From a phage, in the NCBI GenBank assembly GCA_012212665.1, contig GCA_012212665.1_4517.1: a DNA stretch of 64,000 nucleotides. The stretch is one strand, 5' to 3'. This document shows positions 1-64,000 of the stretch, one piece after another. The translations under genes and the position numbers were made by a program. Numbering within the stretch: position 1 is the stretch's first letter; each line of letters starts with the position of its first letter. The notes under the pieces are model-generated. The model did no database searches and had not been told where the DNA came from. It saw only the letters and a list, made by a program, of their open reading frames with translations.

Positions 1-657
1 ATTATTCGTGTAGGTAATCAGGAAAACGGTTACGACCCACAAGCTGTATATGAATTCCATCATAACGGTACTTTTTATGCTCCAAGCTTACTTAAGAGCA
101 GTAGAGTATCAGCTGGTGGTGGTGACCCTGCATGGGGCGGGCCGTGTATTGTACTTGGAGATAACGATACCGGTTTGCTTTGGGAAAACGATGGTATTTT
201 CAACGCATATGCAAACGGCCAAGGTGTGTTTAGTTTTAGACCTGGTTTAGCTCAGACATTCGGTGATGTTAACTTCCACTGTAATGCAGGTATGTATGTT
301 CGTGATAACATTGATGTTAACGACGTTTATATTCGTTCTGATATTCGTTGTAAGTCGGAAATTAAGCTTATTAAGAACGCTCAAGAGAAATCTAAACTAT
401 TGGGCGGTTATACTTATCTGCTTAAAAACTCTGTTACAGACGAAGTTAAACCGTCCGCAGGTTTAATTGCTCAGGAAGTTCAAGAAGTATTACCTGAACT
501 TGTTTCTGAAGATAAAGAGACCGGACTGCTTCGTTTGAACTATAACGGTATTATTGGTTTAAATACAGCTGCAATAAACGAGCATACAGATGAAATCAAG
601 GAATTGAAATCTGAAATTACCGAATTGAAAGCATTAATTAAATCATTGATAAAATAA
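1..657 (+). CDS. 37: Long tail fibre distal subunit gp37, C-terminal part (5' end lies upstream of the window)
   Basis: Frame 1 is open from base 1 to the stop at 657; C-terminal motif GLIAQEVQEVLPELV followed by a coiled coil resembles tail-fibre intramolecular chaperone domains; immediately precedes gene 38. Confidence 0.6.
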   Translation: MIRVGNQENGYDPQAVYEFHHNGTFYAPSLLKSSRVSAGGGDPAWGGPCIVLGDNDTGLLWENDGIFNAYANGQGVFSFRPGLAQTFGDVNFHCNAGMYVRDNIDVNDVYIRSDIRCKSEIKLIKNAQEKSKLLGGYTYLLKNSVTDEVKPSAGLIAQEVQEVLPELVSEDKETGLLRLNYNGIIGLNTAAINEHTDEIKELKSEITELKALIKSLIK

Positions 658-662
658 TAAAA

Positions 663-676
663 GGGCCTTCGGGCCC
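663..676 (+). other. GC-rich hairpin GGGCC-UUCG-GGCCC between genes 37 and 38
   Basis: Perfect 5-bp stem with UUCG tetraloop directly upstream of the gene 38 Shine-Dalgarno (GGAGG); no U-tract follows. Confidence 0.5.
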
Positions 677-687
677 TGGAGGTTTAT

Positions 688-1467
688 ATGGCAGTAGTAG
701 GAATCCCTGGTTGGATTGGGACTTCAGCCGTTGCTGAAACGGGACAAAGATGGATGACGGCTGCTTCAAGGGAACTTCGTTTAGGAAACCCTTCATGGAT
801 GTCCCAATTCGCGGGCCGTTCAAGAGAAATAATTCACACACTTGGAGCAGACCATAACTTCAACGGTCAATGGTTCCGAGATAGATGTTTTGAGGCAGGT
901 AGTGCACCTATAGTGTTTAATATCACCGGAAATTTGGTATCATATAGTAAAGATGTTCCATTATTCTTTATGTATGGCGATACGCCAAATGAATATGTTA
1001 CTTTGAATATTCATGGTGGAGTTCATATGTGGGGACGAGGTGGTAACGGTACTGTAAACGGAAACCCAGGCACTAATGGTGGCGATGTAATCCAAAATGA
1101 TATCGGCGGAAGACTTCGTATTTGGAACTATGGTGTTATTGCATCAGGCGGTGGCGGAGGTGGTGCAGTGTCATTACAGAATAGCTGGGCGCCAAATGCT
1201 ACAGCAGGTGGCGGTGGTGGTAGACCATTTGGCATCGGCGGAGGTGGCGTTAATTGGCCGGGTGGTAATGCTAGTTATGACGCCCCGGGCGGGGCCGGTT
1301 ACACTTCCCAATTCGGCGGAGGCAATGGCGGTGATGCTGGAGGTCGTGGCGGAGATGGATGGGGTAATCACTTATCTAGATCTGGCGGTGGTGCTCCTGG
1401 CAGAGCAGTATTCGGAAGTTCACCGTCATGGGGTGCTACAGGCACAATCTACGGCTCCTGGATTTAA
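688..1467 (+). CDS. 38: Tail-fibre adhesin gp38, T2-type receptor-recognition protein with glycine-rich motifs
   Basis: 259 aa with multiple poly-Gly blocks ([30 protein letters not shown]) typical of T2-like gp38 adhesins; follows gene 37; GGAGG Shine-Dalgarno. Confidence 0.65.
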
Positions 1468-1485
1468 ACGATAATACCTCTCAAT

Positions 1486-1493
1486 TATAAATA
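1486..1493 (+). promoter_or_regulatory. Late promoter (TATAAATA) upstream of holin t
   Basis: Exact TATAAATA about 20 nt upstream of the t start codon; T4 late promoter consensus recognised by gp55. Confidence 0.6.
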
Positions 1494-1512
1494 TTGATAA
1501 ATGGGAGGTAAT

Positions 1513-2172
1513 ATGGCAGCACCAAAAGTATCATTTTCGCCTAGTGATATTTTATTTGGGTTGCTAGACCGCATTTTCAAAGATAACGCCTCTGGAAATA
1601 TTCTTATTTCAAGAGTTGCTGTTGTAGTTCTTTTGTTCCTAATGGCACTAATATGGTACAAAGGGAATATTTTTATGGATTATTACGTGAGGTCGAAATA
1701 TGATACTTACACAGAAGTAATTCAAAAAGAAAGAAATACACGATTTGAATCTGCGGCTTTAGAACAACTACAAATAGTCCACGTCACATCAAGGGCGGAT
1801 TTTAGTTCGGTGTATTCTTTCAGACCTAAAAATCTAAATTATTTCGTCGACCTTATTGCGTATGAAGGTAAGTTACCTAGCACAGTAACTGAAAAATCTA
1901 TGGGAGGATTTCCTGTTGATAAAACGACAGCAGAATATTCGGTCCATTTAAGTGGACTTCACTTTACTTCTAAAACAGATTTTGCTTTCTTACCTACCAA
2001 ATCAAAAACTCCGGAACTGGCGTATATGTATAGTTGTCCTTACTTCAATTTGGATAACATATATGCGGGAACTGTTTCTATGTATTGGTATAAGGGATCG
2101 GATGTGCTAAATGAAGAACGCTTGGCTGCAATATGCAACCAAGCAGCAAGGATATTAGGGCGGGCTAAATAA
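1513..2172 (+). CDS. t: Holin t (lysis timing protein)
   Basis: Strong similarity to T4 holin T (MAAP..SFSPSDILFG..RVAVV..FRPKNLNYFVD..MYSCPYFNLDNIYAG); start taken at the second ATG, which has a GGGAGG Shine-Dalgarno. Confidence 0.9.
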   Translation: MAAPKVSFSPSDILFGLLDRIFKDNASGNILISRVAVVVLLFLMALIWYKGNIFMDYYVRSKYDTYTEVIQKERNTRFESAALEQLQIVHVTSRADFSSVYSFRPKNLNYFVDLIAYEGKLPSTVTEKSMGGFPVDKTTAEYSVHLSGLHFTSKTDFAFLPTKSKTPELAYMYSCPYFNLDNIYAGTVSMYWYKGSDVLNEERLAAICNQAARILGRAK

Positions 2173-2445
2173 TTAGTTGTTAGAATACATCGCTAAATGA
2201 CGATAAATATTTTCAAAACCTTCATTGAATTCACTAATCAGTGTTTTCTTTTCTTCGGCAGTTAAATTTGTAATTAGTTTTCTGAACGAATTCTGATTTA
2301 GCTGCCGACCATCTTTTTTAATTCCAATCTCATTCAAGAATCCGATGAAATTTGCTCGGTCTTCAACAATATCTTCCCTAGAGAATTTAATCAAAATAGA
2401 AGCAATAGTAATAATTTCACGTACGATTTCAATGTCTTTATTCAT
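2173..2445 (-). CDS. asiA: Anti-sigma-70 factor AsiA
   Basis: 90 aa, near-identical to T4 AsiA (MNK.I..VREIIT.ASILIKFSREDIVE.RANFI.FLNEIG...NEGFE). Confidence 0.9.
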   Translation of the reverse strand: MNKDIEIVREIITIASILIKFSREDIVEDRANFIGFLNEIGIKKDGRQLNQNSFRKLITNLTAEEKKTLISEFNEGFENIYRHLAMYSNN

Positions 2446-2491
2446 AACGTTTTATTCATTCCACTTAATTGTTAGGAGTATAGTACCATTA

Positions 2492-2707
2492 TCAGTGTTG
2501 ATTGTAAACGGCTTTTTCTACGCTTTTAACGTAATCAATGTAGTCTTCCTGTTCGTACGAGTGTAAGGCTAAGAACGAGGCCAATAGTTCATTATAGATT
2601 AAAGCCTCACGCTCACGTTCGGCCTCTACTACGTTCTGAAGATTATGACTCATATTGTTCCTTATAACTATCAATGTAGTCCTGTATGTCAAAGAACGAC
2701 ATTTCAT
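2492..2707 (-). CDS. Hypothetical small protein
   Basis: ORF of 71 aa in the asiA-motA interval; start uncertain; partly overlaps the neighbouring ORF. Confidence 0.3.
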   Translation of the reverse strand: MKCRSLTYRTTLIVIRNNMSHNLQNVVEAEREREALIYNELLASFLALHSYEQEDYIDYVKSVEKAVYNQH

Positions 2708-2942
2708 ATTCTAGGACATTAAGAGCCCGTTCTTCAGTATAGTCAGAACCAAAGACGATAGTGATTTCACCAGGCTTCATATGATTGAAATCAACGCTAA
2801 AAGGAATACGAGAACATACTTCGTCTGCCATATCTACGATAACACTACGATACACTTCTCGGTTAACCTGATAAAGCTCTGCAAGTTCTTCACATCGAAT
2901 AACAAGTTCAGTGGCAGGATTTTCTTTGATTTTAGTAAACAT
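2643..2942 (-). CDS. Hypothetical acidic protein, possibly Arn-like anti-restriction protein
   Basis: Position next to asiA as for T4 arn; acidic C-terminus (EYEMSFFDIQDYIDSYKEQYES); start taken at an internal Met. Confidence 0.35.
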   Translation of the reverse strand: MFTKIKENPATELVIRCEELAELYQVNREVYRSVIVDMADEVCSRIPFSVDFNHMKPGEITIVFGSDYTEERALNVLEYEMSFFDIQDYIDSYKEQYES

Positions 2943-3025
2943 AGTCTTTACCCTTATGTTTTTGTTTACGCTTAGATTGAAGTTCTGATTTCTTCTTGTC
3001 CTTATGGACAGAAGCCTTATTGAAA

Positions 3026-3244
3026 TCATGTTTTGCTACAAGATTGTTCATAATGATTTATAACCTCATTTAAACATTTATCGGTAAAAGAAAACTTTTT
3101 AGCCACAGAACATTCGATATTGTGTTCTTTCAAATCTTTAGAGTCAGTATAACCCATCTCAGTAATAAAGTGGCGAATTAAAGCTTTATTCTTATCATTA
3201 ACAGAATTAAAATAATCTGCTTTAGAATCAATTATTCTCATCAT
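3026..3244 (-). CDS. Hypothetical protein
   Basis: ORF of 72 aa, minus strand, tightly packed with neighbours. Confidence 0.4.
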   Translation of the reverse strand: MMRIIDSKADYFNSVNDKNKALIRHFITEMGYTDSKDLKEHNIECSVAKKFSFTDKCLNEVINHYEQSCSKT

Positions 3245-3509
3245 CTAATTTCCTTAATTGATATTGCAACGAGCTAATAATTTCTTCGTTCATTTTAATA
3301 TACATGTCACGCAAGAAAGGTTTTAACCCATCACGAATAATTGCTAACGTATCACCTTTACATAAATTAACCAAATAAGGATGGTCTAAAGCATCCCAAC
3401 CAGGCTGATTAGCATACATACCATAGTTTTCTTCCATCATATGATTAAGGCGTTTGATATCTTGGATACGTGATTCAATAGCATCTTTCTGGAGTTGTTT
3501 AATATTCAT
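3228..3509 (-). CDS. Hypothetical protein
   Basis: ORF of 93 aa, minus strand. Confidence 0.4.
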   Translation of the reverse strand: MNIKQLQKDAIESRIQDIKRLNHMMEENYGMYANQPGWDALDHPYLVNLCKGDTLAIIRDGLKPFLRDMYIKMNEEIISSLQYQLRKLDDENN

Positions 3510-3970
3510 TAATAAAGGTCCTCTGAATAAAGTTCTTTCTCACTTCCGCCACGTTCAATACGTACCTGTCCAGCATACGTTGCAATAATCATTGCTTCTT
3601 CCCGCGTCCAGTAATTAGAGTATTGGTCGATAAAGCCTTGGTCGTCACCACAAACTTGTTGCGAGACTAATTGAGGACCAACTATATCAAGTACTTCAGC
3701 CATATCTTTAGAGTAATGACGAACTCCAGGAATAACCAGAGTTCCACCGCTCTTCAATTTAAACCTATTAGCTGCACATACTATAACACGTTGAACTTTT
3801 TGGTCGTTATTCCAATAGCACGTTTGCCAACAGATTTCAGGAACTTCATTCATTATATCATCAGCAGAATAATTATAACCGTAGGACTGGAATTTTTCTG
3901 CTAGACTTTCAGGAGTCTCACGAGACAAGGCCAAATCTAATAGCTCTAAACGTTCTTTAAATGATTTCAT
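3509..3970 (-). CDS. Hypothetical protein
   Basis: ORF of 153 aa; stop/start overlap with flanking ORFs suggests translational coupling. Confidence 0.45.
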
Positions 3971-4296
3971 TTAAACCATTCCTTAATACGTTGCCAAATA
4001 GATTTTTGTGCTTGTTTATTTACACCAATCGAACGAATAACCGGTTGCGACTGCTGATATTCTTTATAATCTTCTTTATAGATTTCGTAAGCTGCATCAA
4101 CAAATGAACTGATCGCTGCCATGTAGTTTTTACGAAGGCCAAATGGCGCGTCATTATTTTCACGAATAACCGTATATTGGCCTGCTTTAATCTTTACAAT
4201 TGTCCCTAAATAAGCCCCGTGGTACCAAATATCCCATCCTTCCTGAGTAGGTTCTGCACATTTACGAAGTTCGTTAATAATATTCAGCTTATTCAT
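3967..4296 (-). CDS. Hypothetical protein (motA.1 position)
   Basis: ORF of 109 aa directly downstream of motA. Confidence 0.45.
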
Positions 4297-4306
4297 TATA
4301 TATTCC

Positions 4307-4939
4307 TCACAGTACGTTAGTTACAAGGGTAATGATTTCTTTGGACACATTAGGGAAGTCAATGTAAGTATATTTACCACCGATTTTAATCTTAACATCA
4401 TTTTCAAGAGAAGTAAACAGCTTTGATTCAGTTTCTGACATGTTGTATGCAAAGATTCTAAGAGCGCCATCTCGTCGAATTTCAATTTGGCGAATGCCTA
4501 GAACTCGTTTAGCGAATCGAACTTCTAAGTTACTACGGTTTTCACCAATTTCTTTAACTTCAACTTTATCTTTAATATTTTCAAAAACAAAGTTCGCTAG
4601 TTCATGCATTTCAGGAGTAACTCCACGTGCTTTTCTGGTGTTACGTTTCTGGAGAAGTTCTGGAGCATTTTCTTGAGCAAATAGGTCTGCAGCTTTTTGG
4701 ATAATATCCATTGCTTCGCCGGTTGCCACAAGTCCATCACCGGATTTTTCGACTAAACCTTTCTTAATCAATACACCAATGTTAGAGTTAACAACTGACG
4801 CATTGTATTCCGCTTCCAGAGCTTCACGGACATTGGCAGCAGTGGTGAAGTTGTTCTTAATGATATAAACCATTATTGCAGCAGTTTTTTCATTCAGAGC
4901 GTTTTCAGAAGCTTTGATGATGTAAGTAACTTTAGACAT
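4307..4939 (-). CDS. motA: Middle-transcription activator MotA
   Basis: 210 aa, N-terminus MSKVTYIIKAS..NEKTA and internal NSNIGVLIKKGLVEKSGDGL match T4 MotA; synteny with gene 52. Confidence 0.9.
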   Translation of the reverse strand: MSKVTYIIKASENALNEKTAAIMVYIIKNNFTTAANVREALEAEYNASVVNSNIGVLIKKGLVEKSGDGLVATGEAMDIIQKAADLFAQENAPELLQKRNTRKARGVTPEMHELANFVFENIKDKVEVKEIGENRSNLEVRFAKRVLGIRQIEIRRDGALRIFAYNMSETESKLFTSLENDVKIKIGGKYTYIDFPNVSKEIITLVTNVL

Positions 4940-4978
4940 TTTATTTCTCCAATTTGGTTGTTTTGTTTTGATAGGTCT

Positions 4979-5007
4979 ATAATATCATGTTTGAAGCACA
5001 TGTAAAC
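4979..5007 (-). promoter_or_regulatory. Early promoter (GTTTAC -35 / TATTAT -10) for motA
   Basis: Minus strand reads GTTTAC-17 nt-TATTAT about 40 nt upstream of the motA start. Confidence 0.55.
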
Positions 5008-5013
5008 TGTTTT

Positions 5014-5052
5014 GTGAGAAAAAAAAATGCACAAAAGGGAGCTTCGGCTCCC
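5014..5052 (-). terminator. Intrinsic terminator downstream of gene 52
   Basis: Minus-strand hairpin GGGAGC-CGAA-GCUCCC followed by UUUUGUGCAUUUUUUUUU. Confidence 0.65.
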
Positions 5053-5128
5053 TAATCATGTTTGTCTAACCAATACAGCCAAATCACTAGTGCAGCTATT
5101 GCACCGAGAAATCCTAAGGCTAGGGCAC

Positions 5129-6454
5129 TCAAAGTGCCTCCAAGTCTTTAGTGTACTCTGTCACAACATCAGTAGACTTCCAATACTCATTTTCTTCTTT
5201 CTTAGCTTTAGCTTCTTCTGCTAGTTTACGTGCTTCGTCAGAAGTGATATGGAAGATGTTAAGACCTACCAATTTATCGATATGTTCTTTATACATTTCG
5301 ATTTGTGCTAGCTCTTCAGTCAAAGCTTTACGAGTCTTGCCTTGAATCACAATTTCGCCACTGATAACTTTTTTGATGAAGTGTGCCTTAGCAAAAGCCA
5401 GTTTAAATGCTTTTTCAGATTCAATGATTTTGTTATCAATACGTTTCTGAACGTAAGTCTTACGGACTTCAACAAAATCTTTGATTAAGTCCACTACGTT
5501 ATCGTAGACCGTTAATTTACCCTTTTCATTAATCACTGTGATGTTTTGTGAACGACGTTCGATGAGACTAAAATCTTTCATGGTTTTTTCATGACGTAGC
5601 TCTTCATCATCAGGAAGCGAGTACTCTTTACGGAACTTCACCTTAAACCCAAAACCGTGTTCACCACAATCATCTTCCCATGAGATTAGACCTTTGTCTT
5701 CCAACGGGTCAAGAACCTTACTCACATACGTTTCACGGTCGAATTTATATGGGATTTCAGTTATCTGCATTTGAGTGCGAGATGTGAACTTATATGTTCC
5801 GTGAATCTCATAACGCCCATCAACTTCATGCACTTCACCGCGGAATTCCGGGAATTCAACTTTTGGTTTAGTGACATTTTTACCTTGAAGAGCTTGTAAT
5901 ACAGCCTTTTTGACCGATTTAAAACTATGAGGCAGAATATTTGTTGCGTAACCGGTTGCAATACCAGAGACACCGTTCAAAAGAACTGTCGGAATAATAG
6001 GAAGATAGAATTTTGGTGGAACGTGTTCTTTATCTTCATGAGCTGGAGCATATTCGGTATCTTTATAGACATTATAGAAATTTTTGCTTACACGAGCAAA
6101 AATATAACGAGATGCTGCAGCTTTTTGGACTGTTCGAGAACCAAAGTTGCCTTGACCATCTAATAGTGGATAGTTGTTATTCCATGTGTTAGCCATCAAT
6201 GCACCTGCATCTTGTGCAGAAGATTCACCATGGTGATAACCTAAATCTGCAACACCGCCTGCAATTGACGCAAGTTTATGAAATTTTTCTTTATTACCAC
6301 GAGCCAAATCTAATGCACGATGAACCACAAAACGTTGAACCGGCTTAAATCCATCAATCATGTTTGGGATTGCACGGTTTTCAACGGTGTACATAGCATA
6401 TGCTAAGGCTTCGTTATCAATAATACTTTTTAGATTACGAGAATTCAATTGCAT
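5129..6454 (-). CDS. 52: DNA topoisomerase II medium subunit gp52 (GyrA-like)
   Basis: 441 aa; topoisomerase II DNA-cleavage core similarity (GFKPVQRF.., LLDGQGNFGS, active-site region); T4 synteny motA-52. Confidence 0.9.
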   Translation of the reverse strand: MQLNSRNLKSIIDNEALAYAMYTVENRAIPNMIDGFKPVQRFVVHRALDLARGNKEKFHKLASIAGGVADLGYHHGESSAQDAGALMANTWNNNYPLLDGQGNFGSRTVQKAAASRYIFARVSKNFYNVYKDTEYAPAHEDKEHVPPKFYLPIIPTVLLNGVSGIATGYATNILPHSFKSVKKAVLQALQGKNVTKPKVEFPEFRGEVHEVDGRYEIHGTYKFTSRTQMQITEIPYKFDRETYVSKVLDPLEDKGLISWEDDCGEHGFGFKVKFRKEYSLPDDEELRHEKTMKDFSLIERRSQNITVINEKGKLTVYDNVVDLIKDFVEVRKTYVQKRIDNKIIESEKAFKLAFAKAHFIKKVISGEIVIQGKTRKALTEELAQIEMYKEHIDKLVGLNIFHITSDEARKLAEEAKAKKEENEYWKSTDVVTEYTKDLEAL

Positions 6455-6458
6455 ATTT

Positions 6459-6596
6459 TCACCATATTAATGAACGAATAACCATTATAACATCTGAAAT
6501 GAAAAGCACTACTTGGATTAGTCCAAACATCACACCGTAGTACAGAATCGTAAACAACAAGAGCCCGAAGGCTCCTGCTAAGATTTTCTTAATCAT
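6459..6596 (-). CDS. Small hydrophobic peptide (about 45 aa)
   Basis: Unannotated ORF below the 60-aa cut-off (MIKKILAGAFGLLLFTILYYGVMFGL...); occupies the T4 ac/stp position between gene 52 and ndd. Confidence 0.3.
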   Translation of the reverse strand: MIKKILAGAFGLLLFTILYYGVMFGLIQVVLFISDVIMVIRSLIW

Positions 6597-6734
6597 TACT
6601 CGCCTTTTAACACGTTAAGAAGAGCTAAGACCGCTAAGGTACCTTGTGATACGGCCTGTTGAAATACCGTTGTTTCGCCTGTAACTAAAGTGTTAACGAA
6701 TAAAAACGACCAACACAACAATGCAATAATCCAT
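6597..6734 (-). CDS. Small hydrophobic peptide (about 45 aa)
   Basis: Unannotated ORF (MVSWIIALLCWSFLFVNTLVTGE...), stop adjacent to the start of the next small ORF. Confidence 0.3.
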
Positions 6735-6794
6735 GATACCATTTTAATTACCTCACAAATAAATTAAAGGCCTAACTTAATAGGCCTGTATAAA

Positions 6795-7241
6795 TTAATA
6801 ACTCTGCAGAATGAATTTGAAATTATCAGCCAGAAGACGGTTCATTTCGGTGAGTGTTTGATATTCTGATGTATGATTGCGAGTGAATGCCAGAGCCAAT
6901 TGTCCTTTACCATAGCCAGTAGTCAGGGGTTTCATGTTCTTAGCTGCAACAAAGATTACATCGTATTCAATATTGTTAGTGCCCATGGTACGGGCGAGTT
7001 GTGAACGGCCTTGACGAATGTGAGAAAGAATTGCATCCAACCCTTGTTTAGAACGTTGACGACCTACAAAGAATCGTGCTGCCACTTGTCGCCAGTCAGA
7101 TGAACCTTTAACAAAGAAGTAAAAACCTTCACGAGAACGAAACTCTTTAGAAACTTCAGAACCGTATTCACCGTTACGAACTACTGCAACAACTTCACCG
7201 CCAACTGCCAGAAGGTCTTTACGAGTTAAATATTTGGACAT
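6795..7241 (-). CDS. ndd: Nucleoid disruption protein Ndd
   Basis: 148 aa; strong similarity to T4 Ndd (GFYF.V....RFYVGNQRSKQG..A.LSHIRQ.RSQLART...[41 protein letters not shown]). Confidence 0.85.
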
Positions 7242-7285
7242 GCTAATTTCCTCAATTGATTAATGTTTTTGTAATCCATGAGAGC

Positions 7286-7314
7286 ATTATACTCTGCTCT
7301 CAAGAGTTTGTACA
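7286..7314 (-). promoter_or_regulatory. Early promoter upstream of ndd
   Basis: Minus strand TGTACA-17 nt-TATAAT; a near-identical block recurs at 51952..51980. Confidence 0.45.
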
Positions 7315-7317
7315 ATT

Positions 7318-7518
7318 TTATTCGGCCATATCAGAACGTTCAAAAAGCTCTTCAACAGTTAAACATTCAGTGTCATCCTCGATAAAGAATCGGGTCCAAC
7401 ACGTTGGGGCGATGCAGTTATGAGTTTGTCCAGCTATAGAAGCTACACGAATAAGCTGCTGTCCATTATTCAGGACAAATTTTTCACCAATTTCAACATC
7501 TTTAAAAAGCTTAGCCAT
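7318..7518 (-). CDS. Hypothetical protein
   Basis: ORF of 71 aa; start placed at the second ATG, which has a GAGGAA Shine-Dalgarno; promoter immediately upstream. Confidence 0.4.
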   Translation of the reverse strand: MAKLFKDVEIGEKFVLNNGQQLIRVASIAGQTHNCIAPTCWTRFFIEDDTECLTVEELFERSDMAE

Positions 7519-7547
7519 TTTTGTATTCCTCATGTTTAAGTAGGACT

Positions 7548-7577
7548 ACTATACCATAATCCTACTGTGTTGTAAAC
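7548..7577 (-). promoter_or_regulatory. Early promoter, copy 1 of a perfectly duplicated 38-bp promoter block
   Basis: Minus strand GTTTAC-18 nt-TATAGT with TGG extended -10; block 7541..7578 is identical to 8053..8090. Confidence 0.55.
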
Positions 7578-7769
7578 AATTAAATTACATTAAAATATGT
7601 TAAAGCCAACCATGTTCCAGTGAACGAACATGCAATGTAAAAAACCGTATCACAAAATGTTCTTAGTACAATAAGAAGTGCATTTTTCATAAGTACCTCA
7701 ACACAATTGAAAATATTATACAAATCATTGGGATACTAAGCAACCATATTCCTATCCACATTTTAGAGC

Positions 7770-8033
7770 TCATATCTCAACTTCCGTGAGTTCCATATAT
7801 CCTTTGTTGATAACCTCTTTAAGGTCTTTAGAAAGAATAACACCAAAATGGTCGTTCATATGTCCATTAACTAAACGAGTTATTTCGGCTTCAGATGACA
7901 TATAAGGCACGTCTGAGTCCCAATGAGATAGACCTAAATGGGTATAAATCATCCCTTCGTCATCTGCCGTGTTGTACATTGAAACAAATTCGCCTGTTAC
8001 TTTATGTTTTGCGTAGAAAAATTTAAATTTCAT
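7770..8033 (-). CDS. Hypothetical protein
   Basis: ORF of 87 aa with AGAGGA Shine-Dalgarno; preceded by promoter copy 2. Confidence 0.45.
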   Translation of the reverse strand: MKFKFFYAKHKVTGEFVSMYNTADDEGMIYTHLGLSHWDSDVPYMSSEAEITRLVNGHMNDHFGVILSKDLKEVINKGYMELTEVEI

Positions 8034-8059
8034 GGTGTTATCCTCTTTTAGATAGGACT

Positions 8060-8089
8060 ACTATACCATAATCCTACTGTGTTGTAAAC
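8060..8089 (-). promoter_or_regulatory. Early promoter, copy 2 of the duplicated 38-bp block
   Basis: Identical to 7548..7577; GTTTAC -35 and TGgTATAGT -10. Confidence 0.55.
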
Positions 8090-8101
8090 ACTTTTATGAA
8101 A

Positions 8102-8659
8102 TTAAAGATGAAGATACCATCCGTTGTAGTTGCTCTTGCGGACGATTTTCTTTAGGTCTTCATGGTCTCCCACGAACTTTATAGAATAAGAGAAGACGTC
8201 AGGTGAGGTTTCTTTGACATTCAATATAATAATACAGTCAGCGACTCGATGATTCAGGAAGGGCCCTATGTTGATTCCGTTGCCGCCTGGATAATCACCA
8301 CTGTATCCTGTTGTAACAGAAATCCATTTAGAATCCATCTGATGTGTCTTGACTTCTACACGAATTCCACAATATTTGGGATGGGCTAACACATCCCATG
8401 CATATGTGTACGGGTCTTCTACGTCTTCATTACCTTTATTAACATATCCGTCTAGCCAATTTGCTACTACATACTCTGCAAAGACTGCAACCTTACAACG
8501 TCGAACTACATCTTCTTTGTTTTGGTCTGGATTTTGGCTCAGGGAATACCGAGCGGTGTCAGCAATCTTCACTTTCATTTCACTAGTCAAAAACTCATTC
8601 GACAGGATAAATGTCGGAAGATTCTTCAGTCTCAACAGTCCCAAGTTCGTCTTTACCAT
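8102..8659 (-). CDS. Hypothetical protein, possibly DenB-like (endonuclease IV position)
   Basis: ORF between ndd and rIIB as for T4 denB; start ambiguous (M1 at 8722, M22 at 8659, M49 at 8578); no motif confirmed. Confidence 0.35.
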   Translation of the reverse strand: MVKTNLGLLRLKNLPTFILSNEFLTSEMKVKIADTARYSLSQNPDQNKEDVVRRCKVAVFAEYVVANWLDGYVNKGNEDVEDPYTYAWDVLAHPKYCGIRVEVKTHQMDSKWISVTTGYSGDYPGGNGINIGPFLNHRVADCIIILNVKETSPDVFSYSIKFVGDHEDLKKIVRKSNYNGWYLHL

Positions 8660-8879
8660 AGATACCTCTGATGTGTAGTTCACCAAAATAAATGCGGTCT
8701 CCTTCTTCAAGATATTCTGCATCTACAGGTGGGATTTCAATAACAACTTCGTCGCATTCTAACCAGCCGTAGTGTGCATCACCAGGATGTTTTACCAATT
8801 TAGCACAATAAACTGATTTACACTTATGATGACCACGAAGATTAGCAATTTTGGATTCTGATACGTCAAATGGATGAAT
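8595..8879 (-). CDS. Hypothetical protein
   Basis: ORF in the rIIB-denB spacer; start placed at an internal Met; overlaps the preceding ORF depending on start choice. Confidence 0.35.
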   Translation of the reverse strand: MHPFDVSESKIANLRGHHKCKSVYCAKLVKHPGDAHYGWLECDEVVIEIPPVDAEYLEEGDRIYFGELHIRGIYGKDELGTVETEESSDIYPVE

Positions 8880-8894
8880 CATAATTACCCCTAA

Positions 8895-8919
8895 AGAAAA
8901 AAAGGGGACCGAAGTCACC
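8895..8919 (-). terminator. Putative weak terminator downstream of rIIB
   Basis: Imperfect UUCG-loop hairpin (GGUGAC-UUCG-GUCCCC, one mismatch) followed by a U7 run on the minus strand. Confidence 0.35.
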
Positions 8920-8924
8920 AATTA

Positions 8925-9860
8925 TTATTCTGCAAATAATTCAGTAACGTCTGAAATTACTTCATAACGACAAGTACGCATCTTAGCATCACCGTAGTCA
9001 ACCGGGATGGATACAACATCGCGTGGATGAACTTTAACTTTCACAACTTTATCTGAGCTTGAACCAAAGTGGCGAATATAAGATTTAGCACAAACGTGGA
9101 GACCGCGAGAACAGGTTTGAGTATCATCGTCGTTAACTCGAGTACGAGGCATTGAAACAACTTTACCTGGGGAGTTATCAAATGTACCACTATAGCAGTC
9201 TAAATAGTCTTTACGAACTACTTTCCACGCATAGAAATACCCATCTTCAGTGATTTCAATATCGTTTGCAACCAAGAAGTCGAATAAACGTTGTACAGCT
9301 TTTTCGCTTGGGTTTTCTAACAGGTTTTCAAGGAACGGCAGATAGAATTTAAAGTCTTCGCCTTTTTCCATAGAATCAATAATACGATTAACCAGTCCTG
9401 AACGAATTTCTATACCTTGATAAAATAAACTACCACCTTCAATAGTAACATTACCGTCAACAAACTTAGTAATAGCTTTCTTGATGTTAATAAGTTCGAC
9501 AGCTTTACTAAGGTTTCCTGCGACCAGATTAGCTTTAATTTCTTCAAAATTTGCATGACTTGATGGGGTCGCATTGTATGCTACGCGTCCTTCAATGATT
9601 GAAATAAATTTAGATGATGCGTTCCATACGATTTCTGGACGATGTCCGCCGATAATAGGTTCATTATTTTCTTGGACTTGTTCTTCGTCTTCAAATTCAG
9701 CGGCTTTCTCTTCGGCTTTAAAATTCTTAACAATCTTACGAAGAGTGTCAGTGGAAATATTGAAGTAATCAGCAATTTCCCGACGGGTCCATTGGCCTGA
9801 TTTAACCAGATCGTAAGCTTCTAACTGTTCTTCTTGAGACAAGCATTTAATATTGTACAT
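8925..9860 (-). CDS. rIIB: rIIB membrane-associated protein
   Basis: 311 aa; N-terminus MYNIKCL and C-terminal block RTRVNDDDTQTCSRGLHVC.KSYIRHFGSS.D.VVKVKVHPRDVVSIP.DYGDAKMRTC.YEVISDV match T4 rIIB. Confidence 0.9.
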   Translation of the reverse strand: MYNIKCLSQEEQLEAYDLVKSGQWTRREIADYFNISTDTLRKIVKNFKAEEKAAEFEDEEQVQENNEPIIGGHRPEIVWNASSKFISIIEGRVAYNATPSSHANFEEIKANLVAGNLSKAVELINIKKAITKFVDGNVTIEGGSLFYQGIEIRSGLVNRIIDSMEKGEDFKFYLPFLENLLENPSEKAVQRLFDFLVANDIEITEDGYFYAWKVVRKDYLDCYSGTFDNSPGKVVSMPRTRVNDDDTQTCSRGLHVCAKSYIRHFGSSSDKVVKVKVHPRDVVSIPVDYGDAKMRTCRYEVISDVTELFAE

Positions 9861-9869
9861 AATGTTTCC

Positions 9870-12083
9870 TTATTTGGCTGCTTCCACAGCCTTCATGAAT
9901 TTAACGATTTGAGCGACTTGTTCTTTAGAAAGAGTACCACGTCGTCCCATGTAGTCTGACACAATATGATAATTGGTTTCGAATTCAATAACCATTTTAT
10001 CATCATTATCGTAAGCATTATCTTTAAGCTTATCGAAAATTTTAGCACACAATTCTAACTTTTTATTCAGTTCTCTGTTAGTAGCACCTGAGAATCGATT
10101 CCATCCCCAACGATTATTTACTGTTGAGAGTTTTGCAAAATCTTTACTGATTTCTTTGTTTTTAGAGCTAAAATACTTACTAAGGAAGTTAAGCTCTTCA
10201 TTACGAGTAATATGATTCAAATAAGGCTGTGCTCTACGACTTGGTGATACATACTCATCATAATCCACTTTATCGATTAGCGTAATATAGTCATTAATTG
10301 ATTTTTCGAACAAGCATTCTACTTCACCAAGTTTACGAACTTTCTTAGCAATCTGTGGACGAACTACAGTGAACTCTTTAATACCTGACAAATCAGCAAT
10401 ACGGGTCAAGAAATTGGAGTCATAGTTCAACCAACCTTTATCTGCGTCAAGACATTCAGCATTAGAACGATTACGAACTATAGCATAACCTTGGATTTCA
10501 TCTGCTTCACTTGCCGGAATAAAGAGGTCTTCTGATACCCAAACATCGTTTTCATTCTTAAAGAATCGATGAGCACTTGGCGATTTAGGACGAGGCTCAT
10601 TAGTCCGTTTCCTGACTTCAATCCATGGCTTAACGATTTGTAAAAGCTCTGAAGTCTTGTACATGTTAATGTTGTCGCCATCAAAGATAACTTTAAGGCG
10701 TTCCAGAAGTTTCATTGCATCTTCGTCTGTAGGGTCAACGAATAGTACACTTTTACCAAAACCGCGTGGAACTTTACCAGTTAATTTAACCTCGTCTTTA
10801 GACATTTCAATTGAATTAAGAGCTCGCATTAATGGAACGCGTCCCTTAACGTCGTCAATAACAATTTCAACGTTTTTAATGTTAATGCCAATCAAACTGT
10901 TAATTGAAATGGTTGTCGTTGAGCTACCACTTTCACGAATACGACGAAGACGAGGGGATTCAACGATATCGTATACGACGCCAAGATTACACCACTCAGG
11001 CCCCATTTTAAAACGTTTGTACAACTCAGAATAAGTTAGTTGTTCTTTAGAGTATTTCAGTGATTCAATATTGGACCCGGCCTTTTCCATGTATTTACGA
11101 GCGGTATAGCCAAGAGAATCAATTTCACGGAACACATGGCGTGGGTATTTACAATCAATCCATTTCTTAGAATCTTCAGCGAACAATTTAGCATCGATTT
11201 CTGCAACACGTTTATGGATATTTGCTACTGTACGTTTATCAAATGACAATGCTTCACGAGACGGGGCTACATCTAGTTCACCCATAGGGAATTTAATATA
11301 AGCTGTAGTGCATCGCGTCATCATCCATGTTTGTTCTTTAATAACACTTCCGATCGGATATACAATACCGCCATAAACAGCCATGATATTACCACGTTCA
11401 CCCCATGGAGCTTCCTTGGCCAAATATACATCGTCAAATTCCGGGAAGTATTTGATATCTTTAACACCACGAACTTCTGCAATATCACCTAGAGGACGCA
11501 TAACATATGCAATTTCGGATGCAAACTTTTCAAAATCTTCCGGGTTAACCGGTACGACTACTTCTACACCCGTACGGTCATCAGGACCCATCTTATCTAC
11601 AAAGGTCGGCTTAATTTGTGGACCCGTGTCATCTTGGTAGATTACGTAACCACGAACTTCACCATTGTGATAAGACGTAAGGTTAAACGTATCGGTATAT
11701 GCTAGCGGAGCTTTAGAGCCGAGTCCGAATCCACCGATGAAATCGTTACTCGATGTTTTAGTTGAAGCAAAATATGAGTTATAGATTCCTGGCTCTTCGT
11801 CATTACCTCTAATGGTGAAATCACTCATACCAGGACCAAAGTCTCGAACTACAAAACGTGGGTCTAAACGACCTGGAGCCTGAACAATAAACTTATCAGT
11901 GCAACCGTTAAGAATTTGTCCATCGATACAGTTTGTAATTAATTCACGTACACAAGCCAATTCTTTGTTTGTATAAAGGTCATTAGACAAAATCTTATAA
12001 ACTTTGCTATTGCCTTGAATAGTGAATGCTGTGCTCTTACCGCCTGAACCAATAATCGTTTCTTTAGCCGTTTCAATAATCAT
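9870..12083 (-). CDS. rIIA: rIIA protein
   Basis: 737 aa; N-terminal region (LYTNK...VRELITN, PGRLDPRFV.RDFGPGMSDF, NDFIGGFGLGSK, GPQIKPTFV..MGPDD) matches T4 rIIA. Confidence 0.9.
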   Translation of the reverse strand: MIIETAKETIIGSGGKSTAFTIQGNSKVYKILSNDLYTNKELACVRELITNCIDGQILNGCTDKFIVQAPGRLDPRFVVRDFGPGMSDFTIRGNDEEPGIYNSYFASTKTSSNDFIGGFGLGSKAPLAYTDTFNLTSYHNGEVRGYVIYQDDTGPQIKPTFVDKMGPDDRTGVEVVVPVNPEDFEKFASEIAYVMRPLGDIAEVRGVKDIKYFPEFDDVYLAKEAPWGERGNIMAVYGGIVYPIGSVIKEQTWMMTRCTTAYIKFPMGELDVAPSREALSFDKRTVANIHKRVAEIDAKLFAEDSKKWIDCKYPRHVFREIDSLGYTARKYMEKAGSNIESLKYSKEQLTYSELYKRFKMGPEWCNLGVVYDIVESPRLRRIRESGSSTTTISINSLIGINIKNVEIVIDDVKGRVPLMRALNSIEMSKDEVKLTGKVPRGFGKSVLFVDPTDEDAMKLLERLKVIFDGDNINMYKTSELLQIVKPWIEVRKRTNEPRPKSPSAHRFFKNENDVWVSEDLFIPASEADEIQGYAIVRNRSNAECLDADKGWLNYDSNFLTRIADLSGIKEFTVVRPQIAKKVRKLGEVECLFEKSINDYITLIDKVDYDEYVSPSRRAQPYLNHITRNEELNFLSKYFSSKNKEISKDFAKLSTVNNRWGWNRFSGATNRELNKKLELCAKIFDKLKDNAYDNDDKMVIEFETNYHIVSDYMGRRGTLSKEQVAQIVKFMKAVEAAK

Positions 12084-12095
12084 ATTTTTCTCTCA

Positions 12096-12296
12096 TCACA
12101 AGTTACGTTTAAAAATTTCTGCTACTTCAAGAAGTTCTTCTTTAGTAGCTGTATCGGTTTGTATTTTATATCGAATTTCTTTAAAGCGTTCTTTAAAGGA
12201 CTCTGCTGATTCGATATCAAAAAATCTTTGGATAAGCCGGAATTCCCGGAGCACTGCTTTATCAAAAAGTTCCAAGTCCACGTTATACGTTCTCAT
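12096..12296 (-). CDS. Hypothetical protein (rIIA.1 position)
   Basis: ORF of 66 aa immediately upstream of rIIA. Confidence 0.5.
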   Translation of the reverse strand: MRTYNVDLELFDKAVLREFRLIQRFFDIESAESFKERFKEIRYKIQTDTATKEELLEVAEIFKRNL

Positions 12297-12321
12297 AATA
12301 TTCTCTTCAGTAGATTCCTAG

Positions 12322-12372
12322 GGCACTATTACTAAAGACCATATAATCTATCATCTTATGTGTAATAGTGCC
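12322..12372 (-). other. 11-bp perfect inverted repeat (GGCACTATTAC / GTAATAGTGCC) with 29-nt loop
   Basis: Located between the glycosyltransferase stop and the rIIA.1 start; loop contains a TATAAT-like element. Confidence 0.5.
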
Positions 12373-12388
12373 TCAGGCGATTCAGGAT

Positions 12389-13489
12389 TTACGCTGTGAA
12401 GATTTTATCCCACATCGCAACAACTGCATCTCGGTTATACTTCTTCCATACGGCTTCAGCACGTTTAACTCGAGCTTCGTATGTGTCAGTGAATTCTAAT
12501 ACAGCTTTTGTGTAAAGCGCAACTACTTCTTTCTTAGGAGTAGAGGAATCAATTTCTACACGCACAGTATCTGGGTCATATTCGAATGTCGCGTGCGGAT
12601 AATCCTTAAAAACTAACTGAATCACAGGGACACCTTTAGAGATGGCTTCAATAGAACTATTCTCTACCGTACCCGTGTCAGGACACGTATTGATAAGTGC
12701 TTTAGCTGTTTTAAGACGTTCCATGATTTCACTGTGTGGAGCATCAATAATAACAGGATACTTAGCCGGTGGTGCCCATTTACTAGGACAGTATCCTGCA
12801 CCATTTTCGCCTAGTGCTTTAATCGCTTCAAGAGCAACATCAGTACGACGCATTTTAGTGTCATAACGTTGTGCACTAATAATCAGATCAGTCGCCGGAA
12901 GAACTTCAGGTTTCTCATTCAAACAAATAACCGGATAATCTTCGGCTTCAAACAACGGATTTGCTCGCCAATAATCATAATCAATTTTGTCAGTCAGACC
13001 TGAAGTCATATAACAATATTTGCGTTCAAATTCACGGAAGGCTTTAGTAGGAGCATAACTCTTACCACCGTTCTTATGAATTTGAATAGTCTGGTCCCAA
13101 ATTTGAACAATGCCACGAGATACCGGTTCAAATGGTGTTGCCATAAAATTCTTATGAACTTTAGAGAGACCTGCGTCTTTAATTGCCTGAACGGTTAGTT
13201 TGGTCGGTTCCATTGTAACAACGAAATCGTACTCATTAATGCCGGCTAGTTCAACAATCTTACGAGCCATAGTATAACTCATACCTAGACTGAATTTAGT
13301 CAGATGACCAACAGGATGATGATTAACCTTCCAATCACCAAATGTGTCATTATCAAAACCGATATAATCAATATCGGCACCGATAGAAACTAAATATTTC
13401 AACACATTTAAATGTACTGCTTCAAGACCACCTTGTACACGTTCAGGATTAAATGGGACTGCACGAGATGGGATAAACATAACTTTCAT
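12389..13489 (-). CDS. GT-B fold glycosyltransferase (GT4-like), candidate DNA sugar transferase
   Basis: 366 aa; C-terminal motif TGTVENSSIEAISKGVPVI resembles the E-x7-E / EAxxxGxPVI signature of GT4 glycosyltransferases; lies between rIIA and gene 39. Confidence 0.6.
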   Translation of the reverse strand: MKVMFIPSRAVPFNPERVQGGLEAVHLNVLKYLVSIGADIDYIGFDNDTFGDWKVNHHPVGHLTKFSLGMSYTMARKIVELAGINEYDFVVTMEPTKLTVQAIKDAGLSKVHKNFMATPFEPVSRGIVQIWDQTIQIHKNGGKSYAPTKAFREFERKYCYMTSGLTDKIDYDYWRANPLFEAEDYPVICLNEKPEVLPATDLIISAQRYDTKMRRTDVALEAIKALGENGAGYCPSKWAPPAKYPVIIDAPHSEIMERLKTAKALINTCPDTGTVENSSIEAISKGVPVIQLVFKDYPHATFEYDPDTVRVEIDSSTPKKEVVALYTKAVLEFTDTYEARVKRAEAVWKKYNRDAVVAMWDKIFTA

Positions 13490-13500
13490 AATTAAGCCTT

Positions 13501-13533
13501 ATTAAAATTAAAATGAAGCTCCTAAAGGAGCTT
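13501..13533 (-). terminator. Terminator-like hairpin downstream of gene 39
   Basis: Minus-strand hairpin AAGCUCC-UUUA-GGAGCUU overlapping the gene 39 stop, followed by a U-rich tract. Confidence 0.45.
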
Positions 13534-15349
13534 AGGACATCCATTCTTTACGAAGTTCTGAATCATCACCCAACAACATTTCAAAGAGTTCTTTCCAATT
13601 TTCAGGAAGTTTAACTACGTCGTACACAGGGTTCTGAATCATTTCACGATACTCTGACTTTTCAAGGGAGCCTAATCCCTTGATGTATCGAATACTATGC
13701 TTAGGCAGTGTATCTTTAACTTCTTCATACTCAGCTACAGTATAAAACCATTTTTGAGTTTTGCCAATTTGTGCAATAATTACAGGTGTTTTAACAAAGC
13801 GAATACGTCCTTGTTCAAACAATTCAGGCCAATTACTAAAGAAAGCAAGCAAAGCCGGATAGATACTTCCAAGACCGTCATGATCGGCATCGGTCATAAT
13901 TGCAATATTACGATAGTTCGTATTCTCTGCCTTTTCACCAAGAATAAGACCTGTGATAGCACAGATATCGAATAACTCTTTGTTCTTCATCATATCAGCA
14001 TATGACATACCCCAGCTATTCATCACCTTACCACGTAATGGGAATCCACCGTGTAGTTCACGGTCACGAACATCAATGAGATATCCAATTGCCGAATCAC
14101 CTTCTGTTAAGAACAATGTCGTATCTGCATCTTTACCACATTGGTTAGCTTTAATATGCTTATGAACCTTAGCTTTAGTTGCCTTTTTAGCTGCTTTAGT
14201 TTCTGCAGCCTTTTCTGCTGCCAATTTACGAGCTAATGCTGCTTCAACAATAGGCATAATCAAGGCTTCGTTTTTAAGAAGTGCCTGGGCAATTTTCTTA
14301 GCATCTAATTGGATATGATTACGAATATCACCATACGTTGACGTTAAACGTTCTTTAGTCTGAGAATCAAAACGCATGTTGCTCATGTCTCGAATAAACA
14401 TCAACATTGTGAGGCATTCTTTAACACGAGCTTTAGTGACTTCAATACCCTTATATTTCTTTTTAATACCTGGCAAAAGATGTTCGCAGATATCATCCAT
14501 TACACATTCAACATGATGACCACCATTTTTAGTATGGATGTTATTCACATAAGTTAAATGACGGAAGCCATCTGGTGATGTTGTGAATGCTATAGAGACT
14601 TTATCATTTTCTTGAATGATGTTATCTTCACCAAATTGTTTAGCAAATCGTTTAAAATTACCATCGACCTTTTTACCATTAAATGTGAACTTGATATCAG
14701 GATAAACGACTGCCAATGTTTGAAGTCGATCTAAAGTAATATCTAAATAAATTTGAGATAAATTATGCTCTTCAAATGAAGTGAAATCAGGAGTGAAGAT
14801 TACTTTAGTGCCTTTACCTTTAGATTTCTTAGAAGACCATGATTTGTTTTCCATTCCGTTTGAACAGTTAACAGTGATTTCATTTTCGCCATCTGACGTG
14901 ATGCCTGTAAACAACGTAGAGAAGATATTAGTTAAACTACTCCCGACGCCGTTCATACCACCAGTCTTGCGTTCAGAGTCATCACCAAAGTTACCACCGG
15001 CCTTTGGAATAGTCCAGGCTGCTACAGGCCCAGGAATTTGTTCACCTGTTTGGTCGGTAACTAAACCTTGAGGAATACCACGTCCGTTATCTTCCACCGA
15101 AACTTGATTATTTTTAATTTGCACATCAATTTTATTTGCAAACTTAAATGATGTACGAATAGCTTCATCAACCGAGTTGTCAATAATCTCATCGATTAAT
15201 TTAACCAGGCCAGGAACATATTCAACTTGTTGATATTTACCAAACAAAAACCGCTCGTGGGCTTCTTTAGCAGAAGAACCAATATACATACCACTACGTT
15301 TCTTAATATGTTCTACATCTGACAATACCTTAATTTCATTTTTAATCAT
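13532..15349 (-). CDS. 39: DNA topoisomerase II large subunit, single fused polypeptide equivalent to T4 gp39 plus gp60
   Basis: 605 aa continuous ORF with GyrB-like ATPase (GHKL) and TOPRIM regions; T4 encodes this as gene 39 (516 aa) plus split gene 60. Confidence 0.9.
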   Translation of the reverse strand: MIKNEIKVLSDVEHIKKRSGMYIGSSAKEAHERFLFGKYQQVEYVPGLVKLIDEIIDNSVDEAIRTSFKFANKIDVQIKNNQVSVEDNGRGIPQGLVTDQTGEQIPGPVAAWTIPKAGGNFGDDSERKTGGMNGVGSSLTNIFSTLFTGITSDGENEITVNCSNGMENKSWSSKKSKGKGTKVIFTPDFTSFEEHNLSQIYLDITLDRLQTLAVVYPDIKFTFNGKKVDGNFKRFAKQFGEDNIIQENDKVSIAFTTSPDGFRHLTYVNNIHTKNGGHHVECVMDDICEHLLPGIKKKYKGIEVTKARVKECLTMLMFIRDMSNMRFDSQTKERLTSTYGDIRNHIQLDAKKIAQALLKNEALIMPIVEAALARKLAAEKAAETKAAKKATKAKVHKHIKANQCGKDADTTLFLTEGDSAIGYLIDVRDRELHGGFPLRGKVMNSWGMSYADMMKNKELFDICAITGLILGEKAENTNYRNIAIMTDADHDGLGSIYPALLAFFSNWPELFEQGRIRFVKTPVIIAQIGKTQKWFYTVAEYEEVKDTLPKHSIRYIKGLGSLEKSEYREMIQNPVYDVVKLPENWKELFEMLLGDDSELRKEWMS

Positions 15350-15371
15350 GTTGTCTCCTCGTTATGAAGGT

Positions 15372-15397
15372 ATTCTATCATCCGAAATCTAAAGCAA
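15372..15397 (-). promoter_or_regulatory. MotA-dependent middle promoter upstream of gene 39
   Basis: Minus strand TTGCTTTAG (MotA box) -12 nt- TAGAAT; same module as at 49498..49522. Confidence 0.6.
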
Positions 15398-15412
15398 AAA
15401 GGGCCGAAGCCC
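15391..15412 (-). terminator. Intrinsic terminator overlapping the MotA box
   Basis: Minus-strand hairpin GGGC-UUCG-GCCC followed by UUUUUUGCUUU, directly after the stop of the upstream ORF. Confidence 0.6.
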
Positions 15413-15835
15413 TTATTTAAATTTAATTTTCTGAAGTGCATCAATTGCAGCCAAACGCCCTTGTTCACTTTTAACCGTAATGACCACATCACCTGATACG
15501 ATCACTGAACCATCAACAAATTCTATAGAGCCTTTTTTGAAATCGACAGCTGTATCTGATTCCGGAACTTCTTCAAAGAATTTAAATTCTGCACCATAAA
15601 TCAGAATATCACCTTGCATACTAATGATTGTACGTCCAGGTCCATCGGTTTCAGCGGCAATCATTGAAACACCGTAGCCAATCATCTCTTCTACAATAAA
15701 ATCTCTTGATAATAAAACTGTATGCAGAGTAGTGTTAAGACGTTTACCAGTTGTATTAAGAATTCTCAAGAAATTATCTTCTTGGCCTTTGATAATACGA
15801 TATTTCTTACCAACTTCAAAACCTTTAAAAGCCAT
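15413..15835 (-). CDS. Hypothetical protein
   Basis: ORF of 140 aa upstream of gene 39. Confidence 0.5.
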   Translation of the reverse strand: MAFKGFEVGKKYRIIKGQEDNFLRILNTTGKRLNTTLHTVLLSRDFIVEEMIGYGVSMIAAETDGPGRTIISMQGDILIYGAEFKFFEEVPESDTAVDFKKGSIEFVDGSVIVSGDVVITVKSEQGRLAAIDALQKIKFK

Positions 15836-15837
15836 AA

Positions 15838-16017
15838 TTATCCCTTCTTAAGTAAGTCGTAAAAACCACCATTCACATGTTTAGGAGCAGAAACCCGACG
15901 AGTAGACAGACGATGACATTCAGGGCAAACATCGTTTTCTCGTTCAGAAATCCTTTTAATTTTTTCATATTCATGGCCACAATCTTCAGATTGACATTTA
16001 TAGTCGTATAACGGCAT
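15838..16017 (-). CDS. Small zinc-ribbon protein (FmdB-like CxxC...CxxC)
   Basis: Unannotated 59-aa ORF MPLYDYKCQSEDCGHEYEKIKRISERENDVCPECH..., two CxxC pairs; tightly packed between flanking genes. Confidence 0.45.
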   Translation of the reverse strand: MPLYDYKCQSEDCGHEYEKIKRISERENDVCPECHRLSTRRVSAPKHVNGGFYDLLKKG

Positions 16018-16019
16018 TA

Positions 16020-16442
16020 TTATTCCTTAAAATGTGCTTTCAACATTTGATACAAAGACCATGCCTGGTCGTTATTTTCGATAGTAACTTTCATTACTGG
16101 GAATTCTGTGAAATCTTCTATCTGTTCTTGCTCTTCAGATGCTTGATACGGATTTCCCACTTCATCAAAAAACTCTGCTTCACTAGTAGAGAGCCAGATA
16201 AAGTTTTCATCAAGAATATCACCGCCTGTTGCGTATCCAACCATGCCAGTAGATGTCACAATTTTAGTAGGACGACCAAGATGGTCAACATCTAATACTT
16301 TAAATGGTTCCAGGCCAAGACGTCGCGCATAAATCCCATTATCAGTGTGGTCTTTAATAAACTCTTCTTGGGCACGTTTATCTTTAAATTTGTACCATGA
16401 GTTAACGCGGAATTTATTAGCCATTAGTAAGTTTCCTTCCAA
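16020..16442 (-). CDS. Hypothetical protein
   Basis: ORF of 140 aa. Confidence 0.5.
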
Positions 16443-16651
16443 TAAGTTGTACCGTTTTCAGTGATTTCACGGAAGATACCATAGATAGGCATTTCATCAC
16501 CGAGTTTTTCGTAAACGTAAACCACTTCAGTGTAGCATAAAAATTCAGTCCAGTTTTTCTGTACAACAACTAAATCAGGATTAAACAGAACATCTTCAAA
16601 CTCATCGATGTTTGAATCAGTAGTTACGTTTTTAATGATTTGACGTTTCAT
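16424..16651 (-). CDS. Hypothetical protein
   Basis: ORF; start placed at the internal Met preceded by a GAGGAG Shine-Dalgarno. Confidence 0.4.
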
Positions 16652-16679
16652 AATATTCTCCTCTTGTTTTGATAGGTCT

Positions 16680-16708
16680 ATAGTATCATAGACCATAGTT
16701 GTTGTACA
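16680..16708 (-). promoter_or_regulatory. Early promoter
   Basis: Minus strand TGTACA-17 nt-TACTAT embedded in the GGTCTAT/ATAGACC inverted repeat. Confidence 0.45.
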
Positions 16709-17233
16709 TCATTTTAGCAAAATAAAATCAACTTGTTCTGCCAATGAACGTCTAAACATTAATTGACAACTTCCGAGGATGAAATCAGGTGCTTCATAGA
16801 CCGCGATGTAGTATCCTTTAGCTTTCAAGAGTTCAACATCTACCTGGTCATCAAACCATGCATAAACAGCGTCAACACTTTCAAATCCAAAATAGAACCC
16901 TTGAGCCCAATCTTCGTTCAATTCAAATGTGTGCTCAATTCTATAGTATCTTAAGATATTTTGTTCAAGGAGTTTGTCTTCATTTACTGTAGGACGATTA
17001 GGGACATTATAGTTGTCGCCGTGATGGTAGAAGTTACCTGAGAGTATTCCATGCTTATCAAGGAACTCCCATGTTTCTTCAGAGTTGTCGGTGCCTGACC
17101 AACCGTAAGGTGAGCGAGGTTCTTTATTCCAGGAGATTTCCCAAATTCTGACGGCTTTACCATCTTCGATAGCAACTCCTGGTAAAGATTCACGTTGGGT
17201 ACAAAAACTACGTTCTACGCGGTAAACTAACAT
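16709..17233 (-). CDS. Hypothetical protein
   Basis: ORF of 174 aa with AGAGGAG Shine-Dalgarno. Confidence 0.5.
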   Translation of the reverse strand: MLVYRVERSFCTQRESLPGVAIEDGKAVRIWEISWNKEPRSPYGWSGTDNSEETWEFLDKHGILSGNFYHHGDNYNVPNRPTVNEDKLLEQNILRYYRIEHTFELNEDWAQGFYFGFESVDAVYAWFDDQVDVELLKAKGYYIAVYEAPDFILGSCQLMFRRSLAEQVDFILLK

Positions 17234-17259
17234 ATTATTCTCCTCTAGTCGATAGATTT

Positions 17260-17288
17260 ATAGTATCAAAACTAGAGGAGAAGTAAAC
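17260..17288 (-). promoter_or_regulatory. Early promoter inside a Shine-Dalgarno-sequestering inverted repeat
   Basis: Minus strand GTTTAC-17 nt-TACTAT; 12-bp arms UUCUCCUCUAGU / ACUAGAGGAGAA flank the -10, and the 3' arm contains the Shine-Dalgarno of the downstream gene. Confidence 0.55.
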
Positions 17289-17292
17289 AACT

Positions 17293-17712
17293 TTATGCGA
17301 AAGCAGCTGGGCTATATTTTTTAATTTGGAATTCAGGAACTACCATGAACTGACCAGCGAAAACGATGTTATAAAGCTTAACACCATCTTCAACCCATTG
17401 GTCACTAATAAATCCGGCGATTTGCTTAGTTTTCCATGGCGTTCCATCAGTTGCCGCAGCAATAGTGAATTCATGGTCTTTTTCAACAGAAACTGATCTG
17501 CATAGTCCCCATTTGAACGCTTTTTCTTCTGGCTCAATGAACTGGCTTGAGACGTAGCCAATATTACCGTTAGCATCACGAACTTTAACTTGGTTACGAC
17601 CAAAAACCGGATCACTCACAGAAAGAACTTCAACCAACTTCCCGGCAACTTTAGAGCGAGAAGCAACAGATACATATACGTAATCACCTGTAGAGAGATT
17701 TACAATATTCAT
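17293..17712 (-). CDS. Hypothetical protein, member of a tandem paralogue family (shared C-terminal SDQWVEDG..LYNIVF motif)
   Basis: 139 aa; C-terminus GFISDQWVEDGVKLYNIVFAGQF.VV shared with the next two ORFs. Confidence 0.55.
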   Translation of the reverse strand: MNIVNLSTGDYVYVSVASRSKVAGKLVEVLSVSDPVFGRNQVKVRDANGNIGYVSSQFIEPEEKAFKWGLCRSVSVEKDHEFTIAAATDGTPWKTKQIAGFISDQWVEDGVKLYNIVFAGQFMVVPEFQIKKYSPAAFA

Positions 17713-17721
17713 AATAATTCC

Positions 17722-18207
17722 TTAAGCTTTACGAGGAGACACATAGCGAGTGATTTCAGATTCTTTAACAACTCGGAAGTCACCTAAGAATACGATATTG
17801 TATAACTTTTCACCATCTTCAACCCATTGGTCACTAATGAAGCCACACATAGTATCAGTTTTGTTTGGATAACCGTATTCATCGATGAAGTCAAATTCTT
17901 TATCAGTCTGGAATTCAACACCTTTACACAAGGCCCATTTGAACTGTGCATTAGGCTCTGTGGATTCAACTTTTTCTCTTGAAGCAAAAGCACCACTCAC
18001 AGGAGTTTCCAAGAACTTTGCACGAACATAAGCAAATTGGGTGTCCTGTGTCCCATGACTAGGAATAATACGAACTTTTACCTCAGAATCTTCATCTTTA
18101 ACGCCTTCTTTAAGTTGAATACTTACAACTTCGACCAATTTTCCTGCTGCTTTAGAACGAGATTTGTTAGATACGCGAACGATTTCACCAATAATACCAA
18201 GATTCAT
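17722..18207 (-). CDS. Hypothetical protein, tandem paralogue family member
   Basis: 161 aa; C-terminus GFISDQWVEDGEKLYNIVFLGDFRVV; N-terminal region also resembles the 17293..17712 product (KSRSKAAGKLVEV.S). Confidence 0.55.
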   Translation of the reverse strand: MNLGIIGEIVRVSNKSRSKAAGKLVEVVSIQLKEGVKDEDSEVKVRIIPSHGTQDTQFAYVRAKFLETPVSGAFASREKVESTEPNAQFKWALCKGVEFQTDKEFDFIDEYGYPNKTDTMCGFISDQWVEDGEKLYNIVFLGDFRVVKESEITRYVSPRKA

Positions 18208-18236
18208 AATTTTCTCTCTTTGTTTAAGTTGAATTC

Positions 18237-18266
18237 ATTATACTCCATCCGTCCTTGGATGTACAA
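18237..18266 (-). promoter_or_regulatory. Early promoter (variant of the TTATACTCCAACCATCCTTGGTTGTAAAC family)
   Basis: Minus strand TTGTAC-18 nt-TATAAT upstream of the 17722..18207 gene. Confidence 0.45.
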
Positions 18267-18268
18267 CA

Positions 18269-18763
18269 TTAATTAAGGATATTAACCACAGCACTACGTG
18301 GAACTACACTAAAATCACCTGCATGAACAACGTTCAGAAGTTCAACACCGTCTTCAATCCACTGGTCAGTTACCCATCCATTTACTGGACCTGCGAACGG
18401 GCGTCGAATTGAAACATATTTACACAACAAATCAGTAGGCTCAATAGGCTTAATCAGAGTACCGTACATACAAGCGATATCCATATCAATACAGATGTCT
18501 TTAACGGGTTCTACTTCTTCAATCAACAGTTCAAAGTCGGTGCTTGGAAGGGCGGTAGTAGAAATTGTACCATATGAATTTTTAATTTCTAAGAATAACC
18601 AAGGGCCTTCAGCTTGTTTGATGAAGTTAACAATAGTGAAACTATTGCCTTGAGTGGCACCTAAAATTTCACAAAACTTTTCGTAAGCTCGCACTGAAGC
18701 ACTGTACCAGTTGATTTGTTTTTCGTCTTTCAGGATGTAAGTAGCCGTAGTATTGATATTCAT
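18269..18763 (-). CDS. Hypothetical protein, divergent tandem paralogue family member
   Basis: 164 aa; C-terminus GWVTDQWIEDGVELLNVVHAGDFSVV. Confidence 0.5.
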   Translation of the reverse strand: MNINTTATYILKDEKQINWYSASVRAYEKFCEILGATQGNSFTIVNFIKQAEGPWLFLEIKNSYGTISTTALPSTDFELLIEEVEPVKDICIDMDIACMYGTLIKPIEPTDLLCKYVSIRRPFAGPVNGWVTDQWIEDGVELLNVVHAGDFSVVPRSAVVNILN

Positions 18764-18794
18764 AATGTTTTTCCTGTTTGGTTAAGATAGAAAG

Positions 18795-18824
18795 ATTATA
18801 CTCCAACCATCCTTGGTTGTAAAC
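18795..18824 (-). promoter_or_regulatory. Early promoter (conserved family block)
   Basis: Minus strand GTTTAC-18 nt-TATAAT; 30-bp block nearly identical to 60774..60803 and 61794..61822. Confidence 0.55.
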
Positions 18825-18829
18825 TGATT

Positions 18830-19507
18830 TTATCGCTGTTTTACACTTATCGGGTCAGGATTCTCAGGGACATCTTCAAGGCCAAGCGCATAACGCTGAG
18901 CATATTTTAACATCAAAATATCTTTAGCACAATCATGAACACTATCATGGGCAACGAATCCTTTTAGCGTACCCATCGGTAATGGACACATACTTAATCC
19001 TCGTGTCAACGAGTAAGCTTCGATTGCCGTACGAATATCGCGTTGAGCCCAGAATTTAACCGGTTCTAATTTATCAGTATCAATATCTGGTTCAAGAACA
19101 CCTTCATCACGATAGAGATCACGAATCAAATCGACCAATATCGGGAAGTCAAAGCTCATACCACGGCACCACATCTGTGATTTCCATTGGTCAACTTTAT
19201 TAGCTCGACAATAATCTAAAAAGATTTTAATGCCTTCAAGCGTAGTGACATCGTCTTCAGACGGGGCCAGGTTTTTACGTGCTTCTGCCGATTGTTCTTT
19301 CCACCATTTCATAGTGGATTTAGCGAAAACTCGCTTCCCTTTTTGAGAAGCTAAATTAAATTTAATTCGCTTACCTCGTTGAACAAGTTCTTCGAATGAT
19401 TCAACAACTTCAGGGTCTGAATTATATGCAATAACCGCAAGGTCAATAACAGCCGCTTTTGATGTATTGCCGAATGTTTCAAAATCTATAATAACATCAG
19501 TGCTCAT
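18830..19507 (-). CDS. dexA: Exonuclease A (DexA), DEDD-type 3'-5' exonuclease
   Basis: 225 aa; N-terminal D.E motif (VIIDFETFG); T4 synteny with dda. Confidence 0.8.
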   Translation of the reverse strand: MSTDVIIDFETFGNTSKAAVIDLAVIAYNSDPEVVESFEELVQRGKRIKFNLASQKGKRVFAKSTMKWWKEQSAEARKNLAPSEDDVTTLEGIKIFLDYCRANKVDQWKSQMWCRGMSFDFPILVDLIRDLYRDEGVLEPDIDTDKLEPVKFWAQRDIRTAIEAYSLTRGLSMCPLPMGTLKGFVAHDSVHDCAKDILMLKYAQRYALGLEDVPENPDPISVKQR

Positions 19508-19516
19508 AATTTTCTC

Positions 19517-20830
19517 TCAAATAAAATGGACGTCAAAACGACCACGAGTTGTGCCGACATACAATAACTGTTTAGCTAATTCTGAATCAGCATAATGGAT
19601 ACACGGTGTATAAACAAAGGCCGTGTCAACAGACATACCCTGGGCCTTATGGAAGGTTGATACTGGTAGTGCCTTTACCTTAGTGAACATACGTTTAGCA
19701 TCCCAGAATTCACTCCATGGAGCTTTACCACCTTTATTCCAGAATTTGTATGTTTCTGCAGTCTTAGCCAAAAACAAATTGAATTTATAAAGCTCTTCTT
19801 CAGAAGAAATAACCTTTATATCCTCGCGGACATATTCTTCGTCATCCCCATATGTTTCTACTGTAAGATTCCAGTATCGTATCATATATTCGCCTGAAAC
19901 ACCACGCGCTTTAACGAATGTAGTCGTTTCTACAGCATCTCGAATACGAACGAATTGCCCGTTATTGAAAAGCATTTCAGTCATATTTTTGCCATCTAGC
20001 TTATACGTCTTGGTAAACGGCTCTTGTAGAACAATGACTTCATCTTTAATAAATGGCTTTTCTGTTTCGAGAAGTTTTCGGCGAATAATTGAATTTAACT
20101 TGTCCACCGACTTATTTGTGAATGCCATCATTCGATTTTCGAAAAGGTCTTCAGGAGTTTTAACGACATTAAAATAGTTCATCATATACGATTTAAGGTC
20201 TGTATATCCATGAACACCATGCCCGTCAACTACTTTATCATAAATCCATTTGCCATTACGAATATCGGTCGCAACATCAATAATTGGTGCATTGCTACGT
20301 TTAACTTCTGTAAGGTCGCATTGCACGAAGTCTTTGTGCGTGAAGAAAGGACTTAGATACGCAGTGGATTCGCCGGGGTCGACCGGACGAATCTGACATC
20401 GGTCACCGATTCCAATTACTGTACACCATTTAGGGATACTAGCTAACATTATTTTAAACAGAGAACGGTCACACATTGACGCTTCATCAAATAACAGTAC
20501 ACGACACAAGGCTAAGTCGGGAACCTTTTTCTGTTCAAATAATACGTTTTCTTCGTATGTAGTTGGGTTGATTTTAAGAATGCTATGAATAGTCGATGCT
20601 TCTTGACCCGCAAGTTTGCTTAGAACCTTTTTAGCAGCATGTGTAGGGGCTGCTAAAATAATACCTGATTCTCCGGCGGAAATAAGAGCTTCAACGATGA
20701 ATCTAGTAAGAGTTGTTTTACCTGTACCAGCAGGCCCGTTAATAGTTACGTGATGTTTCTTTTCTTTAATAGCTTTCATAACAACGTTGAAGGCGTTTTT
20801 CTGGCCTTCGGTCAAATCATCAAATGTCAT
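19517..20830 (-). CDS. dda: Dda DNA helicase (SF1B)
   Basis: 437 aa; Walker A GPAGTGKTT and SF1 motifs; matches the T4 Dda N-terminus. Confidence 0.9.
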   Translation of the reverse strand: MTFDDLTEGQKNAFNVVMKAIKEKKHHVTINGPAGTGKTTLTRFIVEALISAGESGIILAAPTHAAKKVLSKLAGQEASTIHSILKINPTTYEENVLFEQKKVPDLALCRVLLFDEASMCDRSLFKIMLASIPKWCTVIGIGDRCQIRPVDPGESTAYLSPFFTHKDFVQCDLTEVKRSNAPIIDVATDIRNGKWIYDKVVDGHGVHGYTDLKSYMMNYFNVVKTPEDLFENRMMAFTNKSVDKLNSIIRRKLLETEKPFIKDEVIVLQEPFTKTYKLDGKNMTEMLFNNGQFVRIRDAVETTTFVKARGVSGEYMIRYWNLTVETYGDDEEYVREDIKVISSEEELYKFNLFLAKTAETYKFWNKGGKAPWSEFWDAKRMFTKVKALPVSTFHKAQGMSVDTAFVYTPCIHYADSELAKQLLYVGTTRGRFDVHFI

Positions 20831-21138
20831 CGTAAAGTCCCTGCAATTGGAATACTAACAATACGGCCAGTATCTAGAATTCGTTGATACAATCTTTGCG
20901 TCTCCGCATCTAGTTTAATGTGTTTCATTTCAAGCTTATTAAACCAGAACTTACGCGGAGTTTCGACCATTCTTAGAACTCCCATTTTTAAATCTGTTTT
21001 ATACTGTGTTTTCAAAGTATCGAAAACTTTATCTGCAATATCCTTTCTAAAAAATACTGCAGGACGATGTTCATCAAGTGGAACTGGGACAGTAAATCCT
21101 TCCATATCTCGATAAACTATTGCATATACATAAACCAT
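20827..21138 (-). CDS. Hypothetical protein (dda.1 position)
   Basis: ORF of 103 aa; ATGA-type overlap with the dda start. Confidence 0.5.
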   Translation of the reverse strand: MVYVYAIVYRDMEGFTVPVPLDEHRPAVFFRKDIADKVFDTLKTQYKTDLKMGVLRMVETPRKFWFNKLEMKHIKLDAETQRLYQRILDTGRIVSIPIAGTLR

Positions 21139-21140
21139 AA

Positions 21141-21887
21141 TTAACCTTTAATCAGTTGGAATAATGATGCGCTAAGTGGTAGGCCACGTTTCAATTTTAA
21201 TTTACCAATGAAACCAATCTTTTCAAAACGTTGCAAACCTTGGATAACTTTATCATATGTATCGAAAAGCGATTCAGCGTCAGTTAATTTAGTTTTAGTT
21301 TTCCAGTCAGAGCCTTTAAGAAGAACGTTGAGTTTAGTAAGTTCATGTCCTTCTGCTTGATGTGAGCCATTAATGCGTGCTTTCAAAGCAACAATTCTAA
21401 GTTTAGACTCGTTGGATAAAGGTTGATTTTTCATCATGTTCGCCATATGCTTAACACGATTTTCACGTTTTGCTCGGATTTTTAAAATAGTACCATAAAC
21501 CTTTTTAATTTGGGCCCATTTCTTCTCGTCGAGATTAAGTTTCTCTACTTTGCGGGCAGAAGGATTAGCGATACGTCTTGCAATGGCATCACGTTTCTCA
21601 ATAAGTTCTTCTAATGTTAAATCAGAACGAGCCGTGTTATATTTTTTCTTAACTGGGATAACATTACCTTTAATGTAGCCGATATCATTATTAAAACGTT
21701 CTAAGGATAATTTCTCACCTTCAACAGAGTTATTGAAAGATTCACCTGAGTAAGCGCAGACCTTTTGATCAAGAATGTTTTTAAGGTAATTAAAGTCTAA
21801 GTTAAAATCCTTAGAGCGCCTCTTCGCAGAAGCTCTGGTGTGGTCAAGACGACGATTGATTTTGTTAATTTTATTATTTGATACCAT
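21141..21887 (-). CDS. Hypothetical basic protein, possibly Srd-like (by position)
   Basis: 248 aa, Lys/Arg-rich; sits between dda and modA where T4 srd lies; no motif confirmed. Confidence 0.4.
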   Translation of the reverse strand: MVSNNKINKINRRLDHTRASAKRRSKDFNLDFNYLKNILDQKVCAYSGESFNNSVEGEKLSLERFNNDIGYIKGNVIPVKKKYNTARSDLTLEELIEKRDAIARRIANPSARKVEKLNLDEKKWAQIKKVYGTILKIRAKRENRVKHMANMMKNQPLSNESKLRIVALKARINGSHQAEGHELTKLNVLLKGSDWKTKTKLTDAESLFDTYDKVIQGLQRFEKIGFIGKLKLKRGLPLSASLFQLIKG

Positions 21888-21936
21888 AATATTTTCCTCT
21901 GTCTTACGGACGTTAGGTCATTTAGCTGATAAGTTT

Positions 21937-21965
21937 ATAATATCATGCCCTCAGGTAGTGTACAC
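21937..21965 (-). promoter_or_regulatory. Early promoter upstream of the 21141..21887 gene
   Basis: Minus strand GTGTAC-17 nt-TATTAT. Confidence 0.4.
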
Positions 21966-22039
21966 TCCTTTTTCATAAAATGCTTTAATTTTTTATGTGT
22001 TATAATGGTTCTGAGTTCCATCCGGTTATTCCAATCCAG

Positions 22040-22648
22040 TCAGTAACTGACAATAGTCAGATTCCAGATTGTATAATTTCCATCTTGAATAATAGAATCT
22101 ACACGCAGTGTAGTCCCTATAGGGAGCATAAATTCACATTCGTCAGATATAAGTCTAGCATTAGACCGTCTTGTCGCTTCAGGGAAAGCTCCATTGAACT
22201 CACAAGATGGCGCAGCCAGAATCATGTTAAGCATATGTTCACGGAAGTTGAAAGCAAACGGTGCATCTTTGATGCAGAACATATTAAATGTTCCATAAAA
22301 ATTATATGAAGCGAAGTTACGTGCTACACTGAACACCGGGCTGAAGCTCATTACTCTATCAAATTTAATAATACTACCAATGCCTTTATCATCGAGTGTG
22401 GTCATAGTTTTCTTAGAGATTCCACGATACATTGTCTCTGGAACTGAAGACGTCCAATTTCTACGAACAATTGCACTTAAATCTTGTTGAATGCTATCAG
22501 GCTTGTTTTCCATACATTGCCATAGTACACTTTGTTCAATGTCGCTGAATTGCTCATCGATTTTGTACTGAAGCATATCTTGATAATCTGGGCATTGAGC
22601 ACGACGAACCATTTCTTCAATTTCACACTCGTTATACGGCATAAACAT
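22040..22648 (-). CDS. modA: ADP-ribosyltransferase ModA-like
   Basis: 202 aa; R-S-E ADP-ribosyltransferase signature candidates (YRGIS, SFSP, ECEF); paralogue of the adjacent gene; T4 synteny srd-modA-modB. Confidence 0.65.
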   Translation of the reverse strand: MFMPYNECEIEEMVRRAQCPDYQDMLQYKIDEQFSDIEQSVLWQCMENKPDSIQQDLSAIVRRNWTSSVPETMYRGISKKTMTTLDDKGIGSIIKFDRVMSFSPVFSVARNFASYNFYGTFNMFCIKDAPFAFNFREHMLNMILAAPSCEFNGAFPEATRRSNARLISDECEFMLPIGTTLRVDSIIQDGNYTIWNLTIVSY

Positions 22649-22676
22649 TTAGGTTTCTCCTGTGGTTGATAAAGGT

Positions 22677-22705
22677 ATAGTATCATCATCGGAAGAGTTT
22701 GTACA
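22677..22705 (-). promoter_or_regulatory. Early promoter upstream of modA
   Basis: Minus strand TGTACA-17 nt-TACTAT. Confidence 0.4.
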
Positions 22706-23287
22706 CTAAAAATTCAACATTTTCAAATGAATGATTTTGTATAACCGAGATAAAGGGTCATATTCTAAGTCTTCAATTTCTACAATCTCAAATCTAGAGA
22801 TACTTGAGACCATGTATTCTTGTTCAGATTCAATCATATCTAGGACGTCAACACGTTTTTCTTCCATAACATGCTTAGGGTTCTTTCCGGCGAGTACAAT
22901 GTTAACCATGTTTTGGTAGTAATCGAAAATGAACGGAGCATTCCTGAGACTAAGAATAGTGTACGTTTGATATTCCCAACTCCCAGAGAACTGTCTGGCC
23001 GTACCAAAGTCTGTTGTAAACGATGTTACTCGTCCGGGAGACCAATGACATCCAACAGAAAGAAGGGAAAGACGTTCTACTTCTTCTGGAGTTACACCAC
23101 GGTAGAGTTCTACTGGTACTGTAGAAGTCATATGCTTACGAACAAGATGGTCTAATTCATAGTGGAAATCTGGGTCTTCCTTAGAATCAGTGCAAGCCCA
23201 GAGAATGTTTTGTTCTTGTTTAGTGAATTTATCATCAATTAGTGCTGCGAGATATTCGCGTTCTTGAAGTTCAGATTGACATGTCAT
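22706..23287 (-). CDS. modB: ADP-ribosyltransferase ModB-like
   Basis: 193 aa; shares architecture with ModA-like (NILWAC, LYRGV, SFTTDFG, E-rich C-terminal half). Confidence 0.65.
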   Translation of the reverse strand: MTCQSELQEREYLAALIDDKFTKQEQNILWACTDSKEDPDFHYELDHLVRKHMTSTVPVELYRGVTPEEVERLSLLSVGCHWSPGRVTSFTTDFGTARQFSGSWEYQTYTILSLRNAPFIFDYYQNMVNIVLAGKNPKHVMEEKRVDVLDMIESEQEYMVSSISRFEIVEIEDLEYDPLSRLYKIIHLKMLNF

Positions 23288-23342
23288 GATAGACCTCCAT
23301 TTAAAGATAAGCCTATCATAACACGAGAGGAGGGAATGTAAA

Positions 23343-23507
23343 CTACTTTTTAAGCTTTCCTACTAAAGGTCCATCAGGGCCAGGTTGTTCTAACATGAAT
23401 AACGATGCTTTAAAAAGCAATGTCAACCCTTTCACCATTCGATACCATGTCTCAAAGTCTTTTTCCTTGATTTCTAGTAAGAATTTCTCTTTAAATTTCT
23501 CTTTCAT
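23343..23507 (-). CDS. Small hypothetical protein (54 aa)
   Basis: Unannotated ORF whose ATG overlaps the TGA of the upstream gene (ATGA coupling). Confidence 0.3.
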   Translation of the reverse strand: MKEKFKEKFLLEIKEKDFETWYRMVKGLTLLFKASLFMLEQPGPDGPLVGKLKK

Positions 23508-23692
23508 TTCCAAGGACTCCATGGTGGAGGGTCGTCATAATAAGAGGCAAGGTCTTTCAGGGCTTCAACAGGTAAACTAAAGCCGTGTCGTTGTATAATA
23601 CTATCTAGTTCATCAACAAGTTCACTACGATGCACTTTAGGAGCCTTGACTTCAGGCTCATCAAACATACTCATAAGGTCCATATTATTCAC
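23504..23692 (-). CDS. Hypothetical acidic protein
   Basis: ORF of 62 aa. Confidence 0.45.
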   Translation of the reverse strand: MNNMDLMSMFDEPEVKAPKVHRSELVDELDSIIQRHGFSLPVEALKDLASYYDDPPPWSPWK

Positions 23693-24149
23693 CTAAATAA
23701 AAACTAGCAGGTTCAGAGAATGTTTCTAGTGCTACACCTTTTGTCTTAAAAAATTTCCAAATAGCTCGTTGCAAATGGATTAAATCTGCTAATGATGTAA
23801 TAAAGTATTTTTTGGCAAAATACGTATGGTCTCGCTTTTCAAACAGGTCTAAACGCTTTTCAGGATTCACATAAACAGCATTTTCTGTAGATTCATAACC
23901 TAAGTCCTTTATGCCTTCTTCAAGACTAAACGGAGAATTTTTAGAATGAGTAATAGCTCCAACTCGCTCTACACGAATTTTGTAACCTTTAGGAATCTGC
24001 AATTTGCAGAATTCTTCTACGATATATTGCGGATTATTTAGACTTTTGTTAATGAGAATAGCTATTTCTAGTGGAGTCTTATCTTCTACTGGTATATGTT
24101 TAAATGACTTGGCTTCAAGCAAATACATTTTAAATAACATAGCATCCAT
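23685..24149 (-). CDS. Hypothetical protein
   Basis: ORF of 154 aa. Confidence 0.5.
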   Translation of the reverse strand: MDAMLFKMYLLEAKSFKHIPVEDKTPLEIAILINKSLNNPQYIVEEFCKLQIPKGYKIRVERVGAITHSKNSPFSLEEGIKDLGYESTENAVYVNPEKRLDLFEKRDHTYFAKKYFITSLADLIHLQRAIWKFFKTKGVALETFSEPASFYLGE

Positions 24150-24355
24150 TATAATTTCCTCGATGGTTCACCCATATAAAGTTTTACAATACGTTCGCCT
24201 TCATCTTCGACGAGCTTTTCTTCATGTTTCTGGAATTCTTTAGCCATATTCTCTTCAAGAACATCTAACCAATCTTCTGGACCGACACCATCGTCCCAGC
24301 TTTTAAACCATTTAACTATCTTGTTCATTCGCAGCTCCCTGAGCTTGAACCACAA
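24149..24355 (-). CDS. Hypothetical protein
   Basis: ORF of 68 aa; start overlaps the stop of the upstream ORF. Confidence 0.45.
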   Translation of the reverse strand: MWFKLRELRMNKIVKWFKSWDDGVGPEDWLDVLEENMAKEFQKHEEKLVEDEGERIVKLYMGEPSRKL

Positions 24356-24513
24356 TCAGAATAACTTGACCCGGAATCACCAGGCCAAGACGATACGTAT
24401 GAATGATTATAACTTGAAGAGCTTGAAGCAGACTTAGGACGAATAACTTCTTCCATCATGCCGTCACCAATGTATTCCCAACTTTTTTCGTGTGTATCAG
24501 GAATAGGCATCAT
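24325..24513 (-). CDS. Hypothetical Ser-rich protein
   Basis: ORF with Ser/Gly/Cys-rich C-terminus (SSSSSYNHSYVSSWPGDSGSSYSDCGSSSGSCE); start placed at an internal Met to avoid overlap. Confidence 0.3.
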   Translation of the reverse strand: MMPIPDTHEKSWEYIGDGMMEEVIRPKSASSSSSYNHSYVSSWPGDSGSSYSDCGSSSGSCE

Positions 24514-24526
24514 ACCTTCGCCTGGT

Positions 24527-24754
24527 TTAACAGCAAATAACTTCTTCAGTATCGTAAGCATTAATTGTTCCTCGAACAAAACGAACACCACCATCATCCC
24601 AACGGATTTCGGCATTAAATTTGACGTCTTCACCATCCATCATGAATGAGTGTACGACTACGTCATCATAATATCCAAGTCCGTATTTCAACGAAACTTC
24701 TTGTGCAATCAAAGCGCCTAATGTGTTATTAGGTTTAATCCAACGATTTAACAT
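24527..24754 (-). CDS. Hypothetical protein
   Basis: ORF of 75 aa with GAGGAG Shine-Dalgarno, promoter upstream. Confidence 0.45.
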   Translation of the reverse strand: MLNRWIKPNNTLGALIAQEVSLKYGLGYYDDVVVHSFMMDGEDVKFNAEIRWDDGGVRFVRGTINAYDTEEVICC

Positions 24755-24782
24755 AATGTTCTCCTCTTGAGTAAGTAAGAAT

Positions 24783-24812
24783 ATCTTAACATAGTTTTTA
24801 GTGGATGTAAAC
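24783..24812 (-). promoter_or_regulatory. Early promoter
   Basis: Minus strand GTTTACATCC-...-TAAGAT; same GTTTACATCC start as the promoters at 30411..30440 and 53380..53408. Confidence 0.45.
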
Positions 24813-24820
24813 TCTAGAAA

Positions 24821-24846
24821 CGAAAAAAGGAATCCCGAAGGATTCC
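24821..24846 (-). terminator. Intrinsic terminator downstream of soc
   Basis: Minus-strand hairpin GGAAUCC-UUCG-GGAUUCC followed by UUUUUUCG. Confidence 0.65.
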
Positions 24847-24855
24847 TTAAATTAT

Positions 24856-25092
24856 TTAACCACTTACTGGTGTAGGGGTAAACATTGCAGCGTTCTTAGT
24901 ACGCCAATCTGCTGCGTCAGTCACCACAGTAGTGTAAGCAGCTTTTTCAGACGGGAAAGTCTGATAATGAGAATCTGCAATCCGATGTTCGTTTGAATAA
25001 ATCTCAAACGGAACAGAAACTTCCATACCTTTAACTTCTTTGCCTTCACCAGCAGGATGCGTAAAGGTTTTGATGTTTACATAACCACCCAT
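24856..25092 (-). CDS. soc: Small outer capsid protein Soc
   Basis: 78 aa; matches T4 Soc (GYVNIKTF, HYQTFPSEKAAY.TV). Confidence 0.85.
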   Translation of the reverse strand: MGGYVNIKTFTHPAGEGKEVKGMEVSVPFEIYSNEHRIADSHYQTFPSEKAAYTTVVTDAADWRTKNAAMFTPTPVSG

Positions 25093-25123
25093 AATTAACT
25101 CCTTTGTTGTTTAATTACAGGTG

Positions 25124-25131
25124 TATTTATA
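25124..25131 (-). promoter_or_regulatory. Late promoter (TATAAATA) upstream of soc
   Basis: Exact TATAAATA on the minus strand about 30 nt upstream of the soc start; soc is a late capsid gene. Confidence 0.6.
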
Positions 25132-25137
25132 ACTTAA

Positions 25138-25659
25138 TTAGTAACCATTATCCTGACGTTCAAAGTTGTGTTGGTTTTTCAAGTAGTAAAGTTTAAAGAT
25201 TTCTTCAGCAGAAAGACCAAGACCTTGGAACATATTTAGAACGAAATGCAGAATATCAATCATTTCAAATTTAATTTCAAGCTGGTCTTCAGGAGACAGT
25301 TCATCGATACGACGATTTCGATATTCAGCATGTTGTGCTTTCCATGGCTTCCATACACTGCTAGCGGCTTTTTCACCATTGCTCATACCACCAAGTGAAG
25401 TCAGCAGTTCACGGAATTCATCATCAATATAATCTTTCTGATTACGCAGCCAATCAACAACATCACCAGCAGTAGCCAATTCATCAGGATGTTTGTTATG
25501 TTCAGGCTTGTCATTTGCCAGACGAACCTGTAAAGATTTCTGCATATCAAGCATTACCTGCAGTGGGTCTTTATCTTCGTGAATCAGAGCATTAAAATAA
25601 GCTTCTTCTGCTTTATCAACACCAGAAATAAGTTGTGAACATTCATTAAAGTGCGCCAT
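25138..25659 (-). CDS. 56: dCTP pyrophosphatase gp56 (MazG-like dCTPase/dUTPase)
   Basis: Near-identical blocks to T4 gp56 (MAHFNEC, DPLQVMLDMQ, ETAGDVV.W.R.QKD.IDDEFRELLTSLG, SPEDQLEIKFE..DI.HFVLNMF.GLG); start at MAHF. Confidence 0.9.
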   Translation of the reverse strand: MAHFNECSQLISGVDKAEEAYFNALIHEDKDPLQVMLDMQKSLQVRLANDKPEHNKHPDELATAGDVVDWLRNQKDYIDDEFRELLTSLGGMSNGEKAASSVWKPWKAQHAEYRNRRIDELSPEDQLEIKFEMIDILHFVLNMFQGLGLSAEEIFKLYYLKNQHNFERQDNGY

Positions 25660-25747
25660 TATTTTTCCTTTCAATTCAGTATAAGAGAGTTAATTCTAAT
25701 ATTAATTTTATAAAGCGTAATAAATAATAGGTAACTAAGGAGATATT

Positions 25748-25945
25748 ATGTTTAAACTTCCATCGTTAATCAACGCTATTAAAGGCAATAAAAAGAAAAC
25801 TGCTATCGCCGCAATAGTTGTAGGTGGCATTATTTCATGGAACTTCGGGATTGCACCATTGTTAGTTGCCCATGGTATTATAGTTCCTTCTGTTCCATTG
25901 GATACTGTAGTTGATTTGGCCTTTGCTATTATAGGGCTTGTTTAA
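25748..25945 (+). CDS. Small membrane protein (plus strand)
   Basis: 65 aa, two predicted TM segments, strong AAGGAG Shine-Dalgarno 7 nt upstream of the ATG; convergent with gene 61. Confidence 0.45.
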   Translation: MFKLPSLINAIKGNKKKTAIAAIVVGGIISWNFGIAPLLVAHGIIVPSVPLDTVVDLAFAIIGLV

Positions 25946-26964
25946 ATCTTCGAATAACGAGATAATCTCATTTTAGCATGCAACCCACTTGAAATATTCT
26001 GTTTCATATATTCTAAAATTTCTTGTGGTGTTGCATTTTCTTTCATTACCATATCATTCACATCCTTTGAACTCCATGGAGCTCGGTCCCAGAACATAAC
26101 ACGTTCGCCTGCATCTACTAATCGCTTCATACGAGCTATAGTATCCGGATGCCTAGGTTCATTATCCATCACCCATACCCGACGTTCTTTAAATGGTACC
26201 ACATCTAAATCTATTGAACCGCCTGTAATAGCGATTGCATTGGGTATGAATAAACTATCAATAGGGCCTTCCATTACCCAGACGTCTCCTTCCTTAACAC
26301 GTTCAACACCATAAATTTTTGTTGCAGACTCAAACGCTTTAATAGTTATATATTTCTGAGGAGCATCTTTGCGAAGTGCACGTCCTTGAAATGACTCAGC
26401 CTTCCCGTCTTTATTAAAAATAGGAATCACTAAACGCGGTTCTGGAATCTCTTTCTTATACGTGCCTGGTTGAATCTTGTTGACCAATTTAGGCCATTCT
26501 AATGTGAACCATAATCTGTTCCACGATTCTTTAGGAATACACCGAGACTTAACATATTTCACAATAGGATGCTCTTCAGGCAACTTGTCCAGACGAGAAC
26601 AAGACGGCAAAGAATTTATAGTCTTTTTCTCCGGTTCTGGTTTATGTTCAGGAACCTTTTCAATCTTTGGTTCCATTCTAGCTTTTTCTTTACGAACTTC
26701 CATTAGATATTCACGATAAAGCTCTTCGTCATACTCTTTTAAGTATCCGGAAATCGTATTATGATATTGACAGTTATAGCAATGCACATTACCTGGAGTA
26801 CCGCCATAATACCATCCGCGGGCTTTCATTGCATCTGTCTGAGAGTCGCCACAAACTGGACAACGAAACGTTAATTTAAATGTGCTTGAATTATTGATTT
26901 GTCTAAAACGAGGGAGGTGAGAAAACGCACGATAAGCAAATTCATTATCTATCCATTCAGCCAT
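25942..26964 (-). CDS. 61: DNA primase gp61
   Basis: 340 aa; N-terminal zinc ribbon CPVCGDS...CYNC and TOPRIM-like core; T4 synteny 61-41. Confidence 0.9.
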   Translation of the reverse strand: MAEWIDNEFAYRAFSHLPRFRQINNSSTFKLTFRCPVCGDSQTDAMKARGWYYGGTPGNVHCYNCQYHNTISGYLKEYDEELYREYLMEVRKEKARMEPKIEKVPEHKPEPEKKTINSLPSCSRLDKLPEEHPIVKYVKSRCIPKESWNRLWFTLEWPKLVNKIQPGTYKKEIPEPRLVIPIFNKDGKAESFQGRALRKDAPQKYITIKAFESATKIYGVERVKEGDVWVMEGPIDSLFIPNAIAITGGSIDLDVVPFKERRVWVMDNEPRHPDTIARMKRLVDAGERVMFWDRAPWSSKDVNDMVMKENATPQEILEYMKQNISSGLHAKMRLSRYSKI

Positions 26965-27003
26965 AGTATTCTCCAGAGGCCTTAAATTAATAAGGCCATC
27001 ATA

Positions 27004-27498
27004 TCACAACTTATTGATATTTACTTTAATTCGCTTTCTTTTCTTGGAAGGAATTTGTTCTGGACCTTTATTTACGACTGCACCTGTAGTTGTTCCTGAT
27101 GCAATAGCTTGAGGGCTGCCACCTGAATCACCGGCCACCATATCCTCAAATAAAGGGAGTTCTTTAAATATTTCTTTCTGCTGTTCTTCCGTAATGTTAT
27201 AGCGTGAAGCTACAGCACTCCAGGCAGACATCATTGAGGCCATTCCATTAAGACCTGGAACAGTACTCATCATTCGCTTCATTGAACGAACTGAAGCGTG
27301 AAAAGGTGTATAAGCCGCTTTCTCTTCGGGAGTAGAAGGACGTTTAAGAACACTTCCACGTTCGTCGATTATTTTGGCTTCGTACGCTTTCCATTCGGTA
27401 AAAGGTTTTTGCATTAGTCGAATAAACTTATATGCGTAAACAGAATCTATTGCAGTGTTAATAATACCCATAGGTACCTCCTGAGTATATTTAATCAA
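27004..27498 (-). CDS. Hypothetical protein (61.1 position)
   Basis: ORF of 164 aa with basic C-terminal tail. Confidence 0.5.
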   Translation of the reverse strand: MIKYTQEVPMGIINTAIDSVYAYKFIRLMQKPFTEWKAYEAKIIDERGSVLKRPSTPEEKAAYTPFHASVRSMKRMMSTVPGLNGMASMMSAWSAVASRYNITEEQQKEIFKELPLFEDMVAGDSGGSPQAIASGTTTGAVVNKGPEQIPSKKRKRIKVNINKL

Positions 27499-27688
27499 TC
27501 ACAAAGATCGCTTTATCACCGTTCGCATCTGTGACTTCATATGTAGTGTCTTCATAGTGTGGAATATTCCAAATTACACCATCATTAGCTTTTACGCTAA
27601 TATGGTATTGGTGTTTTGAAACAACTTCATAATCTTCAAAACTTGTAAAAACACTAATTTTAGAACCAGTGCAAATTGCAGTAGTCAT
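27491..27688 (-). CDS. Hypothetical protein
   Basis: ORF of 65 aa. Confidence 0.4.
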   Translation of the reverse strand: MTTAICTGSKISVFTSFEDYEVVSKHQYHISVKANDGVIWNIPHYEDTTYEVTDANGDKAIFVID

Positions 27689-27689
27689 T

Positions 27690-28349
27690 TTAACCTCGAT
27701 TCATAAATGCATTAAATATTTGGTCATCAACAGAAATTTCTAATTCGGCTTCAATTGCTTCAGCCTTTTCTTCAGGTGGTAATTCGTATCCACACACTAC
27801 AATTTTTTCATCGATATCAAAATATACAGAAGCAATACGATTAATGTTACTTTCAGTTAAGTCTAAATCAACATCAACATCTTTTTGACCTACACTTAAA
27901 GGATAACTAATACGGGTTATTTTATTATCTTTAACAAAGAGTCCACCAACATACTCTGTACTACGTTTGAAGTTTACACGTTTCCGAATTGAAAGATATG
28001 ATACATCTTTACCGTGAGCTCGGCTCATAGGACATAATGAATAGCTAGAATAAGAGATGTCAAATCCTACACCTTCAATATGAGCCAACGTGTCATGAGT
28101 AAACCAATTATAATCATATGCCAAATCCATTAAATTATAATATGTGAAAGGCACTGGATTAACATCATATGTTGTACCTTTAAAATCAGCCCAGGCAACG
28201 ATTTCGTTATCTTTAACAATTACAAAAATTACACCAATATGGTATCCGTTATTATTTTCATTCGGCGTTATATTATAACATTGTGCATTAGGAAATTTAC
28301 CATATTTAAATGGTGCGTTTTTGTGCATGTAATAAATCATATTATTCAC
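27690..28349 (-). CDS. Hypothetical protein
   Basis: ORF of 219 aa. Confidence 0.5.
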   Translation of the reverse strand: MNNMIYYMHKNAPFKYGKFPNAQCYNITPNENNNGYHIGVIFVIVKDNEIVAWADFKGTTYDVNPVPFTYYNLMDLAYDYNWFTHDTLAHIEGVGFDISYSSYSLCPMSRAHGKDVSYLSIRKRVNFKRSTEYVGGLFVKDNKITRISYPLSVGQKDVDVDLDLTESNINRIASVYFDIDEKIVVCGYELPPEEKAEAIEAELEISVDDQIFNAFMNRG

Positions 28350-28635
28350 CTGTGATTTCGGTTACGATATCTTTGTTATCGAAATTAGGGTCACAATACA
28401 AAACATAGTTGTACTGCATGATACCGCCAGACTTAAGTTGTTCAACAACTTTATTAACCATATTAGGACGGTCTCGTTTAGTGATGTTCATGATATCAGA
28501 GAAGATTTGTTGTTCAACATCTTCTTGATTTGCAGTCATTGACCACTCACAGAGGTCTTTATCATAACCTGCTGTAACTGGAGCTGGTGCACATGATACT
28601 GCGAGTAAGATTGCTGCCAATGATAACTTTTTCAT
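28342..28635 (-). CDS. sp: Spackle periplasmic protein (superinfection exclusion, lysozyme inhibitor)
   Basis: 97 aa with signal peptide; GYDKDLCEWSMTA and KSGG.MQYNYVLYCD match T4 Sp (gene 61.3). Confidence 0.8.
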   Translation of the reverse strand: MKKLSLAAILLAVSCAPAPVTAGYDKDLCEWSMTANQEDVEQQIFSDIMNITKRDRPNMVNKVVEQLKSGGIMQYNYVLYCDPNFDNKDIVTEITGE

Positions 28636-28663
28636 TTTAACTCCTTAGTTGATTTGATAGGAC

Positions 28664-28694
28664 TACTATACCATAGTCCATCTATAATGTAAAC
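28664..28694 (-). promoter_or_regulatory. Early promoter upstream of sp
   Basis: Minus strand GTTTAC...TGGTATAGT; shares the GGACTACTATACCATA block with 7541 and 8053. Confidence 0.5.
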
Positions 28695-28698
28695 AAGT

Positions 28699-28947
28699 TT
28701 ATTCTTTTTCGCGAATAATAATTACTTGTTGAGGCTGCTGAGCAGATTTCTTTTCGGCAACGATAGACCAAATTAAAGTTCCAATCCAACCAACCATCGT
28801 CCAGTTAAAGAGTAAAGATACAAAGAAGATTGCTGTTGTGCTTTTTGTGCCACGAATAAGTGCGATTACCCAAGGCAACATGTAAATGATGATCGAACCA
28901 ATACCTGCGATTAAAACTGCTACTGAACTAGCTACGAATAATTCCAT
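28699..28947 (-). CDS. Small membrane protein, superinfection-immunity-like
   Basis: 82 aa with two TM helices; motif WVIALIRG resembles the superinfection immunity protein family. Confidence 0.45.
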   Translation of the reverse strand: MELFVASSVAVLIAGIGSIIIYMLPWVIALIRGTKSTTAIFFVSLLFNWTMVGWIGTLIWSIVAEKKSAQQPQQVIIIREKE

Positions 28948-29008
28948 GTTAATTTCCTCTTGATTTGTTATGTTTATAGTATCTTGTTTTAACTTTGGCG
29001 TAAACCAA

Positions 29009-29377
29009 TTAATTAAATTTGTTTAAACGTTCAATACACTGGACGTAGTTATTCGCGATTTGTTTCTGGGTAGGCTCTTTACCAGTTGTTTCAACATAGC
29101 GAATGAATGCGATTTCAGTAGCCTGTAAGCAATGTTCTTTAACGCGTTGTTCTTTTGACAATGCTACAGTATCAGAGTCACGATAACGTTGAGCATGGGC
29201 ATCAGCTTGAATCATTCGATTACCTACAGTAACCGGGTCTTCTACTTCAACTTTAGGTTGGTTGTACTGTTTAACATTCGGGTTATAAATCAATTGGCCA
29301 ACATTATTAGGGATAAAGCCGTGAGCACCACATCCAGTTAATCCAAATACCATTGCTAAAGCGATTAATTTTTTCAT
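29009..29377 (-). CDS. Putative lipoprotein
   Basis: 122 aa; signal peptide with lipobox LTGC. Confidence 0.5.
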   Translation of the reverse strand: MKKLIALAMVFGLTGCGAHGFIPNNVGQLIYNPNVKQYNQPKVEVEDPVTVGNRMIQADAHAQRYRDSDTVALSKEQRVKEHCLQATEIAFIRYVETTGKEPTQKQIANNYVQCIERLNKFN

Positions 29378-29448
29378 TTCAATTTCCTCTGTAGTTGATA
29401 GAAAGATAGTAACACAGTATGCGGTGCTTGTAAACAGTTATTTTAAAA

Positions 29449-29637
29449 TTATCGAAAATCTGCTTCGAAAACTTTCTCGTCATTAATAAATGCTTTAACT
29501 AATGCATTGTTCACTTCAGCAAGTTGTACCGTAACCCACTCGATTTCTTCGCGATCACCTGATAATATGATATCTTTAGTGAACATCTCGCCGCTTTTAA
29601 ACCAGCCAATAAAAGTAACTTTAGTTAATTTGCTCAT
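29449..29637 (-). CDS. dmd: Dmd antitoxin (inhibitor of host RnlA/LsoA toxins)
   Basis: About 62 aa; matches T4 Dmd (V.F.GWFK...MFTK.I......V....AEVN.ALVKAFI.D.KV.E.D.R). Confidence 0.75.
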   Translation of the reverse strand: MSKLTKVTFIGWFKSGEMFTKDIILSGDREEIEWVTVQLAEVNNALVKAFINDEKVFEADFR

Positions 29638-29951
29638 ATTTCCTCGCAAAATGCCCATTCAGCATGATAAACTGTAGCACCTTTAGTATCATTCATTTGA
29701 ACTACATCTACCGGAGAAATTACTCGATAGAGACGTGGTTCACCTCCATAAGAGCGTGCTGCTCGTCCTGCGTAAATCTTTGCTAAACCGATATCTTCAG
29801 TAAAGAATACACGATTCAAGTTTTTCTTACGTCCGGTTTCAGACAGAACTCCTGTTTCTTCAGGAGGACAAAGCATGTTTTCGATTTTAGCTGAACTACT
29901 TGAACCGTGATAAAAAATCTTAAATTCTGCTTTACAATCGATGGTTTTCAT
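29634..29951 (-). CDS. Hypothetical protein
   Basis: ORF of 105 aa with GGAGAA Shine-Dalgarno. Confidence 0.5.
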   Translation of the reverse strand: MKTIDCKAEFKIFYHGSSSSAKIENMLCPPEETGVLSETGRKKNLNRVFFTEDIGLAKIYAGRAARSYGGEPRLYRVISPVDVVQMNDTKGATVYHAEWAFCEEI

Positions 29952-29978
29952 TTTGTTCTCCAGTAGTTGATAGGTCTA

Positions 29979-30006
29979 TAATAACACAACTACTGGAGAA
30001 GTAAAC
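29979..30006 (-). promoter_or_regulatory. Early promoter inside a Shine-Dalgarno-sequestering inverted repeat
   Basis: Minus strand GTTTAC-17 nt-TATTAT; 12-bp arms CUCCAGUAGUUG / CAACUACUGGAG flank the -10 and the 3' arm carries the Shine-Dalgarno. Confidence 0.55.
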
Positions 30007-30381
30007 TTAAAAACGTAATTTAGATATATCTGCGTTGATTTCGTTTTGGTTTGCGTCGTATGCAATTAAACGAACCGCTTTAGATGGGTCATTCAATGCA
30101 TAGAAATGATGGAACATTGCTCGAACGATATCACCATTTACGAGTTCTACCTGGATAGGAGAACCTTTTTCGAGTTGGAAATGTTCATAAGCTTTGATGG
30201 TTCGCAGATAATCAAGTTTTTGATTTCCAGCTCCAACTATTTGTACGATACGTTTGCCCATGTTTTCCATACGAGATACAATAGTTTTAGGAGCAAGAAT
30301 AACGTAGGTTGCCAGTGGAGAAACTACTTCAACAGTTGTGTTTTCGGTGATTGCAGTAAAAATTGCTTGAGACATATTCAT
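30007..30381 (-). CDS. Hypothetical protein
   Basis: ORF of 124 aa. Confidence 0.5.
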   Translation of the reverse strand: MNMSQAIFTAITENTTVEVVSPLATYVILAPKTIVSRMENMGKRIVQIVGAGNQKLDYLRTIKAYEHFQLEKGSPIQVELVNGDIVRAMFHHFYALNDPSKAVRLIAYDANQNEINADISKLRF

Positions 30382-30410
30382 AATGTTTTCCTCTTGGTTG
30401 GTGTAAGTTC

Positions 30411-30440
30411 ATCATATCATGCCTAGAGGAAGATGTAAAC
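30411..30440 (-). promoter_or_regulatory. Early promoter
   Basis: Minus strand GTTTACATC-...-TGATATGAT. Confidence 0.45.
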
Positions 30441-30447
30441 CCCGAAA

Positions 30448-30463
30448 GGAGACCGAAGTCTCC
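30448..30463. terminator. UUCG-tetraloop hairpin downstream of gene 41 (terminator-like, strand ambiguous)
   Basis: GGAGAC-CGAA-GUCUCC; a T-run follows on the plus strand and UUUCGGGG on the minus strand. Confidence 0.4.
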
Positions 30464-30469
30464 TTTTTA

Positions 30470-31912
30470 TTAAAATTTTAACTCATTGGCTAAGCTATCT
30501 AGGTCCGCCCGTGTTGCTTTGGCTTTACCTACGCGTTCCGTGCGATTCACCTCTGCCTGACGCATCTGAGCACCTGCGTTTTCATTTACCGTGTTAGGTG
30601 TGTTCATGCCTTCTTGCTCAATCTCAACCCATTTCTGATTGCCTTTACGTACACCCATCAAGAACTTGTTCCACTTATTCTTATCACCGTATCGTGATTT
30701 GATTTGTTTGATAAGTTGTTGTTCAGCTTGTGCAAGTTCTTCGGTTTCAATTACAGCCAACATGAAATCTGCCGTTGCTGGTAAACCTGCTGATTCTGCG
30801 ATATCACTCATGTTCATGTCTGAAGCATCCCATGCTGCACGTCCTACTTGAGCTGCAGTCCATAGAACTGTTTCAGATTCTACTGCTAATGCACGAAGTT
30901 CTTCTGCGATAGCTTTAACTAATGTGTAGCTATTTTCAGTGTAAACTCTGATACGACAAGACCCACAAATACCTAAGTAATCGACTATGATTACAGACGG
31001 CACAAAGTTCTTCTTGAGTTTCAATTCATTAAGCAATGCACGGAATGTATTAGCATTAGCTCCACCAGTAGGATACTGTTTGACTACTAAACGTCCTAAT
31101 GTTGATTTTGAACGCCATTTTTCCATCTTGGCTTTATATTCAGCATAAGATACATTACCATCATCGATATCATCGAGTGATACGTCAAGCATGTTTGCAT
31201 CTATACGCTTAGCACAAACTTCTTCAGCCATTTCCATGGAAATATAAAGAACATTATGTCCTGTTTGAAGATAATCTGCAGCAAGTGAACAAAGGCCTAA
31301 AGATTTACCAACGTTAACACCGGCCATTAAAACGTTCAGTGTACCTGTTTCTGCACCGCCTTTGGTGATTTTATTCAAAATGTTTAATTTGAACGGGACC
31401 TTACGTGCTTTATTTAGATAAGAAAGCCAGCGTGCTTCATAGTCTTCCATCCAGTCATGACCAACATAACTATCAAACGAAATTGAAAGTGCTTGACGCA
31501 TAATATCAGGAATAGCTCCTACGTCAGGCATTTTCTTGTTACGTTGTTCTGGAGGTAGTTCAGCATTAGACTGAATCTCAATGATTTTGGATGTAGCATT
31601 ATACATCGCTTTTTGCTGAACATATTTCTCAGTTTCTTTAACCAACCATTCATGGTCTTCAGGAGTGTCAGCCAATTTTTCAATTAGGTCTGAAGTTCCT
31701 TTATATTCGGCTTCAGTTAAAGAACTGTTATCTAAAGCCACCTTTAATGCATTGATAGATGGCATTGCATTATATTCGTTAACGTGGCTCTTTATAATTT
31801 TAAAGACATTTTTTGCCGGTCCACGCTCAAAATACTCAGAATCCATATAAGGCCAGACCTTAGAAAAATAAGCCTGGTCATATACGAGATGAGACAAAAT
31901 AATTTCTACCAC
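30470..31912 (-). CDS. 41: Replicative DNA helicase gp41 (DnaB-like)
   Basis: 480 aa; Walker A GVNVGKS and DnaB-family motifs; T4 synteny. Confidence 0.9.
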   Translation of the reverse strand: MVEIILSHLVYDQAYFSKVWPYMDSEYFERGPAKNVFKIIKSHVNEYNAMPSINALKVALDNSSLTEAEYKGTSDLIEKLADTPEDHEWLVKETEKYVQQKAMYNATSKIIEIQSNAELPPEQRNKKMPDVGAIPDIMRQALSISFDSYVGHDWMEDYEARWLSYLNKARKVPFKLNILNKITKGGAETGTLNVLMAGVNVGKSLGLCSLAADYLQTGHNVLYISMEMAEEVCAKRIDANMLDVSLDDIDDGNVSYAEYKAKMEKWRSKSTLGRLVVKQYPTGGANANTFRALLNELKLKKNFVPSVIIVDYLGICGSCRIRVYTENSYTLVKAIAEELRALAVESETVLWTAAQVGRAAWDASDMNMSDIAESAGLPATADFMLAVIETEELAQAEQQLIKQIKSRYGDKNKWNKFLMGVRKGNQKWVEIEQEGMNTPNTVNENAGAQMRQAEVNRTERVGKAKATRADLDSLANELKF

Positions 31913-31921
31913 GATAACTCC

Positions 31922-32263
31922 TTAAAAGAATTTAAATTTTTTCTTGGTTCGTTCATTAAAAGCTTGTTGTACCTGCATTGTAACACATTTTTCAACATGT
32001 GGTGCAAGTTCTGCTTTTCTGTCCTGGTCAAGAACTGCAAAGTCCATTACGATTTTACCATCAACCCAATCTAGTTTTGTAATATAGACTATATGATGGG
32101 AACCATCTTCAAGTGTAATCAGAATCTCTTGAATGACATTTTCCATTGCTGAACGGATAATTTTAAGAGATTCATTAAACACTCGTTCTTTGCGAATGTC
32201 TTCCCCTTCCGAAGAAGGGGATTCATCAACGATTTCTAGATTTAAATCATCGAGATTATTCAT
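31922..32263 (-). CDS. 40: Head vertex assembly protein gp40
   Basis: About 113 aa from internal Met MNNLDDLNLEIVDES; position between 41 and uvsX. Confidence 0.55.
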   Translation of the reverse strand: MNNLDDLNLEIVDESPSSEGEDIRKERVFNESLKIIRSAMENVIQEILITLEDGSHHIVYITKLDWVDGKIVMDFAVLDQDRKAELAPHVEKCVTMQVQQAFNERTKKKFKFF

Positions 32264-33428
32264 CGAAATCTTCCATTTCGTCAAGGTCGTTTTCAATATC
32301 TGCTGCAGACGGAGCATCAGAAGCTTTAACCGGAACTTTAGTTGTTGCTTTGCAATTAATAAGGTCGTTAACAGCGTCATCAACTTCTTTAATAGAAGAG
32401 ATAGCGCCTAGTTTATATTTAGTTTCAATTGCATCTCGGAAAGGTTTGTGTTTAAACAACGGTCCCCAGAATTCTACACAATCAGTAGCTTTAGCACGCC
32501 ATGATTTCTCTTCACGAACCATTTCGCCTGTTTCTTCGTCAAGAAATTCGCGAGCATACCAACCGGCTTTAGGTTTAACTACAAAACCAATTTCAGTTGC
32601 CATTTCTAGCAAGCCACTGAATGGGTCAATACCGCCATCAAAATTAACCGTGATCGGGAAAGTAGATTTCTCTTTAACTGTACGAGATTTTTCTGCTTTC
32701 AACGTGAAGTCATAACCGGTCAATTCTGTACCTTCTTTAACCTGACGTTTAGAGATAAAGAATACAGTGTTAGCAGAGTAAAGAATACCTGTACCACCAC
32801 CCATAATCTCTTTAGGATATAGTCCGCCGATTTCCATTGCTGTATGGTTGATTGCAACACATGGAATATCTTTAATAGTCAGATACGGGGTTACAATACG
32901 GAAAAGAGATTTAAGTGCCTTAGCACGAGACATATCACCTACGACTTTCTCGTTCAATGCATCTTCGGTTTCTTTCTTAGATGCAGTATTACCGATTGAA
33001 TCGATAAAGATAATAACTTTATCACCGCGTTCAATAGCGTCAAGCTGATTAGTCATATCAACTTTAAGTTGTTCGACGGACTGAATTGGTGTGTGAACTA
33101 CACGGTCTAAATCAACACCCATTGAACGAAAATAAGATTCTGAAGCACCAAATTCCGAGTCATAAAACAAACAGATTGCATCTTTATATTTCTTCATATA
33201 CGCTGCAACCATAGTCAGCCCAAACAATGTTTTAAAATGTTTAGAAGGTGCAGCAAAAATAGTCAAGCCTGATTGCAATCCTGCATTCAGAGCACCACCT
33301 AGTGCGATATTCAACATCGGAATACGAGTAGGGACTTCATCACGATTATTAAACAGCTTAGACTTAGTCAAGTCTGCAGTCATTTTAGAAGTAGAAGCTT
33401 TAATCAGACGAGATTTTAAATCAGACAT
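32256..33428 (-). CDS. uvsX: Recombinase UvsX (RecA-like)
   Basis: 390 aa; RecA-fold Walker A (AAPSKHFKT) and T4 UvsX N-terminus MSDLKSRLIKASTSK. Confidence 0.9.
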   Translation of the reverse strand: MSDLKSRLIKASTSKMTADLTKSKLFNNRDEVPTRIPMLNIALGGALNAGLQSGLTIFAAPSKHFKTLFGLTMVAAYMKKYKDAICLFYDSEFGASESYFRSMGVDLDRVVHTPIQSVEQLKVDMTNQLDAIERGDKVIIFIDSIGNTASKKETEDALNEKVVGDMSRAKALKSLFRIVTPYLTIKDIPCVAINHTAMEIGGLYPKEIMGGGTGILYSANTVFFISKRQVKEGTELTGYDFTLKAEKSRTVKEKSTFPITVNFDGGIDPFSGLLEMATEIGFVVKPKAGWYAREFLDEETGEMVREEKSWRAKATDCVEFWGPLFKHKPFRDAIETKYKLGAISSIKEVDDAVNDLINCKATTKVPVKASDAPSAADIENDLDEMEDFDE

Positions 33429-33526
33429 TGTATTTTTCCATAGGCATCATTATATTTTACTCATGTTTAAAAGATAAGACGATTATATACTAAGGGTTAT
33501 ACAGCATTTAAAACTTTAAATGGCTC

Positions 33527-34075
33527 TTAACGAGCCCATTTGATGATTTCTGTAATCAAACCATTACGTTCGCTTGCATTAAATCCTATAACTTTGTTAG
33601 CACCATCATGATTAAGTAATTGATATGTTTGGATTTTGTTATGAATTGCAAACTCTTCAAAATGTGAAATGACTGTATTAAAACCGAATGAAGACAAAGT
33701 AATAAGGTCGTCTTCAAAACTTTCAGTCATTTCATTACGTGTTAAAATAATTGTGAACACATCATGGTTTTGGCAAAGACGAACATAGTCCTGTTCATAA
33801 ACGTCAAGAACCGAGTCCGCATCTTGTCGAATACGTCCATAAACCCAGTTACTAATATATCCACGGTCTAACAGATAAATCTTAGTAGGGTCTAAATAAT
33901 TCAACATCGTTTCGAAACAGCCAACTTCATTTCGAGACTTAACATCGAAACGTCCATCAACTGTTCGTTTAGGGAAATCAATCTTTACATATCTTTCACT
34001 AATTTCCATTATGTCATTAATGAAAGTTGTTTTACCAGCATTATCTGGGCCGTCTACTAAAATAATTTTAGCCAT
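33527..34075 (-). CDS. P-loop nucleotide/nucleoside kinase-like protein (thymidylate kinase / dNK fold)
   Basis: 182 aa; Walker A GPDNAGKTT and LLDRGYIS (DRY/DRH-like) motif; part of the uvsX-43 insertion. Confidence 0.5.
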   Translation of the reverse strand: MAKIILVDGPDNAGKTTFINDIMEISERYVKIDFPKRTVDGRFDVKSRNEVGCFETMLNYLDPTKIYLLDRGYISNWVYGRIRQDADSVLDVYEQDYVRLCQNHDVFTIILTRNEMTESFEDDLITLSSFGFNTVISHFEEFAIHNKIQTYQLLNHDGANKVIGFNASERNGLITEIIKWAR

Positions 34076-34076
34076 T

Positions 34077-34976
34077 TTATTCCTCGATTACGACATCTTC
34101 GTATTTAGGTATATTATACGGTGAAGAAATTAAAGCATTAAAGTAGATGAACTCACCAAGACCTGGATGGAATACTTCTTCAGGATTTTCGAAATATTGA
34201 ATCTTCGGACGTCCTTTAAGAATTTGATAGTACTCAGTTTTAGTTGGATTAAAAATTCGAATCAGCGCTTCTTCAGGATACTTATTTCTGTCGAAGCTAT
34301 TATTTGGATCGGTTATATAAAGCGGTTGACCTAATTGAATTGCACATTCAACCACTTGTTCAAAACGATAACATGGGTCACTAATTCGAAATGGATGAAA
34401 AATACCATCTAGATGAATAGGAGCCAAATCACCTACAAGACGCTGCATGATGGAAGGACGTATAACTTTCTGAGTTACGATAATCTTATTACCATCTGCA
34501 CCTGCGTTAACCAGCACTTCCTTTTGACGTTCATTCAACACAGTAGTTTGAAGTGAACGATTAACTGACAACATATCGGTTTTTAAGAATTCATCAATAT
34601 AAAAGCGTGGTTTATTAGGGTCTGCAGTGATATTGAAATTGAATTCTACGTCAAAAGCGCCATCATATCCAGTGATATCTGTGATTAGAAAATCACAATC
34701 ATAATAAGCAATTAATGAATCAACAACAAATTCATTTTCAGACCAGAAATATTTACGAGTGTTATACGCGTTATCTTTATACCATAATGGAACAAACTTA
34801 AATTCTGGGAAAAGACGTTCACATTCTTTAATATCAGATGCATTACGTGGATATGTAATCACATCACCCGGATTAGCACGGTGCAAATGAAGTTGGAAGT
34901 TGCCATCCTTAAGGATAGCATACTGTCCAGTTTCATAAGACCGCATACTCAAGATTGGTACGCGGAAAATAGCCAT
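34077..34976 (-). CDS. Hypothetical protein at the T4 beta-gt locus; candidate modification transferase
   Basis: 299 aa, no recognisable motif; occupies the position of beta-glucosyltransferase between uvsX and gene 42. Confidence 0.4.
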   Translation of the reverse strand: MAIFRVPILSMRSYETGQYAILKDGNFQLHLHRANPGDVITYPRNASDIKECERLFPEFKFVPLWYKDNAYNTRKYFWSENEFVVDSLIAYYDCDFLITDITGYDGAFDVEFNFNITADPNKPRFYIDEFLKTDMLSVNRSLQTTVLNERQKEVLVNAGADGNKIIVTQKVIRPSIMQRLVGDLAPIHLDGIFHPFRISDPCYRFEQVVECAIQLGQPLYITDPNNSFDRNKYPEEALIRIFNPTKTEYYQILKGRPKIQYFENPEEVFHPGLGEFIYFNALISSPYNIPKYEDVVIEE

Positions 34977-35692
34977 TAGTCAAGGAATCCTTTAACATAA
35001 TCAAAATCACGTTCAAACACATGGGCACTTACCATGGTATGAGTATAATCACCAACTTCTACACCGCATTCGTTAGCGATATAATGAAGTAATTTTCCTT
35101 GGAGATAAAAATCCAACTGCATAACAACAGCACAGTTCTGAGAACGCATATGGCAGTGGGTATAAAGCTTACCATCACGAATATAATAAGTCACTGAGTC
35201 AGTACATGGATATTCAAGTGTTTCGTCCGAATCAAGCAAAGCCTGATCAGAACTTTCTAGAATTTGGAACACAACTCTTCGAGAGTTAGGTTTCTCTTTA
35301 AGTTCTTTTAGAAGAGCTGGTAATTGGGCCGCAATGCGAGGACCATAGAAAGTGTTGAAGTTCGCCGGCAAAGCGTCTGATTTAGGTTTAGAAATAAATT
35401 TAGCGACATTAGGATATGCCTTAAACGCTTCTTCTGCATCAGTACCACCAGAAATCATAAACTTCCAGAAGTCTTCGGCATATTCATAAGAGATGCGGTT
35501 AATACGTGGGTCGGTCATTTTGAATGATGATGGATTGTCAACAACTACTGTCATGGACCCAATTTCATTACAACGTCCAATACGAGAATCAGTTACGAAT
35601 TCAGGGTTTTCTAAAATTTCACGATTGACTGCTTTAAATGCGGTTTGAAAATCTGCGGCTTTGATATATTTCATTGTGTTATGTTTTCCCAT
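34976..35692 (-). CDS. 42: dCMP hydroxymethylase gp42 (thymidylate synthase family)
   Basis: 238 aa; active-site region YPCTDSVTYYIRDGKL...HMRSQN aligns with T4 gp42 (FMCTNTVQYLIRD...NMRSND). Confidence 0.85.
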   Translation of the reverse strand: MGKHNTMKYIKAADFQTAFKAVNREILENPEFVTDSRIGRCNEIGSMTVVVDNPSSFKMTDPRINRISYEYAEDFWKFMISGGTDAEEAFKAYPNVAKFISKPKSDALPANFNTFYGPRIAAQLPALLKELKEKPNSRRVVFQILESSDQALLDSDETLEYPCTDSVTYYIRDGKLYTHCHMRSQNCAVVMQLDFYLQGKLLHYIANECGVEVGDYTHTMVSAHVFERDFDYVKGFLD

Positions 35693-35734
35693 GTTTACCT
35701 CAATACAATTTATTATATACTCAATTCATAAAGC

Positions 35735-35974
35735 TTATTTGAATTTCTTGGCAATGTTGATATAACGTAAAGCTTCAGAATCTATACTTCCAAGAACACT
35801 ATGAAGGAATGCATCAGTGTAGTATTCCAATTGAACAGGTTCTTTAATCACTTTAGCCGCTTTGGTTTCAAACAGGCCCATAAGGGCCTTTTTAAGAATT
35901 TGTTCGTTAGTGTTCAGTTTCATAGTCAAAATCTCTTCGTTAAGTTTATAATTAAAACTTTTTCTAGAAATCAT
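35735..35974 (-). CDS. Hypothetical protein (imm position, but not hydrophobic)
   Basis: ORF of 79 aa between gene 42 and the Cys-rich protein. Confidence 0.4.
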   Translation of the reverse strand: MISRKSFNYKLNEEILTMKLNTNEQILKKALMGLFETKAAKVIKEPVQLEYYTDAFLHSVLGSIDSEALRYINIAKKFK

Positions 35975-37131
35975 TCCGGGTACCTCAAAGCGTCATCAGA
36001 GTTAGTTATATCAATAATAGATATGGAGTTTTCTGCTAACCCGTTTTTAGATAATTGACGTTTATAATACCTTTCACAATATGTACACGTTGACCCACAG
36101 ATTTCATTAGCACAATCAAAATCTGGGTGTCTGAACCACCTTTTTTCTAAAAAGCCATCTAACAAAGAGGTTTCAATATTTACTGTATGTGAAAACTCAG
36201 TCTCATTTTCAAGAGTGAAAATAGTCTCTAAAGGCTTCCACAGTTCTAACAAATTACCTTCAAACTTTTCAGAAGCGTATGCTTCAAGAACTTTCAAAAT
36301 GTAGTCTGTGCTACCTGTACGTCCTGAAACTTTGAATTGAGTGATACCAATATCATTATAAAGTTTCAAATCTTGAGGACGAACAAAACGAGTTCTCAAC
36401 CAGTTAAATGGGTCTGTATCACGAGCTTTAATACAGTGCTGCATAGGATATCCATTTAAGGATTTAGCATCGTCAGCGGTAACATCAGTACTATGGAAAA
36501 TATAGCAAGAGTCACGATAGCTACAATGTGTTGTATACCCTTTACCAGCATTAGAACAGAACTCATTTACAAGAACTTCAAATATTATATTGTTCTTATT
36601 GCAAAACTCTGCTGCACGCTTCAGGAAAGAAACTGAACGGTTCTTATGAATTCCGCAGCAGACCTTTTTGATGTTATATTGGTCATGTAAGTATTTGATT
36701 TGAGTTACAGCATCGACATGTAGAATTGTTGAAACTTCAATCTCAATATCTTTATTGACTTCACGAACAATTTCCATAACAACAGGGTTAGCGATAGTAA
36801 TACGCCATACGCCTATTGACCAAAGATACTGAACATAATCCTGAATAGCTTTCTTCTTCCACTCAACTAGTTCTCTTTTTGAACCAGGATTTATCGTGTT
36901 GAGTGTATAGTTAAAGCAAATACCTAATTCGTTACAACGTTTAACGTAGTCTTCTAACATCTTTTTGTCAACGTCAGGAAGCCTAAAATCAGGTCTGGCT
37001 GCTACAAAAGCCATTTCTCTTGTAGAGCCATATACTTCGTTTATCAAGCTATTAGGATAGGTTTTATTGAGCTCTACGATTTTATCAAGAAGAGCTAAAT
37101 CAAAATTCGTTCCGATTTTAAAAGTATTCAT
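35971..37131 (-). CDS. Cys-rich putative metalloenzyme (possible peptidase U32-like / Fe-S protein)
   Basis: 386 aa; C-terminal CANEICGSTCTYC cluster (C-x4-C-x3-C-x2-C) and EVLVNEFCSNAGKG block loosely resembling the U32 family signature; assignment tentative. Confidence 0.45.
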   Translation of the reverse strand: MNTFKIGTNFDLALLDKIVELNKTYPNSLINEVYGSTREMAFVAARPDFRLPDVDKKMLEDYVKRCNELGICFNYTLNTINPGSKRELVEWKKKAIQDYVQYLWSIGVWRITIANPVVMEIVREVNKDIEIEVSTILHVDAVTQIKYLHDQYNIKKVCCGIHKNRSVSFLKRAAEFCNKNNIIFEVLVNEFCSNAGKGYTTHCSYRDSCYIFHSTDVTADDAKSLNGYPMQHCIKARDTDPFNWLRTRFVRPQDLKLYNDIGITQFKVSGRTGSTDYILKVLEAYASEKFEGNLLELWKPLETIFTLENETEFSHTVNIETSLLDGFLEKRWFRHPDFDCANEICGSTCTYCERYYKRQLSKNGLAENSISIIDITNSDDALRYPE

Positions 37132-37191
37132 TTTTTTTGCATCTCGCGTTAATTGATGCGATGGTTTTTTTTGCAGGTCTTACTTAAATTA

Positions 37192-37593
37192 TTATAGATT
37201 CGGTTTATACGATTTAAATGTTTCGAATTCGCCTTTATTCATAAGAGCTTTGAATTCGTCAGGACGCATAGCTTTGTCGTCGATAATCCAATCATATACT
37301 GGTTTATGTGTTAGCAAATTATGGTACTTCAAGCCAATGTTTGCCAAGTTCTGAATCAGACTTGGGAGAATGTCAATTGCTATACGACCAGGACCTACTG
37401 ACTTCATACCGCGAGCAGTGTAAAGCGTTATGGTATGCCCTGCATCATACAGGGCATTAATGGCGGTCACCATTTCGACGTCTGGTTTGAAGTTCACATA
37501 ATCACGATTGTTATTCCACTCTGTTATACAATCATCGACATCAAAACAAAGATTAAGCATGTTTTCTACACGGTGCATTAGATTCGTTCCCAT
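37192..37593 (-). CDS. HAD-superfamily phosphatase (KdsC-like small sugar-phosphate phosphatase)
   Basis: 133 aa; motif I FDVDDCIT (DxDx[TV]) near the N-terminus. Confidence 0.55.
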   Translation of the reverse strand: MGTNLMHRVENMLNLCFDVDDCITEWNNNRDYVNFKPDVEMVTAINALYDAGHTITLYTARGMKSVGPGRIAIDILPSLIQNLANIGLKYHNLLTHKPVYDWIIDDKAMRPDEFKALMNKGEFETFKSYKPNL

Positions 37594-39266
37594 TGATGAG
37601 TGATATCGCCACCGATTGGACGATAGGAAACACCAGTTTCTTTATCAGTTAGTACCCATTTACCAGGATTTTTTGTAATCAGAGTAGCCGTTACAGGTTC
37701 TGCTACGTCATAACTAATAGAGCCGTCTTGAAGTACACGGCCCATGTTACGTAATTGCTTAGTCAGAAGTTCCATACCTTTATAATATGCGGCAACCGCT
37801 TTAAGTGGATTATTCTTGAAATAACCACCTAATGCAATCCAGATAATTGCTACTGCCAAATGATGATACTCGTTAAACGAACTCATCTTTCCATATTTGT
37901 AAACTAATGGATTGATGTTAATAGTCACATTACAAGTTGTTTCATCAATAGTAAACTGACCCCAGGTCGGATTAGCATTGAATTCATCATAACCTGAAAC
38001 AGCATAAAGCACTTTAGCTTCATCATACAATTTTGGCCCGTAAATCTTGGTTTCACCAAAATATCCACGAGGGTCGATAAACTTGACTTCGCCGTTATCG
38101 GTAATCATAGTATTACTGAAGTTCGGGTCACCATGAATAACAGAGTACTGTCCCTGAGAACGGTTATGATAACGAATAAGATGTTCTAAAGCTTGTTTCA
38201 ACATTGGCTTCAGACGTCCAATCTTAGTGTAGTTCACATGTGTGATTTTACCAAATGAATCAATCAATGGCTGAATGCTTTCACAACGATCAATAACTTT
38301 CGTATAGAACTCTTTAGTGAAATCACGGCGAACAGTTTCAGGACTTACAAAATAAGTGTCCGTGCTGAATTTCAGTGCATCTAAAATTGCATCAACAATT
38401 TGTGGACGAGCAAGACTTGATTTGGATTTAATATATTCAAATGCCGGCTTACCTTTAATGCGTTCCATAATAAAGTGGCCGCCAGGATGATAACTTACAA
38501 TCCGTGGAACTGAATCTGATTTAACTTTCTTATACCAATTGACTTCATCTTTTTGAAGTGCAACGCCCTGTTCTGTTAAAGCAATCTTTGTTACAGTTTC
38601 TTCGCCAATTTCAACTGCATTAAAACTACGATTCAGTTCACGAACTTCATGAGCCTTTTCAAGTTTAGGCATATCACCTAAATCAATTAGATTCATAAGC
38701 TCTGATTTATTGAATGCACTGCCGTAAAGGAATTCTACGAAATCACGACCTTTGCAGTATTCGTGAATTTCCTCATCAGTAGAACCCATGTAGAATTCCC
38801 AGTCTTTGAACTGATAAATTCCTACAACATTACCACCTGTTGAACCTACGTTAGTGATATTTTCACCATCGAAATTATATCGACATTCATCACCCTTAAC
38901 ATAGATTGCGTTAACATTCCAAGACCATGAACCAAAGTCAGGAATAATATCACACCAGTTAACAATTACGTTATGGCCATCTAAATCTTTGTATAATTTA
39001 GCAAGAGCATAAGCAGAACCATACGCTTCATCAACTGTACGAATAGTCACATTGAACCCTTCTTGCTCGCAATAAGCTCGAACAGTTTCAGCAAATTTTG
39101 AATGAACTACTACAATAATTTCATCTGCGCCAAGGTCAGAATAAATTGTATACAAATTGCTCAGAATAGTGTCTTGTTTATAGTTAACAAGCACCTTAGG
39201 AATATGGTGCGTTATTGGATACAAACGAGTTGCCAGTCCAGCACCAAGAATAACAGCTTTTTTCAT
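37578..39266 (-). CDS. Bifunctional sugar-1-phosphate nucleotidyltransferase / anomeric sugar kinase (APH/choline-kinase fold)
   Basis: 562 aa; N-terminus KAVILGAGLATRLYPIT (G-x-G-T-R-L nucleotidyltransferase); C-terminus VIHGDPNFSN...FIDPRGYFG (APH/ChoK catalytic motifs). Confidence 0.7.
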   Translation of the reverse strand: MKKAVILGAGLATRLYPITHHIPKVLVNYKQDTILSNLYTIYSDLGADEIIVVVHSKFAETVRAYCEQEGFNVTIRTVDEAYGSAYALAKLYKDLDGHNVIVNWCDIIPDFGSWSWNVNAIYVKGDECRYNFDGENITNVGSTGGNVVGIYQFKDWEFYMGSTDEEIHEYCKGRDFVEFLYGSAFNKSELMNLIDLGDMPKLEKAHEVRELNRSFNAVEIGEETVTKIALTEQGVALQKDEVNWYKKVKSDSVPRIVSYHPGGHFIMERIKGKPAFEYIKSKSSLARPQIVDAILDALKFSTDTYFVSPETVRRDFTKEFYTKVIDRCESIQPLIDSFGKITHVNYTKIGRLKPMLKQALEHLIRYHNRSQGQYSVIHGDPNFSNTMITDNGEVKFIDPRGYFGETKIYGPKLYDEAKVLYAVSGYDEFNANPTWGQFTIDETTCNVTININPLVYKYGKMSSFNEYHHLAVAIIWIALGGYFKNNPLKAVAAYYKGMELLTKQLRNMGRVLQDGSISYDVAEPVTATLITKNPGKWVLTDKETGVSYRPIGGDITHQWERI

Positions 39267-39307
39267 GTTGTGGTCCTCATTGGTAAGTAGGTGTATCGTA
39301 CACTATT

Positions 39308-39451
39308 CTAGTTAAAGCATTCATACTTTGCTTGTAGTCCAATCATAATCCATCCGATTATAAGAGTCGGAATCATTACTGGAGCCGTTAAGCTCCAGTA
39401 GATAGTCATGACAAGCATCAATAGTAAAAGTCCTATTGTTATTGCTTTCAT
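39308..39451 (-). CDS. Small hydrophobic peptide (47 aa)
   Basis: Unannotated ORF MKAITIGLLLLMLVMTIYWSL...; its ATG overlaps the TGA of the SIS gene (ATGA). Confidence 0.3.
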   Translation of the reverse strand: MKAITIGLLLLMLVMTIYWSLTAPVMIPTLIIGWIMIGLQAKYECFN

Positions 39452-40083
39452 TGTTCGCCTCGTAACATGGCACCTAGTGCACCACCAGGGTGGAACTTAA
39501 GGAAGTCATTAGAGGTAAATCCACGTTCAGACGAAAGGTTGATAGCAAACGTATCGATAAGCGCTAACAACAATGTAGTGGACATGGTCGGAGCCAGAGA
39601 ATTCTCATCAACCTCTACCGCGATGCCTGTACAGAACGTATAATCAAAAAGAGCTTCGTATTCTTGCGGAATGTCAGGGTTACAATGTAACAGAATCTGT
39701 TTAACCTGAGGACGAATCATACGAAGATGTTTAGCAACACCTATCATTTCTTCAGTCTTACCAGAACGACTGATGTGAACTAATACATCATTAGGCGCAA
39801 TGAATCCTGCATCACCGTGAGAATAATGCCCGGTGTTCAAATACATGCTAGGAATACCTAGTGAAGCAAAAGTCTCGGAAGCTTTAGTTGCGATATTAGC
39901 GTTCTTACCAACACCTGTAATAATTACTCGGCTTTCATAATTACTCAGTCCAGGGCGACGAAGAGTTTCAAGAATAGCATTATATCGGGCAGAGTTTTGA
40001 CTAATTACTTTAGCCATAGTGGCAAGAGATGAAGCTTGTTTTACGATTGCGTCAATAGCGATAGTGATTGGTGTAGTTTTCAT
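39448..40083 (-). CDS. SIS-domain sugar-phosphate isomerase, arabinose-5-phosphate isomerase (KdsD/GutQ)-like
   Basis: 211 aa; motifs ITGVGKNANIA, HGDAG, SRSGKTEE, APTMSTT, FHPGGALG align with the KdsD SIS domain; no CBS domains. Confidence 0.75.
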   Translation of the reverse strand: MKTTPITIAIDAIVKQASSLATMAKVISQNSARYNAILETLRRPGLSNYESRVIITGVGKNANIATKASETFASLGIPSMYLNTGHYSHGDAGFIAPNDVLVHISRSGKTEEMIGVAKHLRMIRPQVKQILLHCNPDIPQEYEALFDYTFCTGIAVEVDENSLAPTMSTTLLLALIDTFAINLSSERGFTSNDFLKFHPGGALGAMLRGEQ

Positions 40084-40123
40084 ATTTCTCTCATTTAATT
40101 AGTTTACCGTCCATGGCATTATA

Positions 40124-42835
40124 TCAAAAATCGAACATATCGAACAGAGATGCTTTCTTCTCGTAATCGAGTTTCGCTGCTGATGTGAATCCTTCAAGTG
40201 GTTTAATAAATGTCTTCTCAAGGAGAACAGTGTAGTCCATCCAATGAAGTACGTCGTCTTTAATTAAATCTGTGATTTCAGTACCAGAAGGCCATGCGAT
40301 ACATTTATCACCGAATGGGTTTCCTTCACGTAAAGGCAGAACATATACTTTTTCACCTTCTACAACTTGTGGAGCATCAATATTACCTTTGATAGCTCTG
40401 TTATATGTCAGAATTCCACGAATATGGAACGGGCATTTAGGACCAGGGAATCCACCAACGTCGTATTTAGCAATGTTATTCGCAGAAGATACTGACGCGA
40501 TGCTAATATAATTCAATTGACGGAATTCTTTTTCAAACTCTTTAAAATATTCTTGTAATGATTCTTCACCTTCCTGAAGCATACGACGAATACATTCCTT
40601 AAGAGCTTTCTGTACTGCTTTAGGAGTCGAAGATTTCTGTGTTTCGAGACCCATGATTTTGAGTTTAGGCTCAGCGTAACGAGTACCTTCCATATCCCAC
40701 ACGTTTAATGCATAACGTTTCTTACCTGTCCAAAATCCGCCAATACCTTTAGAACCAAGCGGAGGACCAGCGATAGCTTCTCGGTCCATGAACATTAAGT
40801 GTTGTTTATTGTTCATGTATTCACACATTTCACAGAAACCTCTATCAATAGCTGGTTCCATACGTTCACGTGCAAACTTATCTAAGAAGTCTACCCAATG
40901 GTTGGTATCACGGAATTTAGATTCACCAACCTTATCGATAATTTTATCAGCAGATACGTAAATAGAGTCTGTATCACCATAAAGAACGAAAGCTTCACCT
41001 TCTGTACCGCAAACTTCGTTCAGATATTCATTAACTTTACGTTCAATCCACTGTAAAGCCATTTGCCCGAATGTTGTGATTGCAGTTGCATTACGCAAAT
41101 CATAATAACGGAACCAAACGTTTCCAAGTGCACCATAAAGCGAGTTGATGAGCAATTTACGGTTAATCTGTGCAGTCATACCTGCAACTTCAGTACGTTG
41201 AGCTCTAAACAACATTTCATTAAGAGATTTAGCAGACAACTTTTTAATCTTTTCTTTAATCTCATCACTGAAGTCAAAACGATAATCAACGTCTAATGGT
41301 TCATCAACAGAAAGATTAGGATTATGTAAGGCTTCTTTAATTATTTCACCATTACGTTGAGCTGCAAGCATGTAACCTTTATGTTCTTTACGTTGATTAA
41401 AGACCTTAGTGATTTCAGTTGGAACTACACCATCACGGTCTTTATAATACATCATGCCGTTAGGAGAGCAACTGTACACATCTGAAGGACGTTCAGCGAT
41501 TGCGTTAATATAATCATGCAATGGAGCTACTTTAAACGTTCCTGCTATTGTTTCTGGGCTAATATTCACTTGGCGAATAATACTTGGATACAGAGATGTA
41601 AGGTCGAAACTCATTACATATTTGTATCGATTTGGAATAGGTTCCTTAACAAAAGCGCCAGGATAAGGTTGAACCGGGTGAGAACGACCTTGTGGAATCA
41701 CCTTGTTCTGCTCTTTAAGGCTATTAAAAATAATAGCATCCCATGTTTTAATTGGACTGAACACGGATTGAATCTGAATTTTAGCATAATAACCCATGTC
41801 CAAACTCAAGTTAATGAACTGGCGTTTAGCATCAATTTGCAATACACGATATACGTCGATGATGTTATAAGAAATATATCGTTGATGATTGCTTTCACGA
41901 AGTTTAGAAATAGGACCGTCATATTTCAGTTTACCAACGTTCAATTCAAATTCTGAAATGTAATCCAGAGAATATGACGGTTGGTTCGTGAAAGAGAACT
42001 TTTTGTAAAGGTCAATATAATCAAGAACAGAGATACCAAACAATGTAATGATTTCACGAGAACCATACATGTTTTCGATAACTTTAACACGAGTTTTACG
42101 ATGTGGTGATAAACGTTTCGCAGTAGATTCGCCAAAAATATTCTTGATTCGGTTATACACATATGGAATATCAAATGACTCAACGTTCCATCCAGTCAAA
42201 ATGACAGGAGTTTTCTGTTGCCAGAAGTTGAGATATTCCATCAACAATTCTTTTTCATTATCGAATGGCATATAAATGATTTTATCGATAATTTCGGATG
42301 GAACTTCATCACCACCTTGTTCTTGAAGCTTAGCCGCAATTTCGATAGACCATTCTTCCACATTACCGTATGGAGAATTCAATAGATCAAATACGTAGAA
42401 CCTGTCGTCAATTGAGTCATAATGGGTGATAGCATCAATCGGATGTTTTGCTTGTGACGGCTCAGGGAACCCATCCGGAGATGTTACTTCGATGTCGAAG
42501 TTAGCCACACGAATTTTTGTATGGTCGTATTTGATTTCATAGTTATAAGTGTCAGACAAATACGCCAATTTGAAATCGTCCATGCCAAGTGCTTCAAGTC
42601 CGATATCTTCCATGCGTTTAATCCATTGGGAGGCATCACGCATATTAGCGAACAACTTACGAGTACACGGTTTACCGTAGATATCGAAATATTTCGTAGC
42701 CTGGCTTTCTGGACAATGAGCAAACAGTGATGGTTTATATTCTACTTCACGAGTACGTTCACGACCATTAGAATCGATGTAACGTTCAAAAATTGAATCA
42801 CCAATCTGTTCAACCGTTAAGTAAAATTCTTTCAT
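40124..42835 (-). CDS. 43: DNA polymerase gp43 (family B)
   Basis: 903 aa; exonuclease and polymerase motifs (FDIE, YGDTDS, K.KK.YA); T4 synteny regA-43. Confidence 0.95.
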   Translation of the reverse strand: MKEFYLTVEQIGDSIFERYIDSNGRERTREVEYKPSLFAHCPESQATKYFDIYGKPCTRKLFANMRDASQWIKRMEDIGLEALGMDDFKLAYLSDTYNYEIKYDHTKIRVANFDIEVTSPDGFPEPSQAKHPIDAITHYDSIDDRFYVFDLLNSPYGNVEEWSIEIAAKLQEQGGDEVPSEIIDKIIYMPFDNEKELLMEYLNFWQQKTPVILTGWNVESFDIPYVYNRIKNIFGESTAKRLSPHRKTRVKVIENMYGSREIITLFGISVLDYIDLYKKFSFTNQPSYSLDYISEFELNVGKLKYDGPISKLRESNHQRYISYNIIDVYRVLQIDAKRQFINLSLDMGYYAKIQIQSVFSPIKTWDAIIFNSLKEQNKVIPQGRSHPVQPYPGAFVKEPIPNRYKYVMSFDLTSLYPSIIRQVNISPETIAGTFKVAPLHDYINAIAERPSDVYSCSPNGMMYYKDRDGVVPTEITKVFNQRKEHKGYMLAAQRNGEIIKEALHNPNLSVDEPLDVDYRFDFSDEIKEKIKKLSAKSLNEMLFRAQRTEVAGMTAQINRKLLINSLYGALGNVWFRYYDLRNATAITTFGQMALQWIERKVNEYLNEVCGTEGEAFVLYGDTDSIYVSADKIIDKVGESKFRDTNHWVDFLDKFARERMEPAIDRGFCEMCEYMNNKQHLMFMDREAIAGPPLGSKGIGGFWTGKKRYALNVWDMEGTRYAEPKLKIMGLETQKSSTPKAVQKALKECIRRMLQEGEESLQEYFKEFEKEFRQLNYISIASVSSANNIAKYDVGGFPGPKCPFHIRGILTYNRAIKGNIDAPQVVEGEKVYVLPLREGNPFGDKCIAWPSGTEITDLIKDDVLHWMDYTVLLEKTFIKPLEGFTSAAKLDYEKKASLFDMFDF

Positions 42836-42889
42836 TTAATTTCCTTTAGACGAGTTATTGTCTTTTGTTTGTTGATGAACTTATTATAC

Positions 42890-42907
42890 TCCAAATGGGA
42901 CCGAAGT
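42890..42907 (-). promoter_or_regulatory. Hairpin upstream of gene 43 (candidate translational operator)
   Basis: Minus-strand AUGGGAC-UUCG-GUCCCAU, about 55 nt upstream of the gene 43 ATG, between regA and 43. Confidence 0.35.
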
Positions 42908-42916
42908 CCCATTGCT

Positions 42917-43285
42917 TTAATTACCAATTGTATATTTTGCTTTCAAAGTCCAGTCATCTTTCTGTTTAAAAGAGATAACACGGAAGTTATTAGTCAGGCC
43001 AAACAGATCTTCACGAGCAGAGTCTTCAATAACAATCAATCCCCAGTCTTCAAGCAACTGAGCAATCGAATCACGTCGCTGATAGTCTTCACCGTCAATA
43101 TCAACCTGACGTCCGTCCATACGCAGCATTTCTTTAAAGTGGACGATGTAATATTTACCTTGCTTTTGGAGGATATGACAGGACTGATAAAGAACTTTAT
43201 CCTTGTTATTAGCGATGCCCATACGGGTTAGAGTCTCTTTGACTTTCAGAAAATCTTCGGGGTTCTTCAATTTAATTTCGATCAT
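42917..43285 (-). CDS. regA: Translational repressor RegA
   Basis: About 122 aa from MIEIKLKNPEDFLKVKETLTRMGIANNKDKVLYQSCHILQK; matches T4 RegA. Confidence 0.85.
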   Translation of the reverse strand: MIEIKLKNPEDFLKVKETLTRMGIANNKDKVLYQSCHILQKQGKYYIVHFKEMLRMDGRQVDIDGEDYQRRDSIAQLLEDWGLIVIEDSAREDLFGLTNNFRVISFKQKDDWTLKAKYTIGN

Positions 43286-43287
43286 TT

Positions 43288-43851
43288 TTACCATTCCAAT
43301 GCTAATTTTTTAAATTGTTTTTGTTCTTTCACGTTTTTGGTAACTTCTTTGAGAAATTCATCAGTGACCATGGCCTTCAGTTCTTTAAGGACTATTGGCA
43401 GCTTGTTATTTTTTTCAAGGAGCCGCTTATACTCAGTAGCATCATTCATGTCGATTGTGTAATGTTTCATCAACAGTTTGATAACTAGTAACTCTGAAGT
43501 GTCTTCGACTAGTTTAGCCCATTTAGAGAATCGACGACCACGAGGAATTGCCGCCATCATATAGTTGAAGTGCGCTTCATCACTTAATTCAGAACCGACT
43601 AAGTTCATCATGTAAACAGCTGGCATACATTCTGGGAACTGGGATAATGAGTTCTCAACCATAAATTTTGAGTAGTCGACCTGAGCAATTGACATAGATT
43701 TCTTTTCATTAATAGCATTAATGATTTTAAAGAATTCATTCTCAGGTTTTTCTTTAAACATATCAGCACATTTTTGAATCGCATCGGCGTCATTAGACTT
43801 CCATGCAATTTGGTGCTCGTTAAGCTGGACGTCATCATCAAATAAGTTCAT
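43288..43851 (-). CDS. 62: Clamp loader small subunit gp62
   Basis: 187 aa; blocks [29 protein letters not shown] and VKEQKQ.KKLALEW match T4 gp62. Confidence 0.9.
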
Positions 43852-43852
43852 A

Positions 43853-44815
43853 TTATTTCCAAGTCAGTTCGCAGGTCAGTTGAAGAAGCATATACATAAC
43901 ATGTAATTCAATATTACTTGCTAATCCATGAAACTTATTATTTTCGCCTGCGATTTCATAAAGCGAAATAATACTTTTACCAGGTGCAACTTGGTCATAA
44001 CATTCTGAAACTAATTTATCGATGAACCATGAATAATCTGCGGCATATTTTGGAGCTAATGCACGAAGCTGTTTGATATCTTTGTTCTTCATTGCTTCGA
44101 TAACATCAGAGACTGTGCCACGGTCATTAGTTACGATAGACAAAATACCCGCATCAAGAACACCTTTAGACGAGTACTGGTCTAATTGACCAATTGTACG
44201 ACGAAAGTCCGGGAAGTTCTTTTTAACCAGAGCTGCAACAACTTTCATATCAGCGATTTCGATATTTTCGTTCTTACAGATTTCAACCATACGATGAATC
44301 ATTTTCTTCATCATCGAGATTTTATCTTCTTCGGTTGGACGTCCGAATTCGATAACTCGACAACGACTACGTAATGGTTCAATAATTCCATCGATGTTGT
44401 TAGCAGTAATAACAATAGAGCAGTTACTAGAGAATTCTTCCATAAACGTACGAAGATGGCGTTGTGATTCGGCGAGGCCACTACGGTCGAATTCATCAAT
44501 AACAATAACTTTAGGCTTGCCTTCCATTGAGACCGAACGAGCGAATGCAGTTAACGGACCACGCACAAAATCAATCTTACAATCAGAACCGTTGACGAAC
44601 ATCATTTCGGCATTGATATCATTACATAGTGCTTTTGCTACGGTTGTTTTACCTGTACCAGGAGAAGGAGAGTGCAAAATAATATGAGGAAGTTTTCCTT
44701 TAGATACTAAAGACTTGAATGTTTCATGGTCATACGCAGGCAGAATACATTCGTCAATGGAAGAAGGACGATATTTCTGTTCTAGAATGTGTTCTTTGGA
44801 ATTGATAGTAATCAT
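43853..44815 (-). CDS. 44: Clamp loader large subunit gp44 (AAA+ ATPase)
   Basis: 320 aa; Walker [11 protein letters not shown], Walker B VIVIDEFD. Confidence 0.9.
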
Positions 44816-44841
44816 GTAATTTTCCTCATTATCATTAAACT

Positions 44842-44857
44842 GGAGGATTTCTCCTCC
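44842..44857 (-). other. Hairpin GGAGGA-UUUC-UCCUCC in the 45-44 intergenic region
   Basis: Perfect 6-bp stem about 27 nt upstream of the gene 44 ATG. Confidence 0.45.
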
Positions 44858-44890
44858 ATAATCGTACTACATTAAACGTAAAGCTTTGAC

Positions 44891-45577
44891 TTAGAAGTCG
44901 TGGGTAGAATCGGCTTCCATCGCAATAACATAACTTACTTGAGAGCTTTCAAACTTGGCTGCAACTTTATCACCAGCTCCCCACAACATTACTTTATAGT
45001 TACCTGGCTGGATTTTCATATTAGCCATATTGATTACGAAGTTAAAGTTGTTAGAACCATCATAATCGGTAAGAGTCAAAGAGTACTTAGGACGAGTTAG
45101 TCCAGAATCTTCAACTTTATTATAGCCATTGATAACAATTTTACCATCTTTATTTGTAATAGCAATTGTATCAATCTGAAGACCACGTGAAACTCGAAGC
45201 AATTGTTGAAGGTCTTCAGCTTTAATTTCAGTAATCACAGAAGCCACTGGGAATTGAATTGGCTTATTAGGAAAAACAATGGTGCTCTTGTCGGCAGCAG
45301 GCCAATAAACTGTGGAACGTGTATCTGCAATTTTAATATTGCCATCAGTGTGCATTGAAATTTCAGCATCATCAGACACTAGACTCAAAATGCTTAAGAA
45401 GCTATTCAAATCATAAAGTGCTACGTCAAAATCAATTTCATCAGAGATATTTGCTTCCGCATAAGTGGTGCCATTAACTGCACGGGTCATAATAAATTTA
45501 CCTTGACTCAGCAGAATACCGGAGTTAATAGAGGCAAAGTTTTTCAGAATAGCGATAGTATCTTTAGACAGTTTCAT
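44891..45577 (-). CDS. 45: Sliding clamp gp45
   Basis: 228 aa from MKLSKDTIAILKNFASINSGILL; matches T4 gp45. Confidence 0.9.
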   Translation of the reverse strand: MKLSKDTIAILKNFASINSGILLSQGKFIMTRAVNGTTYAEANISDEIDFDVALYDLNSFLSILSLVSDDAEISMHTDGNIKIADTRSTVYWPAADKSTIVFPNKPIQFPVASVITEIKAEDLQQLLRVSRGLQIDTIAITNKDGKIVINGYNKVEDSGLTRPKYSLTLTDYDGSNNFNFVINMANMKIQPGNYKVMLWGAGDKVAAKFESSQVSYVIAMEADSTHDF

Positions 45578-45617
45578 TTTATTTCCTTTCAAGACAATTC
45601 AAAGTATAACAAATTTA

Positions 45618-46034
45618 TTACGCAGCAACCATCTGCTTTTTAATAGCTTCAGGCAGCGATTCAATATATTCTGGAATTTTAGAAGCAACAATTTCGCCGG
45701 CTGCAATTAATTGTTCGTCGGCATCAACACAGTAGAAATCTTCCAGACGCTCAGAACCATCTTTATCAAGAACGATTTTTCCACCAGCTTCAATAGAATC
45801 TTTATAGTGCTTACGCATCAGATGAATCCACATATCAGATACATCGTTATCAATAAAACCATAAATCATAAAACGAGTTTCTTGTGGCAAAGATTGAAGC
45901 TTTTTAGCACTTGCGTCATCACAATGCAGGACCCATGCTTTACGAACACGATTATGGTTATGTGGGTTAGCGTCAGTACGGATAGAAGTAACTTTCAGAT
46001 CAGCAGCAGTGAAACCTTTAGCAGTAGTAAACAT
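45618..46034 (-). CDS. rpbA: RNA polymerase-binding protein RpbA
   Basis: 138 aa; position between 46 and 45 as in T4. Confidence 0.6.
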   Translation of the reverse strand: MFTTAKGFTAADLKVTSIRTDANPHNHNRVRKAWVLHCDDASAKKLQSLPQETRFMIYGFIDNDVSDMWIHLMRKHYKDSIEAGGKIVLDKDGSERLEDFYCVDADEQLIAAGEIVASKIPEYIESLPEAIKKQMVAA

Positions 46035-46046
46035 ATTATTTCTCTC

Positions 46047-46247
46047 TTATTCGTAGAAGTCAGTAACTGTCCATGCGGAATTGCGATTAGACATTATTTT
46101 ATTATACTCATCTTTAAAAGCAGATTTGAGCATTTGTTCAGTAACAATATGTTCTTCACCTGAAAACGTATTGGTCAAAACATATTTTTTAATTTCAGGG
46201 ACAACGAGAAGATGTTGACCGGTTGAATACTCCATGTTGTTCTCCAT
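46047..46247 (-). CDS. Hypothetical protein
   Basis: ORF of 66 aa. Confidence 0.45.
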   Translation of the reverse strand: MENNMEYSTGQHLLVVPEIKKYVLTNTFSGEEHIVTEQMLKSAFKDEYNKIMSNRNSAWTVTDFYE

Positions 46248-46289
46248 TTAATTTGATGTGGTCATTATAACCACATCGTGTTAAAGCGT

Positions 46290-47978
46290 TTATGAAACAG
46301 ACATTACAGTAAATCGTCCAACTTTACTCATCTGAAGATGTTGTCCATAAGCTTGTGGGTCATGGTCTCTGTGACTAATTATAAACACGTTTGCATCGGT
46401 TAGAGAGTTAAGAATTGTTGAAATAGCTTTAATACCTTCAGAATCAGTCGCGGAATCCATGACTTCGTCCATAATTAATGTATTGATTCTAACACCAGAG
46501 ACCTTTTCAGCAATATCTCGCCATGTAAACAACAATGCGATATCGATACGTGCCTTTTCACCTTGACTAAATGAAGCATAACTAAAATCTTCACGACCAC
46601 GTGATTTTATAGATTCATTGAATTCTTCATCAATAGAAAACACGTAATCGGCTTCCATGATTTTAAGATAATGGTTAATCTGCTTGTTGAACAGAGGCAC
46701 ATATTTTTTAATGATAGCACCTTTAATACCAGAATCTTTTAACATATCTGTGATAATACCACGATGGTATTTTTCAAGAACGATATCTGATTTTGTTTTA
46801 ATGATTTTATCAAGTTCTTTTTGAAGCAAAGCTATCTCATCGGCATGGTCGATAAATTCCGCCGAGGCTTGCTCTATTGCAGCTTTAACTTTCTTAGCTT
46901 TATCAATAGTGGCAATCATTGCTTGTTTCTTGGTACGGATATCGGATGCAAGGTCCTGTTTAGTCTTAACATTAGCTCGATATTCGTCCACTAGGACACT
47001 CAGATTATCTCTGTGGCAGGTAAGTTGCTCGAATGAGTGATTACATTCATGAAGCTTATCGGTAATCTTAGAGACAATAGGGTCACCCTGGTGCAACTGT
47101 GATGCGCAAGTAGGACATGTACCGCCATCATGATACATCTTAATAACTTTGTTATATGAGTCAATTTTAGATTTAATCAAGAATGCTTCTTGTCCGATCT
47201 TGTTGAATGCCTCAGTAGGGTCTTCGTCAAGAACGATATTAAGTAGACGCTCGTTAGCTTCTTCAATTTCTGCTTTTAATGAACGAGCTTCTTTGGCTAG
47301 GTCGTCATACATATTCTGTAGACGCGCTACATTATCGCCAGATAATTTCTTTTGACGTTCGATATTCTCGTTATAAATCTTAATTTGTTGGATAATACCA
47401 TCTTTCTTGGCATCGAGAACTTGTCCCTGGGAATTAAGTTCTCGAACTTGAGACTTATTGATTTTATCCATTTCAGCTAGTGTTCCAACTTCTAATAAGT
47501 CTTCAACAAGCTTTCTGCGAGCAGGGGTGCTAAGAGCCATGAAAGGGGTATACCCTGCCGTCCCAAGCACAACGATTTGTTTAAAAGACGCGTATGACAT
47601 TCCGATGCTACGTTCAAATTCTTCTTGGAAGTCCCGACTGCTGGCAGATTCATCAAGACGAACACCGTCAACGGAGATTTCGAAAATATTGGGCTTTTGG
47701 CCGCGTTTAATGAAGTATTTTTTACCATCGAATTCCATCCAAAGCTCAACTAAGAGCTCTTTCTTGTTCGTGCTATTAATGATTTGTCCTTTCTTAACAT
47801 CACGAAATGGTTTACCGAAAAGTCCGAAAGTAATGGCTTCTAACATCGTAGATTTACCACCACCATTTTTACCAGTGATTAATGTCTTTTGGACTTTATC
47901 TAATTGGATATCAATAGGATTCCCACCTACCGACATGATGTTTTGATAACGAACACGATTTAATTTAAATGATTTCAT
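46290..47978 (-). CDS. 46: Recombination nuclease subunit gp46 (Rad50/SbcC-like ATPase)
   Basis: 562 aa; Walker A GKNGGGKST, coiled-coil middle with CxxC hook (CPTC), signature/Walker B near the C-terminus. Confidence 0.9.
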   Translation of the reverse strand: MKSFKLNRVRYQNIMSVGGNPIDIQLDKVQKTLITGKNGGGKSTMLEAITFGLFGKPFRDVKKGQIINSTNKKELLVELWMEFDGKKYFIKRGQKPNIFEISVDGVRLDESASSRDFQEEFERSIGMSYASFKQIVVLGTAGYTPFMALSTPARRKLVEDLLEVGTLAEMDKINKSQVRELNSQGQVLDAKKDGIIQQIKIYNENIERQKKLSGDNVARLQNMYDDLAKEARSLKAEIEEANERLLNIVLDEDPTEAFNKIGQEAFLIKSKIDSYNKVIKMYHDGGTCPTCASQLHQGDPIVSKITDKLHECNHSFEQLTCHRDNLSVLVDEYRANVKTKQDLASDIRTKKQAMIATIDKAKKVKAAIEQASAEFIDHADEIALLQKELDKIIKTKSDIVLEKYHRGIITDMLKDSGIKGAIIKKYVPLFNKQINHYLKIMEADYVFSIDEEFNESIKSRGREDFSYASFSQGEKARIDIALLFTWRDIAEKVSGVRINTLIMDEVMDSATDSEGIKAISTILNSLTDANVFIISHRDHDPQAYGQHLQMSKVGRFTVMSVS

Positions 47979-48229
47979 ATGTATTCTCTTCGAATGAAGT
48001 CCTCTACATATTTTAACATGTCATCCCTATCAGCAAAATATTCATCTAGTTCTGCATACATAACAACACCTGGTGCGTACTCACAGGTAACATACATTGT
48101 TCCAAAGAAACGAGGAGTTGATTCCTCGTAATTCTCAGTCCATTCAACGATACCAATATAACCGTCACCAATACTAAATTCGTGACGATGGATTTCATAG
48201 TCAGTCTTCGTTATTATACGCATCCTCAA
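47975..48229 (-). CDS. Hypothetical protein
   Basis: ORF of 84 aa between 47 and 46. Confidence 0.45.
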   Translation of the reverse strand: MRMRIITKTDYEIHRHEFSIGDGYIGIVEWTENYEESTPRFFGTMYVTCEYAPGVVMYAELDEYFADRDDMLKYVEDFIRREYI

Positions 48230-48458
48230 TACACGCTTCAGCCATTTTAAGAATAGAGCCAGGAGTATCGTTGTCCATTATATTAAAGCTAAATTCAATA
48301 GCCCAGTCGGTACAGACATGAACGGCTTTAACTTCATTGCCTTCAACGCGTAACGGCTCAATCCAATACTTGATAGTGTTCTCGAATCCATCATCATCTT
48401 TAACGTCTATTTCAACTTCAAGCCCAAGCCCAGCATTGTTAAATTCATCTAAAGTCAT
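48201..48458 (-). CDS. Hypothetical acidic protein
   Basis: ORF of 85 aa. Confidence 0.45.
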   Translation of the reverse strand: MTLDEFNNAGLGLEVEIDVKDDDGFENTIKYWIEPLRVEGNEVKAVHVCTDWAIEFSFNIMDNDTPGSILKMAEACIEDAYNNED

Positions 48459-49474
48459 TGTGTTGCCTCAATATAAAGTTCGTTGGAATATTTGACCAGC
48501 GCTTCTCTGTCTTCGTCTGAGATATCTGGAATCGCGTCAATATATTCTTTAATGATATCTTGAAGTGATTTAATCTCGATTTCCTGGTCGTCATCAGATT
48601 CAACACTGTTATCAACTTTAGAAACCATACGAAGAGAGTGAACTACTTTTTCAAGTTCAGATTCAAACTTAGTCAACTCTGAATCAATTTCTGATACTAT
48701 AACACGTACGGCTAGATTAGTATAATCAGAATAATTGATTTTGCCTTTAAATGGATAAGTGATTCGTCGATGCCATGTCGTTTCATTAGGAATAAATTCC
48801 ATACGTTCAACATCAGTGTCAAATACCCAGAATCCACGTGGGTCGTTCTCGTCACCTGCAGTAAGGGTCCATGGTGTCCCAATATATTTGACGTTAGCAG
48901 CTTCAGAGATTGTGTGGAAGTGGCCGGACCAGACTTGTTTATAGGTCTTTAAGAAATCAGGTTCAAGCCCATGAGACTTCATTCCTTTATAGAAATAAAA
49001 GCCATTCAGTTCCCAGTGCCCAACACAATACGCAGCAGAAGAAGTCTTGATATGCTCTAAGATTTCACCTGTATTTTCTTCACACATCCATGGAACGATA
49101 TCAATCAGACATCCATCAAAATCTACAGTAGTTGGATGTTCGTAAATAGTAAAGTTTTCAAATTGAGTTAACAATTCAGAAACAGTGTTAGGTGTTATTG
49201 TATTCTTAAACGCCATGTCATGGTTTCCTATCGTGACATGAACGTGAATGCCTGCTTTAGAAATCATATCAACGATTTCACGATTGAATTCCATTGTACG
49301 ATGTGTTATTGCTTTACGGACGTCGAACCAATCACCGTACTGAATCCAAGTTTTAATCCCGTGTTTCTTAGAGTATTCAATTGCTTGACGAATACCATCA
49401 CGTTGAATATCTTGAACCCATGGGTCATCTTGTTTGACTCCGATATGGAAGTCTCCTAAGTGCAAAATTTTCAT
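48455..49474 (-). CDS. 47: Recombination nuclease subunit gp47 (Mre11/SbcD-like phosphoesterase)
   Basis: 339 aa; calcineurin-like motifs (HLGDFH, GNHD, GHFH). Confidence 0.9.
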   Translation of the reverse strand: MKILHLGDFHIGVKQDDPWVQDIQRDGIRQAIEYSKKHGIKTWIQYGDWFDVRKAITHRTMEFNREIVDMISKAGIHVHVTIGNHDMAFKNTITPNTVSELLTQFENFTIYEHPTTVDFDGCLIDIVPWMCEENTGEILEHIKTSSAAYCVGHWELNGFYFYKGMKSHGLEPDFLKTYKQVWSGHFHTISEAANVKYIGTPWTLTAGDENDPRGFWVFDTDVERMEFIPNETTWHRRITYPFKGKINYSDYTNLAVRVIVSEIDSELTKFESELEKVVHSLRMVSKVDNSVESDDDQEIEIKSLQDIIKEYIDAIPDISDEDREALVKYSNELYIEATQ

Positions 49475-49497
49475 ATTATTTCCTCATTAGTTAATTC

Positions 49498-49522
49498 ATT
49501 CTATCATCCGTTTATAAAGCAA
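49498..49522 (-). promoter_or_regulatory. MotA-dependent middle promoter upstream of gene 47
   Basis: Minus strand TTGCTTTAT (MotA box) -11 nt- TAGAAT; GGATGATAGAAT identical to the gene 39 middle promoter. Confidence 0.6.
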
Positions 49523-49544
49523 AAAAGGAACTCCGAAGAGTTCC
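49513..49544 (-). terminator. Intrinsic terminator overlapping the MotA box
   Basis: Minus-strand hairpin GGAACUC-UUCG-GAGUUCC followed by UUUUUUGCUUU. Confidence 0.6.
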
Positions 49545-49717
49545 TATCCACATAGTACACCGTACAGAGGCTCATTTGGACTTTTAAATCGAATGGGCTT
49601 GTACGTAATAGTTCCTTCGGCTTTAGCTTTATCATAAGACTCTTTAAAACGTCTCATTCTTTCTGCTTTGCCTTTACGGATTTTATCGAAATTTTCAGAA
49701 GTCGGGATGTTCATCAT
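49544..49717 (-). CDS. Small hypothetical basic protein (57 aa)
   Basis: Unannotated ORF with GAGAGGTG Shine-Dalgarno-like sequence; its stop abuts the terminator hairpin. Confidence 0.3.
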   Translation of the reverse strand: MMNIPTSENFDKIRKGKAERMRRFKESYDKAKAEGTITYKPIRFKSPNEPLYGVLCG

Positions 49718-49756
49718 GCATAAGCACCTCTCGGAAAATGCCTAAATCGATTTCTC

Positions 49757-49978
49757 TCATCGTTTCCACCATTTCTTAACTTGAAATGAATCAACCCACA
49801 CGAGTTGTTTTGGGTCTGCCTTTACAATAGGCGGACAAATTTCTGTAATAGAACCGTCGTGATATTCCTTTTCAGAAATTTTAACACAAAGAGGACCACC
49901 CAATTTAACGGTGAACCCTGCGTTCAGCTTCAGACGTTTAAACTTTGTTTGAACTAGCGCCATTAATGATGTCCTCAA
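49757..49978 (-). CDS. Hypothetical protein
   Basis: ORF of 73 aa in the interval where T4 carries alpha-gt. Confidence 0.4.
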   Translation of the reverse strand: MRTSLMALVQTKFKRLKLNAGFTVKLGGPLCVKISEKEYHDGSITEICPPIVKADPKQLVWVDSFQVKKWWKR

Positions 49979-50261
49979 TAGCCTGACGAGTAGTAACCCA
50001 CTGGATTTTAATTAACTTGTCATTATATGGTTGTCGTAGAATATCCCGAGATTTCTTAATAGCGTATTCGTAAGCTTCGAAGTTGTTTTGAATTGCTGCT
50101 TCTTGAGCATGAGCATAAAGACGGTTTAGTTCAAAACGATTCTTTTTAAGAATCTTTTCGGATTTTTTACGTGCTTCAGCTTCGTTTTTCTTTTGGATTT
50201 CTTGTAGCATTTTAGCTACTGCATCTTCTGCTTCTTTATTTTCAATAATCTCGGTAGTCAT
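49938..50261 (-). CDS. Hypothetical protein
   Basis: ORF of 107 aa, Lys/Glu-rich, in the alpha-gt interval. Confidence 0.45.
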   Translation of the reverse strand: MTTEIIENKEAEDAVAKMLQEIQKKNEAEARKKSEKILKKNRFELNRLYAHAQEAAIQNNFEAYEYAIKKSRDILRQPYNDKLIKIQWVTTRQAIEDIINGASSNKV

Positions 50262-50262
50262 A

Positions 50263-50478
50263 TTATCTCATTAAATTAAAATAAAAACGTCCGTCCTCTT
50301 CAATACAGAACTCGTACTCAACTGGAGTCCCATTTATCGAAAATGACACGTCATGTGGGTTCAAAGGGTCGATGTCAAAATTAATTTTAAATTCTCGGCC
50401 CAACAGTTTTACCAAATAAGGGATTGCTTCGTCAAAAGGTTCTTCTAAGTAGTTAGAGATGTCAATTGTCATCCTCAT
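50263..50478 (-). CDS. Hypothetical protein
   Basis: ORF immediately downstream of gene 55; start placed at an internal Met to limit overlap. Confidence 0.4.
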
Positions 50479-51037
50479 ATAAAAAATCCAAACTAGGTGA
50501 ATCGCTAACAACTTCCTTCTTTTCAGCCCCAGGAGCTTTATAAGCGGATTCTTCATAATGCGTCATTTTATCGTAGATGTCTTGAATAAACGTTTCATCT
50601 ACCAACGCTACCATATCATCGTCATGACTGTCGTAGACATTATGAACGAAGTAACTATATTTCTTTGCAACTTCCTTACGTTCTTTTTTGATACGTTGGA
50701 CAAAAGCATTAAAACAAGCTCGAGTTATGTATGCATGTGGGTTATTGTACTTAGTTTCGTCGAAATTATGAAGTCCCTTAATAGAGGCTTCAATCCCATC
50801 TGCAATCATCTCCTGCTTCCAAGACTGGGTATATCCTGAAAAGTTGAAACGTTTGGACAGGCCTTCGGCGATAAGCATAATTGCTAAACCGATGGTATCA
50901 TTCTGACGAATAATTTTGTTTGGGTCTTTATTATTTAAGAGCTCCTTTTTCCACTCGATTATAGCAGCGAGAAGCTCTTTATTATTCACATAGTTATTTT
51001 TAGGTTTTTGTTCAGTCATAAGTACCTCTTGGCTCAA
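50462..51037 (-). CDS. 55: Late sigma factor gp55
   Basis: 191 aa; long identical blocks to T4 gp55 ([77 protein letters not shown]). Confidence 0.92.
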
Positions 51038-51091
51038 TTCATAGGTCTATTATATCATAATATTTAGAGACCTATCTTAAAGCACGAGATA

Positions 51092-51361
51092 CTATCGGAG
51101 CAAACAATAAGCCTGAAACACTTTTTCCATTAAACGTTTGAACTCATGGATATCGATATAAAGCTCAGTAAGACCGGCGTTATAAAGAAAATCTAAAAAG
51201 TTCTCATGTGTTTCGTTATAGTCGCCTTCGTTTAATTGAGATACATGAGATTCCCAAAAACCGACACCTTTAACAAATGGAAAATACGTAACTTTCATAA
51301 AGTTGTCGACGTAAAATTCGCCCAGCTTTTCTTCAGTTATACTGATTCGAGTTAATTTCAT
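51092..51361 (-). CDS. Hypothetical protein (55.x)
   Basis: ORF of 89 aa. Confidence 0.45.
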   Translation of the reverse strand: MKLTRISITEEKLGEFYVDNFMKVTYFPFVKGVGFWESHVSQLNEGDYNETHENFLDFLYNAGLTELYIDIHEFKRLMEKVFQAYCLLR

Positions 51362-51585
51362 TCTAGTTCCTTTGCTGCAAATAAGGCAGCATCCAATGAA
51401 TCAAATTGGTCAACGAAATCAATATTCAACGCATCGTCAACCGTAGCATATAACCACCATTGTTTGAATTCGTATTCTAGAATAAATCCAGGACCTTCAA
51501 TCTGAGGAAGACCTAGGCTATTTGTACCAACTTCGTAACCAGCTAGACGCAGGTCATTAATCAAAGTTTCTGTTAATACGCTCAT
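51358..51585 (-). CDS. Hypothetical protein (55.x)
   Basis: ORF of 75 aa; ATGA overlap with its neighbour. Confidence 0.45.
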   Translation of the reverse strand: MSVLTETLINDLRLAGYEVGTNSLGLPQIEGPGFILEYEFKQWWLYATVDDALNIDFVDQFDSLDAALFAAKELE

Positions 51586-51914
51586 TTTACCGCCTTAACA
51601 ATTTTCAGGTCAACGAATTTTTTCTTACGTTGATTTTTCATACGACGGATAGTCTTTTCAGAGATTTCATGTTTCTGATAAGCTTTAGATTCAACACCAA
51701 ATGCAGCAACGTCAAATTCAGAAAGAATATATTGTACTAGAATTTCGCGAATAGAATTACGTCCAATTTTCTGGTCGTGTTTTTGCATGATTTCATAAAG
51801 ACGGAATTCCCACGCGTCAAGAACTTGAGGAGTAACAATATTGCCGGATTCCAGAAGAGCAACAACTTTATCGAAAGCGAAAGAATTAACTACGTTTTTG
51901 ATTTTAGTAGACAT
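51582..51914 (-). CDS. Hypothetical protein (55.x)
   Basis: ORF; start placed at the internal Met preceded by a GAGGAAA Shine-Dalgarno. Confidence 0.45.
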   Translation of the reverse strand: MSTKIKNVVNSFAFDKVVALLESGNIVTPQVLDAWEFRLYEIMQKHDQKIGRNSIREILVQYILSEFDVAAFGVESKAYQKHEISEKTIRRMKNQRKKKFVDLKIVKAVK

Positions 51915-51951
51915 ATTATTTTCCTCGGTTATTTTATTATCCAATGAGAGA

Positions 51952-51980
51952 ATTATACTCATCTCTCAAGAGTTTGTATA
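51952..51980 (-). promoter_or_regulatory. Early promoter (copy of the ndd-type promoter block)
   Basis: GAGAATTATACTCATCTCTCAAGAGTTTGTA closely matches 7281..7315. Confidence 0.45.
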
Positions 51981-52220
51981 TTATTTTTTAAGCATGAAAA
52001 GTAAGTAATTTGTATCACGTGGAGTAATATCAACACCCATATCAAAGATGCCTTTATAGATTGGGTATTTGTTTTCGGTTGTATCGAAGCTGAAACTATT
52101 TCCATCACAACTAACAGTAATAGCATCTGTTAAAATGTCATACTCAATCCTAACAATTGAATTACCAATTTTAACGTCGAGGTGTTTTTTGAATTTGATA
52201 AAATCTAATTCTTGGGCCAT
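51981..52220 (-). CDS. Hypothetical protein (55.x)
   Basis: ORF of 79 aa. Confidence 0.45.
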   Translation of the reverse strand: MAQELDFIKFKKHLDVKIGNSIVRIEYDILTDAITVSCDGNSFSFDTTENKYPIYKGIFDMGVDITPRDTNYLLFMLKK

Positions 52221-52283
52221 GATATTTTCCTCATTTTAAGACGATAGGAAGATAATAACATGTCTTCCTATCGTTGTACATTA

Positions 52284-52496
52284 TTAACCGAACTTTTTAG
52301 CGCCTTTCCAGCCTTCGTACATAGTTGCGCAAGTCAATAGCACAGCATGTTGACATTCTTTGTATTTGTAAATCCAGAACCAACGTAAAAAGTCTTCATC
52401 CTCAACACCGTTGAGTTTCATATTGGCAAAGAATTCGGCACGTTCTTCACGAAGTTGCCATGACACAATATTTTCAGGATTCATTTTGTGTTCCAC
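52284..52496 (-). CDS. Hypothetical protein (55.x)
   Basis: ORF of 70 aa. Confidence 0.4.
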   Translation of the reverse strand: MEHKMNPENIVSWQLREERAEFFANMKLNGVEDEDFLRWFWIYKYKECQHAVLLTCATMYEGWKGAKKFG

Positions 52497-52615
52497 GCCC
52501 CGTTTTCGTCGATGAACTTAATCCAGTCATTTACAGACCATTTAGTTGTATCACCCTTTGGATTAGCATTTAAAGTATATAATCCCTGCTTAAAAAGCAT
52601 TCGTTTGATATTCAT
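52481..52615 (-). CDS. Hypothetical small protein
   Basis: Start placed at the internal Met with a GAGGAAA Shine-Dalgarno; the longer ORF would overlap its neighbour. Confidence 0.35.
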   Translation of the reverse strand: MNIKRMLFKQGLYTLNANPKGDTTKWSVNDWIKFIDENGAWNTK

Positions 52616-52622
52616 AATTTCC

Positions 52623-52916
52623 TCAACTATAACGATAACATTCATTAGCTTTACGTTTGGCTTCAGTATGAGAAGTATTATAATCATAATCTTCTTTACT
52701 GTAAACATCTTTTTTCAACTTACGAACTTCTTTGCGGAGTTGTCGATTCATTTCGTTCTTGACTTCGGAATCAACGCCTTTCATACGTTTCCATTTATCT
52801 GAGCGGAAAATGTTTTCAACCATGTCTTTGTGGCTAACACCGTCAGGAGCTTTACGTTTACCAAAATAGTCGTAATCACGAACTTTCAAATCTTTACGAC
52901 GATACGTTTTACCCAT
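52623..52916 (-). CDS. Hypothetical basic protein
   Basis: Lys/Arg-rich ORF; start placed at an internal Met. Confidence 0.4.
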   Translation of the reverse strand: MGKTYRRKDLKVRDYDYFGKRKAPDGVSHKDMVENIFRSDKWKRMKGVDSEVKNEMNRQLRKEVRKLKKDVYSKEDYDYNTSHTEAKRKANECYRYS

Positions 52917-52923
52917 AAGTACC

Positions 52924-53172
52924 TCAGAGGTTGATTGATACGACACGTTTGATAAAATTCACTTCACTTACTGAAAGGTCTTTGAGACCGATTGATTCTA
53001 AACGCTGAGTAAGCGTCAACATCGGGATATAATCCCATTGTGTTTTAGTCGTTTGATAAGTACGGACGCCATTAGCAATTTCAACATGTAAATCGGAAAT
53101 GGTAATGAATACCAGTCGCTCGTCATTAACTTTAAGGGTTAGAACAACTTTCTTTGAATCTAAACTAATCAT
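52924..53172 (-). CDS. Hypothetical protein (55.x)
   Basis: ORF of 82 aa. Confidence 0.45.
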   Translation of the reverse strand: MISLDSKKVVLTLKVNDERLVFITISDLHVEIANGVRTYQTTKTQWDYIPMLTLTQRLESIGLKDLSVSEVNFIKRVVSINL

Positions 53173-53351
53173 GGCTTAATTTCCTTCGCAATTGAACAAA
53201 AGATACCACGGTCACAAAGCATTTCACCAATTTCTGGATATTTGATTGAACGGTACCAAACATCCAGGCTTGAAACTCTGGTTATCTGTACTGCATTACC
53301 GTTGACAGAATAGTACTGGTCAACCTTAATTTCTTTATCTTCAATTGTCAT
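53169..53351 (-). CDS. Hypothetical protein
   Basis: Start placed at the internal Met with a GAGGAAAA Shine-Dalgarno downstream of a promoter. Confidence 0.4.
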   Translation of the reverse strand: MTIEDKEIKVDQYYSVNGNAVQITRVSSLDVWYRSIKYPEIGEMLCDRGIFCSIAKEIKP

Positions 53352-53379
53352 TTTATTTTCCTCTATAGTAGATGGTTTA

Positions 53380-53408
53380 ATCTTAACACATCTATTGAGG
53401 ATGTAAAC
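53380..53408 (-). promoter_or_regulatory. Early promoter
   Basis: Minus strand GTTTACATCC-17 nt-TAAGAT. Confidence 0.45.
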
Positions 53409-53485
53409 TGTTTTATGAAAATATTTTTGATTTGAGAGGGGCACAAGGAGATAGTGAAGTGAAGATTCCAATGGATTATATTAGA

Positions 53486-53518
53486 AATGAGATAAAGAAG
53501 ACCAGGCGGCACCTGGTC
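53486..53518 (-). terminator. Terminator-like hairpin downstream of the nrdH-like gene
   Basis: Minus-strand GACCAGG-UGCCG-CCUGGUC overlapping the stop codon, followed by a U-rich tract. Confidence 0.45.
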
Positions 53519-53840
53519 AATCTTCTATGATATCGGAGTCATATCCTAATGAAATCAAGGACTTTTTAAACTCTGCAATATTCTTTTGTTTCTTATCATT
53601 TAAAAATATGACAGGATAACGAATATTAAGTGAAGTGAATCCTGCACGTTTAGCAAGAGATACGATTAAAGGACGGTCATATTCAATCTTACCATTATTA
53701 GTGAGGACTTTATAAAATGTATAAGGAGCATTGAGCTCCTTTAAAAGTTTTGTAACAGTATAACATCCCGGACAACGTCCTACTTCTTCAGGGATGCCAT
53801 AAATTTCAATCTTGTTCTTTAAGTTCGAGTTTTGTTCCAC
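53517..53840 (-). CDS. nrdH: NrdH/glutaredoxin-like small redoxin (CPGC motif), probable GTG start
   Basis: KIEIYGIPEEVGRCPGCY...GKIEYDRPLIVSLAKRAGFTSLNIRYPVIF; no in-frame ATG near the N-terminus, but a GTG with AAGGAA 9 nt upstream. Confidence 0.5.
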   Translation of the reverse strand: MEQNSNLKNKIEIYGIPEEVGRCPGCYTVTKLLKELNAPYTFYKVLTNNGKIEYDRPLIVSLAKRAGFTSLNIRYPVIFLNDKKQKNIAEFKKSLISLGYDSDIIED

Positions 53841-54123
53841 GAGAAATAATTCCTTGGTAAGCCCAATAAGGAGGATTAACAGAATCCTCGCCAGAGTTTT
53901 CTTCAGGAAAATAAACCTGGATAACAAATCCAGATTCATCAAAGGTAAAATAAACTGTAGGCAGTTCACCTAACAATTCGGCACGAGCATTAATTTCTTC
54001 GAGATCTCGTTCACGTCCAGCCCAAAAACTAGGATTTAGACTACATTCGTAAAAATAATAGTCATTACCGAACATATCAAACCCCTTCCAACTCTCTACC
54101 ACATACCGCTCAAAACTAATCAT
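53806..54123 (-). CDS. Hypothetical acidic protein
   Basis: ORF of 105 aa; its 3' end overlaps the 5' end of the nrdH-like gene in another frame. Confidence 0.45.
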   Translation of the reverse strand: MISFERYVVESWKGFDMFGNDYYFYECSLNPSFWAGRERDLEEINARAELLGELPTVYFTFDESGFVIQVYFPEENSGEDSVNPPYWAYQGIISRGTKLELKEQD

Positions 54124-54125
54124 AA

Positions 54126-54365
54126 TTAAGCCTTTTTATCAAGAACAGAATTCAGTTTATTAGTAATTTTGTCCAAACGTTCATTGAATTCGCTGGAGGA
54201 TAAACCCTTTTCCGGAGAAATTAAACTAATCACGAAAAATACAACAGTAAAAGGAATAAGAAAAATAGCTCCAACTGCCATAAACAAAAAGAACGTTACA
54301 GTTGTAAGAAAATCAGCTAAACCTTTACGAAATTTATACATATTTACCCTTAATTGGTTAACCAA
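54126..54365 (-). CDS. Small membrane protein
   Basis: 79 aa with a hydrophobic central segment. Confidence 0.45.
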   Translation of the reverse strand: MVNQLRVNMYKFRKGLADFLTTVTFFLFMAVGAIFLIPFTVVFFVISLISPEKGLSSSEFNERLDKITNKLNSVLDKKA

Positions 54366-54455
54366 GCATTGATAAGCACTAAACTACACTGTGAATAAAA
54401 TTCTGGACCAAAATGAAAAATCATATCATTTATAGTATCCATAATATAATTCAAT

Positions 54456-54926
54456 TTAATCATGTTTCCACACCCCATCGGTATTTGACCAAAGTCGCTG
54501 ATTATCTGATCCTCGCCACAACTTTTTGGTCGGAAGATTTTTCTCATACTTCCCATCAATAATAACATCAACATATTTAAGCATTTCTAGTTGTTTAATA
54601 TCTTCAAACTTATATCCTGTCCACAACCAAATGCTTTTATTGGGATAAAGATTTTTAATAGTTTGTACCACAGAGTGAATCACGTCTCTGTTATCAGGAT
54701 AAAGAGGGTCACCTCCAGTTATAGTTAATCCTTCTATATAATCATTATTCAAACATTCAATTAATTGTTCTAGTGTTTCACCAGTGAATGGAATACCATT
54801 TCTAGCATTCCATGTTGATTTATTATAACACCCTTCGCATTTATGCAAACAACCTGTAACGAAAAGAACGACCCTGCAACCAGGGCCATTCACAAAATCA
54901 CAAGGATAAAATCTATCATAATTCAT
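54456..54926 (-). CDS. nrdG: Anaerobic ribonucleotide reductase activating protein NrdG (radical SAM)
   Basis: 156 aa; N-terminal Cys cluster (CRVVLFVTGCLHKCEGC) typical of NrdG; T4 synteny. Confidence 0.9.
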   Translation of the reverse strand: MNYDRFYPCDFVNGPGCRVVLFVTGCLHKCEGCYNKSTWNARNGIPFTGETLEQLIECLNNDYIEGLTITGGDPLYPDNRDVIHSVVQTIKNLYPNKSIWLWTGYKFEDIKQLEMLKYVDVIIDGKYEKNLPTKKLWRGSDNQRLWSNTDGVWKHD

Positions 54927-56740
54927 TGGTGTTTAACCCTATGCATTATTTCTTTATTTTTACCGAGATTAAATCCGCGTTCGTTCGGATTTCCCAGATA
55001 GCCGCATGTTCTTCTTATTGTGTTCATCTTTTTAGGATCAGTTTCTCCACAAACTGAACAAACAAATCCATTTTCAGTAGGAGTCATTTCATGGGTACTT
55101 CCGCATGTAAAACATTTATCTACTGGCATATTAACACCAAAATAATCTAAATGCTGTGCAGCATAATCCCATACAGCCTCAAGTCCCTTTAAGTTATTTT
55201 TCATATCAGGAAGTTCAACATAAGAAATGTGACCACCCGTCGCAATGAAATGATATGGCGCTTCACGAGAAATTTTTTCAAACGGAGTGATATTTTCTTC
55301 TACTGAAACGTGGAAACTGTTAGTGTACCATCCTTTATCAGTAACATCCTTTACACTTCCATATTTTTCAGTATCGAGTTTACAGAAACGATAACACAAG
55401 TTTTCAGCAGGAGTAGAATACAAGCTAAAAGCAAATCCGGTTCTTTCTGTCCACTGTTTAAGACGGGCATTCATTTTAGTTAAAATTTCTTGTCCGATAT
55501 CACGACCAACAAGAATATTCAATTCGTGAATACCAATGTATCCTAAGGACACTGAACTTCTGCCGTTTTTAAATAACTCAATTATATCGTCATCGGGTTT
55601 AAGACGAACCCCGAATGCACCTTCTTGGTAAAGAATAGGAGCAACAGTCGCTTTAACTCCTTTTAAGGAACTAATTCTACACATCAATGCTTCAAAACAC
55701 AAATCCATTCGTTCATTGAACAATTCAACAAATTTCTGTTCGTTAAATTGTGTTCCAACATAAGAATCTAACGCAATTCGAGGAAGATTCAGCGTTACAA
55801 CACCAAGATTATTACGTCCATCAAGAATTTCATTACCAGTCGAATCTTTCCATACGCTCAAGAAACTACGGCAACCCATCGGAGAAACAGGAATAGATGA
55901 ACCAGTGATAGCTTTATTATTCTTAACTGAAATAATATCAGGATACATCCTTTTACTTGCACACTCTAGAGCAAGCTGCTTAATATCATAGTTCGGGTCG
56001 TCTTTATAAAGATTAACACCTTCTTCAACGAACATGACAAGCTTAGGAAAAATAGGAGTTATCCCATCACGGCCAAGACCTTTAATACGATTTTTCAGAA
56101 TTGCTTTCTGAATCATTCGCTCGGCCCAGTCAGTTCCCGTACCAAATGTAATCGTTACAAAAGGCGTTTGCCCGTTTGAACTAAAGAGAGTATTTACTTC
56201 ATATTCATAAGCTTGGAATGCATCATATACATCTTTTTCTGTTTTAGATTGAGCATAATTCAGTGCATCAGCGATTTGCCATTTTTCCGCGTCCTCGATA
56301 TGTTTTGCATAGGTGCGTTTAACATAAGGAGAAAGTACTTTATCTACATTCGCAAAAGTCGTTCCGCCGTATTGATGAGAAGCAACTTGCGCAGTAATTT
56401 GTGCCATAATTGCAGTAGCAACACCGATTGATTTAGGTGTTTCAATCTGCGCATTACCAAGCTTAAACCCGTTCTCAAGCATTCCTTTTAAATCTACTAA
56501 ACAGCAATTAGTAAACGGAAGAGCAGGAGAATAATCAATATCGTGGAAATGGATAATTCCGCTTTCATGCGCTTTCATAATAAAAGACGGGACCATATTT
56601 TTGGCAATGTGTTTAGACACAATACCAGCCATAAGGTCCCGTTGAGTTGGAAAAACACGAGAATCTTTATTAGCATTCTCGTTCAAAAGATCTTTATTAG
56701 TTTTACGAATTAATCCTTCAATTTCTTTTTCAATTTTCAT
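54923..56740 (-). CDS. nrdD: Anaerobic ribonucleoside-triphosphate reductase NrdD (intronless)
   Basis: 605 aa continuous ORF; C-terminal zinc ribbon (CFTCGSTH...CSVCG) and glycyl-radical motif RRTCGYLG. Confidence 0.92.
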   Translation of the reverse strand: MKIEKEIEGLIRKTNKDLLNENANKDSRVFPTQRDLMAGIVSKHIAKNMVPSFIMKAHESGIIHFHDIDYSPALPFTNCCLVDLKGMLENGFKLGNAQIETPKSIGVATAIMAQITAQVASHQYGGTTFANVDKVLSPYVKRTYAKHIEDAEKWQIADALNYAQSKTEKDVYDAFQAYEYEVNTLFSSNGQTPFVTITFGTGTDWAERMIQKAILKNRIKGLGRDGITPIFPKLVMFVEEGVNLYKDDPNYDIKQLALECASKRMYPDIISVKNNKAITGSSIPVSPMGCRSFLSVWKDSTGNEILDGRNNLGVVTLNLPRIALDSYVGTQFNEQKFVELFNERMDLCFEALMCRISSLKGVKATVAPILYQEGAFGVRLKPDDDIIELFKNGRSSVSLGYIGIHELNILVGRDIGQEILTKMNARLKQWTERTGFAFSLYSTPAENLCYRFCKLDTEKYGSVKDVTDKGWYTNSFHVSVEENITPFEKISREAPYHFIATGGHISYVELPDMKNNLKGLEAVWDYAAQHLDYFGVNMPVDKCFTCGSTHEMTPTENGFVCSVCGETDPKKMNTIRRTCGYLGNPNERGFNLGKNKEIMHRVKHQ

Positions 56741-57210
56741 TTTAAACTCTTTCTAAGCTGCTTTTTGAATGAAGCTATTAATTGTGTTTTAGTATCAGAT
56801 TCATTATATTCAAATCCTCTTTGAAGCATCTCGGCCATCATTTCATCTTTACCTAGTCTTGAGAACTCTTTAGTTTTGTCTGGAACAAAATTAGGATGGA
56901 TATTATTATCAGAATAATCTTGTTTCAAATAATCAAGAAGAGATTCAAGCCATTCTAGGTAGTCAACGTTTTGACCTTTCAAACCGGAACGGTTGAACTT
57001 ATGCTTCATTTGACCTTCTGCTGCGTTGCACAGATTACAGAGTAATCCACGAACTCTACCGGCTTTTGGCCCATTTAATTCGTGGTCATGGTCAAGATGG
57101 TTACCTTGAACATCAGGGTCTAATTCACGGTGGCAAATAGGACACTTACCGTTCTGTGCATCATAAAATTTTTGTTTTTCTTCTTTATATTTTGCGCCTG
57201 ATAATAACAT
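56737..57210 (-). CDS. 49: Recombination endonuclease VII gp49 (Holliday junction resolvase)
   Basis: 157 aa; near-identical to T4 endo VII (KYKEEKQKFYDAQNGKC.IC.REL.PDVQ.NHLDHDHELNGPKAG.VRGLLCNLCNAAEGQMKHKFNRSGLKGQ). Confidence 0.92.
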   Translation of the reverse strand: MLLSGAKYKEEKQKFYDAQNGKCPICHRELDPDVQGNHLDHDHELNGPKAGRVRGLLCNLCNAAEGQMKHKFNRSGLKGQNVDYLEWLESLLDYLKQDYSDNNIHPNFVPDKTKEFSRLGKDEMMAEMLQRGFEYNESDTKTQLIASFKKQLRKSLK

Positions 57211-57239
57211 GATAAACCCTTACCTTAAATAGATAAGGG

Positions 57240-57247
57240 TATTTATA
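57240..57247 (-). promoter_or_regulatory. Late promoter (TATAAATA) upstream of gene 49
   Basis: Exact TATAAATA on the minus strand about 30 nt upstream of the gene 49 ATG; T4 gene 49 is known to have a late promoter. Confidence 0.55.
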
Positions 57248-57248
57248 A

Positions 57249-57428
57249 TTTAGTAAACGTTATAAAAGTCTCGATGGAAACGCTTATACTGTCGAATCAT
57301 TCTTTTAGTAGGACGAGTTTCTGAAATAATTGAAGTCCTCATATTTGGATTGTTTGGGGCCCCAATCATAATAAATTTCCAGGATTTTTGCCCATTTTTT
57401 CTTTCACCATAAAATAATTCAGTTTTCA
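57249..57428 (-). CDS. Small basic protein (59 aa), paralogue of 57854..58051
   Basis: Unannotated ORF; C-terminus SETRPTKRMIRQYKRFHRDFYNVY parallels FTVRPTKRQLRKAKRSHRNFYRGY. Confidence 0.35.
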
Positions 57429-57438
57429 TAATAAACCT

Positions 57439-57852
57439 TTAACTTAAACGTCTTTCTAAATATTCAATGTATTCCGCTGCGGCTTGCATCAGATTACCTT
57501 CATAGCCATCGTTATTTTCTTGTCCAGCTAATTTAGCTAACGCATAAGAAATACGTTCACCTTCGAATTCGCCAAGTCCACCATCACAAACTACTCGGTC
57601 AATTTCTTCGAGTTCATCTATTGAATGGGATTCCCAGAAGCACCAAAGAGAAGTATCACGGTCATAGATGCAAAGTTTCTCACCTGTGTTCAACATCACT
57701 TCGATAATGCCATGGTCGCCATAACCATCTTCGGTAGTAGTACCAATTACCTTGATGATCGTATCTTTCTTTAATTCAGGAAACTTGTCTTGTAGTTCTT
57801 CATCTTCTTTAACAATCTTGAACCATTTACCGCGAGTTTCAGAAATATTCAT
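57439..57852 (-). CDS. Hypothetical acidic protein (pin-region)
   Basis: Start placed at internal Met MNISETRGKWFK; the upstream part of the ORF looks like non-coding read-through. Confidence 0.4.
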   Translation of the reverse strand: MNISETRGKWFKIVKEDEELQDKFPELKKDTIIKVIGTTTEDGYGDHGIIEVMLNTGEKLCIYDRDTSLWCFWESHSIDELEEIDRVVCDGGLGEFEGERISYALAKLAGQENNDGYEGNLMQAAAEYIEYLERRLS

Positions 57853-57853
57853 A

Positions 57854-58051
57854 TCAATATCCTCTATAAAAGTTACGATGAGAACGTTTAGCTTTGCGAA
57901 GCTGACGTTTAGTAGGACGAACTGTAAATGGTTGCCCAGAGAAAAAATTCGGATCGGTTTTAATAAGCAAATACCAATCATGTTTGCCATTTTTTAATAA
58001 ACGGTACAATAATTTAACTTGCATAATAATCTCTTCCAATTTCCATATCAA
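57854..58051 (-). CDS. Small basic protein, paralogue of 57249..57428
   Basis: 65 aa; shared C-terminal RPTKR...R.HR.FY..Y motif. Confidence 0.4.
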   Translation of the reverse strand: MIWKLEEIIMQVKLLYRLLKNGKHDWYLLIKTDPNFFSGQPFTVRPTKRQLRKAKRSHRNFYRGY

Positions 58052-58152
58052 TTAATTCATTTATTGAAGGTTCATCATAACATGGTTCTTCGTCGTTGTA
58101 AACCGTTTCGACGTCTGGCTCGACAGTCTCCCATCGAGCAGAATACCACGGT

Positions 58153-58509
58153 TTAACCCCGGAGTTTATTGAGCTCTTCATAATCAATCCAGGATTCTAG
58201 CCCTGACGGCAGGTCACATTCAATGTTCCACAGAAGCTCTTCAATGGCTTGCAGGCGATTATATTCTTCAACGGTAATGGTAACCATTGGTGCAACCGGT
58301 TCTGCCTTTTTAACAATCATATCGTTCATCAGGATGTAAAGGTCATCACGAACGACAGTGTCGTTCCATCCCCATGATTTGGCTTCGTAAGCTAATGTTG
58401 AAGGTAGCACATTTAAAACTTCAATAATAGTTGGAGCATCAGGACCAAGTTCATTGGCACAAACTTCGTATACATCCTGGAAATCTTTAAGATTTAATGA
58501 ATATGTCAT
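58153..58509 (-). CDS. Hypothetical acidic protein
   Basis: ORF of 118 aa. Confidence 0.5.
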   Translation of the reverse strand: MTYSLNLKDFQDVYEVCANELGPDAPTIIEVLNVLPSTLAYEAKSWGWNDTVVRDDLYILMNDMIVKKAEPVAPMVTITVEEYNRLQAIEELLWNIECDLPSGLESWIDYEELNKLRG

Positions 58510-58527
58510 TTAAAATTTTCTCGCAGG

Positions 58528-58824
58528 TTATTGTTCTACCCATGAACAAGAGACTTCAAAATCAGGACCACCGTATTCCCAGTGATATTCACCAACAGGA
58601 ATCCAGTCACCGTGCTCGTTTTCTTCATAGTCCTCAGGCTCAAGGCCAACGAATCGCCATTGGACACCGATGATTCGATTACCCATCATTACTCGAAATT
58701 CGCCCCATGGATTATCGATAGCATACTGAATATCGTTCTTGGCACGAGAGCACATTTCTTGATATAATAAAGCTTCTAATTCACCCTGGTCATAAGGGCC
58801 AGGGAAAGTTAAATCAATACTCAT
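58528..58824 (-). CDS. Hypothetical acidic protein
   Basis: ORF of 98 aa. Confidence 0.5.
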   Translation of the reverse strand: MSIDLTFPGPYDQGELEALLYQEMCSRAKNDIQYAIDNPWGEFRVMMGNRIIGVQWRFVGLEPEDYEENEHGDWIPVGEYHWEYGGPDFEVSCSWVEQ

Positions 58825-59084
58825 TTAAAATATTCTCGTAGTTGGTCAAATCCACCAATGTGACTTCCGTCAGGAGCAAACACCTGAGGCATCGTCAATC
58901 CAACATGTGTTTCACGTCCAAGCTTAGCCAGAAGCTCAGCAATTTTCTCATCATCAAAAACACCTTTTTCCGGCATAACATTAATGAATTCGAATGGCTG
59001 TTTCTTAACAGTCAGCAATCGTTTCGCATTATCGCAATAAATGCATTTATGAATAGTAGAGTCGTACCCGTACACTTTAAACAT
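58821..59084 (-). CDS. nrdC: Thioredoxin/glutaredoxin NrdC
   Basis: About 87 aa from MFKVYGYD; CIYC active site; near-identical to T4 NrdC (KRLLTVKKQPFEFIN.MPEKGVFDDEKIAELL.KLGR.T..GLTMPQVFAPDGSHIGGFDQLREYFK). Confidence 0.88.
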   Translation of the reverse strand: MFKVYGYDSTIHKCIYCDNAKRLLTVKKQPFEFINVMPEKGVFDDEKIAELLAKLGRETHVGLTMPQVFAPDGSHIGGFDQLREYFK

Positions 59085-59490
59085 TATTTTTCCTTTCATC
59101 GATTAAATATGCAACGCCAAATACAATACATGTAATAAAACCTGTGATACAGATAGAAACCAACAACACTGTACCAAAGAACCAAATCAAGTTATCTTTA
59201 GTAGTTTGTTTGATATCCATCTCACGAATTTCTATAGCTATCGTATCACCTTTATTCAGAAGCGTATAAAACGACGGTGATACACGCCTGTCAAAAACTC
59301 GTCCTTGCTCATCTTTATAGACTGCAATAAATTCCAATTTAGAATATTTTCCTGTAGATTGTCCTGAGATTAATTCCACTACCTCCACAGGAATTACTTT
59401 AGTTTCCATGTAAGTATTCTGGCTGTTCCAAATGAATGGAATAATAGCAAAAACTAAAGCTGCGATAAAACAACGAAGGCTATATCTCAT
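59077..59490 (-). CDS. Membrane protein
   Basis: 137 aa; N- and C-terminal hydrophobic helices. Confidence 0.5.
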   Translation of the reverse strand: MRYSLRCFIAALVFAIIPFIWNSQNTYMETKVIPVEVVELISGQSTGKYSKLEFIAVYKDEQGRVFDRRVSPSFYTLLNKGDTIAIEIREMDIKQTTKDNLIWFFGTVLLVSICITGFITCIVFGVAYLIDERKNNV

Positions 59491-59795
59491 TATAATGTTC
59501 TCTCAAAATTGTGGAAGCATTTACGGCATTTCAATTTCAAGTTATCAGTGGTCCAGTTAACCAGTTGGACTTGGATAGTTCCACATTCCGGACATGGGTG
59601 TTTTGCTGCCGATTTGGCAGCATTTTCACGTCGTTCAACCATTTTCATGATTTCGTTCCATGCTGGAGGAACGAACTCTTCTTCACCGTGGATTTTATCT
59701 CGCTGAACAAATTCAATCTTTGAACTATCGTCAATAAACTTAACCAAGCTGTGATTAGTGTTCATATCAATATCCTCTAAAAGACGTAGTTTCAT
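59490..59795 (-). CDS. Hypothetical protein with C-terminal zinc ribbon
   Basis: 101 aa; CPECG...CRKC. Confidence 0.5.
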   Translation of the reverse strand: MKLRLLEDIDMNTNHSLVKFIDDSSKIEFVQRDKIHGEEEFVPPAWNEIMKMVERRENAAKSAAKHPCPECGTIQVQLVNWTTDNLKLKCRKCFHNFERTL

Positions 59796-60745
59796 TATAA
59801 AACCTCAATGGCATTTCGTAAACCATCCGCTTTCGCATTCAGAGCTTTTAACGATTTAGTTTGTTCTGCAATCTGGGCTTCGACTTCTTTCAGACGAGAT
59901 TTGAGATATTCGCGTTCTTCTCTTAAGTTATCAACTTTTTCTGCTTTAGGCTCTTTAATAGTCTTAAGTTTATACTCGTTAGGGGACTTCAGCTTAATTC
60001 GGGTACGAGAACTGTATAACATTGAACCGTTATCTTCGGATTCGTCGAACGTTTCAACAACATCCATAGTCTCTAACAATGTAATAAGTTTATAAGACAA
60101 CGAACGAACGGTTTTGTTATGCTTATTAATTTCTTCAGCTTTCATGGTACCGAGATTACGTGAGTAGTAATAAGGAACCTGGATATCAATTGATAATGAT
60201 GCGTTACCATTACCGGTTGGTTTGAATACTGCAGTAACCCAATCTTTAACATGAACTTTATTTGTACGACCATCGCCACCTGTGAATAATTTACGAGAAT
60301 GTTTAAAAAGCATATTCACTTGGTTATTGAATTCACAAGCAAATTTATCAGCAAATTTAGTTTCAGGAATGGTAGATAACCAATCAGCCAAATGAGTCTT
60401 TTTAACATCATTAACAATAGTGAATTCAACCAAATCGGTTTTAGATGTCACAGATTTAATAAAGCTCGGCTTCATAAAGTTTTTGATGTTATCACGAGCT
60501 ACAGTAGAAGATAATAAACGAGAACGTTTGAACCATTGAAGCAGTGTCCCTAATGAATGAGAATATGCATTTTGAGTATCTTTACAGATATGATTTTCTT
60601 GGCCTGTGTATGTACCAAAATCGCGAAGAATACCACTTACTACATCTCGGTGTGGAACATCAAATCCTAGTGCACCAGAAGCGCGCTGAGCATGAACGTT
60701 AGCGATAAGACCGGCAAAGTATTCAATGTAATGTGAACGTGTCAT
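59795..60745 (-). CDS. Hypothetical protein with C-terminal coiled coil
   Basis: 316 aa; C-terminus LREEREYLKSRLKEVEAQIAEQTKSLKALNAKADGLRNAIEVL; own conserved early promoter. Confidence 0.5.
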   Translation of the reverse strand: MTRSHYIEYFAGLIANVHAQRASGALGFDVPHRDVVSGILRDFGTYTGQENHICKDTQNAYSHSLGTLLQWFKRSRLLSSTVARDNIKNFMKPSFIKSVTSKTDLVEFTIVNDVKKTHLADWLSTIPETKFADKFACEFNNQVNMLFKHSRKLFTGGDGRTNKVHVKDWVTAVFKPTGNGNASLSIDIQVPYYYSRNLGTMKAEEINKHNKTVRSLSYKLITLLETMDVVETFDESEDNGSMLYSSRTRIKLKSPNEYKLKTIKEPKAEKVDNLREEREYLKSRLKEVEAQIAEQTKSLKALNAKADGLRNAIEVL

Positions 60746-60773
60746 AATATTTTCCTCTCGTTAAGATAGGTTC

Positions 60774-60803
60774 ATTATACTCCAACCATCCTTGGTTGTA
60801 AAC
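60774..60803 (-). promoter_or_regulatory. Early promoter (conserved family block)
   Basis: TTATACTCCAACCATCCTTGGTTGTAAAC on the forward strand, i.e. GTTTAC-18 nt-TATAAT on the minus strand; near-identical to 18795..18824. Confidence 0.55.
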
Positions 60804-60807
60804 TGAT

Positions 60808-61767
60808 TTATGATTTTAACGCATTCATTGCGTTAAAAAGTTTAGAGTACTGCAACTGGAGCTTAGTAACTACTTGTTGAGCATCACGAAGCTTAGCTTG
60901 TGCTTTGTCAAGTTCAACAGACAGTTGGTCCATAGTGGCCTTGATTTGATTGTAATGGTAATCTTCGACCGGAAGAAGGTCATTAGAAACATTTAGTTTT
61001 ACTGCAGACAGTTTGCACACATTTGGCAAACCTTTAAACATTGATTTACCCGAAGTAGAATAAGCACTTAGGACTTCGGCCTGTTCAATTGGGGTCCCAG
61101 TAAGCGATGCTTCAAACAATGCATTTTCCTTTTTAAGATTTTGATAATATTCGGAGTCTTTGTGCCACCATGGCGCAGGAACCTTTTTACCAATAGATAC
61201 ACGAGCCTGGATAGCGATATGGCCCTTATTCTTGATAGGGTCGATAATATTAAGCTCACGAGAATAAATTGCTTTAATCTGGTGGATATTATCACCTAAC
61301 ACTTCCAACGCTTGGTGGAATACACGAGCAACGTTATCATTCTTAGGTTTATACGTAAGAGTGAACTCATTCTCACTGATAACCATGATTTCCAACTTAT
61401 CGTAAGTATATTTCAAATGTTTCATGTTAATTGCTTGAGGACGAATACGAGAAGCAATGGCCATCAGATTGTTAAGGTTATTCCGGAACTGCTTAGCGAA
61501 ATATTGTCCTTCACCGCCAATACAAAAATTACGAAGTTTCTGTTTGGCTAATAAACGGCTGAACTCACCATTTTTAATGAACTCTTTAACGGGTGTGTTA
61601 GTAACGCATTCAAATTGGGTAAACATACGAGAAGTAATCCCATAATATGAACAGATTTCCTCAATCTCTTCAGGAGTCTTTACAGGCATACGGATAGGAT
61701 TAGGTCCTGGAGTATATGCGTTCGAGGTAAATTCTTTGATAAGTTCTCTACGTGTAATAAAAGCCAT
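60808..61767 (-). CDS. Hypothetical protein with C-terminal coiled coil
   Basis: 319 aa; C-terminus QLSVELDKAQAKLRDAQQVVTKLQLQYSKLFNAMNALKS. Confidence 0.5.
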   Translation of the reverse strand: MAFITRRELIKEFTSNAYTPGPNPIRMPVKTPEEIEEICSYYGITSRMFTQFECVTNTPVKEFIKNGEFSRLLAKQKLRNFCIGGEGQYFAKQFRNNLNNLMAIASRIRPQAINMKHLKYTYDKLEIMVISENEFTLTYKPKNDNVARVFHQALEVLGDNIHQIKAIYSRELNIIDPIKNKGHIAIQARVSIGKKVPAPWWHKDSEYYQNLKKENALFEASLTGTPIEQAEVLSAYSTSGKSMFKGLPNVCKLSAVKLNVSNDLLPVEDYHYNQIKATMDQLSVELDKAQAKLRDAQQVVTKLQLQYSKLFNAMNALKS

Positions 61768-61793
61768 TTTATATTCCTCATGTTGAAAAATTT

Positions 61794-61822
61794 ATTATAC
61801 TCCAACCATCCTTGGTTGTACA
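61794..61822 (-). promoter_or_regulatory. Early promoter (conserved family block, -35 variant TGTACA)
   Basis: TTATACTCCAACCATCCTTGGTTGTACA block upstream of the 60808..61767 gene. Confidence 0.5.
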
Positions 61823-62818
61823 TCATTCCTTAAGAAGTTTTACTACCTGAATAAGATTAGCTCGTTCTGTTTTATTTTTACCATTTAAGCCTGCTAATCG
61901 TGAGATTTCATCGTCAGTCTGTTGAATAGTTACATTAAGTTCATTAATCAAAGCTTCAAAGTATTTGATTTGCTCAGCATGTTTTGATTCAAATTTCTGA
62001 ACCGGAATAACGTCTTGGTTTAGTTCGTCAATAAGGTCTTTAAGAGCATCTTCTTGGTTGATATCATATTCAACTTCTTTTATTTCTTCAACGAGCTCGT
62101 CTTTATATCTAACGTCTTTTAGTCCTGGTGCTGGTCCTGAAATCTCTTCTTTAAGAGTACAAACATACCCAATACGGTATCCAATGCCGTCTCGCTTAAT
62201 ATCAACTTCGTCGATAAATCCACAATGTTTAAGACCAGAGCCGATTATGTCAAAATATCCTTGACGTCGTCCTTCAAACGTTACACGAACTACTAAGACA
62301 GTTTTGCCACCAACCTTTTGAAGCTCACATTTATAAAAGTCTGTTGAACCTGAATAACGTGGATGAGTTTTAAAGTTCATCTGACGATCTAGGCCCATTT
62401 GTAAACGTGCTGTTACGGCCATAAAACGTGTTTGGTTCTCGTTAAGATGAGCAACAATCCATTTCAAAGGCATTTTACACTGTTCACGACCGAACAAATC
62501 AGTACGTCCTAGATTACGCAGGATATTGTTAGAGTTAATCATCGACAGAACGTTAAGTTTATTCAGCGCGCTGAAGATTCCATCAGCCATTGATTTTCCA
62601 TAACCTTTACACGCTTTAATAAGTGCTCGCGGCAGATTAGTATAGATTTCAGACGGCATATGAAAATCAAATTTACTAGTCAGTAATTGATGAACTTGGA
62701 TAGCAATTTGCTCATAATTAAGTGCTCTGCGATCGTTATGGTCTTTAAACCACACTTTAATCTGTGAAGCACATAAACCGTTAATTTCATGTTTTACCGC
62801 ATCAGATGTAATGCTCAT
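61823..62818 (-). CDS. Hypothetical protein with acidic region and C-terminal coiled coil
   Basis: 331 aa. Confidence 0.5.
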   Translation of the reverse strand: MSITSDAVKHEINGLCASQIKVWFKDHNDRRALNYEQIAIQVHQLLTSKFDFHMPSEIYTNLPRALIKACKGYGKSMADGIFSALNKLNVLSMINSNNILRNLGRTDLFGREQCKMPLKWIVAHLNENQTRFMAVTARLQMGLDRQMNFKTHPRYSGSTDFYKCELQKVGGKTVLVVRVTFEGRRQGYFDIIGSGLKHCGFIDEVDIKRDGIGYRIGYVCTLKEEISGPAPGLKDVRYKDELVEEIKEVEYDINQEDALKDLIDELNQDVIPVQKFESKHAEQIKYFEALINELNVTIQQTDDEISRLAGLNGKNKTERANLIQVVKLLKE

Positions 62819-62880
62819 AACTATTTCCTCAGATTGAATTGGAACTCAAAACCATTATAACCCGTCCTTGGGTAAAGCGT

Positions 62881-63408
62881 TTATGCGTGAACCGTCTTTA
62901 AACGTTCTTCAAATTTCCGAAGAGTACTAATACGTTCTGCTTTCTGTTTTGTATAGTTTGCAATACGTTCTGAAGTGAGAGCGTATCGTTCGTTTACTGT
63001 TTCTTTCATGAAGTCAGGGATTTCACGAGAAGCTTTAATTTCATCAAACTTGTCGAGTACTGCCTGGTCTTCAGCGATTAAATTTTCATACATCTCGATA
63101 TCTTTCTTGATAAACTCGATATCTTCCTGGGTTACTTTGGATAAACGAGACGCTTTATCCTTTTTGTACTGCTCGTTAGTTTCACGAGACCAGAATAATG
63201 TACGTTTTTTGTTAGTGTTTTTGTAGACTTCCACAATTCCAACTGAATCGATGATAACAATCCAATTCCAGCGAGATTTGAAAATCTGACCTCCGTCAAC
63301 GGTAATCTCGTTATCATAAGCAACGTCATTAAAGAACTTGCTTTGTGCTTCAGATTTAAATTTACCGTCGTTATAATTTACCAGGTTGAAAATATCTTTA
63401 GCGTTCAT
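62881..63408 (-). CDS. Hypothetical protein
   Basis: 175 aa with GGAGGT Shine-Dalgarno and upstream early promoter. Confidence 0.5.
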   Translation of the reverse strand: MNAKDIFNLVNYNDGKFKSEAQSKFFNDVAYDNEITVDGGQIFKSRWNWIVIIDSVGIVEVYKNTNKKRTLFWSRETNEQYKKDKASRLSKVTQEDIEFIKKDIEMYENLIAEDQAVLDKFDEIKASREIPDFMKETVNERYALTSERIANYTKQKAERISTLRKFEERLKTVHA

Positions 63409-63435
63409 GTTTTACCTCCAGTAGTTGATAGGTCT

Positions 63436-63464
63436 ATAATAACATAACCATAGACCTTGTAAAC
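63436..63464 (-). promoter_or_regulatory. Early promoter
   Basis: Minus strand GTTTAC-17 nt-TATTAT with the GGTCTATAATA block shared with 4971 and 29971. Confidence 0.5.
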
Positions 63465-63466
63465 AA

Positions 63467-63754
63467 CTAAAAGAAACTTTTTTCAGTATTTTTTCCACTG
63501 AACCAAACAGACTTCGGGATTTTTTGTAATTTTTCAGATTTAAGTTTCTCTTCCTGTTCTTTCTTATATACACTCTTGTCGTACTGGAGCATCTCTATGG
63601 CATTCTTTTGCAAATGATCTAAGGTAATTAAGGCTTTAGTTTTTCCTTTCAAGGAAGAGTCCTGGCGAACTTCCTCGCTATATTGCATCGTAGAACTAAC
63701 CATACGATGTGCATACAGTTCGACTGCGGCTTTGATTTTTTGCATAAAATCCAT
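63467..63754 (-). CDS. Hypothetical protein
   Basis: ORF of 95 aa. Confidence 0.45.
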   Translation of the reverse strand: MDFMQKIKAAVELYAHRMVSSTMQYSEEVRQDSSLKGKTKALITLDHLQKNAIEMLQYDKSVYKKEQEEKLKSEKLQKIPKSVWFSGKNTEKSFF

Positions 63755-64000
63755 AACATATCCTCTTTGATTTGTACATCATTATTTTTAAATATTTCTA
63801 TGCCCTCAGTAGGTTCCTAGTGTCCTTCTTTGAGGTAAGCCATATGATTATTCATCTTTATGGCTTTTGTTACCTCAGGACTTCCTGTAAGCTTATTTCA
63901 GTAAAGTTACTTCAGAGATTTCCTCCCAACCATCTTTATCAGTTGAAATAAAATCTGCTACATAAAGAGCCGTACGTAATGATACATTGCGAAGACGAGA

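Follow-up and report, generated by a model that had tools for sequence, protein, structure and literature searches.

What does an uninterrupted nrdD gene say about the history of selfish elements in a T4-family phage, when the nrdD of T4 itself is interrupted by an intron? The question is raised by a 64-kb stretch of phage DNA (hereafter the window), in which an earlier note had described nrdD as intronless and had recognised no GIY-YIG or HNH open reading frames (ORFs), taking the two together as signs of a streamlined genome that would be useful for dating intron and homing-endonuclease invasions. That T-even phages differ in which of the T4 introns they carry was reported in 1987-89. T4 has been called "an oddity" and "the outlier," and its set of fifteen endonuclease genes is recognised as anomalous (PMC2988022). 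For RB69, group I introns were found to be absent and no mobile-element ORF was listed (Nolan et al., 2006; PMC1524935).

The window runs from the C-terminus of gene 37 through gene 38 and t, then rIIA, 39, 43, 46/47, and 55, to the nrdC region. At 64 kb it represents part of a genome of about 168 kb, and what follows describes that portion and makes no statement on the whole genome. Our main reading, which we hold at a probability of about 0.93 from comparison of sequences, is that nrdD is here a presumably normal and functional intronless gene, part of a compact 49-nrdD-nrdG operon in a T4-family phage of the RB69-like (Mosigvirus-type) kind, and that no intron, intein or homing endonuclease gene is present across the 64 kb.

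The nrdD Gene and Its Product

The description of nrdD as one uninterrupted ORF of 605 aa is well founded (Table 1). The Pfam NRDD profile is matched in one stretch from 1 to 562 of its 562 positions (E 2e-171), and Gly_radical is matched as well (E 2e-25); residues 1-605 align to the PDB crystal-structure chain of T4 NrdD (1h78_A), and 595 of the 605 amino acids are identical, without gaps, to those of spliced T4 NrdD. The glycyl-radical motif in which the ORF had been said to end is indeed present, but it lies near the C-terminus and not at it. Eight residues (C79, C290, N311, G580, and the four zinc cysteines) have the same identity and position in the window and T4 proteins; in T4 NrdD, we take Cys79, Cys290, and Asn311 to belong to the active site and the four C-terminal cysteines to bind zinc. 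NrdD presumably functions likewise in the window phage, where NrdG would generate the radical on Gly580 and Cys290, Cys79, and Asn311 would form the active site. The junction sequences on either side of the gene are compact: the stop of gene 49 overlaps the nrdD start by 4 nt as ATGA, and the start of nrdG overlaps the nrdD stop in the same form.

Table 1. Positions in the window of the genes, motifs, and insertion sites discussed in the text.
Feature	Position	Strand	Details and basis
ORF003c-like gene of the RB69-type module	12389..13489		366 aa
Topoisomerase II large subunit, unsplit (T4 gp39 + gp60 fused)	13532..15349	(-)	605 aa
soc/56 junction, empty segF site	25093..25137	(-)	45 nt; ORF list; T4 has a 675-nt segF there
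Junction after uvsX, empty segA site	33429..33526	(-)	ORFs; T4 has segA there
Region after gene 47, without alpha-gt or mobB	49475..49937	(-)	ORFs; RB69 gene order 47, a-gt.2, a-gt.3 ...
Cross-genus similarity island (part of 55.8, nrdG, nrdD)	54200..56800	(-)	Identity profiles, per-gene table, record counts by identity band
nrdG, radical-SAM activase	54456..54926	(-)	Pfam Fer4_12 (E 2e-47) and Radical_SAM
nrdD, class III (anaerobic) ribonucleotide reductase catalytic subunit	54923..56740	(-)	Uninterrupted 605-aa ATG ORF
Glycyl-radical motif RTCGYLG	54992..55012	(-)	Residues 577-583, Gly580; T4 NrdD residue comparison and Pfam Gly_radical
C-terminal four-cysteine zinc site	55049..55114	(-)	Cys543, 546, 561, 564; all four conserved in T4 NrdD
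Vacant nrdD site of the group I introns of T4 and JK45	56202..56203	(-)	After CDS nt 538, ...TATGAAT^ATGAAGT...
Gene 49, endonuclease VII, His-Me finger resolvase	56737..57210	(-)	Pfam Endonuclease_7 and Endonuc-dimeris

Group I Introns

When nrdD is aligned with its counterparts in T4 and in Shigella phage JK45, the window reads straight through the point at which both of these carry an intron (...GCTTATGAAT^ATGAAGTAAATACTCTCTTTAG...), and the peptide encoded there, VYDAFQAYEYEVNTLFSSNGQTPFV, is the same in all three. The earlier note had proposed a Rfam scan for group I introns together with an HMM search for GIY-YIG and HNH domains. The Rfam scan at gathering thresholds returned no intron match in the window, but it also missed the genuine JK45 intron, which scores 70.6 bits when just 1.5 kb is searched; a joint Rfam "evalue" scan detected the T4 intron and again missed that of JK45. 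Given this false negative, the Rfam result for the window is weak evidence when taken alone, and an nhmmer profile and an unfiltered custom covariance model were substituted. In the controls, the profile, built from four T-even intron cores, reached E values of 1e-16 to 1e-54, and nothing in the window was better than E 3.1. The T-even covariance model, searched without filters, scored 105-184 bits in the control loci and no higher than 11 bits in the window; a group I intron resembling neither the T-even type nor the Rfam consensus might, in principle, evade these searches. The miss also serves as a warning of method: with default Rfam settings, a real phage group I intron scoring 70 bits is overlooked if the search space is large and the filters are left on.

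A few weak Rfam "evalue" matches in the window were taken as chance: two miRNA families were matched, as was Y_RNA (27 bits), and a plastid group II fragment scored 24 bits where the threshold is 140. No conserved gene in the window is split, with nrdD, 39, 43, 41, 46, 47, uvsX, and 52, among others, present as single full-length ORFs. On the coding strand, the stretches of at least 120 nt that lack an ATG-started ORF of at least 45 aa number six and add up to 1,270 nt, which leaves little room for a hidden element.

Homing Endonucleases and Inteins

On both strands of the window, Pfam found no GIY-YIG, HNH, NUMOD, LAGLIDADG or intein (e.g., Hint) domain; among the individual families, PF01541, PF19835, and NUMOD were without a match, as were PF01844, HNH_3, HNH_4, and HNH_5. 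These searches covered stop-to-stop segments of at least 50 aa on the minus strand and at least 70 aa on the plus strand, and anything shorter was searched with a panel of T4-family endonucleases only. In the modA/modB/srd region, where the Pfam query was 66 aa short, coverage was provided by PHROGs and the same panel. As a control, Pfam recognised eight of ten known T4-family endonucleases, missing SegF and a truncated I-TevIII. PHROGs, applied to the 20 ORFs without a Pfam match, identified a homing endonuclease in none. The panel of 11 (including segA, segF, I-TevI, I-TevII, mobA, mobB, mobC, mobE, I-TevIII, and the endonucleases of JK45 and AV111) detects endonucleases in control loci; searched against the window by tblastn, phmmer, and family HMMs, it reached a best E of about 0.1. 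A hunt for remnants in six-frame segments of at least 25 aa, using tblastn, phmmer --max, and ad hoc GIY-YIG and HNH HMMs, returned only noise (E of at least 0.1).

Two proteins of the His-Me-finger (HNH) superfamily are nevertheless encoded in the window: gp49, which is endonuclease VII, and the N-terminal part of Srd, which matches the PHROG "HNH endonuclease" and "endonuclease VII" families. Srd was considered as an endonuclease gene on account of a degenerate HNH-like motif (LSLERFNNDIGYIKGNVIPV) and rejected, its best match being the full-length Srd family (E 2e-99) at the position of T4 srd. Both are conserved, syntenic T4 genes and not homing endonucleases. The statement that no GIY-YIG or HNH ORFs occur in 64 kb is thus borne out by Pfam, PHROGs, and the panel as far as homing endonucleases are concerned, with gp49 and Srd as the only HNH-superfamily proteins.

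Could a homing endonuclease of divergent or novel type, or a self-splicing intron that is atypical or lacks an ORF, be present and have evaded every search? The control failures of Pfam and of the Rfam filters described above leave some room for this, and PHROG families without known function are the sole matches for several ORFs (3509..3970, 16709..17233, 59795..60745, 61823..62818, and 62881..63408, among others). Those families, however, are matched over their full length and are widespread in T4-like phages, unlike the patchily distributed endonuclease genes. Moreover, the large genes all have full-length Pfam or T4 matches, the examined sites retain the gene order of T4 and RB69, and both the small extent of DNA outside ORFs and the low covariance-model scores speak against a concealed element. 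We regard such an element as very improbable.

Vacant Insertion Sites Across the Window

T4 has six endonuclease sites in the corresponding region (mobA, segF, segA, mobB, mobC, and I-TevII), and each of them is empty in the window. At the first, BLASTP aligns residues 1-474 of the topoisomerase II large subunit with gp39, 473-492 with the pre-gap part of gp60, and 493-605 with its post-gap part; the window protein is contiguous across the gap, DADHDG being followed directly by LGSIYP, and both mobA and the 50-nt translational bypass element are absent from the gene. The neighbour of the empty segA site is a kinase-like gene (33527..34075; PHROG thymidylate-kinase-like) of the RB69-type modification module, and the region after gene 47 is 94-99% identical to RB69, with no mobB-like sequence found anywhere in the window by the endonuclease panel. 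The ATGA overlap of nrdG and nrdD corresponds to the empty mobC site, and that of 49 and nrdD to the empty site of a free-standing endonuclease gene carried by phage AV111 and the IMG/VR locus L027. The sites may never have been invaded, or they may have been restored by recombination with empty alleles.

Is the Empty State Informative?

The intronless condition is widespread. A 300-nt probe spanning the T4 intron site matches 690 phage records, of which 619 (about 90%) are uninterrupted, and among IMG/VR loci nrdD is uninterrupted in 20 of 21, with the compact 49-nrdD-nrdG arrangement in 17 of 21. Freedom from introns and endonuclease genes is therefore the usual state of T4 relatives, and T4 is the exception; for this particular lineage, an intronless nrdD without homing endonucleases was already known from RB69 in 2006. 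In addition, nine of the fifteen T4 endonuclease genes fall outside the region equivalent to the window. The earlier note was thus right in its facts, an intronless nrdD and 64 kb free of homing endonucleases, and the T4 contrast that it drew also stands, as T4 has I-TevII inside nrdD and mobC adjoining it. The inference of a streamlined genome is weak, as the window shows the default state, published for RB69, over 64 of about 168 kb. That of a use in dating invasions fares no better: JK45 and AV111, which are about 95-96% identical to the window over the surrounding 10 kb, differ at the nrdD locus itself, so that the presence or absence of an intron or endonuclease gene there is a strain-level polymorphism and not a property of the lineage that one empty allele can date. 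With more than 600 empty alleles already at hand, one more contributes nothing to dating, and the observation as stated matters little.

The locus does have a history of exchange. Part of 55.8, nrdG, and nrdD form a 2.6-kb island that is about 94% identical to T4, in a window that is for the most part about 70% identical (66-79%), with flanking genes at about 80%. Against Tequatrovirus alleles, the island is 92-99% identical over most of its length. Its right edge coincides with the 49/nrdD junction, the site of a homing endonuclease gene in relatives, and two further sites lie inside the island, the nrdG/nrdD junction and the nrdD intron site. The possibility that the window allele represents an I-TevII-resistant homing site was examined separately and is unsupported: among 12 distinct alleles the site ranks 17th and 41st of the 59 intervals compared, with no peak of diversity. 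In a three-way comparison, the 100-nt bin with the insertion site has 13, 12, and 11 mismatches in the three pairs, against about 5 typically; it is the most mismatched bin in two pairs and shares that place in the remaining one.

It may be asked whether the empty sites are secondary, recombination with empty alleles having removed an intron or flanking endonuclease genes that the lineage once had; this would amount to true streamlining. The island is what one would look to here, with one edge at an endonuclease site and the mobC site inside it, as it indicates repeated allele replacement at nrdG-nrdD; a cycle of gain, degeneration, and loss is moreover established for homing endonuclease genes (PMC2988022). 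Set against this are the lack of any detectable endonuclease or intron remnant in the window and the clean ATGA junctions, of the same form as in RB69, and with some 90% of alleles empty, inheritance or import of an empty allele is the simplest history. We consider secondary loss rather unlikely. Genetic isolation offers another account, in which an arabinosyl-hmC module has replaced the glucosyltransferases, and T4-type introns and seg/mob genes rarely enter. The window does carry the RB69-type module, with kinase-like, U32, HAD-like, nucleotidyltransferase-kinase (562 aa), and SIS genes between uvsX and 43, and its ORF list holds no alpha-gt, beta-gt or dam; RB69 itself has been reported as unable to exchange genes with T4-type phages, and ara-hmC has been proposed as the block (PMC6024577). 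Nonetheless, nrdG-nrdD is 93-96% identical to Tequatrovirus alleles, and cross-genus exchange has therefore occurred at this same locus. Close relatives also carry a T-even-type intron with its endonuclease gene (JK45) or a free-standing endonuclease (AV111, a Mosigvirus), and most glucosylating Tequatroviruses are likewise intronless at the nrdD site. Isolation is accordingly a quite improbable cause.

An ordinary intronless nrdD in an endonuclease-free stretch, as favoured here, need not imply a locus untouched by endonucleases. We tentatively suggest, as a possibility that we would not yet rate as probable, that the island could be the footprint of repeated endonuclease-initiated gene conversion across genera, in an allele pool shared by Tequatrovirus and Mosigvirus, with the endonuclease gene not necessarily left behind ("hit-and-run" homing). 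If so, cross-genus conversion would take place even in ara-hmC phages that are said to be recombinationally isolated, and an endonuclease-free state would coexist with past endonuclease activity at the locus. The nrdG-nrdD island may as such be a test case for the reach of endonuclease-driven co-conversion of host genes between phage genera.

Comparison with Known Phages

The closest parallel to the window is RB69 (NC_004928, RB69p084-086). Its nrdD, 1818 nt long, has no intron and overlaps both nrdG and 49 in ATGA form; the locus is free of endonuclease genes, and the modification module and the gene order elsewhere are shared with the window. The DNA flanking nrdD is 97-100% identical in the two, whereas nrdD itself is 93.0% identical to RB69 and 94.3% identical to T4; being no closer to RB69 than to T4, the window gene is a different nrdD allele. 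In T4, by contrast, nrdD (sunY) is interrupted after CDS nt 538 by a 1033-nt group IA intron encoding I-TevII, and a 633-nt mobC lies between nrdG and nrdD. The T4 nrdD exons are 94-95.5% identical to the window at the nucleotide level, and the portion of T4 nrdG adjoining mobC is 62-81% identical.

JK45, although about 96% identical to the window over the surrounding 10 kb, carries at the exact T4 insertion site a 1045-nt nrdD intron with a 256-aa I-TevII-like endonuclease. This intron is 66% identical to that of T4 and its endonuclease 56% identical to I-TevII, and copies at least 99.8% identical to the JK45 intron are present in several other phages. AV111, which is classified as a Mosigvirus, has the same 49-nrdD-nrdG operon as the window; unlike the window, AV111 and L027 have a 273-aa free-standing endonuclease gene between 49 and nrdD. 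The product is weakly similar to I-TevI and SegF, and the 5' end of nrdD has diverged at the insertion (MSLEKDVLNFIS vs. MKIEKEIEGLIR).

The nrdD Gene and Its Junctions

The nrdD gene of the window is one uninterrupted 605-aa reading frame, whose product has 10 residues (of 605) that differ from those of spliced T4 NrdD. The product matches the entire Pfam NRDD profile in a single stretch, matches Gly_radical as well, and aligns with the T4 NrdD structure chain 1h78_A over residues 1–605. Both proteins share Cys79, Cys290, Asn311, Gly580 and all four zinc cysteines, and the RTCGYLG motif lies 22 residues before the C-terminus. In T4, a 1033-nt group IA intron encoding I-TevII interrupts nrdD after CDS nt 538, and mobC sits between nrdG and nrdD; the window is continuous at the intron site, and both mobC and I-TevII are missing from the locus. 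The junctions of nrdD with nrdG and with gene 49 are each a 4-nt ATGA overlap. With a single frame and no break at the T4 intron site, nrdD is intronless, as the earlier note had claimed.

Group I Introns

The Rfam scan that the earlier note had proposed gave, at default settings, no group I intron match in the window, but it is a weak check. The default scan was equally blank for an 11-kb stretch of phage JK45, used as a control: this ~96% identical relative has a real 1045-nt nrdD intron at the same site as that of T4. The JK45 intron scored 70.6 bits (family gathering score 50) when only 1.5 kb was searched, and a joint permissive "evalue" scan of the window and two controls (~70 kb) recovered the T4 intron (105 bits) and missed that of JK45. 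Because this real intron was missed in both the default and the joint scan, Rfam negatives at such search sizes are unreliable and are no proof that phage introns are absent. An nhmmer profile built from four T-even intron cores (T4 td, nrdB and nrdD; JK45 nrdD) reached E 3.1 in its top window match vs. 1e-16 to 1e-54 in controls, and a covariance model (R1; 176 positions, 41 pairs), run with every filter off, gave a window maximum of 11 bits vs. 105–184 bits in controls. Coding-strand stretches of at least 120 nt lacking an ATG-started ORF of at least 45 aa number six, add up to 1,270 nt and reach at most 282 nt, and the window holds no split conserved genes.

Homing Endonucleases

All minus-strand stop-to-stop segments of at least 50 aa (24,073 aa) and plus-strand ones of at least 70 aa (8,779 aa) returned zero Pfam matches to GIY-YIG, SegE_GIY-YIG, HNH, NUMOD, LAGLIDADG or intein domains such as Hint. 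As a control, Pfam recognized 8 of 10 T4 and JK45 endonucleases, missing SegF and the truncated I-TevIII. Of 20 ORFs without a Pfam match, PHROGs assigned every one to conserved T4-like families, none of them homing endonucleases. A panel of 11 endonucleases (segA, segF, mobA, mobB, mobC, mobE, I-TevI, I-TevII, I-TevIII and those of JK45 and phage AV111), searched by tblastn, phmmer --max and small family HMMs against six-frame segments of at least 25 aa, gave only noise in the window and found endonuclease genes in three IMG/VR control loci (L023, L027, L028). The GIY-YIG/HNH search suggested earlier was thus run across the window and detected no homing endonuclease domain, and the claim that the 64 kb lack such genes is borne out by Pfam, PHROGs and the panel alike. 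The accompanying statement that there are no HNH ORFs holds for homing endonucleases but is too broad if taken strictly, since endonuclease VII (gp49) and the N-terminal part of Srd, both products of conserved, syntenic T4 genes, belong to the HNH superfamily.

Srd is a member of the anti-sigma factor family (phrog_1400, E 2e-99) whose N-terminal region has significant secondary PHROG matches to "HNH endonuclease" (1e-14) and "endonuclease VII" (7e-11) and a degenerate motif, CAYSGESF...LSLERFNNDIGYIKGNVIPV. The sequence of this region suggests a His-Me-finger domain whose motif has changed and which has been recruited to a different role.

All six T4 endonuclease positions in the equivalent region are empty. 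T4 has a gp39/gp60 split with a mobA remnant, gene 60.1 and a 50-nt translational bypass element; the window has none of these, and its gene 39 reads unbroken from DADHDG into LGSIYP. The soc–56 spacing is 45 nt, and therefore segF is absent; after uvsX comes a kinase-like gene of RB69 type, and therefore segA is absent; mobB is missing together with alpha-gt.

Stretches that match promoter-associated repeat families are nonetheless abundant. These intergenic elements of 40–64 nt fall into several families, and on the minus strand a T4 early-promoter-like sequence (GTTTAC ... TATAAT/TATAGT) and a stem-loop overlap in each of them. They are similar to the PeSL cassettes of T4-type genomes, proposed mediators of modular shuffling (PMC2839356, PMC4122927).

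Coordinates of features (in the window unless a comparison locus is named)
Feature	Coordinates	Strand	Remarks
nrdD	54923–56740	-	
T4 intron site in nrdD	56203/56202	-	continuous
nrdG-nrdD similarity island	~54200–56800		part of 55.8, nrdG, nrdD; 100-nt resolution
Gene 39	13532–15349	-	topoisomerase II large subunit; single 605-aa protein
srd	21141–21887	-	
Gene 38	688–1467	+	glycine-rich adhesin of T2/T6 type (Pfam GP38, Gp38_N)
56/61 interval	25675–25941		no dam methyltransferase gene
motB Pfam matches	17293–17712, 17722–18207, part of 18269–18763		three tandem paralogues
92-nt segment of motB paralogues	17324–17415, 17753–17844, 18288–18379		
366-aa gene at RB69 ORF003c position	12389–13489		phrog_8302, function unknown
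Remainder of arabinosyl-hmC module	33527–40083		
Repeat examples, first set	4968–5008, 7266–7322, 7535–7594, 8047–8106, 16667–16726, 17240–17303, 18223–18272, 18781–18830		
Repeat examples, second set	21926–21966, 28652–28711, 29958–30021, 51932–51988, 53360–53423, 60760–60820, 61780–61829, 63416–63479		
JK45 intron missed by the larger Rfam scans (L001)	7047–7282		
Free-standing endonuclease gene, AV111 (L010)	2942–3763		
Free-standing endonuclease gene, IMG/VR locus L027	689–1507		

Affiliation and Gene Content

Megablast places the window in the Tevenvirinae, with the E. coli phages PECP20 (98.3–98.5% over 1–50 kb) and ATK47/ATK48 (96.7–98.1%) as best matches. Around nrdD it is 97–100% identical to RB69, the type Mosigvirus; T4 shares only 66–79% identity across most of the window. 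Gene order is as in T4 and RB69, namely the gene 37 C-terminus, 38 and t on the plus strand, and asiA, motA, 52, ndd, denB, rIIB, rIIA, 39, dexA, dda, srd, modA/B, soc, 56, 61, 41, 40, uvsX, 42, 43, regA, 62, 44, 45, 46, 47, 55, nrdH, nrdG, nrdD, 49, pin, nrdC and nrdC.x on the minus strand. The gp37 C-terminus, preceding gp38, carries a Peptidase_S74 intramolecular chaperone domain (Pfam). Where T4 has dam, before primase gene 61, only a ~280-nt non-coding stretch is found, and the motB family is represented by three genes with a common conserved segment.

The arabinosyl-hmC module is of RB69 type. RB69 ORF003c is a candidate arabinosyltransferase (PMC6024577). Other module genes are kinase-like, an unknown 299-aa gene, gene 42, U32-like, HAD-like and SIS-domain genes, and a 562-aa nucleotidyltransferase-kinase, the counterpart of RB69 ORF53_52c; beta-gt, like alpha-gt, is not present in the window.

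A Cross-Genus Similarity Island

At the nucleotide level, nrdD is the sole T4-like gene of the window (94.3% to T4, 93.0% to RB69; RB69 vs. T4, 94.3%). The corresponding identities are 81.6, 98.1 and 81.6% for gene 49 and 78.3, 94.5 and 77.9% for nrdG. In three Tequatrovirus-type loci (L011, L012, L014), gene 49 is T4-type (98% to T4) and nrdG is 95–97% identical to that of the window. Cross-genus similarity marks an island at ~54.2–56.8 kb, ~93–96% identical to Tequatrovirus alleles (T4, L011–L014), within which RB69 identity drops from 97–100% to 84–99% per 100-nt bin (93% over nrdD). On the right it ends abruptly at the nrdD start/49 stop, T4 identity falling from 0.95 to 0.83 to 0.69 in successive bins; T4 alone dips to 0.62–0.81 in the nrdG part adjoining mobC. 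In line with this, the nrdD probe has 638 records at 90% identity or more, vs. ~160–170 for the two 25-kb blocks of the window.

The right edge coincides with the 49/nrdD endonuclease insertion site of relatives, and the intron site and the nrdG/nrdD (mobC) site both lie inside the island. The layout fits the established idea that sequence flanking a homing endonuclease is transferred laterally with its help (PMC2988022); a selective sweep or ordinary recombination would look no different. Two points alone are worth carrying forward, the island and the false negative of Rfam.

The nrdD Locus Among Relatives

This is exactly where near relatives differ. In JK45, nrdD contains an intron with an endonuclease gene, and the window has neither; several other phages have that intron in copies at least 99.8% identical, yet it shares only 66% identity with the T4 intron. 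AV111 and L027 carry a free-standing 273-aa endonuclease gene between 49 and nrdD, where the window has a 4-nt overlap. Endonuclease content is thus polymorphic at strain level. The nrdD 5′ end is strongly diverged in alleles of the AV111/L027 type (MSLEKDVLNFIS... vs. MKIEKEIEGLIR...), and the peak of nrdD diversity, at nt 1–270, is due to these alleles. Such divergence would be expected if the 49/nrdD endonuclease targets the nrdD 5′ end in genomes without that gene, such as the window. Divergence at the homing site had been suspected to be elevated, but a 12-allele sample showed no such excess.

The proposal of a streamlined genome, useful for dating invasions, finds only partial support: near relatives vary, the window is ~38% of the genome, 9 of 15 T4 endonuclease genes lie outside the equivalent region, and one empty allele among hundreds has no special leverage in dating invasions. 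A 300-nt probe centred on the nrdD intron site matched 690 phage records, continuously in 619, with 63 extra "places" of the kind that split genes yield (a T4 record was seen as two halves). Of 21 IMG/VR nrdD loci, 20 lack an interruption, and the compact 49-nrdD-nrdG arrangement is found in 17.

The intronless, endonuclease-free state is thus ordinary and already known in this lineage. Patchy intron occurrence in T-evens was the first clue to intron mobility in 1987–89 (PMC2988022), and Nolan et al. detected no group I introns in RB69 and four other T4-like genomes and listed no RB69 ORF among putative mobile elements (PMC1524935). RB69 itself has exactly the same compact intronless arrangement as the window.

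What the first reader, a model, noticed from the sequence alone, without database searches (positions are those of the whole stretch)
57249..58051. Pair of small basic paralogous ORFs flanking an acidic gene near gene 49
An unannotated 59-aa ORF (57249..57428) and a 65-aa ORF (57854..58051) share the C-terminal motif RPTKR(M/Q)(I/L)R..KR.HR.FY..Y and bracket the acidic 57439..57852 gene. The arrangement resembles a duplicated small nucleic-acid-binding peptide. The late promoter for gene 49 lies just downstream.
Basis: seen in the sequence. Interest (0 to 1): 0.35.

Follow-up and report, generated by a model that had tools for sequence, protein, structure and literature searches.

The report
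Two short TifA-like genes flanking pin
The two small basic ORFs either side of the Lon-inhibitor gene pin are real, conserved genes of the TifA family, whose studied members are small phage RNA-binding proteins that disarm a bacterial toxin-antitoxin defence, so this is a new branch of a known kind rather than a new kind.

Summary
On the minus strand of this RB69-like (Mosigvirus) window, a 59-aa ORF (57250-57429) and a 56-aa ORF (57854-58024, ATG start) flank pin (57439-57852), upstream of the gene 49 late promoter. The two are paralogs (37% identity, E 7e-12) and are under purifying selection (median dN/dS 0.15 and 0.29).

Both exceed the gathering score of Pfam DUF7279 (PF23945). T4 and RB69 TifA (gp61.4) hit the same model more strongly (72 bits). 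TifA is an experimentally shown RNA-binding inhibitor of the ToxN toxin.

AlphaFold2 gives both ORFs the fold published for TifA: a three-stranded sheet plus a C-terminal helix.

The two ORFs are shorter than TifA, differ from it and from each other in the target-contacting hairpin, lie at a different locus and are untested.

The locus is a recombination hotspot. Related phages carry every combination of ORF2, pin and ORF1. T4 PinA ends in a fused remnant of such a gene. This phage also lacks the canonical tifA next to dmd.

RNA binding is likely. The protein target is unknown.

The parts
57250..57429 (-). ORF1: 59-aa short TifA-like protein (RB69ORF087c type), pI 10.5
   Evidence: ORF. PF23945/DUF7279 at 50.7 bits against a cut-off of 24.5. 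phrog_3272 at 2.4e-29. AlphaFold2 pLDDT 89, strands 2-9, 15-24, 27-36, helix 42-58. Median dN/dS 0.15.
57253..57315 (-). ORF1 codons 39-59: RPTKRMIRQYKRFHRDFYNVY, the Pro-Thr cap plus amphipathic basic helix (predicted RNA-binding surface)
   Evidence: Invariant R39 P40 T41 K42 R46 K49 R50 H52 R53 F55. Basic residues fall on one helix face. These positions correspond to TifA P53 T54 K55 R56 R59.
57439..57852 (-). pin: 137-aa PinA Lon-protease inhibitor, pI 4.4. This is the short form, without the C-terminal tail seen in T4.
   Evidence: PF10465 at 7e-47. phrog_2167. Annotated as pin in relatives.
57854..58024 (-). ORF2: 56-aa short TifA-like protein (RB69ORF089c type), pI 11.1. Its last three codons carry the pin ribosome-binding site.
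   Evidence: PF23945 at 54.5 bits. phrog_3272 at 2e-26, aligned from residue 10 of the TTG-extended form. AlphaFold2 pLDDT 80 with the same topology. Median dN/dS 0.29. Sequence.
57857..57919 (-). ORF2 codons 36-56: RPTKRQLRKAKRSHRNFYRGY, the same capped basic helix
   Evidence: (12 of 19 residues identical to RB69 TifA).
57240..57247 (-). TATAAATA late-promoter box for gene 49
   Evidence: Conserved in all aligned relatives.
57216..57240 (-). 10-bp hairpin whose 3' arm holds the gene 49 Shine-Dalgarno sequence
   Evidence: Centroid -12.9 kcal/mol, z -2.5. Invariant in the alignment. Annotated as 'terminator' in G2285.
56737..57210 (-). Gene 49, endonuclease VII (context)
58014..58187 (-). Gene 49.1 homolog; overlaps the ORF2 start by 11 nt (context)
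   Evidence: phrog_2382. RB69 annotation.
29378..29448 (-). dmd-imm.1 junction where RB69 carries canonical tifA (gp61.4). The gene is absent here.

Best explanation
ORF1 and ORF2 are two anciently diverged, expressed genes for short members of the TifA family (Pfam PF23945). [quoted passage not shown] That helix is capped by Pro-Thr and shows an invariant stripe of Lys/Arg to solvent.

By analogy with T4 and RB69 TifA, the helix binds RNA, and the sheet with its beta2-beta3 hairpin recognises a host protein. [quoted passage not shown] The two copies differ most in that hairpin, so they probably have different targets.

They sit beside pin, whose product blocks the Lon protease. Together they may form a second cluster of anti-toxin-antitoxin genes.

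The flanking arrangement is not a functional unit. It is one of several gene combinations produced by recombination at short homologies, including the conserved 3' ends of the two paralogs.

Shown here: paralogy, family membership, predicted fold, conservation of the mutagenesis-defined residues, purifying selection and locus polymorphism. Inferred: RNA binding. Speculative: the identity of the target and the anti-defence role.
For: Family membership:
- ORF1 and ORF2 score 50.7 and 54.5 bits on PF23945 (cut-off 24.5). T4-type and RB69 TifA score 72.8 and 72.1 bits on the same model.
- A T4-type TifA hits the ORFs' own PHROG (phrog_3272) at 3.9e-8. The ORFs hit the TifA PHROG (phrog_2375) at 2e-3 and 3e-5.
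- A profile-profile comparison of the short family against the eight-member TifA panel of PMC10853763 gives probability 97%, E 1.2e-10, aligning W17 and RPTKR..R..KR.

Fold:
- The models have pLDDT 89 and 80 with beta-beta-beta-alpha topology. The TifA AlphaFold models are described the same way.

Functional residues:
- TifA P53/T54 and K55/R56/R59 are required for RNA binding and ToxN neutralisation. The equivalents are P40 T41 K42 R43 R46 in ORF1 and P37 T38 K39 R40 R43 in ORF2. All but the R56 position, which is Lys in part of the family, are invariant across the 15 aligned members, and they lie on one helix face.

Real genes:
- Median dN/dS is 0.15 (81 pairs) and 0.29 (18 pairs).
- Conserved Arg residues use different codons in the two copies (CGT versus AGA).
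- The genes are tightly packed with ribosome-binding sites.
- 374 and 406 phage records encode relatives.

Variable hairpin:
- In TifA this loop is the region that varies and contacts ToxN. In the short family the same segment is the least conserved.

Context:
- The canonical tifA is missing from this phage and from 102 of 153 related records. In those phages the short genes are the only TifA-family genes I detected, by searches of the 64-kb window only.
Against: - No experiment exists on any member of the short subfamily. None of the ten TifA homologs tested in PMC10853763 is of this type.
- In that study the six homologs outside the T2/T4/T6/RB69 group neutralised none of the ToxN or TenpN toxins tested. 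Family membership therefore does not predict ToxN inhibition.
- The short proteins lack about 10 N-terminal residues and the C-terminal extension of T4 TifA. Their hairpin sequences are unrelated to TifA's.
- ORF1 is often lost or broken in nature: precise deletion in ST2 and LF82-16, a 3' remnant in NHEP10, frameshifts in O157 typing phages. ORF2 is frameshifted in the RB69 reference. Both are therefore dispensable accessory genes.
- Structure searches found no characterised analogue.
Confidence: 0.6

Rival explanations
1. The proteins bind RNA as TifA does, but their role is not anti-defence. They might act as small RNA chaperones or regulators of phage or host transcripts, for example modulating translation of the neighbouring pin or gene 49 messages.
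For: The conserved part of the family is the RNA-binding helix. TifA binds RNA, ssDNA and dsDNA without strong sequence preference. One copy always lies directly upstream of the gene 49 late promoter and ribosome-binding-site hairpin. The more distant TifA homologs did not inhibit any toxin tested.
Against: T4, T2 and T6 regulate gene 49 without such a gene. The gene is lost repeatedly with the promoter and hairpin left intact. The only function shown for the family is toxin inhibition.
Confidence: 0.2
2. The basic peptides work with PinA or Lon, either as partners that bind the acidic PinA or as Lon-directed peptides.
For: They are adjacent to pin on both sides. The charges are opposite (pI 10.5 and 11.1 against 4.4). 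In T4, T2, T6 and RB32 the 3' end of such a gene is fused in frame to pin.
Against: Each component occurs without the others. OLB35 has ORF2 and no pin. T4 has pin and no full-length copy. G2285 has no ORF2. The fused tail lacks the Pro-Thr-Lys-Arg cap, and T4's has lost two otherwise invariant arginines (MIQQ..HQM), which looks like a decaying remnant. The pin in this window has no tail at all.
Confidence: 0.07
3. The ORFs are non-functional: chance reading frames or decaying relics. The conserved motif would then reflect a DNA- or RNA-level element upstream of gene 49.
For: The 3' end of the downstream copy and the intergenic region are highly conserved at the DNA level across genera. Deletions and frameshifts are common.
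Against: dN/dS is well below 1. Conserved arginines are encoded by different codons in the two copies. ORF2 keeps the motif although it is not next to the gene 49 promoter. The AlphaFold2 models are confident. Both ORFs belong to a family with proven protein function.
Confidence: 0.03

Closest known systems
TifA (T4 gp61.4 and RB69 gp61.4), the ToxN inhibitory factor: an RNA-binding inhibitor of the type III toxin-antitoxin system ToxIN (PMC9391042, PMC10853763)
   Same: Same Pfam family (PF23945). Same predicted topology of a three-stranded sheet plus C-terminal helix. Same Pro-Thr cap and K-R-x-x-R-x-x-K-R basic face. Both are small, basic proteins of T-even-like phages.
   Different: 56-59 aa against 70-85 aa, with no N-terminal ~10 residues and no C-terminal extension. 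The beta2-beta3 hairpin, which is TifA's ToxN-contacting loop, has an unrelated sequence. They fall in a separate PHROG (3272 against 2375). They lie beside pin and gene 49 rather than beside dmd. Two copies are present. Neither activity nor target has been tested.
Distant TifA homologs tested in PMC10853763 (EcS1, vB_EcoM_005, VR7, JS98, PM2, CB4)
   Same: They are divergent family members that keep the PT(K/S)(R/K)Q(I/V)R helix.
   Different: All are 73-98 aa long forms. They neutralised none of the toxins tested, which shows that targets differ within the family.
Dmd (T4 gp61.5), a protein inhibitor of the RnlA/LsoA toxins
   Same: A small early T-even protein that neutralises an RNase toxin and acts as an antitoxin substitute. 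A homolog is present in the window at 29449-29658.
   Different: No sequence relationship. It acts by direct binding to the toxin, with no RNA-binding helix (general knowledge; PMC9391042).
PinA (Pfam Inhibitor_I24), the gene between the two ORFs
   Same: In T4, T2, T6 and RB32 the last ~15 residues of PinA are homologous to the end of the short TifA-like helix.
   Different: The PinA body is unrelated and acidic. The pin in this window lacks the tail.

Membership tests
TifA family (Pfam PF23945, DUF7279) | Scores above the curated gathering threshold of the family model, the same model that recognises experimentally characterised TifA | tested here: met
   ORF1 50.7 bits and ORF2 54.5 bits against a cut-off of 24.5. 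T4-type and RB69 TifA score 72.8 and 72.1 bits. hhalign against the TifA panel gives probability 97%, E 1.2e-10.
TifA family (Pfam PF23945, DUF7279) | [quoted passage not shown] | tested here: met
   AlphaFold2: ORF1 has strands 2-9, 15-24, 27-36 and helix 42-58 at pLDDT 89. ORF2 has strands 2-9, 15-24, 27-33 and helix 39-55 at pLDDT 80. Compared with the published description. These are predictions on both sides, and no solved structure exists.
TifA family (Pfam PF23945, DUF7279) | Pro-Thr helix cap followed by the basic residues equivalent to K55, R56 and R59 | tested here: met
   ORF1 has P40 T41 K42 R43 R46. ORF2 has P37 T38 K39 R40 R43. P, T, K and the R59-equivalent Arg are invariant across 15 members; the R56-equivalent is Arg or Lys.
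TifA family (Pfam PF23945, DUF7279) | Binds RNA through the basic helix | not testable with these tools
   Shown only for RB69 and T4 TifA. Inferred here from conserved residues.
TifA in the strict sense (ToxN inhibitor) | Neutralises ToxN and co-precipitates with it | not testable with these tools
   No member of the short subfamily was in the published panels. Distant long homologs failed to inhibit.
TifA in the strict sense (ToxN inhibitor) | Extended ~20-residue loop around residue 41 that contacts ToxN | tested here: inconclusive
   The equivalent segment exists as the beta2-beta3 hairpin. It is 3 residues shorter and its sequence is unrelated to TifA's. ORF2 keeps an aromatic residue (F28) at the position aligned with T4 F41; this is my reading.
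TifA in the strict sense (ToxN inhibitor) | Located in the dmd-tifA operon | tested here: not met
   The ORFs lie beside pin and gene 49. The dmd-adjacent site in this window is empty.

The most novel reading that the evidence does not exclude
The pin region is a second anti-toxin-antitoxin island of T-even-like phages. Under this reading, ORF1 and ORF2 are specialised mini-TifA proteins that each trap a different host RNase toxin on RNA, and PinA blocks Lon-dependent antitoxin turnover. In the two-thirds of Mosigviruses that have lost canonical tifA, the short paralogs would supply or replace that protection. The shuffling of ORF2, pin and ORF1 among isolates would then track host defence repertoires.
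Probability: 0.3. Interest if true: 0.6.

Novelty: new member of a known kind. Interest (0 to 1): 0.42.

Why it matters
TifA is one of the few phage counter-defence proteins with a worked-out mechanism, and its family is still labelled 'unknown function' in Pfam. This work shows that many T-even-like phages carry one or two further short family members at a separate locus beside the Lon inhibitor. Most RB69-like phages have these but lack the canonical tifA. That gives concrete candidates for new toxin inhibitors and for studying how target specificity is encoded in a 56-residue scaffold.

The work also explains an odd feature of a classic protein: the C-terminal tail of T4 PinA is a fused remnant of such a gene. 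The locus offers a clean natural example of gene gain and loss by recombination at short homologies.

Tried and rejected
- **Ribosomal protein L34.** A remembered resemblance of the motif (KR..HGFR) was not supported. A Pfam scan at E up to 10 returned only DUF7279.
- **Large repeat proteins.** The exhaustive profile search returned ankyrin-type and propeller-type proteins with 4-13 weak stretches each. PDB sequence hits to designed propeller 'Bagel' proteins were of the same kind. These are summed matches to a generic beta-hairpin (LY..NGK..WKF), not homology.
- **Structure searches.** The PDB search gave nothing significant (best E 0.78). Resemblances to double-stranded-RNA-binding domains and Pur-alpha had TM 0.3-0.44 and are not evidence. 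BFVD returned only uncharacterised small proteins of other T4-like phages.
- **Other libraries and literature.** PADLOC and NCBIfam gave no hits. A literature search for the DUF and RB69 ORF names found no papers.
- **Further copies in the window.** None were found.
- **IMG/VR scan.** It gave only 12 loci, so the frequencies of the gene arrangements were estimated from evenly spaced rows of one megablast search and are rough.
- **Motif as a DNA-level element.** Rejected on codon usage and dN/dS.
- **Pair and pin as one functional cassette.** Rejected because every sub-combination occurs in nature.

Full report
**What is there**

The window is an RB69-like T-even phage (Mosigvirus). The segment 56700-58600 is 96-98% identical to ATK47, LF82-41, RB69 and many others. 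All genes in this stretch read on the minus strand. In order they are:
- nrdC
- a 98-aa and a 118-aa ORF
- gene 49.1 (58014-58187)
- ORF2 (57854-58024)
- pin (57439-57852)
- ORF1 (57250-57429)
- the TATAAATA box (57240-57247)
- a hairpin covering the gene 49 ribosome-binding site (57216-57240)
- gene 49 (56737-57210)
- nrdD

Its ORF2 uses an upstream TTG. The family profiles, the annotations in relatives and a ribosome-binding site all point to the ATG at 58024, giving 56 aa. The genes are tightly packed. The ORF2 stop and the pin start form TGATATG, and the last three ORF2 codons carry the pin ribosome-binding site.

**Is the pair real?**

The two peptides align end to end at 37% identity, E 7e-12. 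They are strongly basic (pI 10.5 and 11.1), and the gene between them is acidic (pI 4.4).

Both belong to phrog_3272 (E 2e-29 and 2e-26) and to Pfam DUF7279/PF23945, above its gathering score. Relatives are encoded in 374 and 406 phage records, all T4-like phages of enterobacteria.

A search of 1.84 billion representative proteins found only a handful of true clusters. The long multi-repeat hits in that search are artefacts.

Pairwise dN/dS among the loci I collected has a median of 0.15 for ORF1-type genes (81 pairs) and 0.29 for ORF2-type genes (18 pairs; small counts). Conserved arginines are encoded by CGT in one copy and AGA in the other. Selection therefore acts on the protein, not on a DNA element.

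The ORFs are not unannotated in relatives. RB69 has ORF087c and a truncated ORF089c.

**What they are**

A distant hit of the family profile in an IMG/VR contig led to the gene next to dmd in a T4-like phage. That protein is phrog_2375, and it also matches phrog_3272 at 3.9e-8.

The gene is T4 61.4, renamed tifA. Its product inhibits the ToxN endoribonuclease of the type III toxin-antitoxin system ToxIN (PMC9391042). It does so as an RNA-binding protein that traps ToxN in a ribonucleoprotein complex (PMC10853763).

T4-type and RB69 TifA score 72.8 and 72.1 bits on the same Pfam model, DUF7279. That 'unknown function' family is therefore the TifA family, and ORF1 and ORF2 are members of it. A profile-profile comparison of the short family with the eight-member published TifA panel gives 97% probability, E 1.2e-10.

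**Anatomy and likely mechanism**

AlphaFold2 models are confident: pLDDT 89 for ORF1 and 80 for ORF2. Both show three antiparallel strands followed by a C-terminal helix. This matches the published description of the TifA models.

In TifA, P53-T54 cap the helix, and K55, R56 and R59 lie on its exposed face. Alanine substitution of either set abolishes RNA co-purification, ToxN rescue and co-precipitation. ORF1 has P40 T41 K42 R43 R46, and ORF2 has P37 T38 K39 R40 R43. P, T, K and the last Arg are invariant in 15 family members, and the position equivalent to R56 is Arg or Lys. K49, R50, H52, R53 and F55 are also invariant.

A helical-wheel calculation puts all the basic residues within a 120-degree arc and the hydrophobic residues opposite. 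I therefore infer RNA binding through this helix.

In TifA the variable loop around residue 41 contacts ToxN and sets specificity. The aligned segment of the short proteins, the beta2-beta3 hairpin, is the least conserved part of the family. It differs completely between ORF1, ORF2 and TifA. This points to different protein targets.

What those targets are cannot be told from sequence. The six more distant TifA homologs tested so far inhibited none of the toxins tried. No short-form member has been tested.

**The arrangement is a product of recombination**

Related phages show every combination of the three genes:
- ORF2-pin-ORF1, as in this window: 54 records cover at least 80% of the segment.
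- ORF2-pin with ORF1 precisely removed: ST2 and LF82-16, where pin's TAA runs straight into TAATAAATA.
- ORF2-pin with only the last ~30 nt of ORF1 left: NHEP10.
- pin-ORF1 without ORF2: G2285 and RB32.
- ORF2 alone, directly upstream of the gene 49 promoter with no pin: OLB35 and phiE142.

In OLB35 the ORF2 coding sequence switches to the ORF1-type ending (…FYNIY, then the late promoter) exactly at the shared ACTTTTATA. The breakpoint therefore lies in the homologous 3' ends of the two paralogs.

From the evenly spaced rows, I estimate the frequencies among Mosigvirus records at roughly one third for the full arrangement, about 40% for ORF2-pin, and the rest split among the other forms. These are rough figures.

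ORF1 is closer to its positional counterparts in Tequatrovirus and Dhakavirus (55%) than to ORF2. The duplication is therefore old.

**A by-product: the tail of T4 PinA**

T4 PinA has 161 residues against 137 here. It ends in …SDRMIQQYKRLHQMFYNT, followed directly by the gene 49 promoter.

RB32 carries both that tail on pin and a complete short TifA-like gene ending in …KKMIRQYKRLHRMFYNT. The two DNA segments differ at five positions and then continue identically.

The family profile finds the tail (E 3.6e-5 in my small database; phrog_3272 E 0.006).

The T4, T2 and T6 PinA tail is therefore the fused 3' end of a lost TifA-like gene. It lacks the Pro-Thr-Lys-Arg cap, and in T4 two otherwise invariant arginines have become glutamine.

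**Context at the canonical tifA site**

The window has a dmd homolog (29449-29658) followed after 71 nt by imm.1. RB69 has tifA between them. The tifA-less junction occurs in 102 of 153 matching records. RB69-type TifA occurs in 69 records.

In most RB69-like phages, the short genes beside pin are therefore the only TifA-family genes I could detect. My searches covered only the 64-kb window and the fetched loci.

**Comparison with known systems and verdict**

The ORFs meet the sequence, fold and motif criteria of the TifA family. They do not share its locus or its target-contacting loop, and their activity is untested (see the membership table). They work like TifA in the part that is conserved, the RNA-binding helix. 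Whether they are ToxN inhibitors is open.

I rate this as a new member, in effect a distinct short subfamily, of a known kind. It is of moderate interest. It gives testable anti-defence candidates, and it links pin to the toxin-antitoxin conflict, though by proximity only.

My confidence is about 0.95 in family membership, about 0.7 in RNA binding and about 0.45 in an anti-toxin role.

Noticed in passing
window 29378-29448 (between dmd at 29449-29658 and imm.1 at 29009-29377, minus strand): Canonical tifA (gp61.4) is absent. RB69 has a 70-aa TifA here. The junction looks like a deletion between short homologies at the ends of dmd and tifA. The same tifA-less junction is present in 102 of 153 related records, and RB69-type TifA in 69 records.
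   Followed up: partly
L007 (T4) 2898-2950 and L003 (RB32) 1410-1680: The last ~15 residues of T4, T2 and T6 PinA (MIQQYKRLHQMFYNT) are the in-frame fused 3' end of a short TifA-like gene. RB32 has the tail and the intact gene, with direct repeats (ACTCAAAATTCTTTTTCTGAC and the tail itself) that could mediate the deletion.
   Followed up: yes
L001 (RB69) about 2020-2035, equivalent to window about 57985-57995: The RB69 reference has seven A where the window has six (TTATTAAAAAATGG). This frameshifts ORF2 and explains the 38-aa annotation ORF089c. It could be a real mutation or a sequencing error.
   Followed up: partly
window about 57350-57365 (the GGGGCCCC run in ORF1): In E. coli O157 typing phages 3 and 13, ORF1 matches at 100% amino-acid identity but in two frames. 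Short 29-30 aa products are annotated there (one search hit H31; P0013; P0026). The G4C4 run as the slip site is my guess.
   Followed up: no
window 58153-58509 (-): In this 118-aa ORF, residues 64-118 match phrog_3402, labelled 'antitoxin from a toxin-antitoxin system' (E 2e-32). There is a sub-threshold Pfam hit to T7 gp5.9 RecBCD inhibitor (E 0.016) and no PDB relative. RB69 and RB32 annotate only the short C-terminal part. The basis of the PHROG label is unknown to me.
   Followed up: partly
window 57216-57247 (-): A 10-bp hairpin (-12.9 kcal/mol) starts at the last base of the TATAAATA box and holds the gene 49 Shine-Dalgarno sequence in its 3' arm. From general knowledge of T4 gene 49 regulation, read-through early transcripts would hide the ribosome-binding site while late transcripts would not. 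It is invariant across genera. Phages that have lost ORF1 have TAATAAATA instead of TATAAATA, as does T4.
   Followed up: partly
window 57439-57990 (-): The mechanical 183-aa ORF is pin extended to an upstream ATG that overlaps ORF2 out of frame. The ST2 and NHEP10 records annotate this long form as the protease inhibitor and so omit ORF2.
   Followed up: yes
L004 (Bp7) 1029-2540: In Dhakavirus Bp7 the short TifA-like gene is followed by a homing endonuclease gene. Pin appears split into 58-aa and 101-aa ORFs.
   Followed up: no

Follow-up and report, generated by a model that had tools for sequence, protein, structure and literature searches.

Three consecutive genes of nearly equal size in a 64-kb stretch of phage DNA (64,000 nucleotides, hereafter the window) raise the question of whether they belong to a single family and, if so, what such a family might do. 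The initial annotation proposed that each gene ends in a coiled coil and carries its own copy of an early promoter, that the N-terminal domains show no obvious similarity, and that the products could be host-interaction or anti-defence effectors sharing a C-terminal module. All three were confirmed as single ORFs on the minus strand (as are all features with coordinate ranges below), with a Shine-Dalgarno sequence ahead of the ATG: W1 (59795..60745, 316 aa), W2 (60808..61767, 319 aa) and W3 (61823..62818, 331 aa). They are carried as annotated genes by approximately 130 near-identical phage genomes. The window belongs to Mosigvirus (RB69-like T-even phages; T4-like coliphages), and the trio lies in the variable nrdC-mobD region, as the annotation had supposed of its surroundings.

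Comparison with the nrdC.x region of T4, which had been suggested as a check, identified W1, W2 and W3 as the counterparts of nrdC.3, nrdC.5 and nrdC.6, respectively. W1 is the orthologue of T4 NrdC.3 (56% identity over the full length, 317 columns; best reciprocal similarity) and matches phrog_1435 from end to end (E 1.9e-101), a family that takes in both T4 NrdC.3 and T4 NrdC.4; PF26897 is precomputed on all 33 homologue clusters of W1. W2 matches the Pfam model DUF7235 (PF23882) over its full length (residues 15-318 on profile positions 1-307), scoring 412 bits where the cut-off is 30 and T4 NrdC.5 reaches 420.6 bits, and is assigned to phrog_2351 (E 8.7e-99). It is 24.7% identical to T4 NrdC.5 over 308 aa and sits in a Mosigvirus-specific branch of the NrdC.5 family (144 phage records). 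W3 belongs to the NrdC.6 family (full-length match to phrog_2257, E 1.6e-127; 29.3% identity to T4 NrdC.6, E 2.5e-18; PF26899 precomputed on its homologue clusters). This family is narrow, since a HMMER search of the whole library matched just 6 cluster representatives out of 1.84 billion. A search of viral contigs for related loci returned only four. The gene order nrdC-.1-.2-(.3)-.4-.5-.6-.8 is conserved across four Tevenvirinae genera, which differ in the presence or absence of nrdC.3 and nrdC.4. T4 has nrdC.4 as a fourth copy, and the window is without it. The near-identical length noted initially holds for the three genes of the window; however, their relatives span 275 to 349 aa (T4 NrdC.6, at 275 aa, has a C-terminal tail approximately 50 residues shorter than that of W3), and equal size characterises the family only in a loose sense.

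Profile comparison did reveal a relationship between the N-terminal parts, whose similarity the initial annotation had not found obvious. BLASTP between the three pairs gave no match (E 0.26-3.5), and hhalign on shallow alignments returned probabilities of approximately 1% and no link among the three families; T4, Dhakavirus and Gaprivervirus sequences had to be added before hhalign showed the relationship. Once the alignments had been deepened in this way and the coiled coil cut out, the NrdC.3/4 profile reached 41.5 (E 2e-5) on NrdC.5; a column-shuffle null gave 12.5 +/- 1.7. A merged NrdC.3/4 and NrdC.6 profile matched NrdC.5 with a score of 48.7 (E 1.2e-6, probability 91%), and a merged NrdC.3/4 and NrdC.5 profile matched NrdC.6 with a score of 40.9 (E 2.7e-5; null 11.2 +/- 2.4, maximum 19.2). 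Every two-family merged profile matches the third family (scores 41-49, E about 1e-5 to 1e-6), while the unrelated controls NrdC.10 and NrdC.11 reached scores of only 11-16 (E 0.2-0.8). The similarity expected of a proposed NrdC.3-6 superfamily is therefore found outside the coiled coil and above matched controls. The NrdC.6 link is significant against merged profiles only: single pairs with each other family are marginal (scores 20-22, E 0.02-0.04), and the score falls to approximately 17 when Mosigvirus sequences are left out. The aligned segments agree mutually over all three family pairs, placing the homologous core at residues ~61-258 of W1 (59972..60565; motifs FKRSRLLSSTVARDNIKNF and FACEFNNQVNMLFKHSRKL), ~60-200 of W2 (61168..61590; IKNGEFSRLLAKQKLRNF and FAKQFRNNLNNLMAIASRI) and, from merged-profile hhalign, ~69-200 of W3 (62219..62614; LNKLNVLSMINSNNILRNL and IVAHLNENQTRFMAVTARL). 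Additionally, in a HMMER search over 173 ORFs the top non-member matches of each family profile were the other two families. The paralogy of W1, W2 and W3, though remote, extends over most of each protein, and the genes form a tandem array of very divergent copies. No earlier description of NrdC.3, NrdC.4 and NrdC.6 as relatives of NrdC.5 was found in the databases and literature searched. A joint MAFFT alignment of the three families positioned W1 wrongly when judged against hhalign and was for this reason dropped as a superfamily profile.

The C-terminal coiled coils were borne out for all three proteins. Using an ad hoc, home-made heptad scan (28-residue windows, 200 shuffles per protein), the best window of the whole protein was C-terminal in W1 (279-316), W2 (269-319) and W3 (281-309), and each beat 200 of 200 shuffles, with modest z values of 3.1-4.0 on this home-made score. 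The heptad-repeat helix covers residues ~271-316 of W1 (59798..59935; a/d positions read from the sequence) and ~266-319 of W2 (60811..60972); in W3, a heptad-repeat segment (residues 281-309) and terminal helix occupy 61826..61978. At least four uninterrupted heptads with hydrophobic a/d positions were found, and AlphaFold predicted a single long C-terminal helix in W1 (275-315) and W2 (266-318), the best-scoring stretch of otherwise poor models. Sub-threshold Pfam matches in the tails were exclusively to coiled-coil families, as were those in NCBIfam. Because the three proteins are paralogous along most of their length, the coiled coil belongs to a single architecture inherited from their ancestor, rather than being a module joined to different domains as first envisaged. 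Confidence in the AlphaFold2 models was low (pLDDT 48.7 for W1 from a 23-sequence alignment and 42.0 for W2 from 16 sequences) because the homologues in the alignments were too alike; the order of secondary-structure elements in these models nevertheless agrees with the hhalign alignment. A Foldseek comparison of the two models with BFVD yielded only orthologues at TM 0.2-0.3 and noise, profile searches against PDB sequences gave nothing below E 0.18, and W1, W2 and W3 showed no recognisable catalytic or binding motif.

The suggestion that two of the genes are preceded by a conserved block proved correct. The 26-nt block TTATACTCCAACCATCCTTGGTTGTA is present in exact copies at 60775-60800 and 61795-61820 (0.00 expected by chance), and reads on the coding strand as TTTACA or TGTACA, 17 nt and TATAAT. 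T4 early promoters were defined by a -35 element (G)TTTAC(A/T) and a -10 element TATAAT/TAYWAT separated by 17 +/- 1 nt on the coding strand, following the consensus in PMC4122927. Such promoters were found upstream of W1 (60774..60802, read as 60802-60774; TTTACA, 17 nt, TATAAT) and W2 (61794..61822, read as 61822-61794; TGTACA, 17 nt, TATAAT), and an early-type promoter precedes the nrdC.8 homologue (63436..63463; TTTACA, 16 nt, TATTAT). Upstream of W3, there is a shortened variant (62854..62879; CGCTTTA, 13 nt, TATAAT) in which no -35 hexamer was found at the right distance, and the proposal of an early promoter for every gene accordingly holds for W1 and W2 but not for W3. The block is not specific to the trio: motB-like genes, unrelated to it, are preceded by a third exact copy (18796) and by one with three mismatches (18238). 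Since a generic sigma-70 consensus scan was unenriched (26 found against 26.1 expected from shuffles), the promoters were called from the T4-specific pattern, their exact repetition and their intergenic position. The MotA box has the form (a/t)(a/t)(a/t)TGCTT(t/c)A and lies approximately 12 nt upstream of the -10 element. The sequence upstream of W3 (aaaCGCTTTA, 13 nt, TATAAT) differs from it by one mismatch (C for T), within the TGCTT core (PMC4122927). Given this resemblance, the W3 element may be a middle promoter; the same shortened layout is also preserved ahead of T4 nrdC.7 and, in Bp7 and VR7, ahead of nrdC.6. In addition, transcription from the promoter of the nrdC.8 homologue is likely to read through into W3.

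The block-type promoters, including the W3 variant, contain a small hairpin with the loop AAGGAY and a covarying stem. The promoters of W1 and W2 share the spacer hairpin CAACC-AAGGAT-GGTTG (60783-60798 and 61803-61818), and the W3 variant contains ACCC-AAGGAC-GGGT (62860-62873). Five copies of this hairpin promoter unit occur in the window, bordering the differences between genera in nrdC.3 and nrdC.4. It is possible, though unlikely, that the repeated block is merely what duplication of a cassette or gene conversion left behind, with a spacer palindrome that has no function of its own. In favour of this, three window copies are identical over 26-35 nt, recombination between repeated PeSL (promoter-early stem-loop) cassettes is documented in T4-type phages (PMC2839356, PMC4122927), and the hairpin is predicted to be of low stability (-6.9 kcal/mol), with folding z-scores that are not significant. 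However, the AAGGAY loop is constant in T4, Mosig-, Dhaka- and Gaprivervirus, where compensatory substitutions have produced eight distinct stem versions, and 86.7% of cells are paired; shuffles give 57.8 +/- 4.9 and slid controls 26-50%. Moreover, the stems flanking AAGGAY sites in the window fall into two classes, 0-2 bp and 4-5 bp, and every site of the longer class is in a promoter. Rfam returned nothing over 56-64 kb, the string CCAAGGATGG retrieved only unrelated papers among the literature matches listed, and we found no earlier description of a promoter hairpin with an AAGGAY loop in the literature searched. The sequence GGAGUAUAAU after the hairpin fits the published RegB consensus GGAGRAYARAA only in part; that it might be a RegB site is speculation.

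W2 and W3 evolve fast, because their identity to the T4 orthologues is far under the median of 66% for 50 syntenic ORFs, while the neighbouring NrdC and NrdC.8 are 92% and 83% identical to their T4 equivalents. In T4, nrdC.5 overcomes Dsr1, a defence sirtuin of E. coli ECOR17 (Srikant, Guegler and Laub, eLife 2022, PMC9391042); supplied in trans, it restores plaquing of a T4 deletion mutant on MG1655 with ECOR17 dsr1, and the T4 genes of the trio's families fall within deletable regions (PMC9391042). On the best reading, the three genes make up a rapidly evolving counter-defence family, one not new in kind. The anti-defence role suggested by the initial annotation is supported for the family in so far as T4 nrdC.5 defeats Dsr1; however, this is the sole phenotype on record for the NrdC.5 family and comes from the T4 protein, and the target of W2 may differ from that of T4 NrdC.5, since the two are only ~25% identical.

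Less probable is that these paralogues are host-takeover or nucleic-acid-binding regulators, for example dimeric DNA- or RNA-binding proteins acting on host or phage gene expression, as T4 early proteins like MotB do. Coiled-coil dimers joined to a small alpha/beta domain are a frequent layout of DNA-binding proteins; early promoters would drive expression, the motB-like genes at 17.7-18.8 kb are under the same promoter cassette, and functional data within the trio's families are confined to NrdC.5. On the other hand, the single tested member shows a defence-specific phenotype, the T4 genes lie in deletable regions, and no DNA-binding family was detected in Pfam or NCBIfam; divergence far over the genome average, together with presence/absence variation between genera, fits an arms race better than a housekeeping regulatory part. 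It is very unlikely, and largely refuted, that the three proteins are unrelated and merely of similar size with the low-complexity coiled-coil tails common in phage ORFs: PHROGs and Pfam hold them in three separate families, and pairwise BLASTP and shallow profiles are blank, yet this is countered by cross-family profile scores of 41-49 against 11-19 for nulls and controls, motifs that line up consistently in all three pairs, the other two families placed first by HMMER among 173 ORFs, and T4 NrdC.3 and NrdC.4 already sharing one PHROG.

The counter-defence explanation is the one we consider rather probable, in the form of tandem divergent paralogues encoding early accessory proteins that each neutralise a different host immunity protein and use the coiled coil for dimerisation. 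The predicted architecture, shared by all three proteins, would run from a helical N-terminal part to a core with two conserved motifs, a beta-beta-beta-alpha-beta-beta unit, a variable linker and the C-terminal heptad-repeat helix. W1 and W2 would be expressed from their own T4-type early promoters, and W3 probably via read-through and the MotA-box-like promoter, giving non-essential accessory proteins produced early in infection. The fast-evolving core would bind and neutralise a different immunity protein in each paralogue, the coiled coil would provide dimerisation, and the NrdC.5 family member would be aimed at Dsr1-type defence sirtuins; for W1-W3 themselves, we infer this anti-defence activity, direct binding, oligomeric state and timing of expression. 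More tentatively, and in our view doubtful as a whole, NrdC.3-.6 could be one ancient, rapidly diversifying coiled-coil counter-defence superfamily of T-even phages in which each paralogue serves against a different host immune sensor or effector (Dsr1 for NrdC.5), with the hairpin cassette also being a functional RNA or DNA element, both regulator and recombination joint for the gain, loss and swapping of copies between phages.

T4 is the best-studied phage, yet its nrdC.x genes are labelled hypothetical or, wrongly, 'thioredoxin'. If nrdC.3,.4,.5 and.6 form one paralogous family, the nrdC.5 phenotype against Dsr1, the single one known, provides a concrete hypothesis for four genes in approximately 650 sequenced T-even phages, every copy could be regarded as potentially inhibiting a defence system of its own, and natural sequence variation could help to trace specificity. 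Should the hairpin embedded in the promoters prove functional, early transcription in T-even phages would gain a small regulatory or recombination element.

Among known systems, T4 NrdC.5 resembles W2 in several respects: both match the same Pfam model from end to end, are similar in size and lie between nrdC.3/4 and nrdC.6, and the C-terminal heptad helix of W2 likewise ends ...KL.NA.NAL. They differ in that W2 belongs to its own Mosigvirus-specific branch at just ~25% identity, and the Dsr1 phenotype is that of the T4 protein. T4 NrdC.3, NrdC.4 and NrdC.6 are conserved hypothetical early proteins that share synteny with the window, apart from the absent nrdC.4 and the longer tail of W3. The promoter units recall the PeSL cassettes of T4-type phages (Arbiol et al. 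2010, PMC2839356; Comeau et al. 2014, PMC4122927), which are likewise short repeated intergenic units, found among the accessory ORFs of hyperplastic regions, in which a stem-loop accompanies an early promoter of the sigma-70 type; the repeated units of the window similarly border presence/absence differences (nrdC.3, nrdC.4). However, the PeSL stem-loop is upstream of the -35 element and works as a terminator, whereas the window hairpin sits within the 17-nt spacer or extends over the -10 element, has a fixed AAGGAY loop and is followed by no T-run or U-tract. DSAD1, the anti-DSR2 protein of SPbeta-like Bacillus phages, is a phage-encoded antagonist of a defence-associated sirtuin and the nearest mechanistic model for the possible action of NrdC.5, although it is likened by function and has a different host, phage group and target (DSR2 rather than Dsr1). 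Finally, the ipI-III internal-protein locus and the dmd-tifA-adfA anti-toxin island are also sets of non-essential, fast-varying early genes directed against strain-specific defences, but those clusters encode unrelated small proteins, while the trio consists of ~300-aa paralogues with a common architecture.

Three consecutive minus-strand genes, W1 (59795-60745), W2 (60808-61767) and W3 (61823-62818), encode proteins of 316, 319 and 331 aa, respectively, and each is preceded by a Shine-Dalgarno sequence, confirming the three ORFs of similar length recognized in the initial annotation. The three-gene finding is real and is largely explained by known T-even genes. With 56% identity to T4 NrdC.3 and a match to phrog_1435, which also includes T4 NrdC.4, W1 is by sequence the NrdC.3 orthologue. 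W2 matches Pfam DUF7235 (412 bits, compared to 421 bits for T4 NrdC.5 on the same model) despite only 24.7% identity to T4 NrdC.5, and W3 and T4 NrdC.6 both belong to phrog_2257, with 29% identity between them. All three families are limited to T-even phages of enterobacteria, and a search of 1.84 billion protein clusters found just 6 representatives of the NrdC.6 family. In many deposited T-even GenBank records, 'thioredoxin' is the name given to the homologues of nrdC.3, nrdC.5 and nrdC.6, and one record names a neighbour a 'Mur ligase domain' protein. No thioredoxin family match was found for W1, W2 or W3, and the annotation was apparently transferred from the name of the nrdC gene.

Many Mosigvirus genomes (RB69/JS09-like T-even coliphages) match the surrounding 4.1-kb stretch at 97-98% identity, and in the annotated relatives ATK47 and Mizar this stretch lies between nrdC and nrdC.8 with every gene on the same strand, which is the minus strand in the window. 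Endonuclease VII, pin, nrdC and the nrdC.7 and nrdC.2 homologues lie downstream of W1-W3, and the nrdC.8 and nrdC.9 homologues lie upstream. The order nrdC-.1-.2-(.3)-.4-.5-(small ORF)-.6-.8 is common to Tequatrovirus, Mosigvirus, Dhakavirus and Gaprivervirus; Tequatrovirus carries both nrdC.3 and nrdC.4, Mosigvirus only nrdC.3, and Dhakavirus and Gaprivervirus only nrdC.4. The nrdC.7 homologue (59077-59490, minus strand), a predicted membrane protein with 41% identity to T4, directly follows nrdC, whereas T4 nrdC.7 lies between nrdC.6 and nrdC.8, indicating local gene rearrangement between genera. W1 and the nrdC.2 homologue (59490-59795) overlap at the stop codon of the former and the start codon of the latter.

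Neither BLASTP among W1, W2 and W3 nor hhalign of shallow profiles for the three families detected a relationship. Deeper family alignments were built from the window, T4, two T4-like metagenomic contigs, Bp7, SHP1, VR7, CJ20 and phage 212, with coiled coils removed before hhalign to keep the tails from driving the score and with the NrdC.10 and NrdC.11 families from the same loci as controls. NrdC.3/4 then aligned to NrdC.5 with a score of 41.5 (E 2e-5, probability 77%; column-shuffle null 12.5 +/- 1.7, maximum 16.8). NrdC.6 scored 20.2 against NrdC.5 (E 0.043) and 22.4 against NrdC.3/4 (E 0.022), each exceeding all 60 column shuffles. Merged profiles scored 40.9 (3/4 + 5 against NrdC.6; E 2.7e-5; null 11.2 +/- 2.4, maximum 19.2), 41.9 (5 + 6 against NrdC.3/4; E 1.6e-5) and 48.7 (3/4 + 6 against NrdC.5; E 1.2e-6), while any family or merged profile scored 11-16 against either control (E 0.17-0.79) and reversed alignments fell within this control range. 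The aligned segments are mutually consistent in all pairs of families; motif 1 is FKRSRLLSSTVARDNIKNF in W1, IKNGEFSRLLAKQKLRNF in W2 and LNKLNVLSMINSNNILRNL in W3, and motif 2 is FACEFNNQVNMLFKHSRKL, FAKQFRNNLNNLMAIASRI and IVAHLNENQTRFMAVTARL, respectively. When 173 ORFs were searched with HMMER, the first non-member matches of every family profile were members of the other families, and neither the window nor T4 1-58 kb yielded a further paralogue. Low-confidence models of W1 and W2 agree in the order of their elements (helices, then a long helix bearing motif 2, then three strands, one helix, two further strands, a linker and a tail helix), which line up with the hhalign alignment. Fold searches with these poor models returned uninformative matches, and profile searches for the three families found no PDB relative. 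We conclude that W1, W2 and W3 are remote paralogues with a common architecture over their whole length, although NrdC.6 is linked only marginally in single pairs and more weakly without Mosigvirus sequences. The earlier impression that the N-terminal domains are not obviously similar is corrected by these cross-family alignments, made without the coiled coil (E 1e-5 to 1e-6 with merged profiles), and the remote paralogy of the nrdC.3-6 families is a new point.

The C-terminal coiled coil initially predicted in each protein is borne out. Inspected by eye, the tails show clean heptads, with a and d occupied by V, R, L, I, L, A, I and L, L, V, Q, L, L, L in W1; I, L, A, A, L, L, L and M, L, L, V, Y, M in W2; and I, I, I, I and F, L, T, L in W3. 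With a simple heptad score, the best 28-residue window of each protein is its C-terminus, which beats all 200 shuffles (z 3.1-4.0), and the low-confidence AlphaFold models place a single long tail helix at residues 275-315 of W1 and 266-318 of W2. The coiled coil probably dimerises the protein. T4 NrdC.6 (275 aa; T4 locus L003, 10067-10894) lacks the ~50 C-terminal residues found in W3, and a 295-aa version occurs in two T4-like metagenomic contigs; thus tail length varies in this family.

Among syntenic orthologues in the window, W2 (25% identity) and W3 (29%) have diverged most from T4; the median identity over 50 syntenic ORFs is 66%, and the immediate neighbours of W1-W3 are at 83-92%. NrdC.3 alleles occur at 55%, 75% and >90% identity to W1 among otherwise similar phages, and these three discrete bands suggest allele exchange or strong diversifying selection. 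Across the phage collection, the >90% band comprises Mosigvirus and the ~75% and ~55% bands Tequatrovirus-type phages, with T4, T6 and RB27 in the ~55% band. A T4 deletion mutant was unable to plate on E. coli ECOR17, disruption of the defence sirtuin gene dsr1 in ECOR17 restored plating, and cloned dsr1 protected MG1655 (Srikant, Guegler and Laub, eLife 2022, PMC9391042); T4 nrdC.5 in trans overcomes Dsr1 (PMC9391042). No other functional report on nrdC.3-6 was found in the literature searched. Non-essential, early, fast-evolving and variable in copy number, with one defence-specific phenotype, nrdC.3-6 may constitute a counter-defence family with paralogue-specific targets; a less probable alternative is that they act in regulation or nucleic-acid binding. 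The proposed effector family is partly supported, as a paralogous family with one T4 member having a defence phenotype; an anti-defence role for W1-W3 belongs to the counter-defence model only.

The suggestion that each gene has its own promoter copy held for W1 and W2, which are preceded by exact copies of a repeated 26-nt block (60775 and 61795). Another exact copy lies at 18796 and a 3-mismatch copy at 18238 (chance expectation 0.00). Read along the coding strand, the block has TTTACA or TGTACA, then 17 nt and TATAAT, matching the published T4/PST early promoter consensus TTTACW-N17-TAYWAT (PMC4122927). A generic sigma-70 scan of the window gave no enrichment over shuffles; the promoter reading is based on the T4-specific pattern, exact repetition, strand and intergenic position. 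Since motB-like genes follow the copies at 18.2 and 18.8 kb, the block marks a promoter class of this phage rather than the W1-W3 family. The motB-like genes (17293-17712, 17722-18207 and 18269-18763, minus strand) are a second tandem paralogue set with the common C-terminal motif DQW(V/I)EDG..L.N(I/V)V..G.F.VV; their best T4 matches are MotB (58% and 37%) and MotB.1 (37%), and two members lie behind an AAGGAY hairpin promoter. Upstream of W3 are CGCTTTA, 13 nt and TATAAT, and no -35 hexamer is correctly spaced; this element resembles a MotA box and may be a middle promoter, and read-through from an early-type promoter (63463-63436, minus strand) that precedes the nrdC.8 homologue could also feed W3. 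Overlapping the last W1 codons is a promoter-like TTTACG, 17 nt, TATAAT (59794-59822, minus strand), which lies a short distance before the nrdC.2 homologue. The unit CATAA(a/c)CGCTTTA-TACCAAGGATGGTATAAT, directly after a stop codon, is kept almost base for base in T4 (before nrdC.7) and in Bp7 and VR7 (before nrdC.6), at L003 ~11320-11350, L008 ~6780-6815 and L010 ~3815-3845, and a variant lies upstream of W3 (62854-62879, minus strand). The unit resembles a middle promoter with a MotA box in which the 3' arm of a hairpin serves as the -10.

The block spacer is an inverted repeat. CCAAGGAYGG occurs five times in the window (0.15 expected), always on the coding strand within a promoter, and the hairpins lie at 18249-18258, 18807-18816, 60786-60795, 61806-61815 and 62862-62871 (minus strand); complementary arms are 4-5 bp at these 5 promoter sites and 0-2 bp at 56 AAGGAY sites. 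In T4 (L003 7903, 8960 and 11346; L025 2444), hairpins lie upstream of rIIA.1, nrdC.3, nrdC.4 and nrdC.7, and in Dhaka- and Gapriverviruses upstream of nrdC.4 and nrdC.6. Across four T-even genera, the hairpin keeps a constant AAGGAY loop and a 4-7 bp stem, and always sits in the -35/-10 spacer of an early-type promoter or over the -10 of a MotA-box-like promoter. Stems carry compensatory changes (CAACC/GGTTG, CATCC/GGATG, ACCC/GGGT, AGCC/GGCT, CCAC/GTGG and TTATACC/GGTATAA). In ten distinct copies, 86.7% of cells are paired, compared to 57.8 +/- 4.9 in shuffles (0/500 reach this value) and 26-50% with slid partners, with the independent signal carried by the fourth and fifth pairs since the inner three were part of the search criterion. 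Folding energy alone is unremarkable (-6.9 kcal/mol, z between -0.02 and -1.9). The hairpin may tune the promoter, form an RNA structure in transcripts that read through, or act as a recombination joint at the borders where nrdC.3 and nrdC.4 are gained and lost; the GGAG after it matches a RegB/S1 site only in part. No description of the AAGGAY hairpin was found in the literature searched, and this covarying promoter hairpin is a new point. The window's hairpin promoters resemble the PeSL cassettes (Arbiol, Comeau and Krisch; PMC2839356, PMC4122927); however, the PeSL stem-loop is a transcription terminator located ahead of the promoter, whereas the hairpin in the window lies in the spacer or over the -10.
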